Shown here piece by piece: positions 1 to 64,000 of a stretch of DNA of 64,000 bases (position 1 is its first letter; each line of letters starts with the position of its first letter). The notes beneath the pieces are model-generated. The model was given only the letters and a program-made list of their open reading frames with translations. It was not told the DNA's origin and made no database searches. This stretch comes from Babesia bigemina (lineage: Eukaryota): positions 2,480,001 through 2,544,000 of the forward strand of contig NC_027218.1 in NCBI RefSeq assembly GCF_000981445.1, read 5' to 3'. The translations under genes were made by a program, and so were the position numbers.

Positions 1-418
1 ACCACGAACCCCTATTTCTTCACTGTGGACGGTGTAAGGTTCCTGGGGACGTCAGGTCAGGCCGTGAAGGGCATCTGCGACTACAGCACCTTGTCTGAAC
101 TCGGTGAGTGGCTGGTTCGTAAACCGCTAAACTGTGATTTCAGAGGCGCTGCAACTCACAGCGTCGGCACGATTCATCGCTCCGACTGCTCCGGACACGC
201 TAGCATGCCACCCGGAGGCTCGCGTGTTCACACTTGAGGACGACTCAGAGTTCCCGCATGTCATTTTCAGCGGCAACTCGCAGGAGTTCGCCAGCGCGGA
301 AACTGGAGCTGCTGGGTGCTCGCCGAGGGTTATTTGCGTGCCTGCGTTCACGAAGCAGCCTTCCGTTGTCTTGGTGTCGCTGGCCACCCTGCAGCCGCGT
401 CTGATCAGGCTTGCCTAG
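1..418 (+). CDS. POLD2: DNA polymerase delta small subunit, 3' end (exons 1-103 and 144-418)
   Basis: Spliced translation [19 protein letters not shown]...[11 protein letters not shown]...PHVIFSGN...VPAF...VLVSL matches the POLD2/Pol31 C-terminal motifs; GT-AG intron at 104-143. Confidence 0.9.
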
Positions 419-773
419 GCTGGAGAACCTAGGTTGCTGCCCCTAAACATTGTACACATTTTGGAAAAACGTATTGTCAGAGCTGTATTATGGGAGTACG
501 TTGCGCGCTTTATACCAAGGGTGCACTGCTCAGCATCGTCCGGGATGACGGCGGAGGCCGCGAGGCGAACGGCCAATAACTATGCGACCTACACATCCGG
601 GTCTAACTACGCCCAAATACCAACAAAGGCGTTTATTGCTGTTTTGTTGTATTTAGAATGGATCATGTGATTGGTCCAGCACGGTTGCGGCCGCGTGTCT
701 TCATGTAAAGTCAGACGGGTCTATCACACGCCCATAGACTCTCCACGAGAGTCGACTCCAGCGGTGTAAAACA

Positions 774-2172
774 ATGTTGAATTGCGGTGTCGAGGAGGGG
801 GCGCGGAGCCCCGTTTTCGGTGGGAGAGATGGCACGTCGACGGAGCTGCCGTTGCCCGGCCTCCCCGTATGTCGCACTATCGCAGAAGCGCCCGGACCAT
901 CAGCTGCGGAGGGTGCTGAAAGTATACAGGTAGGTGGATTTAACTTGATGTGTATGGTTGTTGCGTGTCCACAGTGAGAGCAGTGCCTTTTCCACGGCCT
1001 TCTGTTGCAGTGCCCCCCTCATGGCGATTGATGTGTACAATTCGTGTATGTCTCCAACGATGAGTGAATCCTTTGTTGTGTAACTCATGTTGGTATGTAC
1101 CTGAAGGGTGGATGATACATGTGCGTATTGCGGAATCACATGTTTGACCTTTTAATTGCATGTCATTGTCTCGCAGCTGCCTGAGGGCGCTTTAATGGGA
1201 ATCATTTTCAACTTGGAGCAAGAACGCGAAACATATCTGGAGGCGGTTGCCGTGTTGCATAGACAGCTATTGGAGGCACAGGAGCACTGCCAGCAGCTCT
1301 CCGACTCTCACGAGCAGATAAGACGCAACCTCGAGGCTGAGGTGAGCGAGGGTTGGAAGGAGGCTGAGATTTGGGAGGCAAGGTATCGTTCAGTAGCGCA
1401 GGTCGCCAAACGTAACGGTGTGGATCTGGCTGATGTACAGCAGCCTGGGGACGCCAAATTGTGCGCATCTCGGGAAGTGAAGCCCACGAACCGCGCGATA
1501 TCGTTGAACTCTGAAGCGTGCACGGTGGTTACGATTAAGGACCTGCATCAAGCATCTACCCAAAATATCACTGCAGAGAGAGCTCTTGGAGCGCGGGTGC
1601 GTCCTGTGGAACGCTTGGTGTCCCCGCACGGTATACATGGGCGTGCAAATACTGGCGTTGTAGTCAGGGCAACTCGTGGTTTAGAGTCGAGTCACAGCAT
1701 ACTTGCGGAAGAAACTCATGGCGGGGTGAAAGATTCCATTACAACCTGGGAAGCTACGTCCTCCTCCATTTCCACCCGCGATGTTGGTAAGAAAGGGGCG
1801 CATGCGTCGTCATGCACGGTGACTCTGCCGAAAAGTCGAGTGCTTGGCCACCGGAAGGAATTTAGCATATTCCGTAATTCTGGGGGTGATGTTACGACCG
1901 AACGTTGCAAGCCGAGTCGACGTAACTTTTCGTCGAATAACAGCAAGCGTTGCTGCGGCCCTAGTCCTGGTGGCGTACCGCGCTGTGGTGGTGAGGACGT
2001 GGATCAACAACACCTTAAGTTCACCGATCCTGCGACTACTAGGTACCATGGCTGGGTTTATTTACAGAGCCCTCGTACGTTGAGTGGACGGTTTGACCGG
2101 TCGTCGATGGTGGTCCGCAATGCCAACATCGGGTCTACGCTGAGCTTGGTATTTGAAGCAACGGACTTCTAA
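774..2172 (+). CDS. Hypothetical protein with coiled-coil segment (multi-exon; main exon ~1177-2172)
   Basis: 338-codon ORF with a heptad-like LEQERETYLEAV...LEAEV region; upstream ATG at 774 and donor gtaggt at ~930. Exon structure uncertain. Confidence 0.5.
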
Positions 2173-3004
2173 TCGATATTGCTCAGCAACACTTGAGTTA
2201 TAAACTTAATTTTCAATGCAGCTTTATGATATGGTCTCATTACATTTCCGAGGTTACGCGACTGACAGGGTACCAGTTAACATGTTGTGTAATAATGCTA
2301 TAATCTTTTATTCGTTGTGATTAGCAGGTATCACGTAGTCTGCTTTGTAATTCGATATGTCATTCGACACTAAAGTCAAATTCGTTTGGTACATCCCTTT
2401 GGTATTATATTATGATCACCTCTGTATCGCTGCGGAAGTTTACTAGGCCCAAAAAATTCCGCAATCTGTTGCACTGTTAATGTGAGATCATATTGTTTGT
2501 CAGATGTTGTAAGCGCCTATATTCTACATTGTTTCGGTGATTCCAATCTATTGCATTGGCCCTGTGCTCCCAGATGCTTGTCACATTTAAGCGGTGATTG
2601 TTATAGGCGAGCAATCGATGGCGATTTCCATCACGATGGTGAATCATGTTAAGGCAACAATGCAAATCACAGGCGAAGGTGCGTCATCGTTTCGAGGCCA
2701 GCACCGTGATTTACGGCAGGATGGAGAGCGAAAGCAACAAGAAAAAAATGGTAACCCAAACCAACGCCATTATACTGAAGGTGAGGGGCGTTCACACTTT
2801 ATAGACAATTGTTACATAGCTATTTGGGATCATTTACGCTATGAGAGTCCACTGTAGGGTATCCGTAGAGATGGGAAAATTATGGTCCATTTCTTATACG
2901 GCATGTTCATGATACTTTATTTTTATTATTGTGTTCTCTCATCTTACAGTGTGCTATGTGGCTACGTGAATAGGGCCGGTTTTCGGTTTTAACAGACGAG
3001 TGTT

Positions 3005-3496
3005 TCACGCTGAAACCGGTTGCGGGATCCACGCCGGTCCATTGCCGGACGTCACTGGTGCCATCCATGCGGGCGTCCATCCAGTTTGGGCTTGAGGGTC
3101 TTCGACGGAATCGTAGTCTTCTTTCGGCTTCATATCCCTCATCACTATTTTATGTGTTTCTTGGATCACTACCCTTTGTATGTGGGCTTCCATGCGATCC
3201 GATATGCCCAGGTCCCGTCTGTACTTGCTGTGCTCCTTCGTCACTATTACCTCCCACGTCATAACGTAGGGGATAACCCTGATCTTGGTCTGCTGGTTAA
3301 ACTGTCGCGCCTTGAGGTCCTCTATAAGGTCTTCATACTTCTGCTTCTTGAACTTTTCCGTATCCAATAGGTTGTCTTGATTGGTGATTCCTATCTCCAC
3401 GATGGTGACGGTGTTCCTCCGCCGATCCGCCAGGATTATGTCTGGCCTGTTGTATTCCTCAGTCTTCTGAGTCTTGACCGTCTTGTCGTACGCGAT
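3005..3496 (-). mobile_element. 5'-truncated non-LTR retrotransposon fragment: restriction-like endonuclease (RLE) domain and ORF C-terminus
   Basis: Open frame reads IAYDKTVKTQKTEEYNRPDIILADRRRNTVTIVEIGITNQDNLLDTEKFKKQKYEDL...RVIPYVMTWEVIVTK...LGISDRMEAHIQRVV. This fits the RPD-x12-(D/E)...KxxKY...hPhV signature of R2/R4-type RLE elements. Confidence 0.85.
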
Positions 3497-4147
3497 CTAT
3501 TCCTTATCCCATCATATCGCTTTTTATCATCTTCAACCTTTCCCGCCTGTCCCAGTCTCCCAATTGGCGCCGCTCCCTGTCTCCTCCCATATGTCCTTAC
3601 GTTGCCGCCTCTTCAAACACCCTCCACATTTTCGCCCACACTTTCCTCACCATTTACACCGCCATAGCCTTCAATCAACACCCTTTCCCGCTTCCTCGCC
3701 TCCCCCAACTCACTCCACCTTTCACTTTGTTCTCTTCCTTGCCTCCTTGGTCACTCCCCTCTCCTTCATACACACCCCCTTTCCCGTCTGATTCTTTTCG
3801 TTGGCCTACTTGTCGCTCGGTCATCGTTGCCGCTCAGTCACCTTGCAATTCGCCTGCATCTCTGGTCATACATCCAACATTGCTTATCTTCTGTAACATT
3901 GTGGTTCTTTACCAGAATGGCACGGATGGCGTAAAATTCGCAGCATGCCACATCAAGGCACATCATTTGCGTTATGAACACCCCGATATGCGACACTGTT
4001 GACGCTTCATTTGATCACATTGTGCAATTACTTTTTCTATATGTTGTGTTAACACGACTGGGCACCTGTGGCCGCAACTAAGATCATGAAAATACTAAAC
4101 TACTTTTTATGCGTTGTGAAGCATTATTATACGTGCTATATTCGTAG

Positions 4148-7100
4148 TTATTTAAGCTGGTCTATGAGATCATTGGGATCATCGTCAAAGTAATCGGCGT
4201 CGTAGAGTGAGAGCATCTTCCTGCTATTAGTGAGCAGCGCCTTGACGTCGATGAGGTGGGATGCCTTGGACCTGATGGCATGAGAACAGAGATACAGGAC
4301 GTCCAGGCGGTACAGTATCGTGTATGAGAGGAGGAGTACTGCTACCGACCATAGTGCGATTAGCGTGTAGATGAAGGGCATCCTGACCCTGTAGAGGAAG
4401 TCGTCCATGCAGGTCATGAGCATTGCAATAGGCTTGCCGTCGACCACGGTCCTCAGCTTTACGATTATATCTGAGCATGTGAGTGGCCACTGCAATTTAC
4501 CCTCCGGTGGCATGAACCCGTGTGTGTAGAGGAGAGGCATAGCATAGGGGCATGAGTGGAGTGATGAGCACTTGGTGTTATCATGCCCTTCTAAATCATA
4601 CAACAGTCTTTTGAATGACTTCCACAGTCTGTCTGATAAGAAAACCGCCCAGCTGAGGTAGGTGTGGGTAAAGCACGGAGAATACACAGCGTAGGCCCGG
4701 TGCGTGGTGGGCGACAGAAGTTTTGCGCACTGCGCATTGGTGATGTCGCAGCCCAGCAGTTTGGACAGGGAGCCGGCGTGGTCAACGTTGTGATTGGCGG
4801 AGTCGACGCCCCTGATTCCCCTGATAGCTGGTAACTCGGAATCAACGAAATGGTCCCAGTCGGGACAGTTCTCATGAGGCTTGGTGAGGGCCTTGCCAAG
4901 GTTTGACAATCCCTTGGAGGACGCATCATACATTAAATTGCCGAAATGGTGGAAGTAGGACACCAGCTCCCCGGTGGTGCGCGGCGTCCGCCTGGTGAGG
5001 CAGTTGAGGTAGGAGGACAGTGTCAGCAGTGGGTCGTCGCCGCCGCAGCTGGGAGTGAGGATGGTGGAAAGGGTGGCGCCAGTTTGGTGAGGTTTAGGCA
5101 GATCTTTGTGTTTAAATCCCATGTGTACCCGGGTCTTGCAGCAGATGTTGCAAGGGTCGAAGGGGTGAGTCTCGAAGTCGGAGTCCCAGCCGTCGGTCAG
5201 GAAAGACTGGAGGAGGGAGTTGGAAGAAGATATGTCACTTCCGTAGTTACAATTCTGCCAACCACCAAGGGATTTGTCTTGATTACACTGCGACTTCAGG
5301 AATTGCAACTGGTAGTGGCAGGCATAGGCGTAGTCACGCAGCTGGCAGAGGAGACAGGAGGGGTCGGACGAATAATGCAGCTGACTATATACTGATTTGA
5401 AGTCAACAGTAGAGAAGGCTTTAAAATCATTGTAGTACTTAATCCGTGTGATTATGTTTGCCGAGTAGAGGCACGCCTCTGCAAGGGTATTGGTGACACG
5501 GGAAGCAGTCAGCTGGTTGGGATACCCGGTGACATCGATGGCAAATGAAGGCCACGAGGAGTCTTTATTAATATCATCCAAAACTCCACCAACATGCTTC
5601 TGAATAAAACCAATGTACCCTAATTCGACAACGCCGACCATCCAATAGAGCATTTCACGGACAGTATTGGGAGAAGGCATATTGTCAGAATCTGGGGGAG
5701 AAGTAGTTGAATGGCTGGTAGAGGTGGATGAAGGGTCAACATACCAGGGGTTGAGGCATTGGGGAATATACACCTCACCAGTACCTCCTTCGTTCGGTGA
5801 AACATGAAAATCAAAATGTTCAAACGGCATATCGACATCACGAAGGCCTAATGAGTTCGACAAAACTGAAGCTTCTTGTAACTTATCCAGGTCAGAAGCG
5901 ATATCCGATTGTGGAGATGCCTCTCTAACTGTGCCGCGATGAGTAATAGGACCATTAAGAAGGTTAATACCGTTGGGATCTCGCAACCTCTCAATATGAT
6001 CATTGAGTAACGCATCAGAATGTGTATTGTAGGCATCCTTACCACCTTCCCATGGATGTATTACAACTTCCGTTTCGATATCAGGAATGTCCGTACCACT
6101 ACCCGTAGAAAGGACGCCAGATGCTACAGATGGTGGACCTGAAACACTTGAAGGCTGCGCTAAAACAGCGCTTGCAGCTAGAAGAGGATCTGAACCCAAA
6201 GAAGCATTCTGTAAACCCCCACCTAGCACCCCAGTTTTAGCAGTGGGTTTAGGGCTACCAGGAGGACTGGCGGGAGGGGTTAGAGATGACACTGGCGACG
6301 ATTGAAGTGCAGGCTGAGACGTTTGTATCACCTGTGCATCTGAAACATCAGAAGACGCTGAAACAACCGGACCAGCAGGCCCTAGCTTACCTTGGTCACC
6401 GTTAGACCCCGGTGCGCCTGTACCACCACCTGGACCAAGGCCACCAGATGACGAGGAGCCTGGGCTTGGAGTAATTGTTGAGGATGTAGGTGCAGCTGCT
6501 TGTGGCGGAACTGGCTGTTGAGCTGGAGGACCACTGACCTGCAAGCCCGCACCACCGCCCCCTAGAGCGCCAGCGGGGCCTTGACCTTTGCCATCTTCAG
6601 GAGGAGTGTCTGAATAATTTGCCTCATTCGGAAGTCCAGGATGCTGTACACTTTGATCATTGTTTTGATATGTTAATCCGCCATCATCATCATCATCCTC
6701 TTCTTCATCTTCTTCAGGATCAGACTCAGATTCAGGGTCTGCCGTACTGTCGTGGTTCTGCACTACAGCCGCTTTCTGAGATTGTTTCAGTAGACACTGT
6801 TTACCCTTCAGTATATGTACAAGCTTAGACAGGCCACTATTATGTTCATTGAGGCAACCGATCACAGCTTTCCAATCCGTTTTTAAAACATGCTTCAGAT
6901 TGCTTTCAGTATCAATATTGTGGCCATGAAACGTGAATCCGTAAGGGAAGAAATGCTTCTTCAAATATTCCCCAAGCTGGCCAGGTTGTGTATTGCCGAG
7001 TACATGATCATTCGTCTCAATTTTCTCCAAATTCCCTCGCACTTTATCCAAATTATCTCTTAGCCAAGTCGCCATCTTTTTAGCAAAATGTTTACTGTTT

Positions 7101-7957
7101 AAATCTTCATTTCTAGGCGCCTGGCCGGTGTGGGAAAAGCGGCCATTGGCGAACAACGTGTCTAACTTGGACCTAAGTCCTGAACAATGTTGTTTTAACT
7201 CTTCCCAATCAATACAAACACGGTGAGCTTCCAAATAGTTCTTTAGTTCTTCATTCAGCTCTGTCTCAACAATATCGCAAAATATTTTGAGCAATCTTAG
7301 GGCGTTTGCGGAGTTGGAAGTCTGTGAACCGACAGTGGTCGACACCGATGTAGCGAACACGTCGCGAAAAAGCTGATGTTCCTGTTGATCAAAAAACTTA
7401 TCGAAGTCATTAGCCATTACAGAACCATTGGCATAAGCACCATGCGCAGCATCATTCACCTCACCTTTCTCAAATCCCCCAGGAATGACACCGTATTTGT
7501 TGATGTTTTTTTCAGTGAGATATGCATCAATCTTACTGACACTAGATGTCGACACTATAAACGACCCAATTGGCTCATCCTTCCACCCCCCTCCACCAAT
7601 ATTTTGGAACCTCACATCCACGTTATATTCCAACAAGGACCTCACGGAAAGCAGTTTGGGTATGCTAGCAAGCAAAGTATCAAGCACATCTTTATCTTTT
7701 CTTAATCCATGCTTGTGAGGCTGCTTAGATCTGCATATTTTGCCATAAAAGTGTGACGCTTGGTCGATAAAATTAGAAAGTGCGGATTTAATGTTCTCCA
7801 CGTTGACTTTCTTTGAATAATAATAGTTGATACGCCTCTCCAGTTTCTTTGCCACCTTTTCTTGCTTCTCCTTGTTGACTTCCAACCACTTCAGGAACTC
7901 AAGACACTCCTTGAGTGTTTTGAGCGGAAGAATGGTACTCTTCTTCTGTATGACCAT
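4148..7957 (-). CDS. VESA-like variant surface antigen (ves1b-like type; single exon, C-terminal TM)
   Basis: ~1269-aa ORF from ATG 7957. N-terminal LKTLKECLEFLKWL, low-complexity G/P/S centre, Cys-rich conserved C-terminal block (VREMLYW...GWQNCNYG...LQSFLTD...MGF...TPRTTGELVSYF), TM segment and YRLDVLYL tail typical of ves-family proteins. Confidence 0.85.
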   Translation of the reverse strand: MVIQKKSTILPLKTLKECLEFLKWLEVNKEKQEKVAKKLERRINYYYSKKVNVENIKSALSNFIDQASHFYGKICRSKQPHKHGLRKDKDVLDTLLASIPKLLSVRSLLEYNVDVRFQNIGGGGWKDEPIGSFIVSTSSVSKIDAYLTEKNINKYGVIPGGFEKGEVNDAAHGAYANGSVMANDFDKFFDQQEHQLFRDVFATSVSTTVGSQTSNSANALRLLKIFCDIVETELNEELKNYLEAHRVCIDWEELKQHCSGLRSKLDTLFANGRFSHTGQAPRNEDLNSKHFAKKMATWLRDNLDKVRGNLEKIETNDHVLGNTQPGQLGEYLKKHFFPYGFTFHGHNIDTESNLKHVLKTDWKAVIGCLNEHNSGLSKLVHILKGKQCLLKQSQKAAVVQNHDSTADPESESDPEEDEEEDDDDDGGLTYQNNDQSVQHPGLPNEANYSDTPPEDGKGQGPAGALGGGGAGLQVSGPPAQQPVPPQAAAPTSSTITPSPGSSSSGGLGPGGGTGAPGSNGDQGKLGPAGPVVSASSDVSDAQVIQTSQPALQSSPVSSLTPPASPPGSPKPTAKTGVLGGGLQNASLGSDPLLAASAVLAQPSSVSGPPSVASGVLSTGSGTDIPDIETEVVIHPWEGGKDAYNTHSDALLNDHIERLRDPNGINLLNGPITHRGTVREASPQSDIASDLDKLQEASVLSNSLGLRDVDMPFEHFDFHVSPNEGGTGEVYIPQCLNPWYVDPSSTSTSHSTTSPPDSDNMPSPNTVREMLYWMVGVVELGYIGFIQKHVGGVLDDINKDSSWPSFAIDVTGYPNQLTASRVTNTLAEACLYSANIITRIKYYNDFKAFSTVDFKSVYSQLHYSSDPSCLLCQLRDYAYACHYQLQFLKSQCNQDKSLGGWQNCNYGSDISSSNSLLQSFLTDGWDSDFETHPFDPCNICCKTRVHMGFKHKDLPKPHQTGATLSTILTPSCGGDDPLLTLSSYLNCLTRRTPRTTGELVSYFHHFGNLMYDASSKGLSNLGKALTKPHENCPDWDHFVDSELPAIRGIRGVDSANHNVDHAGSLSKLLGCDITNAQCAKLLSPTTHRAYAVYSPCFTHTYLSWAVFLSDRLWKSFKRLLYDLEGHDNTKCSSLHSCPYAMPLLYTHGFMPPEGKLQWPLTCSDIIVKLRTVVDGKPIAMLMTCMDDFLYRVRMPFIYTLIALWSVAVLLLSYTILYRLDVLYLCSHAIRSKASHLIDVKALLTNSRKMLSLYDADYFDDDPNDLIDQLK

Positions 7958-9135
7958 TTTCAATCAACCGCCAATCCACTCTCGCAGAACTACAGGTTCA
8001 GTGTCCAAGACCACGTCAGCTGTAAACAACTAAACTAATCAAATCCCTACCCTGACCACTCACTACGCCCACTCATAGACAGTATAGCCAGACGGCAAAG
8101 TGGTATGAGCAAAAATGCTGCAATCAGCATCGTCAAACTGAAACCAACCACTACAAATGCCGTAAACGAAGACATTTATATGTTCACTCAACCCTTCAAA
8201 AGACATCGACGAGCACTGAAAACGGGCAAACATCCCACCTACCCGGAGTGTGACAGGCAGCCAACCCAGGAATCCAGAACAACCGGAGTCAAAAAGGCGT
8301 AGCAGCACGTATAACGTACGATAGCTGAAAACATATCTGGATGCAGGATCGAAGAAGGGGTAAGTCTCCTAACCTTTTACCCCGACCCCGCCAACCACTC
8401 TCCCCTCGGTGTTCCGTCACCTTTCGGTCGGCCGACAAAAAAACGTACCGGCAGTGACACGACATCCGCGCGCCTGGCACCACAGAAGAAACGCTTTTTG
8501 ACGAAGAATTAAAATTTTATTTTGGTCGGAGTGTATTCGGTCAACTAGTATTAGAGTTGCTCGGCCGCAACTCCACCCACCGTAAGCCGCATCCCCCAAC
8601 CACGTCCCACCATGGGCCATGATGAAGGTGCGACATCAACTGTTCAAGTAATGTACAGTACGGCATTACGTTGTAATTCATTGCCACGAGGCCGCCTGCG
8701 ATGCCCGGCGGAGACGTCATCCCTCAGACGTCACGCCGGAAAATGTCTCCTCACTGCCTAGCATAGAGATGTCTATGATCTTAACACAATCCACATCATC
8801 ACATACATTATACCCATCTATCTAACTTGTGGGTCAGAGCCTCAGCTGGAGCAGTCATTAATGGGTTACACGGATGGCCGCTCACCCGGCTTCACAATCC
8901 AGTTGCAATAGGATTATGCAACCACGTATTACGAGTAACGCAGACCAAATAGCAATTAACAACGCAATGCATCAACCACACTGTCCACCAATTTGCTGAT
9001 TAGTTATTACATTAGGCGGTGGGTTGTTGGTTAGGTGGCTGGGTGAGCTAGGTGGTGGTATATTTGTAGTTGTGAGTACTGTGAACGTGGTGAACGGCGA
9101 TACAGCAGCGGTTTACATCGCGCACGCAGTTGTGA

Positions 9136-12100
9136 TTAAGCTTGCAGGTACGATATCTTGGCAATTTTGCCGACACGTGCAGCTGCGAGCAGTGACTGGG
9201 CGGCAATTTTGTAGGAGGCTGGCGACCTGAGGTGTGATTTGATGTGGAGCGTGTCTAGACGTCCGATCAAGACGTAGGACAGGTAGAGAAGAGACAGCGA
9301 CCAGAGAGCCACGACTGTCCAGATGAAGGGTTCACGTATTCTGAATAAGAACTCTGGGATGGTTTCGAATACAAATTTGGCAAGCGCACGTTCGAGATGC
9401 ATCTCTTTGTTCAAGACTGTTTCCAATGCGTAACAGAAATCTTTACATGTCCGCTTCGATACGACGTTGTTAACTCCACTTAAATCATACGGACTCCTGA
9501 AAACTAAACCGTATTTAGATAATGTCGGACGAGTGGATGGGCAGTGGGTTATCGATTTGCAATCCTGAGTGTGATGTTTATCAATAAGATCAATAATAGG
9601 CGTTTTAGATGCATAGGCGGATTTGACTGGGCATGTTGCAGCACAGCATTTGACATAGCATTTGTTGCCTTCACCACATGTAGCGATGCATTCATTCAAC
9701 AGTCGATTAAGCAAATTATAAAACGTTTCCGTCAAGTAGACGACCCACGAGAGATAACGTGCGGCATGCTTTTGTGAGAAAACCGTCCATATGTTGTGGC
9801 TAAGAGGTTTGATATATCTACCACACTTAACCTCTGATATATCGCTACAAACAAGAGTGAAGAGATCACCGTTGGTATGGGTTTTGTGATTTCTCGATTT
9901 GAATATGGTAGTGTTGTCAAGGTGACCGTAAAAGCCGAAGGAAGCTTTTCTGACAGCATCCTCAAAAGCGTATTTCTTATGCTTCTTAGCTGCCTCATGG
10001 GCTCCGCTTTTGCCATTCCACTCATTGAGCAGATGGTAGTAAAAAGCAAACATCTCGTCAAGGGTCTGCGGCGGCCTATTCAAAAGACAAATCAACAAAC
10101 TGCAAATTTTACTAAGACATGAATCTTTCCCGCCACAGAAATCAGCAAGGACAGTGCACAAATACCGACCACTCTGCCTATGCGATGCTGTAGTGGCAAT
10201 ATCTGAGAACCCCATTGGCGTTTTACACGGTATTCCTCTGTGGTTGGGTACAGTGCACTCCAGCTTGCAACCGGGTTTCTCGAATTGGTGCGGAAGGAAG
10301 CCTGGCAGTCCGTCTTCTAAGAAGGATTGCAAAGGTGACTTAAGGCCGCACTTTGGATGTTGCCTGCACGTTTGGTTACACGTTGGATTACACGGTTGGT
10401 CAGGGCATTGTAACTCGTTGCATTTCCATGACGAACCGCCTATTGCATTTCCATACCAGCAATGACGCCAGCCGCTTACCTCCGTAGTGTCGCAGCATTG
10501 ATTATATAAGAAATTCAATTGATGATACACCCTGTACAATACATCTACTAGCATGTCAAAGCAGGCGCTGGCAGAGTTAGGATACTGTAGTTTATATTCG
10601 TTGGTGTTATAGTCGCAAGCGTAGACACCGTCCGAGTGGCCATGACCAACGATGGCTGTGAGGACTGAGTGGGACTTTGAACATACGTCACCAAGTGCCG
10701 ATGTTAGTTGTGAAACTTTTATAGTTTCTGGATACGCTGCGAATGACACGTTGTCAACATAGGCCAAAGAGATAACGGTTCCTCTAACATCCACGTTTTG
10801 TTCCTCTGGCTTATCAAATAGCTCATCGAAGCTGCTGAATGTTAATTCGTGGTATACGGGATTATGTGGTAGGCCACTCAGCCATATCAGCATATCATAG
10901 ATATTACAAGGCAACTTCTTTGACCCTGAAGTGGCAAAGTGACATACGCGATAGTAATCGTGAAGATATCCGAGGAGCTTTCTAAGGACACCATGATCTG
11001 GTAGATTTGTCGTCTTTACTCTCACTTCACCGTCTACCTTTATTTCTTCCTTCTCGTCATCGTCGCTGACAAGTTTATATTGTGCATCACCTATACCATG
11101 TTTATTGGTTAGGAGATCATCGTGGATATTCTGGCCCCTGAAATCGTTCATGTAGCGCAGCTCACCATTTTGTTTGTTTTCTTCAGAAACAACATATCCG
11201 CAACGTGCTAAAAAGGCGCCAAGTGGATTTTCTACGGTTCCATTTCTCGCACATACGGTTTTGTATTTGTATTCATTGCCCTGGTTACACTTAATCCGCA
11301 AGTCATTAAAATCGTTAAACAGCATCTCCAGTATGGTAATGCAAACCTTGGCGCCATGTTTTCCGTCAGTAGTCAACTTGTTTTTGCCATCCACCCACTG
11401 ACTTATGGGTTCGGCCCCATCGTACACTGACACATACGCCTTGTCCAGCTCCCCATGCATATCTGTGATTCCTTGCTTGAGGTACTCTAGCAATGGATTA
11501 TTCTGGTGGGCATACGATTTGGAATTCATTTCGGTTAGCAGACTGTTAAGCGCAGTTAAGCCAGCAACAAATTTTCTGTTGTATTTAGTGAGTCCAGTGA
11601 ATAAAGGGTGTAATTTGTTTTGCAGTTTGGAAAGATAATCCGGAGGCATTATTTTAGACCGCGTGTTCAGAGTTTTAGGCAGTTCAGTGAAAAACGTTTT
11701 GGCTCTGCGAGACAGTGTCTGCAGTGTCGCGTATTCATCCAACACAGTATTTAACCCACTGTCTCTTAATTTATCTTGCATTACTCTCATGAAGCCTTTA
11801 ACACCCTTATCGGCGTCTGCGGTGATTTCATTTGGGAGCGGTGCGATTGCCGTGCTGACTTTGTCAGCGAAAGCTGTGAGCTGCGCTTTGATCAATTGTA
11901 CATACCTGGTTTTGATGTCGTCGGTAATGGTGTCTCGAGCTCCATCAATTGTGGTAGTAACCAGGTGTTGAAGTACTTGGATTGTATTTTTCTTTTCTTG
12001 TTCAGCGTGGCTTAGAAACTCCGTTGTCTCCCTGATGGAATCCTTCAAATCACCTCTAAGAATGGCGTCAATATCATTGTGTATTTTCCTTAGTACCCCC

Positions 12101-14355
12101 TCAGCAAGTGTACCTTTTGCCGTTTTGCCCATCTTCTTTTTTAGCTCTAATAATTTGCCTTTTGCACTTACTTCGCCACCCTCAGCATAGATCTTAACAA
12201 TTTCGCAGAGTTTATGAAGGTTTGTTTTAACTTCTTCGGCTTTGTTGTCGATCATGGACTGCGTCTCTTGGGCGGCGATCACAATGTCACCATTCAACAT
12301 CTCTATGGTCTTAAAATCACTTGATACAATTTCCATGACCGCACTATGAAGGTTTGCTGCACCTGTAATCGCAGCGGCCTGTAGGAGTTGGCCGAGTTCT
12401 CTGTTTACGGCTGTTATCTTTTCCTGCATTGATGCTTTCAATGTATGGTAAATGTCAGAAATATGTTTTCTTGCATTCCAGCCTTTTTTGGCTTCGTAAA
12501 GGTGCTTTAACACCTTTTCTATATTATTGCCAAGGCCACCGTCATCCTTGTCCAATTTCGCCGTCTCAAGCAGCGTTCCCAAATTTCCCAACTTATTCTT
12601 CAATTCATATTCTCCCACGTTATCAACAAGCACATCAAGAGCAGGGGTACTATCAGCATTAACAGTAATACCCTTTTGCTCTGCCACACCAGCTGCCAAG
12701 GCATCATTCAAAGTGTCCAAATAATTACTAAAGTTCTCTTTAATTTTTCTTATGAGTGGATCGATGCTATTGGACACATCCCAGTTACCATTATCATCTC
12801 TCCACGTCTCCAAATCGTCCGGTTCATTCACCTTGGTTTGAGCATCACTAAGCTTTTTCACCACACATGTATCGTCTTCACCATCTCCCTCTTTTCCTTT
12901 AATAATCGTAAATACATTATTATACTTATCTTTTAACTCCGTGAATTTCTCATGCAGCGTCAATCCATGTCCCTTAATATACTCTGCGGCTGCTTTAACC
13001 TCTTCTTTACATTTAGCAGGATTGTCAACTTCCTCTAATATTCTATCAACCTTGCTTTCAGCCTCTCTGACAATGGCATCTGCCTCCATAATCCATAAGT
13101 CTAGATCGTTAACATACTGCTGTACATTTTTTTCGATCCTCTTAAGCAACTGCAAAATGCTCTGCACTCTCCTTATCAAATCGTCGAGCAGCTTATTTAT
13201 ATCACTCCGGATTCGTTCCTTGATTTGATCTCTAGCATCTTCAAGCTGTTTCTCAACATGTTTAATAACGCCATCCCTATCGCTCTTCTGATGCTTATGA
13301 ATTGAACTCAACCACGCAGCATGTTCTTTAACTAGGTTCTTAGCGTTCTCAATTTGTATTTTCAATTCCGGGCTTAAGTCTTTGATATCCTTATCTGCCT
13401 TAAGCATGTCAATAAAAAATTCTGAAATAGGCTTTTTACACTCCGTCTCACGTATCTTATCTACGGCCTCTACTGCTTCTTGAATTTTTTCTGAACTATG
13501 AACAAGCGGCCTGCCCAACTCATTTTTTCCCGGTAAAATTTTGTTTAGAGCATCTTTTGAATACGATTTCATCTGACCACTTAATGTCGTAATGACGAGA
13601 GTAATTTTCTCATTAGACGCCTTCACTTCCCTATTGTAGTTCCTGACACCATCCACCACCGCATTAATTGCCTTATTAAAACTGTCTTTACTACCATGTA
13701 TATTAGCTGTAATAAACCTAATAGCTTCATCAATTTGCCCGTTATGTTGCCCTAAATTCCCTTGAATATTGCTGAGAACACCGTGAAAGAACGCCATCAC
13801 CGCATCGCACAGCCTGTCAAGGTCTGAGTAGACAATGCCCTGGCCAGTGTAGCCTTTGGAGTCAGAGGAGAAGCCGAGGAAAGTTTCGAGGCCATCACAT
13901 AAATTTGTCAGAAGTTCTTTGCAATTCTTTTCAACAGTGATGCCTTTAAGACTCTCATTAAGACTTTTAAGCTGCTCCAACTTGGACTGAATCTCATCAT
14001 AGGCTTTCTGTTGGGAGGAATCCAGGTGTCCTTTATAGCAATTTTTAATACCTTCAGACTTAGATTTAAGTTCTTCAAAACTTCTTGGGGCATTATTTTT
14101 GGAATCGTTAAATCCTTCAATTTCAGTTACTTTTTCCTTACAACAGGTGTAAGACTTGGCAGAATGGAGAAGCTTGAGAAGCGCATCAAAATTTGTAGTA
14201 TACGCCTTCTCAATAGCCTCCTCAATCAACTTTTTCAAAGCTTTGGCCAACTCATCAAGACCATTCTTGTCACCATTCCCATGCCTAACCTGGATCAACC
14301 AGTCGATGGCCTCCCGGAGGTTTTCCGGGCAGTCAGTGAGATTCTTTGGCGCCAT
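9136..14355 (-). CDS. VESA1-like variant erythrocyte surface antigen (ves1a-like type)
   Basis: 1739-aa ORF from MAPKNLTDCPENLREAIDWL. Contains GYTGQGIVYSDLDRLCD, a long helical centre, SPLQSFLEDGLPGF, PPQTLDEMFAFY, a C-terminal TM and RLDTLHIKSHLRSPASYKIAAQSLL, all VESA1 hallmarks. Confidence 0.9.
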   Translation of the reverse strand: MAPKNLTDCPENLREAIDWLIQVRHGNGDKNGLDELAKALKKLIEEAIEKAYTTNFDALLKLLHSAKSYTCCKEKVTEIEGFNDSKNNAPRSFEELKSKSEGIKNCYKGHLDSSQQKAYDEIQSKLEQLKSLNESLKGITVEKNCKELLTNLCDGLETFLGFSSDSKGYTGQGIVYSDLDRLCDAVMAFFHGVLSNIQGNLGQHNGQIDEAIRFITANIHGSKDSFNKAINAVVDGVRNYNREVKASNEKITLVITTLSGQMKSYSKDALNKILPGKNELGRPLVHSSEKIQEAVEAVDKIRETECKKPISEFFIDMLKADKDIKDLSPELKIQIENAKNLVKEHAAWLSSIHKHQKSDRDGVIKHVEKQLEDARDQIKERIRSDINKLLDDLIRRVQSILQLLKRIEKNVQQYVNDLDLWIMEADAIVREAESKVDRILEEVDNPAKCKEEVKAAAEYIKGHGLTLHEKFTELKDKYNNVFTIIKGKEGDGEDDTCVVKKLSDAQTKVNEPDDLETWRDDNGNWDVSNSIDPLIRKIKENFSNYLDTLNDALAAGVAEQKGITVNADSTPALDVLVDNVGEYELKNKLGNLGTLLETAKLDKDDGGLGNNIEKVLKHLYEAKKGWNARKHISDIYHTLKASMQEKITAVNRELGQLLQAAAITGAANLHSAVMEIVSSDFKTIEMLNGDIVIAAQETQSMIDNKAEEVKTNLHKLCEIVKIYAEGGEVSAKGKLLELKKKMGKTAKGTLAEGVLRKIHNDIDAILRGDLKDSIRETTEFLSHAEQEKKNTIQVLQHLVTTTIDGARDTITDDIKTRYVQLIKAQLTAFADKVSTAIAPLPNEITADADKGVKGFMRVMQDKLRDSGLNTVLDEYATLQTLSRRAKTFFTELPKTLNTRSKIMPPDYLSKLQNKLHPLFTGLTKYNRKFVAGLTALNSLLTEMNSKSYAHQNNPLLEYLKQGITDMHGELDKAYVSVYDGAEPISQWVDGKNKLTTDGKHGAKVCITILEMLFNDFNDLRIKCNQGNEYKYKTVCARNGTVENPLGAFLARCGYVVSEENKQNGELRYMNDFRGQNIHDDLLTNKHGIGDAQYKLVSDDDEKEEIKVDGEVRVKTTNLPDHGVLRKLLGYLHDYYRVCHFATSGSKKLPCNIYDMLIWLSGLPHNPVYHELTFSSFDELFDKPEEQNVDVRGTVISLAYVDNVSFAAYPETIKVSQLTSALGDVCSKSHSVLTAIVGHGHSDGVYACDYNTNEYKLQYPNSASACFDMLVDVLYRVYHQLNFLYNQCCDTTEVSGWRHCWYGNAIGGSSWKCNELQCPDQPCNPTCNQTCRQHPKCGLKSPLQSFLEDGLPGFLPHQFEKPGCKLECTVPNHRGIPCKTPMGFSDIATTASHRQSGRYLCTVLADFCGGKDSCLSKICSLLICLLNRPPQTLDEMFAFYYHLLNEWNGKSGAHEAAKKHKKYAFEDAVRKASFGFYGHLDNTTIFKSRNHKTHTNGDLFTLVCSDISEVKCGRYIKPLSHNIWTVFSQKHAARYLSWVVYLTETFYNLLNRLLNECIATCGEGNKCYVKCCAATCPVKSAYASKTPIIDLIDKHHTQDCKSITHCPSTRPTLSKYGLVFRSPYDLSGVNNVVSKRTCKDFCYALETVLNKEMHLERALAKFVFETIPEFLFRIREPFIWTVVALWSLSLLYLSYVLIGRLDTLHIKSHLRSPASYKIAAQSLLAAARVGKIAKISYLQA

Positions 14356-14409
14356 CGTGCTGAAGCGAAAGTTCAATGTATGCGCAACTTCAATATGCCC
14401 ACCAGCGCT

Positions 14410-14615
14410 TCGAGGCTGCAAACCTCCACTCCACTGCGAAAATGCGATAAGCACTGGACAGCTAGCAAACTCTTCTCTCAGTGCTCCAAACTACATTACT
14501 CAAGCGCCTCCTCGATTAAGGGCGTATTTGAATATCACGACCAAACTAGCATCCACCTCGCTCACCGTTTCCTAACCGCCAGTATTCAGACTGCTCCAAA
14601 TTCTAGTCCCCTTCG
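14410..14615 (-). promoter_or_regulatory. Conserved ves1a-like upstream region / 5'UTR with probable intron acceptor
   Basis: Reverse complement aligns by eye with 57995-58200 upstream of the other ves1a-like gene (shared taatgtagtt...gtcca.tgc.tatc.cattttcgcag.ggag...tttgcagcc). Confidence 0.6.
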
Positions 14616-16546
14616 GAGGTGGCGTGAAACCTCCAAATCGCATTTAATCTTCAAAGATGCAACGCAATAGTTGAATCCTGTACGACGTGCTTATTAATAT
14701 TCGCATCGGTTTCTCTCCAACTCCTTTGCAATTACTGCCCTGCCCCACCACCTCAATCTACCAGCAATATTGTGGCCAAAGTTTTCCCGAAATGTGAGAG
14801 GGAATAAACTATGACTGTTGTGAATGAGACATGGTATAACTGAGCATGTAAAGTGGTAATGGAAATTATGCTCCCTCTGGAGCCTCCGCAAGACATGGAC
14901 GAATCGATCCGTTATCGATGAGAAGGCGATATTAATATGTCGTATACCAAATCTAACCATGAATATGACTGAAGGTGGACTCAGATAAGAAACAATAGTC
15001 TTGATTAAGAATAGTGAGGAGTAGGCAGATTACCATGATAACGATGCATTGCGTAGGAACTCAAGACTGAAGGGACTACTCCATCTCATCCGCCAATTCG
15101 ACTCATGTAAGATCGGTGGAAGAACAGAAGCACCGTCTCGATATCCTGATCGCCACCCAATAGGACCTAGTGGAAAGGGAAAGTCACGGAATTGAGGCAT
15201 GAATATCTAATACAGAAACCGAAAGCGCTACCATTCAACTTGTAGACGAGTATTAGGCTAATTTACAACAAAGTGAGAGCTTGAAGACCGGATGAGGGCA
15301 TGACGCGTCGATTACACTCCTGCCCATACACGAAGGACATCACCGAGCACTGTCTGCAATACTGTGATGTGGAATTCTCAACATACATCGATACGGTTTA
15401 GGTGGTGAAGTATGAATAGGCACAGAAAGCAGCGCCATACGAACGTAGCCACACGCCTAACCCTGGAAAACTTGAAACTAACCTAATCTCATTTTTTATT
15501 AAAGCGGTTGCCATGTCTACAGCCTTTTTATGTAACAGCACTCACTCATGTGCCTAAGTGACAACATCGCAAAGGCAGTGACTGAAGATGTATCACATGT
15601 GTTTGCTCTGTGTGTTGAACCACCGGAATGAGGATGTCACCATGTCACTTATATATGATATCATAGTTTACGAAACCAATAATGTTCTTCACACGCAATA
15701 GAGGCGACATAAGACAGTTATTAATCTGTCTTACCACATAGACCAATGTTATCGAGCAACTGCCTTTTAGGTGCCAGGCCACCTTGGAACATGAGGGTTG
15801 ATTTACTCATGGTCTACTTAATCCCTTCACCATATGCATAAAGCATAATATCGGATGTTATACCAAGCCACCGCTGGTTATATTGATATTACAGAGGTGC
15901 CACATTACAAGTACAACCAGACTCAGTCATAGCTCACAGCTTGATGGGATGGGCAATCACGCAAGAACCATACTATGAATGCCATTATGACACTTAGATG
16001 CTGGAAATGGACAAAACAATGGGCGTTGATAAACTAAGTTTGACACCCTTCAGCTCCACACTGGCCGAGACCCCGTTGTAAATGGTATGTGAAGCAGAAA
16101 TTAGGAAAGCGTGGATCCGTGTAAACACCACTAATTCACCAAGGAGGCGTCTTATATACGTGGTTACACGTTAACAAATAGATTTCGGTGGTAAGCTGAA
16201 GCGAGGGGTGGACGTCACTACTCCACTCCCACGTGAGCCAGTAACGGATAGGGCCGTTAGAAATATATTATTGCCTGTATGAAACTAACATGCCGCATTG
16301 ATAACTAATATGATGCATTACTGCGTGGTTACGTTTAGAACCTCAAAGACATTTGTCCAGTGATCTGTGGGGAAAGGCAATAAGCATACATGTAAATCTC
16401 ATGGGAATAGTATCTATACTGCAACAGACCCGGCTGTGATATCCAGGGCGATGCGTTGCATGACGGCCACCCGGTTGGGTGCGGGTCTCCGATGGGAGAA
16501 AGAGTAGTGGCATCAGTGTTCGCCGCTGAGGTGCGTGTTCATGAGT

Positions 16547-16762
16547 AGTTGGTGAGTGCGTTGCTTAAGTGATTGATATGCTTGCAGGTTGAGGGGACTG
16601 GTAGCGGCAGTGGTACGTGTTGCAGTTGGTGAGTGCGTTGTTTAAGTGATTGATATGCTTGCAGGTTGAGGGGACTGGTAGCGGCAGTGGTACGTGTTGC
16701 AGTTGGTGAGTGCGTTGCTCAGGTGACTGATATGTTTGCAGGTTGAGGGGACTGGGAGCGGA
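16547..16762 (+). repeat. Tandem ~2.8x 77-bp repeat containing a 5'UTR intron unit
   Basis: gtgagtgcgttg... starts at 16552, 16629 and 16706; each unit contains ...gatatg(c/t)ttgcag followed by gttgaggggactgg. Confidence 0.9.
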
Positions 16763-16764
16763 AG

Positions 16765-17309
16765 ATGTCGACAGGGTCTCCTTGTTTATGTGCTACGAGT
16801 TGTCCACGGTACAGTTGTATTTGTTGTCCGTGGTGCTGTGATAAATGTGATGGTAGAAGCAGTTGTAATGGATGTTTCGGATATACCTTCATACGCCAAA
16901 AAGACAGAGATCCAACTTACAAATGCGAGACTTTCGGTTGTAAAACAAAATGTGCAGGCAAGGAGTATAAATGTGGATGTAAATGTTGTAGAGCGAAATG
17001 TGCAAGTGGAGAGCGGCCTGGCACCTGCAGTGCCCCCGCTCCACAGCTTTCCCTTACTTCCACCGGTCTTCAGTCTCAGTCCGAGAGTCAAGAGCTACCA
17101 TCTCTTCCCGAAGCTCAGACCCAAGAAAACAATTCTCAATCTGCCTCCACACCTTTCCGCCCTGCCCCCCAGCCATCGCCGCCGTCATCGTTGCCATCAT
17201 CGTCGCCATCATCCTGCTCGACCTGTGCATCTTCCGCTTCCCGGTGGGCCGCAACATCCGCGATTTCCTCGTACGCAAGATACCGTTCTGCATCGCGTTC
17301 TGCAGCTGA
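16765..17309 (+). pseudogene. Small Cys-rich single-TM protein (family copy 1), 1-bp frameshift at ~17170
   Basis: The Cys-rich CCPWCC domain is in one frame and the TM/tail (AAVIVAIIVAIILLDLCIFRFPVGRNIRDFLVRKIPFCIAF) is in another. The shift is next to a C6 run, judged against the intact paralog at 63153. Confidence 0.75.
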
Positions 17310-17922
17310 ACTCAGCAATTTGTTAGCGCAATTTTCGTAATCCACATCCCACAGATCACCTAACTGGCAACTGACATTTAATGTTGTAGGCAGAGTAATG
17401 TTTGCACCGATGACCAAGCACCTGACCAATTCCATAAGCAACGTGGTTACCTAGCACCTGACCTAAGTGGTGACCAAGAGACTGACCTTGTGACTGCCCT
17501 ACCGTATGAGCTATGTGTTCAAGGCTCAACCAAAAGTCTGCCAAAATATTTTATCCCCACTGCAAACCACCATGTATAACAGCATCCTCCTACCTTACTC
17601 CACCCCCTCACTCCAGCATGGCTGCCTTGGATTGTTGCCTCCCCTCCTCAGGTGGGTGGTGTGTCTATAGGATTCGTGTGATGGTTCATGGATTTTGCAA
17701 AACGGCATAGGTGTGTCATTGTTTTGATATGATGCGTATTGGTGTTATTCAGCGTCTTACTTCATAGCCTTTCCACCCAGCGCACTTAGTTGTCTGCCAA
17801 GCTGTGTTAAGCGGAGTCACCTTGGAAGTGTGGTCACTCTAGTGTCTCCCAGTTCACATAGTCCTGGAGGCTAGCCGTGGAGTTTTGTAAGAGTGGATTA
17901 GAGGTGATTGGAAGTGGGCCGG

Positions 17923-20900
17923 ATGGTGGCTAAGGGTAGCGTTCCTGCGTTCAACACTCTTAAGGAGTGTTTGGGGTTTTTTCATTGGCTACATACTCAG
18001 AAAGGTGTGCAAGGTCAGCTCGCCGGTAGACTTAAAAGGCTTCTTGATAAGAAGTACGAAAGTGTTAATCGGGACCAAATAGAAACCGCACTGTCGGTTT
18101 TCCTCGCCAAAATCAACACGTTTCATAATAAATTATGTAAAAAGGCGCGTAGTTCGTATACAGGCTTAAAACAGCAAAACACGCACTCAACGCTCTTTTG
18201 GAGTGCGTTCCGAAGGTTCTCTCTGTGATGTATTTTCTGCGCTACCATGTGGACGGAGGTTTCAAAGCACTCGGCGGAGGGGGATGGGCGGATAAACAGG
18301 TTGGGCAGATTGAACTGTTCGCTAAACTTCGTATGCCGTCGGATAGACTTATGAACCTTGCCACTGATATTGAGAAGTATTTCATTACGAAAACTGGCGA
18401 TACGTACGGGGTCATACCCGGGGGATTCGATCCAATCGAACTGATGCCAATTACTGGGGGTGGCTATTCCGAAGGTTCTCGAATGGCAAATGATCTGAGA
18501 ATGCTGCTTGACAAAAACAGTAATAATAACAACCTTTTTCTTGATGTTTATTCTACTACGGTACTCGGCAGTCATGGAACTGACGCTTCGAACGTCGCCA
18601 ATGCACTCCGCTTAGTGAGAGACTTTTGCAGGATATTTGCAGAAGTCACGGGTGAGGAAGATTTTAAAAGTCATCTGTATTCGAAAGATAAATGCATTGA
18701 ATGGCAAAAATTAAAGCAGCATTGCGCCAAACTTAAGGAACCTCTTGAAAAAATTTTCAAGGACAAACGATTTTCTTTCACTGGCTTTGCGCGTGATCTG
18801 AACAACTTTAGTAAACACGATATTGCTAAGAAAATGGCAAGTTGGTTTAGAACGAATTTAGCGGCGGTGACAAAGAATTTGAAGAATATTACACCGTTTA
18901 CGAGCCTTAAGAAACTCCAACGTACGTCTTTTCGGAAAGGCAACTCCCTGCCTAGGGGATATTCCGACACACTTGCAGGATATATTCCCAATAACTTCAT
19001 CCGCTATGGGTTCACATTTTATGGGTATGATTTTAGAGAGTGGCCAAATAGATATGACGTTCTAAAAACGGATTGGGATGGAGTAATAGGGGAGCTTAAA
19101 GACAAGAGTAAAGGTTTGGATGAGCTTGTAATATTCTGAATGGTGATATGTGTAAACTACAGGAGGTAGAGAAAGCAAAAGAAAAGGGGGCGCAAAAAGG
19201 AAGAGCAGCGGATAAGGCTGAAGACGGCCCGCCTGAGCCTCAGGCTGAGAAGTCTAAAGATGAGTCTGATGTAGAGTCTGAAGATGAAGATGATGAACAA
19301 TTGTTGGATGAAGAAGATCCTCCTGCTCGAAAAACCGAAGTCACTAAAATTGAGACCGCAAAGCCTGTGGTCACCAAAGCCGAGGCGGCGAAACCCACTG
19401 CCACTAAATCGGAGGCGACAAAGCCTTCTACCCTTAAAGCTGAAGCGACTCCAAACCAAGGCAAAAAATCTGAGGGAGCACAGAACCAGGGAAAGAAAGC
19501 TGAGGGAACGACAAATCAACCGGGTGGTCAAAGTGACGGAAATGGTTCAAGTGCAGGCACTCCTTCACCTGGTGACCCTGTTCCCAGTAGTGGTCAGGAT
19601 CTGGGTGAACAGAGGTCTACTTCTGGGTCTGCTCAAAAAAGCGGCGATCCTTCATCTGATGTTCCGCCTCCTAGTCAAGGTGTTGCTGGAGTTGGAGGGG
19701 GCGGGGGTTCAGGAGGTCCTGAGAATTCTGGGAAGTCTAACACCTGTCCTGATGGTACGACATCATCCTCGTACCTTGGTGATGGTGCAATATGTTTCTC
19801 TAAGTCCAATGATGACGAGGAAATAATCTGGAATGCCCAAAGGCAGAGTATGCTGGAAGATCATTATAAAAATGAAGCTAAAACTCTTGTACGGATGCAG
19901 ACTCAGCAACAACGCAACCATCCACCAACGCAGTCCAGGTATACTTCAATTCTTCCAAATAAGCCTAGCCTTCACGCTTCCAGACCGCCTCCTCAGCAAA
20001 TCGTTGGCCGTCCTCTGAATGAAAACCCGTACAATGCTCCACAGGAGAGGGATGCCGATCACTGGGATGGAAGTGCCATATTTCTCGATGGTAGATCGTT
20101 TACAAACCCAGTAACAAGCCAGATCGCAATGGAAAAGGCGTACGAAGCAGAACAAAAAAATACGCTCACGAATGGCGAGCCAATAGGAATGAGTTTCTAG
20201 ATAATATGCAGAAACGGATGATGATAGAGGCTGAAGGTGAAAAACAGCGGCAAATTAAGCAGATGGGAGATTATCTAAGACATGTTAACGAGCATGGTAA
20301 TGCTTCTTCGGGACCTTTCGCCGGTTATCCAGTTAAGCATCGGCCGAGTGCACTACCTATTCCCTCTGCCCGACATAAATTACCTTCTATTATCGGCAGC
20401 GCAGCCGCCGATACTACACAACATGTGGATGACCGTAAGACGGAAAATAACTTCCAAAACGCAACGCAACAAATTATTACAAAAAAAAAGTTCCGACGAT
20501 CGGAAGATAAGTGAAGCGATACATGGTGCACGTGATCGTATTGAAAAATACGAAAGAGAAGCAGAGAATAGATTCAAGTCGGAGTTAAGAACAAAAGAAA
20601 TCATTGAACGTATCCGAAAAAGGAATGAAAAGCAAATGCAGGCCGCCAATGAGCTTGACAAAAATTTAGAGAAAACTACAGAAGATATATGGAAAACTCA
20701 ACTGCAGCAAAACGTGGAACATATAGAAAACGATGTAAAAAATGAAGATGCCAAAAAAAGATTACAGCAAAAACGTTCGGAGCAAAAAAAGAAATTAGAG
20801 CAGCAAAACATTAGTGTAGACCCCCCAACATCTACAGTCGCCGCCATTCCAAGTCAGCCCGGCAGTCCTGCTCCCGGCCTTACCCCTCAGCCTACCGGTG

Positions 20901-23040
20901 GCCGTAATGCTCATGGGCGTGATTACTATGAACTAAGGGGAAGGGATAGAGGGCAGGGGGATTATATTATTCTGGGAGGCAAAGCCATAGAGGATCAGTC
21001 CTACGAACAACATGAGAAAGAACGAAAACAAAAGGCGGCCGAGGAACGAAAAAAATTGTGGGATTTGGAAACGAAGCGAGAGGAAGATAGGTTAAGGGAA
21101 GCTATGCAAAGGGGATTATTAGATGACGTTATGGAGGAAGTGTTTGATAACGATGAGATGATTGTCGATGTTAAGGGTGTAGTGGATATCGACGTTGAGG
21201 GGACCGATGTGTCTGGTGGTGGGTACACCGCTCTGTTTACTATTGAGCAGCGACCACTGGTCAATGCTGAAGATGAAAGTCACAGTATCGATAGCCAAGT
21301 AGTTGGTGTTGACGAGAGTCAACTGGTTTTTCCAGTTGACGGAGAGGAAGTGAAAGAAAAAATAGGAGATGAAGAGGGCGGGCTGGACGATGATAAAGCT
21401 GTAGTTATTGATGGCACAATGGTGTCTGATGCTGATCATGCAATATTCCGTCACTATGGGGAAATAGTTGTGGATATTGGAGGAAACGAAGTGACGGAGA
21501 AGTGTGACAAGCAGAAAGACGAAGAACGTCGAATGCAGCTGCTGTACCAAAACCATCATAATCACGCAAAATCGTTGGATGGACAGCCAGTTCCGGATCC
21601 CACCGATTTAATTTTGAGGCAACAGGAGGTCACAAACATGCGCAGAGCGTACAAGGAAGAAGAAAAAAGGCAGAGAATGAAGGATTAGGAACTAAAAAAT
21701 GCTCGATGCAGCTGAAAAAGATATTAACATTCCAATACATATGCCTAGAAATACATTTGTTGTTCCCCTCGTAGAGTTAAATGGAGATGCGCCTGCTTTT
21801 GTGAATGAAGTGGAAGGCATCATCCTGGCAAACTCTTCAAAATCCGATGCCAACGTCCGTATATCTCAAAAGATAGACACCCCAGTTCCACAATCAATGT
21901 TAAGCGGATCACACGTGCCGGACGCCGAATTGCCATCATCGCCTATTCCCCGAGCAACGTTCCTCACTTAGCCACAACCAACCATGGGATTCCAAGTAGA
22001 ATTACCGAAGCGCAATGTACGCAAACTTGCTTCCGAGGTCGGCCTTTCCATAGAGGTACCGCCTCATGAAGATCGCACTTTTAAAGACGTGGACCTAGAT
22101 GACCCTTATGCCAACACGGCCGATATCCTTAAAGACGAGTTAAGACCTGCAGAGGATAAAGGCTTCTCAGGCCTTTCCCAGACTAATTTCGATCTGAACT
22201 TTGCGCCGGAACATATCGGACTTGAGGGGTACGATGATCCCGGGATGCCTCGTGACCCGGCAAGGAAGACAGATGAACGCGTAATTAACCCATTTAGCAC
22301 AGATGAATGTCTCAACCCTTGGTCCGTTAACACTTCAACAACTGATATAACCCCTCCAACTGCCTTCCCTCCTTCAGCCACCGATAATCTGCCGCCGCCC
22401 AAAAGTGTCCGGGAAATGCTCTACTGGTTTGTGGGCTTGAATACACAAGGGTATGTTGGATTGATTACAGATTATATCTATAGCATTTTGAAGGATGCTA
22501 ACAAAAATGTCTCCAAGCTCTCAGATGTTATCGAAGTCACCGGGGATCTCTCGACGTTGGACGCCTCCATGGTCACTGCCAAACTGACAGAGGCATGTCT
22601 CTACTCAGCCACCGTTATCTACACGATAAAGCATCGTGATAATTATGCAAGCTATAAAGATTTCAAGTTCGAATCAGAATACCGTACGTTTCGTTATTCC
22701 CCTGACCCCTCCTGTCTCCTCTGCCAGCTGCGTGACTACGTGTACGCCTGCCACCACCAGTTGGAGTTTCTGAAGGCGCAGTGTAGTCGGGCTAAACTGA
22801 GTGGTGGTTGGCGGGATTGCCACTACGGCAGTGACATCACTGCTTCCGAGTACCCCCTCCAGGCGTTCCTGACTGACGGCTGGGACTCGGACTTCGAGAC
22901 GCACCTCTTCGACCCGTGCAATCTGTGCCACAAGAGCAGGGTCAGGATGGAATTTAAGAAAGTGGATTTGCCTATGATATCGCAACAGGGCAGTGTCATT
23001 TCAACCATCCTCACTCACTCCCAGCTGCGGCGGTGAGGAC
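17923..23040 (+). pseudogene. ves1b-like pseudogene (paralog of 4148-7957), frameshifted and 3'-truncated
   Basis: Homologous pieces lie in successive frames (TLKECL..., YGVIPGGF, ANALRL, VREMLYW, PSCLLCQLRDY, FLTDGWDSDFETH). Frameshifts at ~18178, ~19135, ~20489 and ~21697; TAG stops at 20198, 21686 and 21969. Homology ends at CGGED (~23040), before the TM. Confidence 0.85.
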
Positions 23041-23341
23041 CATGATTCGCTAGTCGACAAAAGATGGTGATTATCGCGATACCTTTGAATACGTTCCATT
23101 GATATATATATATGCGGCTGCAGTGGTGATAACGTGTATTACGCCATATCTTATAGTGTCATGGTGCGATACAAAAGTAAGAAGCGGGGATGACATCCGC
23201 GTACGACCAATGATTGTCTAACGCAACGTAGGTAAGCAGATGTATAACAACCATGTTAGTGATTGGATGAAGTAATCAAATTGAGATCGGATGTGATATG
23301 GCTACAGTGGGGCTATGTGGACTGGGTGATGCCATGGATTA

Positions 23342-23554
23342 CTAGTGCAGTGAAGGCTTGTAACCACGGAACCCGTCCCGTATCTGGCCGAATATGGTAC
23401 CAAGGCTCACATCATATTGTCTACCCATGATGTATAGAACCAAGACAAGGAGGGCCGAGAAACCAATGAAGCCGGCAAAAGCGATAGCAATATGGATGCC
23501 TATGCACTTCACTTCGCCTTTGCAATTGCCACCGCCACCGCTACAGAAACACAT
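23342..23554 (-). CDS. Putative 70-aa Cys-containing single-TM microprotein
   Basis: MCFCSGGGGNCKGEVKC followed by hydrophobic IGIHIAIAFAGFIGFSALLVLVLYIM and a basic tail; acceptor-like ttgttgtgcag just upstream (~23584). Confidence 0.45.
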   Translation of the reverse strand: MCFCSGGGGNCKGEVKCIGIHIAIAFAGFIGFSALLVLVLYIMGRQYDVSLGTIFGQIRDGFRGYKPSLH

Positions 23555-25771
23555 TTTCCTCGGAGCCAAGTTGACAATGAACCCTGCACAACAATGAACA
23601 ACGTACTTATACCTCGAACACCCTGAGCCAACTGACGATACACAATGCCCATACCCCCACCCCTACAATGCCATCCACCTTTTGCTGGGGCAACCGTGAT
23701 TGCAGATATCCCAACGCCGCCATGACATGTATATCCAATACAACCGCATGTGGCAAGGCGCATGCTGATAATCAAGTGGCACGTCCATCCCAGCAGCCCA
23801 GCGACTCCCCTCCAGGCGTATAAGCTGAGACTTATCAATCGGCAACGTGCTGACAAAGCTTCATAACCGCAATTATCAGCACAGATGCGATGTTATATAC
23901 CACCCTCCACTGTATTTCGCAACACCTATGAATTCATGCCACCTTAACAAATACTCCTTGACAAATGCCAATTCCACCACTTCGTTAATCTGCTATGTCC
24001 ACGATACATCTCGGCCCCACGCCAATCCGTCCAGCTGCTTCCATCCTCTCCGGTACAGGGACGCCTTCGAAGTGGTGAGGGCTGAGACGCATCTCACTTC
24101 TCCCCCTCTTGCACCGGCGCCACCGGACAACGGCATGGTACCGGTCGTTGCATACGGTATCCCCTTCTATAGCCTCACTCTGCCTCGTGTCAGGGCACTT
24201 ATGGCTCCGGCTTGCGGGCTACTAGTACGCCTGTCCCCAAGTCCATAGCTTGTCCTCGCCCCTCCTCGTCGCGGCTCAATTTTGCATCCATGACTTAGTC
24301 CACCTGCTGTACGTATCTTTATCCGTATTGTGTCGTAGTGGTTTTCTCCCCCCCTGGGTAGTGAATTCATCGTTCCTTTGTCTGTAGTGACTAGGGAGGC
24401 CCCGTTGTCCGGCCTCCCGCTTTCTTTCCACACTTAGGGCCACATCCACCCCTTCGGGGGCGTTTAAGGAAGCTCATGATTTCAACACGTGTATCGAAAT
24501 TATATTTCCGTTGTTGCTCTGTGCTGTATTAGATATTGGCTCTAAACTTGCCGACGTATCCATCAACCCGAGGCCACCAAGGCATGTTCACCTGCTCCGT
24601 GCCGAAAAGCATATGACGCATAACAACACGCTATTGGCGTACGTCGGATATGCCCTATTTAGGTCTTAAGGCCTACAGAATACGGTGACAAAAAAAGGCG
24701 TTGAACGTGTCATCAAGGTACCATTCCAAACATGTCTTTGGTTGTGACAATAAGGGAGGTTATATAACAGCGACAAAGCACAGCGTGAACCTTCACCCTC
24801 TTCGATATGGTTAGGCAGGAATCCGTACTGTTTAAGCTTAGGGACAATTCTGAAGTTGAGTTTGCCAAAGAGAAAATTGATAGGTGCCTGGTACCCTCCA
24901 AAGTCCGGAACATAAAGGTTACCAAACATTTGGGTAATTCCATCAAACGTGGCGTAAATTCACCGATAACGGTATAATCTATCTAAAATGAAGATGATAT
25001 GGCCTGTAATGATTGTTACAGTCGAAAACTGCGGCAATGGTTTGGGACAGTCTCCACCCCACCCAGCTGACAGCCTCGTTCAGTTCACTCAGCGGCTTAG
25101 ATGACAAGCGTAGAAATGAGCTGGAATTGCATTTTAATCATATACTATACACACAGAGATATTTAAGCTGAATGCGCTAATTGATCACGGAATGACTTAC
25201 TAAGGCAGTGCGTAACAAGGTGGATTGTGAAGCTGGGTGGCTGGTCGGTCATCCAGGATGGCAGCTGACAACCTGCTGTGCTACGTGAAGGAGAGTCACA
25301 TAAGATGGTGATTGGTCCTTTAAACAGTCTGTGGGTTAGGTACTGATTGTCCACATGATGAATGATGCGGAGACATGTTTACGTGATGTCACATGGATGG
25401 TGTGGTTAAGTGGCATTGAAGATCAACCGTGTGGACGACTAACATGTTAACCGCGCACAGCAATTCATCTAGGCACTGATTATTACACAAATTTGACGAC
25501 ATTTAGCAGCTGATGTGGCAAAGTCAAACGGTTTGTGAAGCATGGAGTTGACTGCTACAGTGGCACCGGCTGATCTGCATGTCATGGCCAGGATACCGTC
25601 CACATGCGTCAATGTGGTTATGTGTTTGTTGTGACGGCTACATTGCTGTGACGCAAACGGCGGTGCGTTGGATGGGGGTCAACTGGGTGGTGGAGAAGCC
25701 AGTAGGAGACAACGTCAGTGTCGGAGACTGAGGTACGTCGTACATGGTTGTCCATGTTTATGACGACCGGA

Positions 25772-26140
25772 ATGTCGGAAGAGCAGTGTAATTGCTCTTT
25801 AAGGGGCGGAGACTGTATTGGCCCCTCTTATAATTGCTGTCCGTGGTGTTGTAAAGCGTGTACTGGAGAACACGAATGCAAAGTTTGCAAAAACTTCAGA
25901 GAAGAAAACGGCGATCATGATTTTCATGAGTGTCCAAAGTGCACAGAGAAAGATGTGTGGAGTTGTGACTGTGATTGTTGTAGATATACGTTTATCAACA
26001 TCGTCACCGCTATCGTCATAGCCATCTTTATCGCCCTCATCCTCCTGTTCCATTTATTTGTCTTTAACATTCTGCCTTACCCCCAGGCCTGCGAATACAT
26101 CGTCCGCAAGTTGCCGTTTTGCATCGCATTTTATAATTAA
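25772..26140 (+). CDS. Small Cys-rich single-TM protein (family copy 2, no S/P linker)
   Basis: NCCPWCC...CDCDCCR, a TM segment and the tail VRKLPFCIAFYN, homologous to 16765 and 63153. Confidence 0.7.
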   Translation: MSEEQCNCSLRGGDCIGPSYNCCPWCCKACTGEHECKVCKNFREENGDHDFHECPKCTEKDVWSCDCDCCRYTFINIVTAIVIAIFIALILLFHLFVFNILPYPQACEYIVRKLPFCIAFYN

Positions 26141-27077
26141 GCCCGACACATTGTATTATCGCAATTACCTTGTGATATCAGACATCAACTGCATAATGCT
26201 CGTCTAATAACGTATTATTAAATGTTTTATAATAATGCTCAAAGAGTTGTTTTACGAATCGTTCACTAATTATGTCGACAGCGTCAAATGCACATTGTAA
26301 CATTGAAAAGGGCTAACTAAGGCGACCTGTTGCCCGTATTCGTCTGATGCCTATACACTGTACGCCACCGCATGTGTTGGCAAAGTAGCAACTTCAACTA
26401 TTTACAGGCATAGTAATGATGATACCACTGCTAGCTCACTCAGCCCACCTAACTAACCGACCGAGAGATAATGTGGCTGACATATCATGTACTTGTTGTA
26501 GTGTCTGTGATGATTGGCAATGCGTAATTCCACGGTAAACCCGGCCGTAAAATATACTGACTGGTCATCTACGTCGGCAGCTGGGGAACACTATCATATG
26601 AAAGCTATCCGTTATTTTACAGGGTGAACGGCGTTTCAATGTCCGGGAAAATCCTTTACTCCCACAATATGTCGACAATGTGCAATCTATGTGTTTGTCC
26701 TTGAATATTGTTCGTTATATAAATGGAAATGCCCACCCACTGTGCATTATCAGTGGTGGAGCACTCTGCCCAGATAATCCACGCATAGCAGCAACATTAA
26801 GTTTGAAAATAGTACATTATGGCATATTGGGTTCTTATATACGCACGTGATTACATGCCGTGAAACTCGGCGTTGTTTATTGAGCAGTGAAGGCTGCCCC
26901 AACCTGGCTGCGTAGGAGGCCTCTTGCTCATTACTTAATATTTCTAATGCTATCTTGGAACTGCCTTGTAATTGTAAGCACACGCGATGTAGTATGTGTT
27001 TGCTGGTAGGCACCTGGTCGGCCAAGGTAAGCGTCTTAGCGGTGGTAGAGCGCACCACTAAGGTTTACTTATATACG

Positions 27078-27893
27078 TTATATAAACATATCGAAGTCAA
27101 GGTCATCCTCTATCAAACCTATACGAATATCTTCAGTACCGTTATTAGGATCATAAGGGACGAAATTTGCGTGTCCAGCAGACTGCTCGATGAAAGTGTC
27201 GTTGGTGATGACCTCGTCGAAATGGACGGTGGCAACGTCTGCGATGCGCCTACCGTCCCTACGCCCCCATAGCGTGACTGATCTGCCGATGCATGGCGTA
27301 TCAGGCACCACCTGTTGCGCGATAGTGACCTTTCCGATTCTGTAGGTGTTGCGGTATGTTGGGTGAATGTCGATGTCCGTAGATCGCGTGCTTGGGTTGT
27401 AGAGTGGGTAGACATGATTCGGAAACTCCACGGCGTTCATGTCGAGGTCAATTGGTATTCTCTTGAGCTCCACATACGTCGTCGAACCGGGTTCCGTCTC
27501 GACGTACTCCTCTAGCTCTATCGTGTTGTCGGTGTGCAGGGTCCGTACCTTCACAACTTTCCGACCGGTTTCGTTGGTGTCTTCGTACACATTCCTGACG
27601 GTGTAACGGCAATCGCCTTTTACAACCCTATTCCCGAAGGTGACGTCCCCGAGAACATGGGTGAACTGGTTTACGACTCGGTACCAGTGGCCATCCTTCT
27701 GCAAGTCCTTGGTGACATCCAAGGGACAAGTGTCGCCATTGAGATCAAGGGGTAGACACACCCGATAATTATCTGTGTCATTAGCGCCGATTATATGGGT
27801 CATAGAGTTCACAGCGACGGCTAGTCCGATTATGAGCCACACCCATCCCAGGGGCGTACTGACGCCACGGCGGATTCCACTTTTCGCCGTCAT
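27078..27893 (-). CDS. Secreted/membrane piroplasm protein with two ~100-aa beta-rich repeats (DUF529/FAINT- or spherical-body-protein-like)
   Basis: Hydrophobic N-terminal segment; repeated pattern PLDLN...GDVTFG...R.V...FVE..PG...YV and IDLDMN...GKVTIA...RSV...FIE..AG...FV. Confidence 0.55.
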   Translation of the reverse strand: MTAKSGIRRGVSTPLGWVWLIIGLAVAVNSMTHIIGANDTDNYRVCLPLDLNGDTCPLDVTKDLQKDGHWYRVVNQFTHVLGDVTFGNRVVKGDCRYTVRNVYEDTNETGRKVVKVRTLHTDNTIELEEYVETEPGSTTYVELKRIPIDLDMNAVEFPNHVYPLYNPSTRSTDIDIHPTYRNTYRIGKVTIAQQVVPDTPCIGRSVTLWGRRDGRRIADVATVHFDEVITNDTFIEQSAGHANFVPYDPNNGTEDIRIGLIEDDLDFDMFI

Positions 27894-28052
27894 CGACTAC
27901 ACGGCCGCTTCTTGCGCAGCGGAACTAGATGATCGTTACAATTCGGAATATGTGCCGCGGTTGCCGGCGTATCGACACGTCCTACAACTCAATACACATC
28001 TGGGCGTCGCGACGCGCGGCTCGAGCGCCTCGTACGTCTCGCAGTCGTGGAA

Positions 28053-28814
28053 TCACCAGTGCCCTCGCCGCGGCGCTTCAATAGCCAGCCTTATCTTAGG
28101 ACCCCGCTGAGGCGGTTTGATGCGCGCCTCATGTGAGCTGGCGCGGTCGTTCGTGGCCCGCTTCGCTATGATCTCGACATCCTTTTCACCCGGAGCCCGG
28201 GGCAGCACGATGTTGCGGTACGACGTGTTTTGCGTCCCTGCAAGCGGCCTGCCGCAGAACATGTATGCGCGATTCCGCTTCGATGCTGCAGAGACGCTTC
28301 TCCTTGGTGCCGGTGTGCGTGTCGGCATGTTGTTGGACCCGATAGATGGCCGACTGGGAGGAGGCGAGGGCACTTCAATCTTAACAGTTTGATCGCCACG
28401 TTCGATTGTCACGGCTTTCTTCGTGAATTTAGGCTTGTCTACCGACCGTCGTTCCTGGAGACTGGGCGTGCCGGCCCCTAAGCCTGCAGCGGCCGGTTTT
28501 TCCGTCGTGAAAGCCGCTTCCCCCTCGAACTGCAGCACTTTGGGGCGATCATCGTATGTGGCGTGGTGACAGGCGTTACACGAGCCCCGCGCAGCCACTA
28601 CTGGTATATCAAATGCGGACTGATCGCATGTGCAGCAGTCAATTACGTCCACTCCGTAATCACAGCAGTGCCCGTAATCGGAAGATGCACAGTCGCTGCA
28701 CTCACGCAGGTTGACATATTGTGGGCTTAGTGGGATGTAGTTTACATTTTCCGAGGCGGAGTCCGACTCCCAGCCTCCCGAAGGGTCGCTATCCTGAATG
28801 TAGAGGTCCCACAT
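28053..28814 (-). CDS. Hypothetical protein, Cys-rich N-terminal part and basic disordered C-terminus
   Basis: 253-codon ORF from ATG 28814; no family recognised. Confidence 0.55.
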   Translation of the reverse strand: MWDLYIQDSDPSGGWESDSASENVNYIPLSPQYVNLRECSDCASSDYGHCCDYGVDVIDCCTCDQSAFDIPVVAARGSCNACHHATYDDRPKVLQFEGEAAFTTEKPAAAGLGAGTPSLQERRSVDKPKFTKKAVTIERGDQTVKIEVPSPPPSRPSIGSNNMPTRTPAPRRSVSAASKRNRAYMFCGRPLAGTQNTSYRNIVLPRAPGEKDVEIIAKRATNDRASSHEARIKPPQRGPKIRLAIEAPRRGHW

Positions 28815-29274
28815 GATCACTCGACTTCGTTATTCGCGTCGAGGTGACCGAGCTAGCTGTATGCTAATGCATCGATGCGTAGCATTGTAGGTTCTGAGGG
28901 CTTAATATTAGCGTCGTTGGTACAAGCGCGGAAGCGCAGCCGGAAGCCGCAAGAGGCATCGGCATCATTAAAAATACACAGGACACCTTTTTATACACAA
29001 ATAAATACACTGTGGGCTCACCGTGTGCATATAGAAGAGTAAGCTGGCAGGTAGCAGGTTGAGAGGTGTCGTGCGGCGCTGCTACGGAAGATTCACGTCG
29101 GATTTTTACTGTCAGTGGGTAATTGGTACGTATAGATCCATAAAGTGACACACTCGATTCCGTACCCGCATGTGTGAGCTCGCAGCTGCGACACACTTCC
29201 CCTGAGCCCGGTAGAGGCCACGTCGCTCCGGCGCGGCTGCAGGCCGTTCGGCAGTGCATGGTTAGGTCACACAC

Positions 29275-30828
29275 ATGCTGGTCATACTATTACTGCTGGC
29301 GTCGGCGCTGGTGCTAGGGGTCACATTGCTGAGCGATGTGCGCCTTTGCCGCAACCGCTGCCAAGTGCTGCCACTGCTGAGCGAGGTGGTAGAGGTAGGC
29401 GGTCATGCGATGTCTAAGAGCCGTTGTTAGGCACCATGTGTCCCGTCCGACAAGTTTGAGCACCGCCTGGTCTACATCGTAGGTTCAACTGGCACCCGAG
29501 TCCATGCGCTGCAGGACTGCGAGATCGACACCAGGCACACGTTCTACGCCCCGAAGGAGTTCTCGAGCAACATATACTCGTACACCGGCGCCTTCTTCGA
29601 CACCCGCGTGGAGATGTACCAATGGGTAGACAAAGTAGGCTACTACGGCGTGCACAAGGTCGGCGCATTCGTGGACCACGCGGTGACACAGAAAAATTTT
29701 GTGGAGACCCTGTTCTCAACGGAGCGCAACCCGGGGTACATCCCGCATGTGCCTGGCTTCGGGCGCAAGTTTGCGCCGAAGCTCAAGCTGGGCGGCTACA
29801 GCGTCCCGCCGGGCGCGTTTGCGGCGGTGCGGGGAGTCAGGCAGCTGCCGCTTATTGACGACCGTTGGTATCAGCCATCGGAGATCACGTACCCGCTCCC
29901 GGTGCCCAATGTGGACTACCTCAACACCCAGGTGCACAACAATGCGCTGTACACCGGCGACCCCCAGAACCCGAAGGTTGGTGCCTGCGCGTCGCGCTGA
30001 ACTGTTGCAGATTGGTGATCTGAGGGTCACCTTTTGGGGCAATGATACGATGCGCTTCAGCGCTATCGGGCGCCAGAGAACTGCGTTGATACCTAAGGAG
30101 ACGTTTTTGGAGCCGTTTCCGCTACTGGTGCGTTTGCCTCCAAGCCGTATCTGTGAACGCGTAGCCGTTTTTTGCATCGATTGCCACGCAATGCTAAGTT
30201 ATACGTATGAGTGGAATGTTGGAGCACTAATACTTGGCCACCGTTTCGTACCACCACCAACATGCGTTCAGGATGACAGCGTGGTGCTTGTCGGGGAAGG
30301 CGGCGGTTCGCCTCTCGACCTGGCCACCGCCTACTACAGCCAGTTCGAAAGCACGCAGGCAACGTATTGGTCGTTGCGCCTGGCTTCGTTGGTGCTAATT
30401 ACGGCGACTCTCTATCTGTACTACTACGGCCTACGGGCACCCAAGGTAGGCGAGATTTGGCACTATCCGCAATGCGCGAAGAGCCGGGTAACGCTGCTGC
30501 TCTGCAGTTTTTGCGCAAGCTCGGCCACGCTGTGCATGCTGGAGGCTGTGATCTGGATGCGCTACCGATTTTACCTTTTTTTCCTCCTGTTTCTGCTCGG
30601 CTGCGGGTTCTGCGGTGCCGTGATGTCCATATGGTAAGTAAAGTTGCGTTTGTTTGCTGAGCTTTTCGCAGGAAGATGGACCCGTGCTCCGGCTGGGACC
30701 CGACCCACGACAGCGGATACCTGGGTGTCCTGGGCCGCTACGACTCCCGGCGGTGGTCGACGGCGTCACCCACCGCGAGCGTTGCTCTGAGCAGCGACCG
30801 CCCCCTGCTCCCGTCACTCAACATGTGA
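29275..30828 (+). CDS. TMEM43/DUF1625-like membrane protein (multi-exon)
   Basis: N-terminal TM, RVEMYQW, NP...KLGGY, LYTGDPQNPKIGDLRVTF and several C-terminal TMs. Terminal exon spliced from gtaagt (~30634) to stop 30828. 5' end uncertain. Confidence 0.75.
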
Positions 30829-30951
30829 TGAAATGCGCTAAATGTGTGGATTGTGATCCGTCTAGGTGGCACCACTGATTCTCACTGCATAACGCACGCA
30901 CGCACGCGCCCGTAGCAGCTCGCATTGGCCGTTCCTGCGTAAAATGTAGCG

Positions 30952-32250
30952 ATGGAATATATCTACTTTTTCGTAAACCCGAGCAGCGGGGGGAGGAAAG
31001 CGTCGAACTTCTTCGAGGTGAGTGGCGCTCGCGCCAGCCTGCCGCCGTACTGACACCTGCGCAGCCTGAAGTGGACGAACTGCGTTTCTCGAAGCCCGTG
31101 CCCGCAATAGTACGCATATACTCGATAACGGATGGCGTCAGCGGGAACAAGCCGGGGTTGCGCCACCTCCGTGACTTCATGGCCTCCAAGTCCCCCGAAG
31201 ACAGTGAGTGCCGTTTTGTCATCCGGTCATTGCGCTGCAGATGTCAAGGTGGTCATCTGCGGAGGTGACGGGAGCGTGGTGTGGCTCATAGGCGAGATGG
31301 ATGCTCATTCAATCGACTACAGCACGATCACCTTCGCCATCGTGCCCTACGGAACGGGCAATGACCTCGCTCGTGCTGTCAACTGGAACGACTTCAACGG
31401 CCTCATGCCGTTCGACATGAACATGACACCGTGAGTTGCGATTCCGAACTGATCATGGCTGCGCAGGCTGAGGCGCGTCCTCGAGCGGATGTACAAGGCG
31501 GAGGAGATCCAGCACGACCTGTGGCAGATTTTAATCACGGTTGAGCCAGAAGGGTCGTTCAACAAGATCAGCTCCTCGACGCATCAGAAGCAGACCATCC
31601 TCGACGCGGAAGGTCATGAGGTGTTGCACATGGAGTTCGTCATGGGCAACTACTTCAGCTTGGGCGTGGACGCGAGGATCGGGCGCGGGTTCGACCGCCT
31701 GCGCTCCAACTCGGGCCCGATGAACAAGTTAATTTACCTGATGCAAGGCATGAAGAACACGTTCCGGCCTGTTGTACGCGTCGACAAGCAGATTGACAAA
31801 ATGCTCTGCGGCGAGGGGTACACCAAGACCGTGTTCACAACCGACACCCACAACCTCGAGTTCCCCATCCTCCCGCGCACCGCCTCGCTCGTGGCGCTCA
31901 ACATCCCCAGCTACTCGGCTGGCGTGGCTGCGTTCACGAAGGCGCGCCGCATCGGACTCGAGAACTTGCGCGAGGACGAGATACGCGAGCTGAAAAAGAC
32001 CTCGCAGAAGATGGGTGACAGCCGCATGGAGTTCGTGACCTACAGGCGAATCACGCACATTGCCGCCGACTTTTGTGGCCTCGGGGTGGCTCGCCGCTTG
32101 CACTTCGGCGCGGGCCCGTGGAAGATTCTGTTCAAGGAGCTTCCCCCGAGGGAGAAGGTGTACTTCCAGGTGGACGGCGAGTTTTTCGTAATGCTGCAGC
32201 CCAAGGACGTGGAGATCAAGCACTTCAAGACCATCAAGCTCCTGAAGTGA
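30952..32250 (+). CDS. Diacylglycerol kinase (4 exons)
   Basis: FVNPSSGGR, ICGGDGSV, PYGTGNDLAR, NYFSLGVDA and QVDGE motifs of the DAGK catalytic and accessory domains. Confidence 0.92.
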
Positions 32251-32704
32251 GCTCGATGCTGCGTCGGGAGGCGGGAATTGGCACTTGCACATCCATCTAA
32301 TTTGCCGTTACGGCACGATCGTGGGTTGCGGCGCGTTTTGCCGAAAGGAAGGCAGCGTGTTAGTGTCACCTTGTTGAATAAATGTATAGTAATATATGTA
32401 AGAGGCGGTGCCCCGCGCAGTGTCGTTGTAGGCTTTGTTGCCGGGGCGCTTTCGCCAACGATCCCTGCTTTTGTTGAGGCGGTGTCTACCGGTCGCAGTC
32501 GACCATATGCACGTGCCTGAATAAGATTGAAAAATTTTCGTGTGAATACCCTAGCCGCGATTGAATTTTGAGTGCGCCGCGCGATCCGCCCTCCGTGTGA
32601 TGCCACGGCACTTCCGCATCCGGCGTTGCAGAGCGGAATCCACCCCGTTTTATCCGGCACCTTTTCTTCCTTTTTAGGTCCGAACTGCGTGCTTTGTCTT
32701 CAAG

Positions 32705-34927
32705 ATGGCGCCGTTCGACCCTTCGAAGCTCCAGGTAGGCTACGTCGGTGTCTGGATTCCAGGCTCCAGCCGCTCGGAAACACGACTTCATCGCCGCGCA
32801 GGTCAAAAACAAGATGCCTGCGGCGGTGCAAATCACCGCGGAGCAGATCTTGCGTGACGCCGTGGAGTGGCAGAGCCGCGAAAACCGCGTGCCGAACAGG
32901 ACGTTCGTCGACCAAGATGAGCTCGTCTACTACAAGTGGGTGGCGCCACGCTGGCTTTGACATGTGCGCAGGGCGCAACGGAGGAAGGAGTTCGAGGACA
33001 CGCTGCGTCGGCAGCGTCACCACATCGGCACCTGGATCAAGTACGCGCTATGGGAGGCCAACCAGCAGGACTTCCGCCGCGCACGCTCCGTGTTCGAGCG
33101 CGCTCTCCAGGTGGACGCGAACAACGCGAACCTGTGGCTTCGCTACATCGAGACCGAAATGAAGAACAAGAACGTGAACGCAGCGCGCAACCTCTTCGAC
33201 CGGGTGGTCTGCCTCCTCCCGAGGGTGGACCAGTTCTGGTTCAAGTACGCGCATTTCGAGGAGCTCCTAGGCAACTATGCCGGCGCACGTACCGTGTTCG
33301 AGAGGTGGGTTAGGCAATCCTAGCGACGCACTGGGCGCAGGTGGATGGAGTGGAACCCGGATGAGCGTGGCTGGATGCTCTACATCAAGTTCGAGGAGCG
33401 CTGCGGTGAAATCGACCGCTGCCGCCAGATATTCGAGCGCTTCCTGGAGCATCGCCCCACGTGCTCGGCCTTTTTGAAGTTCGTCAAGTTCGAGCAGCGG
33501 CAGAAGAACTACCCCCGCGCCCGTGCGGCGTTTGTGAAATGCGTAGGTGGCCTGTGCTCATCGGCAATCATGCATGCAGCTGGAGATAGTGCCACCCGAG
33601 CTGCTCACTGAGGAGTTCTTCATCAAGTTCGCGGCGTTTGAGACGTCGCAGGCCAACATCGCAGGCGCGGAAAAGGTCTACGAGCAGGGTCTCATGACGC
33701 TACCGCGCGAGAACGCGGAGCTGCTCTATCGCACGTACGTGTCGTTCCAGAAGCAGCACAAGGACAAGGAGACGATCGACAACCTCATCGTGACCAAGAA
33801 GCGTAACGAGTACGAGCAGCACCTGCTGGACGAGCCGTACAACTACGACGTCTGGTTCGACTACATCCGCATGGAGGAGCAGACGCTGTCCGACGACGGT
33901 CACCCCGAGGGCATCGACCAGGCGTACGCCGAGGCGCAGCGAACGCGCATCTGCGAGCTGTACGAGCGCGCCATCTCCAACCTGCCGCAGGTCGACAACC
34001 GGCGGCTGTGGCGGAGGTACTCCTACCTGTGGATCGGGTATGCCATATTCTCCGAGCTCACGCTGGGGCAACCCGACCGCGCTATCGCAGTTTATCGCAA
34101 GGCACTGCAAGTGCTACCCAAGGAATTCGCAAAGTTCTATATCCTGCTCGCCGAGCTCCATGTAAGTTGCAACTTCGCACATGCCCATACCGCCGCAGCT
34201 CCGCCAGGAGGACCTCGACAGCATGAGGAAGACGTTCGGCATGGGCCTCGGTCGCTGCAGCAAGCCCAAGCTGTTCGAGGCGTACGCGCAGATCGAGCTG
34301 AAACTGGGCAACCTGGACCGCTGCAGGCACATCCACGCCAAGTACATCGAGATGTGGCCGTTCAAGCCCGACAGCTGGCTCGCGTTTGTGAACCTGGAGC
34401 TCATGCTGGACGAGCGCGAGCGTGTGCGCGCCCTCTGCGAAAGCGCGATCGCCATGGACCAGATGGACATGCCCGAGGTGGTCTGGGACCGCTACATCGA
34501 GATCGAGAAGGAGTGGCAGCAGCACCCGTACGTCCGCAACATCTACGAGCGTCTGATTCTGAAAACCACGCACATCAAGGTCTTCAAGGGGTATGCCGGT
34601 TTCGAGTTTGAATCGGGTTACCTGGACAAGGGAAGGGCGGTGATCGAGCGCGGCCTGGAGTTCTACAAGGCGTCGGGGCACCAGGTCGAGCGCGCTGGTC
34701 TGCTGGCGCACCTGCTGCAGATGGAGCGCCATTACGGCGACTCGGAGAGCGTGGCCAAGGCGAAGTCGCGGCAGCCCAAGAAGGTCCGCCGCAAGAGGAA
34801 GCTGGAAGACGGCTCCACGGTGGAGGACGTGGTGTACGTCTTCCCCGACGACGGCCTGCAGCAGAGCAAGATCCTGCAGGCGGCGATGCGCTGGAAGCAG
34901 CAGCAGCAACAGATGAAATCGAACTAG
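32705..34927 (+). CDS. CRNKL1: Crooked neck / Clf1 pre-mRNA splicing factor (HAT repeats, multi-exon)
   Basis: [25 protein letters not shown]...[21 protein letters not shown] and C-terminal YVFPDD...[10 protein letters not shown]. Confidence 0.95.
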
Positions 34928-34939
34928 TATTTTAAGGTG

Positions 34940-36116
34940 TTACTTTTTGTTCCTGGGGCGCGCACGCATGATCGTGTGGGAGCTGTGCCTGCCCGTCTTC
35001 ATGCGCTGCATTGCGTAGTTGTCCTCTAGCACCTCCAGGCGCCGCATCTCGTAGCGCATGTCCGGCTCCTGCACGCCTTTGCGCAGCATGGCATTAAGGC
35101 TCACCTGCTCCTCGTTTTCGTACTTCTCCAGCGCCTCCTTGATGCTGTCGAACGCGCTGCACTGAACCGAAATGAGACGCAGGATGTATTCGTAGTGCAT
35201 CACACATTGTTACAAACACGTAAGCTTCGGATGGTAAAGCAATGGACACTACTCGGCGTAATAGCGCGGAAAATGACAACTGTGACGACGGTTGCAGACA
35301 ATTCAATTGCCACTGAACATGTCAACGAGCAAATTTCATGATCAGAAATGGGTCGGCAATGCCACCGTGAGGCATTTGTGAAGAGCACGTATAGCGGCAG
35401 TGCCCATCTACCGGCCTAGGGCTGGAGAACCCAGATTGGTTATGGCCATATACGATCAAACCTCCACTATCGCCAATACTACACGTCGCCACATCGGCAT
35501 AAACGCCATCTCTATGCAGCGCGAGTTCATAGAAACAGCACAAGCGCAAAGGTAACCGCATTCCACCATACAAAGACGCATAGTTATTAATACAGCGCCA
35601 CAGAAACAAGGGATGCAAAGCACAAGCGACACGTATCACGCTAGTGTCACACTTATACACATTAATGCACCCAATCCACCTGGATAGACCACCTACCAGC
35701 GCTTCGAAGTCCTCGCGGCGCAGGTACATCAGCGGCTTCCGCTCATGATTGGCGACGCAGAGCAATGTCTCAGGCTGCAGCTGTTGAATTTCGATTGAAC
35801 ACGACGTACCTGGCCGTCTTGCACGGTGTTGAACACGAAGAACTGCTTGCCCCAAGGCTCGATCTGCACAGCATTCGCAACGCGGCAGGCGGACCTACTG
35901 GGTGGAGCGGCGATGCGCCTTCAGGCGGCCACTGGCCCATCCGCATGCGCTTATACTGCAGCTCTGAGGCGATATGAACTCCCTAGCGACACGGAACAGA
36001 AGTTACCCTTCCAAGCCTTCGTACGCACTGCGACACATGTAACCTTCCGGCTGCGACAACCACTAACCCGGGTAGTACTGCACGCGGCCGCGCACGGCGT
36101 AGCGCAACACCGACAT
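34940..36116 (-). CDS. Conserved-looking hypothetical protein, multi-exon, possible mitochondrial targeting
   Basis: Coding-biased exons (e.g. HYEYILRLISV...RARPRNKK) separated by GT-AG introns; candidate ATG 36116 (MSVLRYAVRGR). Exon boundaries not fully resolved. Confidence 0.5.
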
Positions 36117-36221
36117 TTGGCGGCGTTATAAAACGCCGCCGGGCGTTTCGGCGGGCACGAGATAGAGCTGGCGGTAGACAGCAGCGCTACGTACGTGATG
36201 CGATATTACACATTTAGGCGG

Positions 36222-37055
36222 TCAGCCGGTTCTAAAGTCAGACGCACGCTTAAGTGCGCCCTCGTAACCGTGGTAATCTGCGGAGAAGGCGCGTGCAGCG
36301 GGTCGCCCGCGCACCCGGCCTAAGGCGACCCAGCAGTGGAGTGTGTGGTCGAAGGTGACTCCGGGCTCTGCAACTGCATTAACGGCCACAAAGCAACATA
36401 ACGCACTCTTTGGCGGCTCCGGGTTATCCTTGAGCTCTTCGCTTAGCCGACGCTGCATAAATGTGTGCCCTGGGCCGCTTCACTCACGTCCAGTTCCTCG
36501 GCGAAGGCGATGCTCTCGGCCTTCGACGCCTCGACGCCAAACTTCTTCACGGGGAACGGCTTGCCGTTTAGCTTGCCGAACTCCGTCCACAGCACTTCCC
36601 ACTGCTCATTCAGCCGGTCGTATGCGATTTTGCAGTGCTGGAACTTCCTGTCGCAGTCGAAGTACCCCTCGTACAGCGACACTGCGGTGTTTCTCTCGGC
36701 GTGGGTCGGCCGGAACCTGCAGACACTGCAACAGCGACAGTTGACATCCGTACCTGTTCTTTGAGTGCGCCCGAAAGGCGTTGCCCACTCCCCAGCGGAA
36801 AACGTGATGCACGAGCCGCGGTCTGGTCGACTCCGGCGGGGAGGCTGGTGGACTGGGCCAACTCGGTTCGGGTATGGACAGAGCATCTACGTGCCCACCG
36901 CAATCTGCTCCACTAACGGATCCGTTTGCGCTATGCCTTGCCGCACTTTTACGACCCAGAGACGACGTTGCCGCGACGGCATCCGACACGCCGGAGAAGC
37001 AACGGCTCGAGCGCCGTAGCAGCATGCATACATATAATTGACAGGCAGACATCAT
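36222..37055 (-). CDS. Small protein with two AP2 domains and a transit-peptide-like N-terminus (3 exons)
   Basis: AP2-like segments IAYDRLNEQWEVLW...GKPFPVKKFG...AIAF-type and PGVTFDHTLHCWVA...RAFSADYHGYEGA; intron 36717-36753; Arg/Ser-rich N-terminus. Confidence 0.8.
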
Positions 37056-37219
37056 GCCTACGTGTGAATTAGGCCCCGCAGCGACTGAACACCCGCGGAA
37101 GGCAAACCTACGCGCGCTGCATGGCCTTACACACCACTGCTATATAGGGCCTCGGTGATCGGCGCCGCCTACGATCAGGTGTTGATATAGCACCCGTATT
37201 GGCCTCTAAACTGCCATCC

Positions 37220-39184
37220 ATGGATGATTTTCAGGTCGTTTCGTTCAACGACCTCCTATCGCACTGCGTCCAGAGATGTGTCGTGGATTGGCGCTGCTTC
37301 TGCTACCGGCAGGTAAACGACGAGTCGTACGTCGACAGCCATGCGCGCACTGGGATCATCCAGTTCGCGAGGGCGCAGCGCGAGGTGTTCCTGAAGCTGT
37401 ACGTGCTGTACCGGTTCATGCGTGAGCAGCGCAAGCTGGACAAGCTCCTGGAAAACACGTACTCCTTCGAGAGCTACCTCGACAACTGCGGCCGGGACGT
37501 GGCGCTTAACCTGAGGAAGGTGCAGCAACTGGAGCTGCTGGTGCCGTGCCCCAACACCGCGCTGGCCGTCGACCTGCTTTCGACCGGCCGGTATACACGC
37601 ATGCCCCTGATGCTGCAGCAGCTCGCGGAGTCGGCCACCACCAACTCGGTGCCGCTGCCACCCCTGAGCCCGGAGGAGGCCGACCCGACCATGGAACGCA
37701 TATACAGCGAGTACCGCATGCAGTTCCGGAGATCGGAGTGCAGCCGCAAGCAGGTTGTGGTTGAGTACAACAACGCGCAGTGCACGCTCACGCGGGAGGG
37801 GATGTTCAGAGTGACCCTTGTGTACGACTTTTACTTGTGGCAGGTGCTGCTGGCCGTGCCCACGCTGCTGGAGCGCTTCGGGTGCAGCACCGAGGGCGAA
37901 ACGCGGGGCACGTTCCTCTCGCTGTTGATGTATGCCGTGGCGATCCACAACACCACAAACGATCGGAATATCTTCGACGTGGTGTACGAGTGCGCGAACC
38001 TGTACGTCGGGAAGATAATAATGGAACGGCTGAAAGGCCAAGCTGTGGACTACAGGTCGCTCAGACTCATGGTGACGGACTACACCTATTACGTGTCGTC
38101 GGAGCCGGAGCGTTCGCTCCTCTCGTGCTCAGACGTGGAAATAAACGACCAGCAAAGGCTGGTGCTGGACGTCAAAACCTTCCCTGGGTTCAAGGAGGGC
38201 GATGTCGAGTCCATCACGCTGCGGTTCGAAATGGACGGGCGCGGCGACATCAGCGTGGCGACGCTGGAGCTGCCCGGCATGATCGCCGAGAGCGACATCA
38301 CTGAGCACCGACTTGACCAGTGGCTGGACGTCTTGGCTAATCGCCTCGAGCGGTACCAGCTCGACAAACTGGATAACAGCAAATACGTTTTCATGAACTA
38401 CGCCACGGGCTCACTCAACCTCAAGGGGCTCCCGGCGCCCTTCACCCTGGCCGAGTCACAGCCTCTGATGCAATGCATGCACGTTAGAGAGGCGCTGATG
38501 CAGGTGGGCAACGGAGAAGAGCCCTGCCAAGACCTATCCCGGGTGTTGCTGCGCGACTTCTGGCGCAACAAACCGTGCGAGTTTTGCGCACCTTCCGACA
38601 ATGACGAGCAGGCGGAAACGCGGCCGAAAGCAGCATCGTCTCGTGACATTATCTCGCTCTACTTACAAGACCCCAATGGCGCGTTAGGTGTCCTCAGCGA
38701 GCGGCTGCGGGAGTTGGTTATTGACTTCTGGATTTACCTGGCGGAAAAGCCGACCCCTGTGCACGGCGCCGTCGCCTACCGGGTCGACAAAACGTTCGAC
38801 TTTGTAAGCAAGGACGACATGCAACTCTACTTCACCGCCTTCGCACACTACGGGTCGATTGCCGGGCGGGCGCTTCTGATCGTCAAGGGATCGGCGCTGC
38901 AGGGCGTAATCAGGCTGACGGACGACCTATCGCAGTATGCGGGCTCGCGTAACATGGTGTTGGGGTTGGTTAACCTGGCGTCTAAGGTATCGCATCTATA
39001 CGGGTTTACGACCAAGCCGCTCGCGCCGGCCGACCAAACGATCGTCGCGCTGCTGAGGGGCATAATGCTAACGGTCAACTACATGGGCGTGTGCGACTGC
39101 GTCAGCCATAACGGAGTAACGTCGCGTTTCAACTCCACGGAAGCCGCGTACAGCTTCCTGAAGACCATGATGACGATGGGATAG
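37220..39184 (+). CDS. Mediator subunit Med14-like protein
   Basis: N-terminal pattern IIQFARAQREVFLKLYVL...PCPNTALAVDLLSTGRYTRMP resembles the Med14/Rgr1 N-terminal domain. Confidence 0.65.
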   Translation: MDDFQVVSFNDLLSHCVQRCVVDWRCFCYRQVNDESYVDSHARTGIIQFARAQREVFLKLYVLYRFMREQRKLDKLLENTYSFESYLDNCGRDVALNLRKVQQLELLVPCPNTALAVDLLSTGRYTRMPLMLQQLAESATTNSVPLPPLSPEEADPTMERIYSEYRMQFRRSECSRKQVVVEYNNAQCTLTREGMFRVTLVYDFYLWQVLLAVPTLLERFGCSTEGETRGTFLSLLMYAVAIHNTTNDRNIFDVVYECANLYVGKIIMERLKGQAVDYRSLRLMVTDYTYYVSSEPERSLLSCSDVEINDQQRLVLDVKTFPGFKEGDVESITLRFEMDGRGDISVATLELPGMIAESDITEHRLDQWLDVLANRLERYQLDKLDNSKYVFMNYATGSLNLKGLPAPFTLAESQPLMQCMHVREALMQVGNGEEPCQDLSRVLLRDFWRNKPCEFCAPSDNDEQAETRPKAASSRDIISLYLQDPNGALGVLSERLRELVIDFWIYLAEKPTPVHGAVAYRVDKTFDFVSKDDMQLYFTAFAHYGSIAGRALLIVKGSALQGVIRLTDDLSQYAGSRNMVLGLVNLASKVSHLYGFTTKPLAPADQTIVALLRGIMLTVNYMGVCDCVSHNGVTSRFNSTEAAYSFLKTMMTMG

Positions 39185-39573
39185 TAGCACTGAGCCCGTC
39201 GGCCTACGGCAGAGGCCGGTTGCTGGAACACAGGCACTAGCATATCACACAACCGTGCTTAAATGGCAATACCGCATGTATATAAGTTTCAATTTGGCGG
39301 TCGCGCACCCCGGCTGGGTACGCTGACACAGCTGCGTCCACCACGTCGACGTCGTGCGTACGTCACGCGGAATCCAGGTTCCATCTCCCATTAGCCGGTA
39401 TGCATAGCCGTTAAAATAGCATCCACGATGCCCACAAAGGCGCCATGGAGACACGGATACAACGGAGTGAAAGTGTAGACAGTTTTACGACAACGTTCAC
39501 AACGGTTCAGAGCCGGCAGCGCAGTGGGCCAATCCACGGCCGTACGCGCACGGCACATTTGAAAAATCCACCT

Positions 39574-39911
39574 CTAAACCTTGGGCTGACTTTTGACGCG
39601 CGTGATCGGCTTTGCCATGTTCTGCGACAGGTTAGGATGCCAATGTGCAGGCGTACCTGGAGGCACCGATGGCGGATGCGGGCAATGGACTCGTTCTCGC
39701 AGATTGAGAAGTACGCCAGGCGCGTATAGTGCCCCGCGTGAGAAGCCAAGGTGTCGCGCTGGATGTTGAGCGTCCACTCCCTGAAAAACGCTGCGAAGGC
39801 CACCGCGGTGTCCACCTACCACTTGGTGTTGTTCACGTGACCGGTGCCCTGGTACTTGCTCTGCAAGTGCTCGAGCTGAGCGTGGATATTGAACCGATCA
39901 TACCCGGACAT
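39574..39911 (-). CDS. SF3B5: Splicing factor 3B subunit 5 (3 exons)
   Basis: MSGYDRFNIHAQLEHLQSKYQGTGH...KWEWTLNIQRDTLASH...ENESIAR is the SF3b10 signature. Confidence 0.95.
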
Positions 39912-40082
39912 TTCGCCGCGAGAAGTTCACTCTGGAGAGCCGCTGAGGCCCGCCGGGGCACGCGCAACGTGGGCGCGCTCGCGCGGAGGAGGACCGGAAG
40001 TTCGGCTCATTCCAAACGAAGTAGTTGTCAGGATGTGATATTAGATAGGTTCGGGAGCTACGGATCGTGATTCTGAGGCACG

Positions 40083-43000
40083 ATGGCGTCGGAGGCTCCG
40101 CCGGCCAGCAACGTGACACACGAGGACGAATTCTCGCCGCCGGGACTCGATCACGACGCGCTGCACTACTCGAAGGTCCATCAGGACGCCGTGATAAACG
40201 ATTCGGAGGTTCCGAATCCGCTGGCGGAGGTCGTATACAATCCGCCCATCGGCCTGTCTACCGACGAGGTCAACCGCCGCATCATCGCAATACTCACGGT
40301 AGGTTGAATGAGACGTGCGTCGTGGCCGTTGGCGCGGGTGTGTACTGTATCGATTGTGGCTCATGGGACAACTTGCATGCGAACGCATGGAGTGACGGGA
40401 AGGTTGTAGACGGCACAGGGATAAGCATCGGCATAGGCGGCACGGCTTACATACCAACGGCTCGTACCACGCTAAAATATCCACGCCACATACAAATGTG
40501 CCGGAATCTGTTGCCATTTTGCCCCTGATCACAAATTTGCCGTGAGCTTTACCTGCCCCGTCGTATCACCAACCGATACCCACTCTGTAACAATGTCAGA
40601 TCCCATCTGCGATATGACCGCGATGCTGTCGTGCTCGTTGTTCTTCATGTGCAATTCGAATACGCGCCGCACCACAGAAATGGCGAACGTGCCGCCCACG
40701 TACGTAAGCGAATGTAACATCACGTTCAGGAATCGCTGCAGAAGCACGAAACAGATGCCGACGGCAGGTCATACGTCGAATCTCTATTCAGAAAGGACCT
40801 GTGTTTCGGCACAGTCGCAATTATCGGCGTACTTACCCTTGTGGCCCAAAAGAATAGCGCCAGGATCCCGTGCGTCATTTATTTCGTGCTCCTCACAGGA
40901 TGGCTCGCGCTCAACGCGTTCGTGAAGTTGACCATGAAGCGGATCCGCAGGTCGCGGGTCGGCGAGAGGGTCAAGGACATACTCAACTCCTTCCGGAATG
41001 ACATTGGATCAACGTTTCACTCCGAGCTGGAGCAGAAGAGGTTCTCGTTCGACCCGCCAAACTCGGTCCTCATTCCGGTCTACCGGAACCGGGAATGGAA
41101 GCGGCTGCCCACCAACGTGCTGGTCTCCGGCGACGTGTTCAAAATGAAGCCCGGAGAGGTGTTCCCCTGCGACTGCAGGATCATACTGAGGTGTGACGTC
41201 GACGGTAACGTCGTCCTGGGTGACGAGGTCTTCGAGTTCGGAAGCGTCTGCGGCAGCGTGGGCGAGCCCAAGCCGAACGTCGAGTTCATTGACGGGACGT
41301 TCGTTGCCGAGAGCGACGCGATGCTGCCCCAACTCAAGGCCTTTTTGGACACGAAGCTCTACGGCAACCCGTTGGTCAACCGCGGATGCGAGCGCAACGT
41401 CTTCGAGGCGCCCTTCGAATCCACTGGGGGATCCTGCAAGAACTCGGTCTGGGACCTGAGTGACAGCACGCACTTCTCCAGGATGCATATTACCAACATC
41501 GAAATGTCAGTTTACCTCCTCCTGACCGCGGTGGTGGCACTGGCGCACGGCTGGCTGAATGGGATCAAAGAGTGGACTAGCTCTCTGTTCGTGGGGAGCA
41601 CGCTCCTGATTTGCTTCGCTTTCCCTGGGTTTGAGCCGCTTGTACAACTGGCTGACATTTGGGGGAACGTCAAGCTACAGACGCTCTTCAACTGGCACAA
41701 CGAGAAGAGGCTCACCGTGGATATCTGCCCGCAGCTGTCGAGCTCGAGCTCGTCCACGTTCATCGGAGGCTCCAAGGCTGGTTCCGTCGACAGTGACATG
41801 GACGCCAACCAGATCCCGCTGGTCAACCACCTCAAGGAGCTCAACAAGGTGATGAAGCGGGGCCTCGACAGCGCCGGCAGCCTGATACACGTGCTCTCCT
41901 CCGTTACGCTGCTGTGCTTCGTGGACGACGTTGGGCTGCTGACGGAGGGGTGCGCGACGCTTCAGGAAATCGCACTCATCAAGGGCAACGACATCGAACG
42001 GAGCAACACCGTGAGGTCCAACGGTGATTCTCCCTTCAAAACCATGAATTCCACGTCCTCCCTAAAGATGAAGTCGTCAATCGAAAGTGACGACTCGGGT
42101 TGCGTCAGCGTCAAGAAGGGGGAAAGCTACCGGGAATGCGCCACCTGCGGGATATCGAGCACGGGTCACGAGCACCTCGTCATCCTCGACGTGTACTCCG
42201 ACTCTTCACAGTTCGGCAAGCAGTACGTCAGGTTCAACAACGAGGACGAGCGCGGGTGCCTCCCGCAGCTGCTGCCGCTGTCGTTCGCCATGACGGTCAC
42301 GCAGTTCCCGCGGTACCAGCCGCCCTCGCTGTTCAGGCTGCCTCCCGAGCTCATATACACGTACATCGGGATGCTGTCCAACGAGAGCTTCTGCGATTTC
42401 ACCGACTGCCTCTGCACCTTCACCGGCTCGATCGGGCTCAAGCGCTCGTTCAGCCGCCGGTTCCGGTTGATGAGGTTCGTCATGCTGATCGACGAGGCGC
42501 ACGGCCCCAACGGGATGCTGCTGCTGTTTTTCCTGCGCGACCCCAGGAAGCAAATCGTCCAGATGTTCGCCAAGGGCAAGCTGGACATGCTGCTCGAGCG
42601 CAACCTCAACTACCACAACCACCAACAGGGCAAGATCCTCGCGGTCAACAGGCTGATGAAGCGGAAGCTCAAGGAGCTCAACATGCAGTGGGTGTCGTCG
42701 GGCATGGTGTCGTTCGCGTACGCCTACAAGCCCATCCACCTGGAGGAGTTCAACATGCTCATGGCGCACCTGGACTCCACCACCGTCTTCACCGTGAAGA
42801 CGGGCAAGTCGGAGGGCCGGCGGAAGCGCAAGTACATGTACCTGGAGGGGGCCACGCCTATATCGATGCAGCTCGGCGGCGAGTGCATATACAGCTGGTT
42901 CAAGCAGTTCAAGAAGCAGGACAAGAGCGAGGCCTCCGAACCCTGGGACACCATACCCAAATCGACCAAGAAGCGCATCCTCAAGGGCTACCTCGCCGAT

Positions 43001-44560
43001 ATGGTCAGCGCGTGCCTCAAAAATACCGTGCTGCTTGGCATGTCAGCTGACAAGCGGCTCTACCCCAAGGAGGTGCCGAGCCGCATCCAGTCGTTCCACG
43101 ATGCGGGGGTGCGCTTCGTCTACTTCAGCAAACATGACGAGCGTCAAACCAGGGTAACGGGGGCGCACCTCGGCCTGGAGACCAGCTGGAACTCCATGAT
43201 AAGCCTGGCTAACTCCGAGCGTTCCACGTACATCAACCAGGATGGCAATGTCGTGCTGCCCAGCGGTATCGAGAACATCAAGCGGCACATTGAGGAGGTC
43301 GACGACATCCCGCTGCAGGTCTCCCTGTTCGCGAATTGCAACCCGAAGAACACCGCCGAAATGCTCGGGATATTGCGCAACAACGGTGAAACCATCATGT
43401 GCATCGGCGGAGGCCTGCGACCGTCCAACTTCTACGTGTTTAGGGAGGCGCACAGCTCAGTCTCGGTGGCGCAGGGGTACCACCCGGTGTGCCGCTTCTG
43501 CCGCGGTAAGCGCTGGAGCGGCGTCGCGCGGGCGCACATGTTTGATGAGGCACTTCCCGAAATGAAGTTGTCGGCGGCGCTTACCAGCCTGCCGTGCGAC
43601 CTGCAGACTTCGACCATGTACAAGGTGGCGGACCCGTACTACGTGATGGAGATGCTGTACGAGGTGTTGCGAGTTGCACGGCACGTGTCCACGAACATCC
43701 AGGAGTCGGCTGCGTTCATGAAGCTCGCGTGCCACTCGTTGGCCTGGTTGCTGTTCCTGCAGGCCTGCACGGGGTTCGCGGATTTCATCCAGCCCTTGGA
43801 CTTCGCGCTGACGCTCTGTGCGTACGTCCCGATGGTATCCATTTCGCTGCTGGCAAACCCGCCGGACGATAAAATAATGCAGACTCTACCCAACAAGATA
43901 CACAAGGACGACCTCAAGGTGAAGGGCAAGAGCATGCTGCGCAACTACTCGCGGCTGTTCCTAGCGACAACCCTGACGGCTCTCGGATACTGCTTATGCC
44001 TGTTCATAATAAACAAGACGGTCGCCGCGGAACTCGCCTCTGTCGGGGTTTCGATGGATATTGGAACCTGCGACTCCCCCTTCCGAATGCCACTGCGGCA
44101 ATGCGTCCACAAGGTGCGCGACGCGCTAACAGCCCATCGACAAACTCTGGGCGAAGATAAAGTTATCGTGCACCCCGACACGCCTCACGTGCTCGCGCAG
44201 CTTTGCGCCTCGGTGCTCCTGGTGTTCAACCTCGCCACCGCCTCGAGCTCGTGGGTGAACAAGTACGGCCATGGCTCAAAGTGGCCGTGGCACAACACCA
44301 ACTGGATGTTCACGTCGTTCGCCGTGGTGTTCTGCCACATAGCACTCGCGGCGCTGAGGATTGGCATATCACATATATCGTCGAAGGAGGTCGCGCTGCT
44401 GTTCCCGCTCCAGGTGATCGGTTTCGGGCCCGGGCTGGCGCTCATGATCGTGATCTTCGACCAGCTCATCAAGCTGCAGCTGCGCCGCGAGCGCAACATC
44501 GAGCAGAAGTTTTTGGAGCTCCTGTTCTCCACGCGGCTCGGCATGTGGAGCCCGAAGTGA
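40083..44560 (+). CDS. TMEM94-like degenerate P-type ATPase-family membrane protein
   Basis: LPTNVLVSGD, SVTLLCFVDDVGLL, GVRFVYFS, LGLETSWNSMISL, LPSGIENIKRHIEEVDDIPLQVSLF and C-terminal FSTRLGMWSP match the TMEM94 family; short first exon at 40083. Confidence 0.85.
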
Positions 44561-44991
44561 CGGGCTCATATCCGCACGGCTGCGTTGCGCGCTGGCTGAT
44601 GTACCTCCGGCGAATATATACTACTTAATGCTGTATGTGTATAGAAGTTGTGCAGCACCTTGCGCCAGCTGCGCGCTATCGTCGCCTTATAGGCTAGGCG
44701 GGTGGCGGCGCCACTATCCGTGGTACATGACCAATGGCGTCCAACAGTTACAAAAGTGAATCGTATACACATCACCCGCACACACAGTACGCATATAGCG
44801 TTTGTAAGTAAATAGGTCCATTAAGGAGCCAACAGGAGATTCATTTGAGTGGAAGGGTGTGTCCACGTTTCAACATTAGCGCGCCTTCCATCCCAGTATC
44901 CCCTGGAAACCGTATCGCGATATCTTCCGGGCGCAACACATGGGGTACACATCTTCGCCATAAGCCTTTTGTTGCGCTGTGCCGGCCTATC

Positions 44992-45424
44992 ATGGAGGAC
45001 TGGCAGAAGTGGACGCGCAGGACGACCAACGCCGAGGCGCCGAAGAAACCGCCGCAATACCTCTTCTTTCCGAACCGCACGGCAGGGCAGACGTACTTCA
45101 TCACGGTGTTGACCGGTATCGCGATTCTGTCGCTCTCCTTCGGACTGCTGAAGTCGGCCGAGGGCAGCCAGGACAAGATCGCAAGGACGATACAGAACGA
45201 CACCCGCATCCGCACCTGCGACATCAGCAACGAACACGTAAGTTGCAAAAGCAGTATGTATTGCTAATCCAGAGCAGCAGGCCATATTCCTGAAGCACCG
45301 GGAGGAGAACCAAATCAGGCGCCAGCGCAGGTACCTCAACTTCAACCCTAAGCCGGCGGCGGCCATCCTCATCTCTGACCCGGAACTGCGCAACAACGAG
45401 AAAAGCGGCCACCTGGATGTGTAG
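44992..45424 (+). CDS. Small single-TM hypothetical protein (at least 2 exons)
   Basis: Strong GC3 bias, one TM segment, donor gtaagt at 45238 and an open second exon ending at TAG 45424. Confidence 0.6.
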
Positions 45425-45876
45425 CGTGTGGCTGACCGACATCACGCAATTTATTTCTGCAACGCGTTCTGCTGCCTACCCATCGCATATTTTGCTGTAT
45501 CTATAGCAACGAGATAAGTGGCTGTTACTGTAAGGCTATGATGCATCATCTGGCCATGTCTCACCCACAAATGTAATCATTAATCGCGGTTTTTAACGTC
45601 AGGATTCTTAGTAACGTAGAAGTCGTGCGGCATATCAATGCGCCGTGCTTTCATGGACTGGGCCAACTACCGTGCGTGTCTACAAGGAAGTTCCAACCCA
45701 GCTACGCATATAACTACTATAATAGCACGAACTCCAGTGACAGTCGATGTTTAATGCTTCATATGTTCAGTTGCTGCAGTTACCCGGAGCCGAGGGCACT
45801 GCCACATCGGTTTGGGCCTGCTCAACCACGGGCGTACATTACGTAGTAGTGACTAACGGCATGGCACCTCAAACAT

Positions 45877-46692
45877 TCACTGCGAGTCGCTGTCGCTCTC
45901 CAAAAATTGGCGAGTCAGACCGCGCGGTCCGTAGGTGGTCGACTGCTGGATGCGGCGGAAACGCTCGTTCTCCCTGACCATTATGCGATGTCGCTGAAGC
46001 GATATCTTGGAAGAGACGGCATCGGCGATGGAGGTCAGCGTCATGCGCTGGCGCTTGGCACCCACGTCCTTGGAGCGCGTGAACTTGTTCTTCAGGATGT
46101 TGGAGAACTTCATCTGCAGCCGGTCGGTGATCACCGCGTGCACCGGCTTCAGGTCGGGCCGCGAGTCCTCCAACAAGAACACGGTCTCGCTGCGGTAGTC
46201 GACGTTGAAGGGGGTCTTGCCCACAAACAGGGTGAACGTGCCGTCGTCCCACTCCACGAAGTGGGTGTTGGTCTCAAGGACGCCAAAAGGCTCGGAGTCG
46301 CCCTCGGGAGCCTGCCCGAAGCGCCAGCGCATCATCGCGGCGTTTTCGCTGCTTTGCGGCTCCTCCAGCAGCTTCGGGTTCTGGCGCAGCCTCTGGCGCT
46401 CCTCCATCTCCGTGAACGGGGACGCGGACATCGAGACGGCGAGAGGGAATTTGCAGATTACCAGATGGTGGTCTCGCACGGGGTAGGCGGAAGACGGGAT
46501 CGTCTTGTTAATCACCTTGCGAGTGACCGGCTCCGGTTTAACCTCCAGCGCGGCAACGGCCTCGGCCGCGGGCGCTGCGAACTCCTGAGTGGGCGGGTCC
46601 TCGACGGTAGTCAGATACGGGGCGGTGTTATCTTCCACGGACGACTCCTCGGAGTCCTCGAAGAGGCCGTGCTCCAAATCGTCGTTGGCCAT
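45877..46692 (-). CDS. LEO1: Paf1 complex subunit Leo1
   Basis: EN..MRWR...ETNTHFVEWDDGTFTLFVG matches the Leo1 core (ESNA..V.WSDGS..L..G); acidic termini. Confidence 0.8.
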   Translation of the reverse strand: MANDDLEHGLFEDSEESSVEDNTAPYLTTVEDPPTQEFAAPAAEAVAALEVKPEPVTRKVINKTIPSSAYPVRDHHLVICKFPLAVSMSASPFTEMEERQRLRQNPKLLEEPQSSENAAMMRWRFGQAPEGDSEPFGVLETNTHFVEWDDGTFTLFVGKTPFNVDYRSETVFLLEDSRPDLKPVHAVITDRLQMKFSNILKNKFTRSKDVGAKRQRMTLTSIADAVSSKISLQRHRIMVRENERFRRIQQSTTYGPRGLTRQFLESDSDSQ

Positions 46693-47155
46693 TGTTAATG
46701 TGCGGCTGCAAACGGCACAGACGATGCAGTAAATCGGCGGACAGAGGCACCGCTAAAACACGAAGGTCAGCAATCCCAAGTCGAATCGATTAATGAATTC
46801 CTGCGACGGGGCGATTTTACAGACTACTTTGCGTACACAAGGGCCTGCTGCTAAAAGGGATGAACCTCAGTTGACGAAATGCCGTCCTTACACGAGAGCG
46901 GCGACACGAAGGCATGGGCGCTCGTTAAGGTGTAACCGGGCGTTGTGAACTTGTTGCTCTCACCAAGCGGCCATAAATGTTGTAACACACAGCTTTGTAC
47001 AATACACTTGTGTCGCGAATATCTAGCGTCCACCAAAATCGCAACGCAAACTCGCGCCTACACCCACAACACCGCCCAGACACAGCGCCAACAGCCGAAG
47101 AAGCAGTCCCCAAACACCGTTGCAAATGTGAAGGACCGCTAAATGCGAATTCGCG

Positions 47156-48043
47156 ATGGAGTCTGGGCGCCGAACGTCGTCTATATCGTCAAACATCTAC
47201 AGATCGCAGGATGGAAGGACGCGGACGTCAAGCTCGATGAACGACGAAGTCCACATCTCATTGGGCAGCAGTTCGTCGAAGTACGTGAATAGGGACAGCC
47301 ACAGGGATCAAAATCAAGGGCGTAGCTCGACGCGGGATGACGGTCGGGACCGCGGCTCGGACCGCACGAACAGCGCGACTAGAAGTGATGAGAAGGGTGA
47401 GCCCACCATCAAGAAGAAGCCGGAACCCACTGCCGCGGTCACTCCTGACAACGAGGATCTCATCGCAGGCCTGGCGCTGCAGCGGCTGTGCGACGAGAAG
47501 CCGGATCTGGACACCCTAGCGAACTCGCTCATGCAGCTCTACGACCATCTGGAGTTCTCGACCGGCGATCCGGATTCGCGAGCCGAGCTCGTCGACCGGA
47601 TAGCGCTCACGGCGCTCCGGGTCAAGGTCAAGATGGAGTCGCACATCAACCGCGCCAACTGGCGCATGAGGGCGGCGATGCAGTACTCGCGCCATCTCGA
47701 GGCCAAGCGCAGGTGCATCCAGAAGAACGTGAGTGCTCAGCGCCACATACGCGCATTAATTATCGTACAGGTGCCCAGGATCGAGAACAATTTCATGGGT
47801 ATGTGCCGCGACCAGCACAGGAGCAAGGGCGTCAGCGAAATCTACGACCGTCTGTACAAGGTGCTGGGTAAGATCCCAGAAGTGTCGCAGTTGGAGGTCA
47901 GGGAGCAGCGCCTCAAGGCGAAGCACGCGACCATCCTCTCCAACATAGACAACATGCGGCGCCAGATTATCGCCCAAAGATCGCAGCTGGAGACTATCTG
48001 CCAACTCATGGCAGACGTCGCAGCAATGGGGACTTCCTCTTAG
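47156..48043 (+). CDS. THOC7/Mft1-like coiled-coil protein (in-frame 42-bp intron 47729-47770)
   Basis: C-terminal YDRLYKVLGKIP...coiled coil...RSQLETI pattern resembles THOC7; the assignment is tentative. Confidence 0.45.
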   Translation: MESGRRTSSISSNIYRSQDGRTRTSSSMNDEVHISLGSSSSKYVNRDSHRDQNQGRSSTRDDGRDRGSDRTNSATRSDEKGEPTIKKKPEPTAAVTPDNEDLIAGLALQRLCDEKPDLDTLANSLMQLYDHLEFSTGDPDSRAELVDRIALTALRVKVKMESHINRANWRMRAAMQYSRHLEAKRRCIQKNVSAQRHIRALIIVQVPRIENNFMGMCRDQHRSKGVSEIYDRLYKVLGKIPEVSQLEVREQRLKAKHATILSNIDNMRRQIIAQRSQLETICQLMADVAAMGTSS

Positions 48044-48278
48044 AGTCATGCCTCTGTACTGTAATTTAACATGTGTCAATTTTAACACGAGTTTGTGGTT
48101 TGCGCTTTTGCGAAGCTTGACGGTTGTCGAAAATCGCCGTACAAAACTGGATGTTGCTGGCTGCAGATGATGTGGCGCCTGGAAACCTCACCCATACACC
48201 CATCTCTGTGTCCGTTCGCTTATTCGCGTTTTGCCGCGTAGCCATTTATTCGATCCCATGCCGTGGTTGTATCGGACA

Positions 48279-49727
48279 CTACCCAAGAATGCGCCTCAGG
48301 TAGGGACTGCCGGAATTAAGGAGCAGACGCTTGTAGTAAGCGTCCACTGATGCAATCGCAGCACTCAGGTCGACGCTATCGTCCAGCTTCACCGGTGGGA
48401 CGGAGAGCACTGACCACCCGTTGTGTTTCAGGAATGACTGCTTCATCTGCGTGGGGCCCGTGCGCATCGGCGAGCTTGCTTCGGCAGCATCGCAGACACA
48501 CGTGAAGTGGAGCGGACCGTCCACTTCAAGCGCGATCCTCTCGCCGTCGCCTTCTATTGCGATGTCTATGCTCAACAGGTCAGGGGTCAGGAGCTCCACC
48601 TTGTGGGGAACGCCTAGCCGAACTAGCACATCCGACACGTACCTCTGGCTGGTAGAAATCTTGGAGTCCTTGTGACCGTAACGCAGCTCGTGCAAGGTCG
48701 CAAGACAACGGTCGGTGAGCCCATTCTCTTCGATGCCACCCAGCTTCAAACACCGCAGAATCGTGTAGATCTGGTGCAGGTGCGACTTGCGGCGTAGGCC
48801 TGCGCTGGGCTCTGACAACGTCTCCTCCCACAGCCGCTCGATGATAGCGACATCAATCCGGTCTAGGCAGGTGTTGCGCACAGACGCGCCCCAGAAAACT
48901 CGAATGGCCACGCTGCGATCTATCCCGGGTAAACTGCAGAAACGCAGCATCCGCTCAAACAGGTCCTCCAGGGGCATGTCGGGCGCCGTTATAGCAAGCG
49001 CCCATGATGCAATTGCTACTGACTCCTGCATACGCCGGGGGTATGACGGTGGTTCGTGGTTGAGGTATCTGAGGACGTACTCGGAGAACTCACTGCACAG
49101 CACGTCCAGCAGCGCCTTGTGATACAGCCGATTGTCGCCGATGAACTTGAAGTAACGACACCACAGCCTGGGCACGTCACCCGTTGGGTACAGTTTGTTG
49201 CGATAGATATGGTTCGTGATCATCACGAAGAAGTCGCGGTCCATCGACGAGCAGTTCTTCAGCAGGTAGAGCACGCGGCCCATGACGACCGGCGACGTGA
49301 CCTCGCCCAGGTTCTCGAGCAGCTTCAACCGCAGCAAGTTGGTCACGCTTGAATCATCCAGGGTCGCCTGGGACAGCCGCTCCACGAGCCCGCACATGGC
49401 ATACAGGCTGAGTCGGCTGTGGTTCTCCATGACGTAGCGGTACACGTGCTTGGTCCCGCCATCAGCACACTCATGAGTGAGGCGGTCGGCACCATTGTTA
49501 ACACCAGGCACAGACTTGGGCGGCCTACTTTGCACGGCACTGGCTCCGCGGCCCTCGGAGGCTGTTCCCAGCCATCGACAGCCAGGTGCCTTACCTTCAC
49601 AAGTTACGGCATCAATCCGGCATCTAGACAGGACGCTTCTTGCGCGTATCGGGCGCCACACAGCCGAATGCAAGTGCCGGCAGCCATTTCGTGGAGCACC
49701 GTGAGCGAGAAGCAGCCGCTGGTACAT
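48279..49727 (-). CDS. RAP-domain protein, probably mitochondrial
   Basis: C-terminal SIDIAI...IALEVDGPLHF...TGPTQMKQSFLKHNGWSVLSVP is the RAP domain; transit-like N-terminus. Confidence 0.9.
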   Translation of the reverse strand: MYQRLLLAHGAPRNGCRHLHSAVWRPIRARSVLSRCRIDAVTCEGKAPGCRWLGTASEGRGASAVQSRPPKSVPGVNNGADRLTHECADGGTKHVYRYVMENHSRLSLYAMCGLVERLSQATLDDSSVTNLLRLKLLENLGEVTSPVVMGRVLYLLKNCSSMDRDFFVMITNHIYRNKLYPTGDVPRLWCRYFKFIGDNRLYHKALLDVLCSEFSEYVLRYLNHEPPSYPRRMQESVAIASWALAITAPDMPLEDLFERMLRFCSLPGIDRSVAIRVFWGASVRNTCLDRIDVAIIERLWEETLSEPSAGLRRKSHLHQIYTILRCLKLGGIEENGLTDRCLATLHELRYGHKDSKISTSQRYVSDVLVRLGVPHKVELLTPDLLSIDIAIEGDGERIALEVDGPLHFTCVCDAAEASSPMRTGPTQMKQSFLKHNGWSVLSVPPVKLDDSVDLSAAIASVDAYYKRLLLNSGSPYLRRILG

Positions 49728-50514
49728 CACGACGGCATTGCCGTATACCGAACCCTTGAGCAGCGGTAACTATACGGAGCCAACAATACACATTACTTTA
49801 TAGCGGAATTGCGGTGAAAATTAGCGTGAGAGTGGGCGGGGGTGATGGAATCCAAACTGTGGAAGGCGTACACCCATACCGACTCGTAAAAGAGCCAGTT
49901 GCTAAAGCTGGTGTCCGGCATTACCGCGAGAGTGCTTTTTATAGGTGGAATGGTAATTATTGGTGCCTTAATGTGTCGGCAGTGCAGATTACTACGGCAC
50001 AGTGGCATTACGCAGCAGAATCACGAGGTAACGCTGCGGTAGACGAGAACGGCTACAAGGGTTGAGCCAGCACACACACACGCAAAAACCTGTCGCACAC
50101 GTGTGAGCCTTTTCATGTGGCAGCGGCGAGAGCCATAGTGATCGAAATTTAGAAGTGGCACGATGCGTCTAGTAGCACACACACTGAACAACGCAGCGCC
50201 AGTACCGCTGACACTCGCTATTAATTAGCAGGTACGCTACATAACGAAATTGCTGGACTTAAAGATTTCCGCTTCGTCGATACACATTGCTTTGTCCGCG
50301 CAGTCCTCGCAGCGTGTGCTCTGTCCTTATCCCCATACAAGCGAGGCCGGACGTGGAAGGCGAGACGAGGGGCTCCACTTCATCATAACCGAGAGACTCA
50401 ACGTTACGACTCCAATCGCTCCACGAAGTACCGTCTTCCCCAAGATATTATCGCCTCCGTGCGTCCGCGCTCGTACACATTCCACCTCAGCATCTCAGCA
50501 TTAACCTACCCATA

Positions 50515-51416
50515 ATGGCGTTAGTCGATGAAGCGCATCTGCTCATCTGCTTTTCAGGCTCTCTCCGAACGTATTCTGGGCACAGACAAAGGACGCGGTC
50601 TACATGACCGTCGAAGTCGAGCACAACAAGGACACACACATCGACATCAAGGATGAGGCCCTGGCCATCAAGGCGAAGAAGGACGGCAAGGACTACGAAT
50701 GCGTCATCAACTTCTACAAGCCCATCAAGTCCTCAGAGGTCATGAAGGCCGACGAACGCTTCCTCAGGTTCAAGCTCCCCAAGGCTGATGAGGAGAAGTG
50801 GCCAACGCTGAACAACGACGGCAAGAAGCACTGGCTCAAAATCGACTGGGACCGCTGGGTCGACTCTGACGCCGAGGACGACGACGCTGCCAGGGACAAC
50901 TTCGACATGGGTAACTTCGGGAACTTCGGCGACTTCGCGGGCATGAACCCCGGCGCCTTCGACGACGACGATGATGACTACATGGGCGACGACAGCGACT
51001 TCGACAAGAAGGGCGATTGCTGCAGCATCGGCGACTGCGCTTGCGACAAGTGCGAGTGCGGCTCGGTCTGCAAATGCAGTGCCAAGTGCAAGTGCGAGGC
51101 GTGCCCCTGCGAAGTCGACTGTGACTGCGACGCCGAGTGCATGAACGCCAGCGGCTGCTGCAGCAAGGGTGACTGCGCGTGCGACAAGTGCGAGTGCGGT
51201 TCGATTTGCAAGTGCGGTACCAGCTGCAGCTGCGGCGACTGCCCGTGCGACGCCGAATGTGACTGCGGCGCCAAATGCCTGACCACCGGCGGCTGCTGCG
51301 GCAAGGCCGAGTCTGACCGCAAGTGCTGCGAAAACTGCACCTGCGGTAGCGACTGCGCTTGCACCCCCGAGAACATGTGCGCAGCCAACTGCAAGTGTGG
51401 CGTTGCTTCGGCCTGA
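50515..51416 (+). CDS. p23/Sba1 Hsp90 co-chaperone (CS domain) with a metallothionein-like Cys-rich C-terminus
   Basis: SPNVFWAQTKDAVYMTV, WPTL and WLKIDWDRWVDSD are p23 motifs; intron 50520-50557; 41 Cys in the last ~132 aa. Confidence 0.9.
51018..51300 (+). repeat. 138-bp (46-aa) tandem Cys-rich coding repeat, 2 copies plus a divergent third start
   Basis: tgctgc unit starts at 51018, 51156 and 51294; Cys spacing is identical in the first two units. Confidence 0.9.
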
Positions 51417-52167
51417 GCGGCAGTAGCGTGATTTAGCGAATTGGAACGTTAATACTAATCAATCGATAACGTGAACGTAGTTCGAGTTTCATGTAGAACG
51501 CAGTTCTCGATGTAAACGCTTTTTGACATTGTGCTCTGCACCCTCCCAGAATCAACCGTTGCGGGGGGACAAGATGTAGGTGCAACGCATACGCATGGTG
51601 ATGGGAATCTGCGCGTCAAAATGTCGATTCCGTCCATAACACGGCATGGCGTAAGCTTAGATCGGGAAATAGACCTCTCGGATGTATATCTCTAAGGAGT
51701 GTGCATAGGGGCAATCAGCAGTGTCTTATGGTAGGCAGACTCTGCTACGCACGTCGCACTTCTATGGCGATACGTCAGGAATAGTACGGCACTATCACTA
51801 GTAGTCCAACCACGGCAGTGGTGCGTAACCATTAGGCGAAAAGGGGAGATGCGGGACCAGGGAACGTTGGATTCTGTGCCGACCGAGCGATACACTTGAA
51901 AAGGGGCGTTCACACCGGAACACACCGCTCCAACACCAAAATACAAATTAAAACATGGCATATTCCTTTCAAAAACACGGTGAAACATGGCATCGACGTC
52001 GGCAGCTCCAACGCGCCGGGCAGGCGCAGAGCCCCCCACTCCCACGGGACCGCGTGACTAACGGCCGCCCGGCTCAATCACTAAGATCCCACATCGGTAG
52101 AACCGTTTTTTGCCAACATAACAGCCCGTGATATCCTCATTGGCAGGCTTCCTGGCGCGCGATCAAG

Positions 52168-52902
52168 ATGAAGCTCAACCTCGCGAACCCGTACACGGGT
52201 ATGCAAAAGACCGTGGAGGTCGACGATGAAAAGCGCTTGCTCCCCTTTTTCGAGAAGCGTATGGGAGCCGAGGTGCCCGGCGATTCGCTCGGGGACGAGT
52301 TCAAGGGCTACGTCTTCAAAATATCGGGTGGTAACGACAAGCAGGGTTTTCCCATGATGCAGGGTGTTCTCACCGCCAGCCGTGTGAGGCTTCTGCTCAA
52401 GAAGGGTATGAAGTGCTACCGTCCGCGCAGGACCGGTGAAATGCGCCGCAAATCCGTCCGCGGCTGCATCGCCTCACCCGACCTCTCCATCCTCAACCTC
52501 GTTGTCGTGAAAAAGGGCCCCCAGGAAATCGCCGGACTCACTGACGAGGACAGGCCACGCCGTCTCGGTCCCAAGAGGGCTTCCAAGATCCGCAGGCTGT
52601 TCAACCTCGGCCCCGAGGACGATGTCCGCAAGTACGTCATCAGGCGCAAGATCGAGGGCCGCAACAAGACCAGGGCCCCCAAGATCCAGAGGCTCGTCAC
52701 TCCTCAGAGGATCCAGAGGAAGCAGAGGCGCGTTGCCCTCAGGGTAGCGAAGGAGAAGGCCTCCCGCGAATCCCTCAAGGCCTACTTCAAGATGATGGAG
52801 GAGTACAAGGCCTCCAAGGCCCCCGCCACTGAGGCCGAAGCCGCCGAGGTTGCCACCCGCAAGGGTAAGAAGGGAAAGAAGGTACAGAGCGCTGAACAGT
52901 GA
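52168..52902 (+). CDS. RPS6: 40S ribosomal protein S6 (eS6)
   Basis: MKLNLANP...[14 protein letters not shown]...[12 protein letters not shown]...[10 protein letters not shown]. Confidence 0.98.
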
Positions 52903-53323
52903 ACGTGATTCGTGCTGGCGAGCTTAGAAGGCACTGTGATAGCGGTGGCAATGTGTAGGCAGACTGTAAAGAGGTGGAGGGAGCTAACACGCCGAAATTG
53001 AAGCGCCAAGGCATTGCAAGGCCGTGACGTATTAGGACCCCTAGCCGAACAGCGAGTTTTCCGATGGCGTCCTGGTCGGATGAATCGCAGGCGAACCTAT
53101 ACATCCAAGGGTGGGCAGGCCTATGACCAAAGGTATGCCTACAAAGCCAAGTCAGCCGCAGATGCGCATCTGAGGATGGCAACTGACACCCAGGGCTGCT
53201 CCTACACACCGCCGACTGACGCGGCGGCGGAGAAGCCACCCAACAGGGAGCCGCGGGGCTCCGAGCAATTAGCGCACACTTTTAATTCTATGCCAAATAC
53301 ACGATGCTATTTAGAGACGCAAA

Positions 53324-54266
53324 ATGAGCACCGCTTCGAGTAGGCCTTTGCCGTCGCGAATGTTCGTTTCCGTGGCCGCCGCCGTAACGTGATGCAGGAC
53401 GCTTCAAATCCTGAAGCAAAAGCGAACTAATGCATTCCTCGGGTATTCTCTGCTGAAGCGCAAAAGCGACGCGCTCACGTCGAAATTCAGGAAGCTGCTT
53501 AAGGAAACCATAGAGGTGTGTTGCAGACTTAGTGTCGCCCATACGCCTCAACAGGGCAAGGAAAAGGTCATTGAGGGGTTCAATGAGGCGTCTTACGCGC
53601 TGGCTAACGCGGTCTGGTCGGCTGGAGACTTCAAGTCCCTGGTTGTGGAGTCCGTCGGACGCTCCGCGGTAACGCTGCGCGTCCGCACTGAAAACGTTGC
53701 GGGGGTCATCCTGCCAAACTTCGAGCTCAGAGTTGATCCCACCGTCGATGTTATCGCAAACATTGGACTAACGTCAGGTGGAAACGTCATCCACTCCGCC
53801 AAGACGGCGTATCTGGAGTTCCTGGAGACCCTGACGGCACTGGCATCCCTCCAGGTATGACGTAGCTGTAGCACGTAAAACGGTGCAGGTGTCATTCATG
53901 ATGCTCCAGCAAGAGATTAAAATGACAAACAGGCGTGTCAACGCGCTCGACAACGTAAGACATCTCACGCACCAACTCATGGGATGCAGCTGGTGATACC
54001 CACCATCGACAACCACGTGGAGTACATCAAGCGTGAGCTGGACGAGCTCGAACGTGAAGAGTTCTACAGGTGGGATGCGTCGTGCTACAGTTGTATTCTA
54101 ACCATTACACAGGCTTAAGATGGTGCGCAATATGAACCAAGATGACGATGTGCCTATGAAGCCAGCATCTTCCGGTTCACATGATGGCGGATTTGATAAT
54201 AATTCGAGGAGTTCAGATCCACCGAGCGTTATATTCGACACGGTGGACGATGATATTGTAGTATAA
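53324..54266 (+). CDS. ATP6V1D: V-type H+-ATPase subunit D (6 exons)
   Basis: PSRM, GYSLLKRKSDAL, ENVAGVILP, LASLQ, IKMTNRRVNAL and RELDELEREEFYRLK across spliced exons. Confidence 0.95.
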
Positions 54267-55678
54267 GCCACAATGGCTCAAAAACTATAGGGACGTTAAT
54301 TCTCTTTCATATTGTCTAATGTGCTATGTGGTCACGTTTGGCATGAGCGTATTTCCGTGTTTACCACGCTGACGCCTCTCGTCCGTTGAGCTATACGCGT
54401 TTACCTTCTGGTTTGCTGTCTAATTGAGATGATCGATGTAATTTTTTGGAAAGTTGTGCTTTACTCCGGAGTAATATCCAAACGTGACCAGACTCCTTAA
54501 GGCGTGTCGTACATCTGGGAGCTCCGTCCGGTGCGCCGAGGCTGTGAAGCACTAAATGGACTCTCTACCACGCTATTTTAACTATAATGGATACAAATGC
54601 CCAATAAGGAGCGAAATGTGCGCTTCTAACTCAATGCTAAATCATTCAGGAGATCATCGACTTAGTTATCGGCTTACATTATATAGGCATAATTACTTAT
54701 TGGTAACCCACCCTGATATAATCCTGTCACTCATAGCATATAGAATATTCGACTACCGTTACTAAAATACGTTTGACGAGGTGCTTCATGTCACATCTAC
54801 GTATTAACACTGATGGCCGAACAATGTGGAGCATCGTCACATCGTCCAATGGAGATAAACGAAACGTGCAACACTCTAGTTGCATCTCATGATATCGCTC
54901 ACTGAGAACTCTTTTACTTGGAACCGGCGTTTCTGCACGCCTTTTAAATGTGTGTCTGCGAGTCTACCGACACACATCTACACGGAAGACGGGAAAGCTG
55001 TTGCCAATACGTAAACGCCGACGGACTACTGCTGCGTTGTATATTCACCAAAATGTGGTCATACTGTTCTTAAGTGAACGATCTTGCCGTATGACGTGTT
55101 CGACGCTGGCGTACATCACCTACGGCCCACCAGCAGGCACTCGACCAACTACTCAGCGTCCAGATGTCGCGATCACAACCCTTTATTGCTAAGTGAGACA
55201 TTGTTAGTGACATTGCATTGCTATTTCCCAAGGCCTTGTTATTTGGTAGTCGGCGGATTCATCCGTTACAAAAAGCATATAGATTCCAACCAATTCTCAC
55301 AGCGTGAACGAGAAGTCTAATGTTCTTCCATGTACATTTGTCGTGGTAACGTTGCACGCTGGTTAGATGTATATCGCTTAAAGCTATTTTTCTCCACTAG
55401 GGTCAACCGACACCGCGCTCTTTCCGGCGGGTGGCATACCACACATAAGCGCAACACTCAGCCAACCGTTATAACTCCACATGGTTACTTGGAGCGACTT
55501 ATAGTAATGTGTGTAATGTCAAGACGAGGTCGTTTTCAGCGCGGCGAGGGTCGCCATCTGTGTAATCTGTCCGGGCCCCCTAGTGGGGGGAGCGCGTCGC
55601 CCGGCTCGTTTCTACCGCTAAGGGCCTTACAGTCGTATTATTTACTTTGATAATCGGTGATTCCCATATTCATTTAAG

Positions 55679-56765
55679 ATGGTGCGTTTCGTTTGTTTGT
55701 TGCGGTCTGACTATCCTGCAGGGTATCGACTTGAAGAAGGGCGGTAGGGTTAAGAAGCCCGGACGCAAGGCCTTGGTTAGCAAGGACCCCTACCTGCGTC
55801 TTCTCGTAAAAACCTACAAAACTCTCGCTCGTAGGACGTCGAGCGCGTTCAACCGCACTGTTCTCAAGCGTCTGTTGATGCCCCGACGCTTTAAGGCGCC
55901 CATCTCCCTCTCGAAGTTGATCAAGCACATGAAGGGCAGGGAGAACACCACTGCCGTTGTTGTAGGCACTGTTACAGGTACGTTATTATACCGTGTTTGA
56001 TATTACGTGGGACGTTGGTTGGTCGGTGTGTCGCTTTGTTCTCGCTGTGCTGCACCATTGCGTGGTTCGTATTCCGCGTGGTTTCGGCGTTGCCCGACTC
56101 CATCTACTCTTTGTGTGTACGGTGGTTGTTGCTAACTTTTGTTGGTTCATGTAAAGGACATGATGATGTACGTTTCTACTGAATCGCGACGGTCTTCTGA
56201 CTCTGCTGGAGAGGGTAGAACTTACTGATTCCTCGACGCATGGCAATTGTCGCGTATTGTTGCATTGGCACATTTGTTGTTGGCTCATCTGTGCATTTTG
56301 TTGTTGGGTTTTTCTGTACTCGTATGTTCTTGCTGTTGCCATGAGTTATGGCATGAGACATAGGCAACGGGTTTTTCATGACTTGTTACTTTCTATAGTG
56401 CGTGCATTGTTCGTATGACTCAATATTTAATCGTTTGGATCGCGTATGACTCCTTATCAGATGACTTGAGGGTCAACGAGGTGCCCAAGTTGAGCGTGTG
56501 CGCTTTGCGTATCACCCGCACTGCTCAGGCTCGTCTTTTGAAGGCAGGCGGTGAGGTTCTCACCTTCGACGAGCTCGTTGCTCGCTCCCCCACCGGATCT
56601 AAGTGCACGCTTTTGCGCGGTGCCACCAAGGCCCGTGAGGCCGAGAAGCACTTCGGCAAGGCCCCTGGTACCCCCGGGTCGTCCACCAAGCCGTATGTGC
56701 GCTCTAAGGGCCGCAAGTTCGAGAAGGCGCGTGGTCGCAGGAAGTCTTGTGGTTTCAAGGTGTAA
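55679..56765 (+). CDS. RPL18: 60S ribosomal protein L18 (eL18); introns 55682-55721 and 55978-56460
   Basis: MGIDL...DPYLRLLVK...VVVGTVTDD...[20 protein letters not shown]. Confidence 0.97.
56155..56233 (+). ncRNA. Intronic box C/D snoRNA (U35/snR73-like guide)
   Basis: AGGA/TCCT terminal stem, box C ATGATGA (56160), D' CTGA (56197) and D CTGA (56225); antisense elements complementary to conserved LSU rRNA. Confidence 0.85.
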
Positions 56766-58251
56766 TCGGACTTATTCTAAAAATTCTTTATTAGGGATTC
56801 ATTGGGTTATAGTATTAGGGGGCGAGTTGTCGGGTGAATGTTGCTTTGTGCTCGTTGTGTCTTGGGTGCCGCAATTATTTGCTGGCGTGTAATGCAAATA
56901 ATATAGTGAGATGCATCAAGGCCTTGCCGTTAGTGGTGAGTTGCTGTGAATTGATTAGCTACGTCTGGCGTGGACGAATATAGCTGTTATTGGCGTGCAC
57001 TTCACAATGACAACGTGCAATTATTGCTAGTTGTGCGGGAGTGGGTCGAGAATACTCACTGAACGAACTAATCGCGTATCCGTCTCTGCCACTGACGCCG
57101 ACACAACGCACGATGCATTAGGCTGTGTTTCAGGTCGACCGCAGTAGTGTGGGTGACTAAGTACGACATAACACTTTTGTATTGCATTTCAATCACGCGA
57201 ACATCTCCTATTGTAGGCTGCGGGTCCCACCTCGTGCTGTTGCCGAACGTCACTAGTGTCATCCATTATTGAAACCATCCTGTCTGGGTGGGCGGTTACT
57301 TACAAAGTTGTATTGTTCTCTGCTATCTATGCTATTCGTCACATAAGGCAGCGACTTGAAAATTGTCTGATAGTCAAATAACCTTCCTCTGTTATCCTTA
57401 GCCAAGTCACTGCTTCCTCCTCTTGCACTTCTCCGTCTCCATTAGGTTGTCCTTGTCTGTGATCCTACTTTTCCACCATTGTTAGTGTATTCTTCCTCTT
57501 ATTAGAGACCGCTGTGCTTGGGCGGTTATGTTCCTCGGCCTCGTACGTTGACCTACATAATCCCTTGTTTCAATGGGCAAACACCTGGTCAATCATATTC
57601 TCAACTCATTCGGTCACCATTCATCCGAGTCCATTGCCGCCATTTTTTATCATCACAATTTATGTGTGCTGTCGTTGCGTCATGTTCGAAAACATCGCGC
57701 ATTGAAGGTTTAATCCCTTAGGAAGGCTGCGCTGTGAATTATGTGTTGCTACTACATATACCAGAGCTTTATACCATGCAGCGGTTCACACGATTCCTGG
57801 CCGATAGTCCCACTATTGTGTAATGAATATGGTCTCCATTATATGGGCGGATTTGGTGCTAGTGGGTCTCATCTGTTATTGCTACGGAGCGTGAGAGGAC
57901 TCGCTTTGAACCTTACAGCGCGGGTTGCATTACATTTTGCTATTACTTCGTGTCGTATAATAATGTAATGTATAAGGTAGGCATATGTTAGCATCCAGAG
58001 TGGATTAGAATTTCAAGCTGTTTGTACAGTGCAGATTTCGAAGCAGAGATAGACAATGCTTGTTTTGCCTTGAAATAGATATACAGCTTATATATGGTAC
58101 CGCCATAATTAATGTAGTTGGGGACGCTGTGAAAAGTACACGCCAGCCGTCCACTGCGTATCACATTTTCGCAGCGGAGCCGGGGATTTGCAGCCCCGAT
58201 TTGCTCGTCGGTTGTTTTTAGATGCGAATGAGGTGTTCTCACATATCTAAA

Positions 58252-61200
58252 ATGTCGCTCCAAAGAAAATAACGGACTGTTCGGAGAATCTCTATGAGCC
58301 CATCGACTGGTTGATCCAGGTTAGGTATGGGAATGGTGACAGTGATGGTCTTGATGAGTTGGCAAAAGCTTTGAAAAAGTTGATTGAGGAGGCTATTGAG
58401 AAGGCTACTAAGTCCCTCCAAGCCGAAAAAGATAAACTTGAATGCCCTGTTAAGTATACTGGACATCCCTCTAACTGTGCCTATATTGATACGCTGATTG
58501 AGAAGGCTGGAAAATCTAAAAATCCAAATGGTCTTAATAAAGAACAACTTGTAAAAAACAAACAACACTGCCAGAATAACCATGAATACTATCGTTCCGA
58601 TGCCCAGAAAAAAGCCTTGCAGGACATTAAAGAGCGTGAGACTCAACTCAAAGATCTTACTAATAAGCTTAGCATATTTACTGAAAATGGTCATCAAAAA
58701 TGCACTGAGTTACTTAATAACCTCTGCTCTGGCCTCGAAACCTTCCTCGGCTTTAACCCTGAGACAAAAGGCTACGACGGCAGTGGCATTGTGTACTCTG
58801 ACTTGGATAGGCTGTGTGATGCAGTGATGGGATTTTTGAGTGGTGTGCTTGGTGCGGTGAAAGATGATGAAGCAGTTAAAACGTACGATAATATGATGAG
58901 TAATAAGCTTGAAAAGGTACTAGAAGAGGTAAATAAAAAAATTGGCTCCGGGCGTGAAGGGCTTGCGGTGTCTGTCGCCGCGGTGAAGGAGTGGTTGGAG
59001 GGGTATGGGAATAAAGTAGATGAAAAAACAAATAATGTCATTACGAACTTAAAAACACTTAGAACTAACATAAATTTTAATATTAGTGAGCTTAGTAAAT
59101 TAGATAATTTTGATATAGCTTGGCCCGTGTGGAGGGACACTGTGATCGGTAAGCTGAACGAAACGTTGCAGAATGCCACGTTGGCTATTGAGAAACTTGA
59201 TAAACCATTGCAGGTTAAAATCCGAAACGAGTTCGATGAGATTACGTTACGCATTCATGAATTGGATAGGGGTGCAAAGAGCGATGAGAAGGAAATTGAG
59301 ATGCTAGGAAGAAATGTTGAAACGCATCTTGAGGAGCTTTATAGAGACGTGGAACATAAGGCTTTTGAACTCGAAAGAAAGTGTATTCTGGGTATACAAA
59401 AATCGTTTAATGAGGATATTCAGGCGCCTATAAATATCGTTAGTGCGACATTGGAGGAGGTACGTAAAAAACTAAGTAGATGGGGGGAAAAGGCGCAGTT
59501 AATTGTAACGGCGGCAAGATACAAGGCGGAGCAAATATTAACAAAAATAGACAAGAATAAACATTCAAGCACGGAACATCAAAACGTCGTGTCGGCTGCA
59601 AATGCCTTGCACAAGAAAGCCGGTATACTTCTGAAGGCCATAGAGGATACTAGGAAGAAGGCAGCAGACGAAGTTACCGGAGCTCTCTCGGAAGTCGTGA
59701 AAACAAACAATGCTCTACGGTATGAGTTGAATGGAGTGAAAGAAAAAATTATGGAGAAAGTTAGAGATTATGTTAATCGGCAGTTGAAGGGGGTTGACCA
59801 ACTTGATAAATTGGATAAGAAAGTGAAAGAGGGATTGGTGTCGCTGCAAAGCCATATTTTAGGTGATTTGAATACTTATTTTGAAGGTTTGGGGGAAACT
59901 ATCATTACCGCTGCCACTTATGCAACAGATCCGTGGGGATCGGTGCCCAGGAAAGGGCTTCAGGCACTGGGTGATCAGCTCCGAGATACTGGACTAGGCA
60001 CGTTACCAGATGTGCTCACTAAACTCGCCACTGAAAAAACGAATTCTGCTACCAAACTTTTTTCTAGTACTATAGAAAATTTACTAATGCATATTAAAGA
60101 AGCGTCGAACGGGCAATTTTCAGGTGGTGGCACCCTTACTAATCCCACATTCAAGGAGCTCACAGAAGCCATTACTAGCGGGTTAGAAGGAGCTATTAAA
60201 ACCGAGGTCGCTAAGCACATTGGTGACGATGAGCTTGCGATTTCTCCAAAAATTGGCACCACTCTCATGAAGGAATTTGACGGGGGCGACAAGAAAGTCA
60301 AAACGTTGCTTGAAAGCGGTATAGAGGGTATGGTTACGGGAATTTTGGAAGAAAAGATTGGAAAGGGTGAAGATACGGATGACGGTAAAGTCACCATTAC
60401 TAAAGCCAATTTCAGCAGCTATTACGATTGCATTAAACAAGATGGATTTACCGCCAAAACAATTCTATCCGGCAGTGCGAGTGAAGGAACATTGCCAGAT
60501 AAGATTGGCAATATTAAGAGAATTGTGATTGCGGCATTATCTGTTAATGAAGGCACTAAACCCATAGACAGCACTGCTCTCAAGTCAGCCCTTGCAGCGT
60601 TCAATAGTAAGTTTGAAATTTTCACCGATACTATAAAGAAATGTGTTGTAAATGAACAGAGTATGCATGATATAGAGAAGAAAGGCGTTAAGGGTTTGCT
60701 CACCGATCTTAAGACCATGCTAACGGAAGATAGCGTTCAAAATCTTAATTATGATATTCAGTACGGCTTGACTAAACTTCAGAAAGATATAGACGGTATT
60801 CTCGGCACAAATGGCCGGGTCAACTCTGCGAACCTTGGAAAAATAATTGCCGCAGGCACTGAATTTCACGCGAAAAAAATTGACAAGCATCTCGCAGATT
60901 GCTTCTCCGACATTGCTGCATTTCTTGAAACGCGATGTGATTCTAAAATAAACTCAATAAAACATGAAGCTCTATATCGCCATCGCGATGCTACCAAACA
61001 GCAGTTGGAAATTTTGAATAGAGGTGTTAGGGACAGGGTTGACGATATCAAAAGTATTATTGACACTGATGTAAAAACCGGCGTTAAAGGTCTCATGAGA
61101 TGGATGGGAGGAGAGTTGGATGCGTCTGGAGCTAAAAGTTCAACAAATAAGCTTGACGATCTAAAAACCACTGTAATGTCATCGGACAATATTTACGAAA

Positions 61201-62486
61201 AATTCAAAAAATTATCGGAATCATTTAGATATTACTTTGGTCTTATCTACAGGCATATTAAATATGAAGTCAACGACCCAACCAAACAGCTAAGCAAAAT
61301 CAAAACCAACTTCGACAAATTACTTAATCATTTAAGTGCCTCAAATAGCACTAAAAAGTATAATTACGATAAAACTTTCGCTGATTTACTCTCCCACCTC
61401 TCCTCCTCCCTCGCCTCTCTCCAGCCCTCCGCCTTCGCCAACCCCCGGCACCCGGAGCTGCTCGATGCGGTCAAAAAGGGGCTGCAGGGGTTTGTCACGG
61501 AGATGGGGAGGGTGTATGTGAACAAGTACGAGGGAGCTCAGGCAATCAATTGGAACGAAAAAGAATCTTATGACAACGTTAATTTTGCGAAAATAACGCT
61601 AACTATAATTGACCTCCTGGAGCGTGATCTTGGTAAGCTGAAAGTAGATTGCTCCGTAAATACCAGGATGCAAACTAAAATTATTTTGAATAATTTGCTT
61701 GGTAAGTGGTTCCAGAATTGCGGTTTTAGAGTGTCGGCTGATGAAAGTAGGCAGATGAGTGAACTGCACCGGAAAAAAGGGACGTCGGACCTAAAAGCCA
61801 TACTTATCGGCGGTTACAAACAACTTTACAACACCGACAAAAACAAGCCAGGCACGCTTCTGTATCATATTCACAACTACAGCAGCGTATGCCATCTCGC
61901 TATGCGTCCCAAACCGCAGCCCCCAACAACCATCAACGCAATGCTCCACTGGCTTGCCGGGCTGTATTGGAATCCAATGTATAGCAAAATAGAGAGCCAT
62001 ATCCCACAATGGTATGATGCGCTGACAGCGGGGTACAATCTAAAGGACGGCAACTTATCCGTTGCCGTTCCATCCAGGGCCACCATAAGTAAGAAAGGAA
62101 CCATAAACCATACATTTGTCGGACAACCGCTTAACACGGTAACTAACCGCCCGTATCAGATACTGGTTCGCATCCTCGGCCATGGCCATGCGGGTGGCAG
62201 TTATGCCTGTGAATTGTTTACCAACCCGGACGATCTAGACTATCCAGGGAATGCTGGTGCGTGCTTCGATTTACTTGTAGAAGTATTGTTTAGAGTTTAT
62301 CAACAAATATGATTACTGTATAAGCAATGCCTCGATGGCGAAAGCAGAAGCGCCTGGGCCGAGTGTTATTACGGCAAAGGTGTCGGCTGCTCAGATTGGC
62401 GATGCAACCATAACCAATGTTCCAAGCAAAAAAGCAATAGAATGGCTAACCAACACTGCGTTCAAAAGTACCAACCCAACACCTAA
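58252..62486 (+). pseudogene. ves1a-like pseudogene: start out of frame, premature TGA at 62310, 3'-truncated
   Basis: APKKITDCSENLYEPIDWLIQ is homologous to the 14355 gene, but ATG 58252 is out of frame. Homology continues past the TGA (LLYKQC...WAECYYGKGVGCSDWRCN) and ends at ~62486 without the C-terminal block or TM. Confidence 0.85.
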
Positions 62487-63152
62487 CCCATAGTTCTGTC
62501 GACACGTTGAGATATTCTCACTTTGTCATGTTTAGTTGCGCGTTACTTGTGAGACGTGTCTACGTCATCCTGCCCACCCAGTGCAATGTGAAGCTGTGTT
62601 GTTGGCCATCAAGGTAGGCGATTGGCGATGGTCGTAGTCGGTTAGATGCTACGTTGTTGCGGAGCTACTAGTTGCAATGTCGGTAATGTGCGACACTACG
62701 CAGTGGATGCCGTTGGCATTTTTCGTGGTCAGTAGACGGCGTAGTTATGAGAGGGATGGTAACAGCGTAAATGACAAGCAGATTAACCAAACACTATGCC
62801 TATTTCACGGACTCATGATGAAACAAATATTATCGCATTTATGGGCGGCGGCAACGTTGTACGGTCCGTGATGGATGTAAGTGCCTGTGCAATTGTGATG
62901 ACATTTGACCCGCATGCCACCGACAGGATACTGTCAACATGCGGTAACTAAGCGATACTTTAATGATAATAGCTGCACAACTGTGATTTAATTGACGGTG
63001 CTTTGGATGGCGGTCACCGGCTTGGTGATGGAGCCGATGGGAGACGGCCAGTATCCGAGACTGAGGTAAGCGGTTCATGAGAGGTTGGTGAGTGCGTTGC
63101 TTGAGTGATTGATATGTCTGCAGGTTGAGGGGACTGGGAGGGAGAGGGGAAG

Positions 63153-63719
63153 ATGTCGGGGGGGAGGACGTACAGGCCAGGTGATGCTTGTACGGAGTGT
63201 AATATTGGATGTCAAAAATCAGTAGTATGTAATTGCTGTCCCTGGTGTTGCGAGAAATGTAAGACTAGCAATTGCTATGAATGTTGGTTTGATCACTATA
63301 AGCGCACTAATGGCCTGGAGTCTTACAAGTGCGAAACATGGAAATGTGAGAAACAATGTAAAGGCAAAGAAAAGACATGTCAATGTACATGTTGTCAACA
63401 GAAATGTAGAAATCAACAAGTTGACTCCTGCAAAGCCCCCGCTCCACGCTCTCTCTCTGGTTCCTCCGATTCTCAGCTTCAAGCCGCCAGTCAAGCGCAG
63501 TTGTCCGATCCTCCCACTGAAGAAAGTCTCACTGGTGTCCCTGGTACAGAAGCCTCCACACCTTTTTCCCCTGATCCCCAAGTCATCGCCGCCGTCGTCG
63601 TTGCCCTCATCGTCGCCATCATCCTGCTCGACCTGTGCATCTTCCGCTTTCCGGTGGGCCGCAACATCCGCGATTTCCTCGTCCGCAAGATACCCTTCTG
63701 CATCGCGTTCTACAGCTGA
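63153..63719 (+). CDS. Small Cys-rich single-TM protein (family copy 3, intact)
   Basis: 188 aa: Cys/Lys-rich domain with CCPWCC, S/P/Q linker, TM and tail RFPVGRNIRDFLVRKIPFCIAFYS; 5'UTR intron acceptor at 63123. Confidence 0.8.
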   Translation: MSGGRTYRPGDACTECNIGCQKSVVCNCCPWCCEKCKTSNCYECWFDHYKRTNGLESYKCETWKCEKQCKGKEKTCQCTCCQQKCRNQQVDSCKAPAPRSLSGSSDSQLQAASQAQLSDPPTEESLTGVPGTEASTPFSPDPQVIAAVVVALIVAIILLDLCIFRFPVGRNIRDFLVRKIPFCIAFYS

Positions 63720-64000
63720 TCTCAGCAATGTGTTAGCGCAATTTTCGTAATCCACATCCCACAGATCACCTAACTGGCAACTGACATCTAATGTTATAGA
63801 CAGTAATGATTGCGTTGATGATCAATCAAATGAGCAGCGAGGTGACCTAGCAACTGACCAAAGTGCTGACTTAGTAGCTGACATGGTGACTGCGCTATCT
63901 TCTGAACACTCATACAAAAAACTGCAAAACCTTTACATTTCATCGCTAAATCCTCCTGGTTAACGCCCATCTCCAATCATGCTCCACCTTCTCACTCCAG

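What the first reader, a model, noticed from the sequence alone, without database searches (positions are those of the whole stretch)
3005..3496. RLE-type non-LTR retrotransposon remnant at the edge of a ves cluster
Seen: extending the listed ORF upstream to the stop at 3497-3499 gives D..VKT.....NRPDIILADRRRNTVTIVEIGIT...KKQKYEDL...VIPYVMTW...EAHIQ. Established: this is the PD-(D/E)xK restriction-like endonuclease at the C-terminus of R2/R4/NeSL/CRE-type elements, and piroplasm genomes are generally described as lacking transposons. From memory (unverified), the EIGIT..D.L / IPYVMTW variant resembles elements in microsporidian genomes. Inference: the RT and CCHC knuckle are missing while the 3' end is retained, as expected for a 5'-truncated TPRT insertion. 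The frame is still open, so a recent or active family may exist elsewhere in the genome, possibly horizontally acquired and associated with variant-antigen loci.
Basis: partly seen in the sequence, partly recalled or inferred. Interest (0 to 1): 0.92.

Follow-up and report, generated by a model that had tools for sequence, protein, structure and literature searches.

The report
Microsporidia-like LINE fragment in Babesia
This is the broken-off tail of a real jumping gene in a cattle blood parasite; such elements were already reported in this species in 2022, but intact, nearly identical copies show it likely spread recently, and its closest named relatives are in microsporidian parasites, so it was probably acquired by horizontal transfer.

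Summary
Observation confirmed. The 163-aa frame at 3496-3008(-) is 96% identical to the C-terminus of a 1347-aa Babesia bigemina RT-CCHC-RLE protein, and its predicted fold best matches the R2 endonuclease. The remnant spans 2923-3497 (575 bp, about 12% of the element), ends in AATAATAA and has no target-site duplication. A decayed second copy lies at about 57150-57550 beside another ves-like gene. The premise that piroplasms lack transposons is outdated: LINE-like elements in B. bigemina, B. ovata, B. divergens and T. equi were reported in 2022 (PMC9141347), without RT phylogeny or origin. Not found in print: at least 8 annotated full-length ORFs 1-4 aa apart, with blood-stage RNA reads on family members; and a tree placing Babesia elements (100/100) in a 100/99 clade with Vairimorpha and Hamiltosporidium elements (41-46% identity over 540-660 columns). 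Nesting inside microsporidia was not statistically established (AU p 0.16 and 0.08). The open frame alone does not show recency (50-76% expected by chance). The ves association is indirect. Junctions were not validated by reads.

The parts
2923..3497 (-). 5'-truncated copy (575 bp) of an RLE-type non-LTR retrotransposon
   Evidence: A 4608-nt contig of run X1 matches 2933-3497 (30 other letters) and carries on past 3497 with element sequence reading ...ESEVHGKYGW, as in P0016 1175-1184; run X4 shows the same loose end. Five contigs of run X3 stop matching at 2923 with flanks that disagree (agreement 0.49).
3005..3496 (-). Open frame, 163 aa: restriction-like endonuclease (about aa 12-126) plus C-terminal tail; stop at 3007-3005
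   Evidence: 96% identical to P0016 1185-1347; fold matches R2Bm 989-1107 and R2Tg 1267-1389. An annotated 85-aa product from the internal Met (P0042) lacks the catalytic residues.
3347..3442 (-). Predicted catalytic triad D19 (3442-3440), E34 (3397-3395), K50 (3349-3347); K53 is invariant in 50 relatives
   Evidence: Nearly invariant in alignment A1; positions. K50 lies on helix 40-53, like R2Bm K1026 with D996/D1009 (PMC10499050). Activity is inferred, not shown.
2923..3004 (-). 3' UTR, 82 nt, ending ACAATAATAA; 14 bp at 2991-3004 differ from all other copies laid
   Evidence: No stable RNA fold in this copy (z -0.64).
3497..3500 (-). 5' truncation junction (uncertain by about 3 bp; the upstream stop codon sits at the junction)
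   Evidence: Loose ends at 3497 in runs X1 and X4; no TSD longer than 4 bp.
57153..57548 (-). Second, older decayed 3' fragment of the same family (about 67-75% DNA identity, frameshifts, internal deletion), about 700 bp upstream of a ves1-like gene
   Evidence: tblastn and blastn hits; local alignment score 160 versus maximum 90 in 100 shuffles.
4148..7963 (-). Neighbouring ves-like gene (context, not part of the element); its 3' end is 650 bp from the insertion
   Evidence: Homologous to the 9136-14490 ORF (26% over about 480 aa, E 1e-41) and to 18153-23033 ORFs. The 'ves' label is recalled from the start and C-terminal motifs; Pfam VESA1_N was not hit.

Best explanation
This is the last 575 bases of a Babesia LINE retrotransposon whose full-length relatives encode one 1347-residue reverse transcriptase-CCHC-endonuclease protein; the copy is likely a dead, 5'-truncated product of target-primed reverse transcription, from a family that likely spread recently and probably entered Babesia by horizontal transfer. 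Shown: identity to the full-length ORF, both boundaries, the endonuclease fold and motif, near-identical intact ORFs, different flanks at the 3' end, and RNA reads on family members in a published table. Inferred from R2 biochemistry: the element's protein binds its own RNA 3' end, the endonuclease nicks AT-rich DNA, the nick primes reverse transcription from the AATAATAA end, and synthesis stopped after about 575 nt. That left a copy with no promoter, start codon, RT or zinc knuckle, so it cannot move by itself and has no function. Insertion is not site-specific. Copies likely persist at the borders of ves and other gene-poor variable regions because selection against insertions is weak there. 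Origin (inferred, about 0.7 for transfer of any kind; about 0.5 for a microsporidian donor): one transfer into an ancestor of B. bigemina, B. ovata, B. caballi and B. divergens, plausibly inside a tick.
For: Identity: (RVT_1 E 5e-30; QGDSLS 774, YIDD 818, CCHC 1119, RPD-x14-E-x15-K 1201). Boundaries. Recent spread: four 1347-aa variants differ by 1-4 residues and carry at least 8 GenBank accessions, some on chromosome-size contigs. Against the X1 copy, 14 listed ORF differences are 8 synonymous and 6 non-synonymous (dN/dS 0.20, binomial P 0.0035), so source lineages were under purifying selection. Expression: in PMC9806345 supplement 1, five family members have 23-640 reads per blood-stage sample versus 0-26 in kinetes, including full-length CDR71823 (23/35/31 versus 0/0/0). 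Origin: Babesia rows form one clade (100/100) inside a 100/99 clade with Vairimorpha and Hamiltosporidium rows; the same clade recurs with outgroups (99). Path length is Babesia-V. apis 1.65, versus up to 1.15 within Babesia and 2.3-2.7 for V. apis-Dictyocoela. The element scores 0.89 bits per residue against V. apis, more than ribosomal eS6 scores against four microsporidian eS6 chains (0.40-0.80, organisms of those PDB entries recalled). No other alveolate is named among the 120 rows listed.
Against: No TSD, so TPRT truncation is not distinguished from later deletion. AU tests did not reject a tree with all microsporidian rows together against Babesia plus outgroups (p 0.162 with 24 rows; p 0.081 with 36 rows). 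74 of the 120 rows have no organism, and 9 are animal-labelled. The mite-clade elements really sit in animal DNA (L006 is flanked by an animal-type eRF1), so an arthropod donor is open. The Babesia stem is long (0.57-0.69). Near-identical ORFs on small unplaced contigs could be assembly duplicates. RNA counts on repeats can be multi-mapped or read-through. 3 of the 6 ids asked, 6 of 6 and 4 of 6 were either absent from the table or not verified family members. Microsporidian eS6 evolves fast, which weakens the calibration.
Confidence: 0.8

Rival explanations
1. Same element, but the donor was an arthropod (tick or mite) or another unsampled host, and microsporidia and Babesia each took it from arthropods.
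For: Elements of the same lineage are embedded in mite-type animal DNA (L006, L007, L011). A Polistes-labelled row lies in the 17-row clade with Babesia. Atlas neighbours are mostly arthropod-labelled (few members with taxa). Microsporidia exchange TEs with metazoans (PMC4202319).
Against: No tick protein is named among the listed hits. Mite rows are further away (34-37% identity) than Vairimorpha and Hamiltosporidium rows (41-46%). The deepest named rows of the lineage are microsporidian.
Confidence: 0.25
2. The family was inherited vertically from an early eukaryotic RLE lineage and lost in most apicomplexans; the similarity to microsporidian elements reflects sparse sampling.
For: AU tests do not reject Babesia as sister to the whole microsporidian and mite lineage. 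PMC9141347 finds gain and loss scenarios equally parsimonious and reports a LINE in T. equi. Utopia shows that RLE lineages can span supergroups (PMC4640811).
Against: The element is only about 1.5-1.7 times further from V. apis than Babesia copies are from each other, and is closer to V. apis than V. apis is to Dictyocoela. It is more conserved across this gap than eS6. No T. equi or other alveolate protein appears among the listed hits.
Confidence: 0.2
3. The copy was inserted full-length and lost its 5' part later by deletion or ves-region recombination, rather than by premature end of reverse transcription.
For: No TSD; a 14-bp block of the 3' UTR is replaced relative to other copies; ves regions coincide with rearrangement breakpoints (PMC4066756).
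Against: Both remnants in the window keep the 3' end, the polarity expected from TPRT. The copy is only about 3% diverged, which leaves little time for a deletion. The junction is clean with no upstream element traces.
Confidence: 0.2
4. The fragment is a domesticated host nuclease or small protein acting on ves loci.
For: The frame is open, the triad is intact, an 85-aa gene model exists (P0042), and dN/dS against X1 is 0.2.
Against: There is no start codon before the catalytic residues, and the annotated product lacks them. An open frame is expected by chance. The non-synonymous changes include a conserved G83 to V. The 3' UTR and tail are retained as in a mobile copy.
Confidence: 0.03
5. 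The sequence is contamination or a chimeric join of microsporidian DNA.
For: No contig laid spans either junction; LINE ORFs of this lineage do contaminate bacterial genome bins.
Against: The family is in four Babesia species as a single clade, is fused into host gene models, has a decayed paralogue in this window, and is held by contigs of other runs.
Confidence: 0.02

Closest known systems
Babesia 'LINE-like' TEs of Rodriguez and Makalowski 2022 (PMC9141347; models Bova_19, Bdiv_22, probably api_194)
   Same: Same hosts (B. bigemina 133,787 nt, B. ovata, B. divergens), RT-bearing, absent from B. bovis; almost certainly this family. Model sequences were not seen, so identity was not checked by alignment.
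   Different: In the text and tables read, that paper gives only 'LINE-like' (MGEScan 'R2' for three B. divergens copies), with no domain anatomy, ends, activity, RT phylogeny or donor.
R2 retrotransposons (R2Bm, R2Tg; PDB 8gh6, 8ibw, 9dou, 9nl2)
   Same: Single ORF; RT, CCHC knuckle, then a C-terminal PD-(D/E)xK endonuclease with the lysine on a helix; best fold match.
   Different: No N-terminal C2H2 zinc finger; not in 28S rDNA; many different flanks; 13-19% identity in the endonuclease.
Unclassified LINEs of microsporidia (Vairimorpha, Hamiltosporidium, Enteropsectra, Dictyocoela and others) and of mites
   Same: Alignable from the N-terminal RMPRGGW helix bundle to the end of the RLE; 41-46% identity to Vairimorpha and Hamiltosporidium, 32-37% to the rest. 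One relative (L001) ends in a similar ACAATAATAATAA.
   Different: The Babesia ORF is about 200 aa longer at the N-terminus (1347 versus about 1145 aa), has its own C-terminal tail, and sits on a long stem branch.
R4/Dong clade (Dong, Rex6, R4, EhLINE1)
   Same: RLE; TAA-like 3' end; lack of N-terminal zinc fingers with a Myb-like bundle (this clade trait is recalled). Dong and Rex6 insert in TAA repeats and EhLINEs are dispersed (PMC1635306).
   Different: Flanks here are not TAA microsatellites. No named R4/Dong sequence was available for the tree, so clade membership is not shown.

Membership tests
RLE-type non-LTR retrotransposon | Single long ORF with non-LTR reverse transcriptase | tested here: met
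   In full-length relative P0016 (96% identical over the shared part): RVT_1 E 5e-30, QGDSLS, YIDD; profile hits R2 first (E 1e-40). Absent from the window copy itself.
RLE-type non-LTR retrotransposon | CCHC knuckle between RT and endonuclease | tested here: met
   C-x2-C-x8-H-x4-C at 1119 in P0016, matching CX2-3CX7-8HX4C of PMC5678591. Truncated away in the window copy.
RLE-type non-LTR retrotransposon | C-terminal PD-(D/E)xK restriction-like endonuclease | tested here: met
   Window peptide: D19/E34/K50 conserved; R2 chains are the top fold matches, Z 8.3 and 7.9, next viral cap-snatching nucleases at 6.5.
RLE-type non-LTR retrotransposon | Interspersed multicopy with defined 3' end and no LTRs | tested here: met
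   Five contigs end at 2923 with unlike flanks; annotated copies on at least three chromosomes; second copy in window. The 5' end of the full element was not seen, so LTR absence rests on protein type.
RLE-type non-LTR retrotransposon | Target-site duplication | tested here: inconclusive
   Only 4-bp AATA/ATAA matches at this copy; other copies' flanks could not be paired.
RLE-type non-LTR retrotransposon | N-terminal Myb-type DNA-binding domain | tested here: inconclusive
   P0016 243-326 is predicted as four helices (pLDDT 85). Atlas best hit Myb_Rap1 0.81 is a lead only. Foldseek found no match. VIA lists GT-1 trihelix, BEN and homeodomains at Z 4-5, below unrelated rows.
RLE-type non-LTR retrotransposon | Target-primed reverse transcription activity | not testable with these tools
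   Needs biochemistry.
R2 clade | N-terminal C2H2 zinc finger(s) | tested here: not met
   No C2H2 pattern in P0016 1-560.
R2 clade | Insertion in 28S rRNA genes | tested here: not met
   No rRNA in the window; flanks vary.
R4/Dong clade | RT phylogeny with named R4, Dong, Rex6, EhLINE | not testable with these tools
   No named reference sequence came up.
R4/Dong clade | TAA-repeat 3' end or target | tested here: inconclusive
   Ends ACAATAATAA, but two contigs end 10 bp earlier with another AT-rich sequence, and flanks are not microsatellites.
NeSL, CRE, HERO clades | RT phylogeny and spliced-leader or snRNA targets | not tested
   No references on hand; the dispersed flanks argue against strict targeting.

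The most novel reading that the evidence does not exclude
A LINE jumped from microsporidia into the ancestor of Babesia sensu stricto, across eukaryotic supergroups, and is still active in B. bigemina. It concentrates at ves loci, and its reverse transcriptase supplies the retro-insertion activity behind lineage-specific ves1b insertions. PMC4066756 reports 28 unexplained ves1b insertions on chromosome 3 and cites a retrotranscription origin for ves1-alpha. Component odds: horizontal origin 0.7, microsporidian donor 0.5, very recent or ongoing activity 0.75, real enrichment at ves loci 0.6, role in moving ves genes 0.1.
Probability: 0.08. Interest if true: 0.88.

Novelty: new member of a known kind. 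Interest (0 to 1): 0.5.

Why it matters
Apicomplexans are nearly free of transposons, and a recently mobile autonomous LINE in one of them has not been characterised in the papers searched. Horizontal transfer of a non-LTR element between microsporidia (Opisthokonta) and an alveolate would be a rare cross-supergroup case and would point to the tick as a meeting place. Practically, the element corrupts ves gene models in B. bigemina, B. ovata and B. caballi annotations, offers insertion polymorphisms as strain markers, and is a candidate source of reverse transcriptase and of dispersed homology for rearrangements at variant-antigen loci. The fragment itself is an ordinary dead copy.

Tried and rejected
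No whole genome is held for this window, so copy number and ves enrichment could not be counted directly. Pfam gave no significant hit for the peptide. Sequence search of PDB matched only the RT, not the RLE. No RNA holder was listed for 2600-3900. No contig laid spans either junction or an empty site; run X6 laid nothing. No TSD over 4 bp. The 3' UTR has no significant fold. The N-terminal bundle has no Foldseek match and no clear VIA match. AU tests failed to reject microsporidian monophyly against Babesia plus outgroups; an earlier version without outgroups was uninformative. The purine-rich flank 3498-3900 shows no element homology. Literature: searches found no paper linking the Babesia LINE to microsporidia. 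PMC13465657 concerns BovB and L1 matches in B. bigemina, a different matter. PMC5660447, PMC3505731 and PMC4066756 have no 'reverse transcriptase' in the main text. Subscription papers, Repbase and Dfam are outside the library. The scan's earlier findings held nothing on this sequence or genome. Rejected: open frame as proof of recency; contamination; R2 membership.

Full report
Observation. The minus-strand frame 3496-3008 is open for 163 codons and contains the quoted motifs. Pfam does not recognise it. Of 14 short homologues, 10 are Babesia proteins, 1 is Vairimorpha necatrix and 3 are unnamed. Of 11 longer ones, 7 are Babesia. The best is B. bigemina P0016, 1347 aa; the window peptide equals its residues 1185-1347 at 157/163. 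The host is therefore B. bigemina by inference. P0016 has RVT_1 (E 5e-30), QGDSLS, YIDD, a CCHC knuckle and RPD-x14-E-x15-K. A model of the window peptide (pLDDT 82) has R2 proteins as top fold matches: Foldseek ranks 1-3 and 5, though E is only about 2e-3, and VIA Z 8.3 and 7.9, ahead of viral PD-(D/E)xK nucleases at 6.5. D19 aligns in register with R2Bm D996, and K50 lies on a helix like R2Bm K1026 (PMC10499050, passages).

Boundaries. A 4608-nt contig of run X1 matches 2933-3497 and continues past 3497 with the sequence that precedes the peptide in P0016; X4 shows the same end. The copy is thus cut at 3497/3498. Five contigs of X3 stop at 2923 with flanks that disagree, and others end at 2929-2933. 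The remnant is 575 bp, about 12% of a 4.6-kb element, with an 82-nt 3' UTR ending ACAATAATAA and no TSD over 4 bp. A second, decayed 3' fragment lies at about 57150-57550 (score 160 versus maximum 90 in 100 shuffles).

Age and activity. Of 30 differences to the X1 copy, 28 were listed. The 14 in the ORF are 8 synonymous and 6 non-synonymous (dN/dS 0.20). With 6-14 random changes the frame stays open 52-76% of the time, so openness says little. Stronger evidence comes from the family. The P0016 cluster has 10 members; four are 1347 aa, differ by 1-4 residues and carry at least 8 GenBank accessions. Some lie on small unplaced contigs and may be duplicates. In supplement 1 of PMC9806345 (rows found by search; section 14 part 1 read), five members have reads in blood stages: CDR71823 23/35/31, CDR97475 182/203/175, CDR96503 268/224/277, CDR71814 477/476/502 and CDR94894 632/550/640, against 0-26 in kinetes. 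Eleven other ids asked for were absent from the table. Multi-mapping and read-through were not excluded.

What is already in print. PMC9141347 (parts 1-3 of 5 read, plus supplement rows and Table S4) reports LINE-like TEs in B. bigemina (0.97% of the genome), B. ovata, B. divergens and T. equi, and none in B. bovis. It weighs one gain with losses against two gains, without a donor. PMC10463595 (passages) notes an RT-motif gene cluster in B. caballi. The premise that piroplasms lack transposons is therefore outdated. Ten searches (listed under Tried and rejected) found no paper giving the RLE anatomy, activity or a microsporidian link. The library lacks most subscription journals and Repbase.

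Relatives and origin. A search with the B. ovata copy gave 132 hits, 120 listed. Counted by eye, 14 are Babesia (four species), 21 microsporidian, 9 animal-labelled, 2 bacterial bins and 74 without organism; none is another alveolate or a tick. Trees used P0016 560-1310 and subsets of rows chosen for coverage and speed (74, 35, 40, 24 and 36 rows). In the careful tree (35 rows, LG+C20), Babesia is one clade (100/100) inside a 100/99 clade with Vairimorpha, Hamiltosporidium, one Polistes-labelled row and unnamed rows; Enteropsectra plus mites and Dictyocoela lie outside. With distant unnamed RLE elements as outgroups, the same 17-row clade has 99 and Dictyocoela branches first. In the 24-row tree the corresponding clade includes an Octopus-labelled row (98). 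Against this, AU tests did not reject holding all microsporidian rows together against Babesia plus outgroups (p 0.162 and 0.081). Distances favour transfer regardless of nesting: within Babesia 0.24-1.15, Babesia-V. apis 1.65, V. apis-Dictyocoela 2.3-2.7; identity to P0016 is 52-56% for B. caballi, B. divergens and the second B. ovata lineage, and 41-46% for Vairimorpha and Hamiltosporidium. Per residue, the element scores 0.89 bits against V. apis, while the window's ribosomal eS6 scores 0.40-0.80 against four chains that I recall as microsporidian and 1.2 against mammalian ones. Microsporidian proteins evolve fast, so this control is soft. The mite clade is real animal DNA (L006 beside an animal-type eRF1; L007 identical to a Dermatophagoides row), so an arthropod donor remains possible. 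Microsporidia exchange TEs with animals (PMC4202319, passages) and occur in ticks (PMC8760655 and PMC11305020, search listing only).

ves association. Both remnants in the window are within 0.7 kb of ves-like genes, but ves-rich zones fill nearly half the window (my estimate), so 2 of 2 is weak. The ves label is recalled; Pfam VESA1_N was not hit, though the ORFs are homologous to each other. Of 74 family gene models, 10 have a non-element stretch of 60 aa or more. Three of these match the window's ves-like ORFs (P0033, P0046, P0277) and a fourth has VESA1_N (P0020); one is a myb-like gene. For six chromosomal B. bigemina copies, 9 of 12 immediate neighbours are missing from the expressed-gene table against a base rate near 25% (binomial about 5e-4). 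Five of the six have housekeeping genes within five gene numbers on one side. This fits residence at the edges of silent variable regions, but missing does not mean ves, and tolerance explains it as well as targeting.

Mechanism. By analogy with R2 (PMC10499050, PMC5678591, passages), the full-length protein would bind its RNA 3' end, nick DNA with the RLE and prime reverse transcription; early termination would give this 3'-only copy, which lacks promoter, start, RT and knuckle. Class membership is met for RT, CCHC, RLE and dispersal. R2 membership is not met (no C2H2 finger, no rDNA site). R4/Dong is the likely clade from recalled traits (no zinc finger, Myb-like bundle, TAA-like end; PMC1635306 and PMC4640811, passages) but could not be tested by phylogeny, and the Myb fold was inconclusive.

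Verdict. A real, ordinary dead fragment of a family already noted in 2022. The value lies in the family: probably recently active, transcribed, and probably horizontally acquired from a lineage best represented in microsporidia. Interest 0.5; new member of a known kind.

Noticed in passing
window 57153-57548 (-): Older decayed 3' fragment of the same LINE between the rpL18 gene and a ves1-like gene.
   Followed up: yes
window 2991-3004: A 14-bp block just after the stop codon differs completely from all other copies laid while keeping the same length; it occurs nowhere else in the window. Cause unexplained.
   Followed up: partly
window 24119-24412 (-): Weak similarity (39-44%, E 3e-7 to 2e-4) to the C-terminal extension of B. 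ovata element model P0019; possibly another repeat that flanks elements or ves clusters.
   Followed up: partly
window 3498-3900: Strongly purine-rich on the minus strand (GC skew -0.58 on plus) with no element homology; origin unknown.
   Followed up: partly
window 2839-2873: A 35-bp stretch shared with two contigs of run X3 that have other flanks on both sides; possibly a small dispersed repeat.
   Followed up: no
window 56154-56232 (+): C/D-box snoRNA snoR20 (RF01596, 51.7 bits) just upstream of the last rpL18 exon.
   Followed up: no
P0071 (B. ovata) and BBBOND_0200510/0200530 (B. bigemina): In B. ovata an element piece is fused to a myb-like gene model; in B. bigemina a copy lies two genes from a myb-like gene. 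Possibly a shared old insertion or hot spot.
   Followed up: no
L006 9602-13246, L007, L011: Elements of the same lineage sit in mite-type animal DNA and branch with an Enteropsectra element, suggesting a separate microsporidia-mite transfer.
   Followed up: partly
P0091, P0108, P0207, P0208, P0335: LINE ORFs of this lineage are filed under bacterial genome bins (Paraclostridium, Riesia, Simkania, Bacilli); likely eukaryotic contamination of those bins.
   Followed up: no
P0019 versus P0046 (B. ovata): B. ovata carries two deep lineages of the element (path length 1.15), as far apart as any two Babesia species.
   Followed up: partly
window 16547-16764 and 51018-51306: Short tandem duplications; 16449-17509 is also paralogous to 62996-63905.
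   Followed up: no
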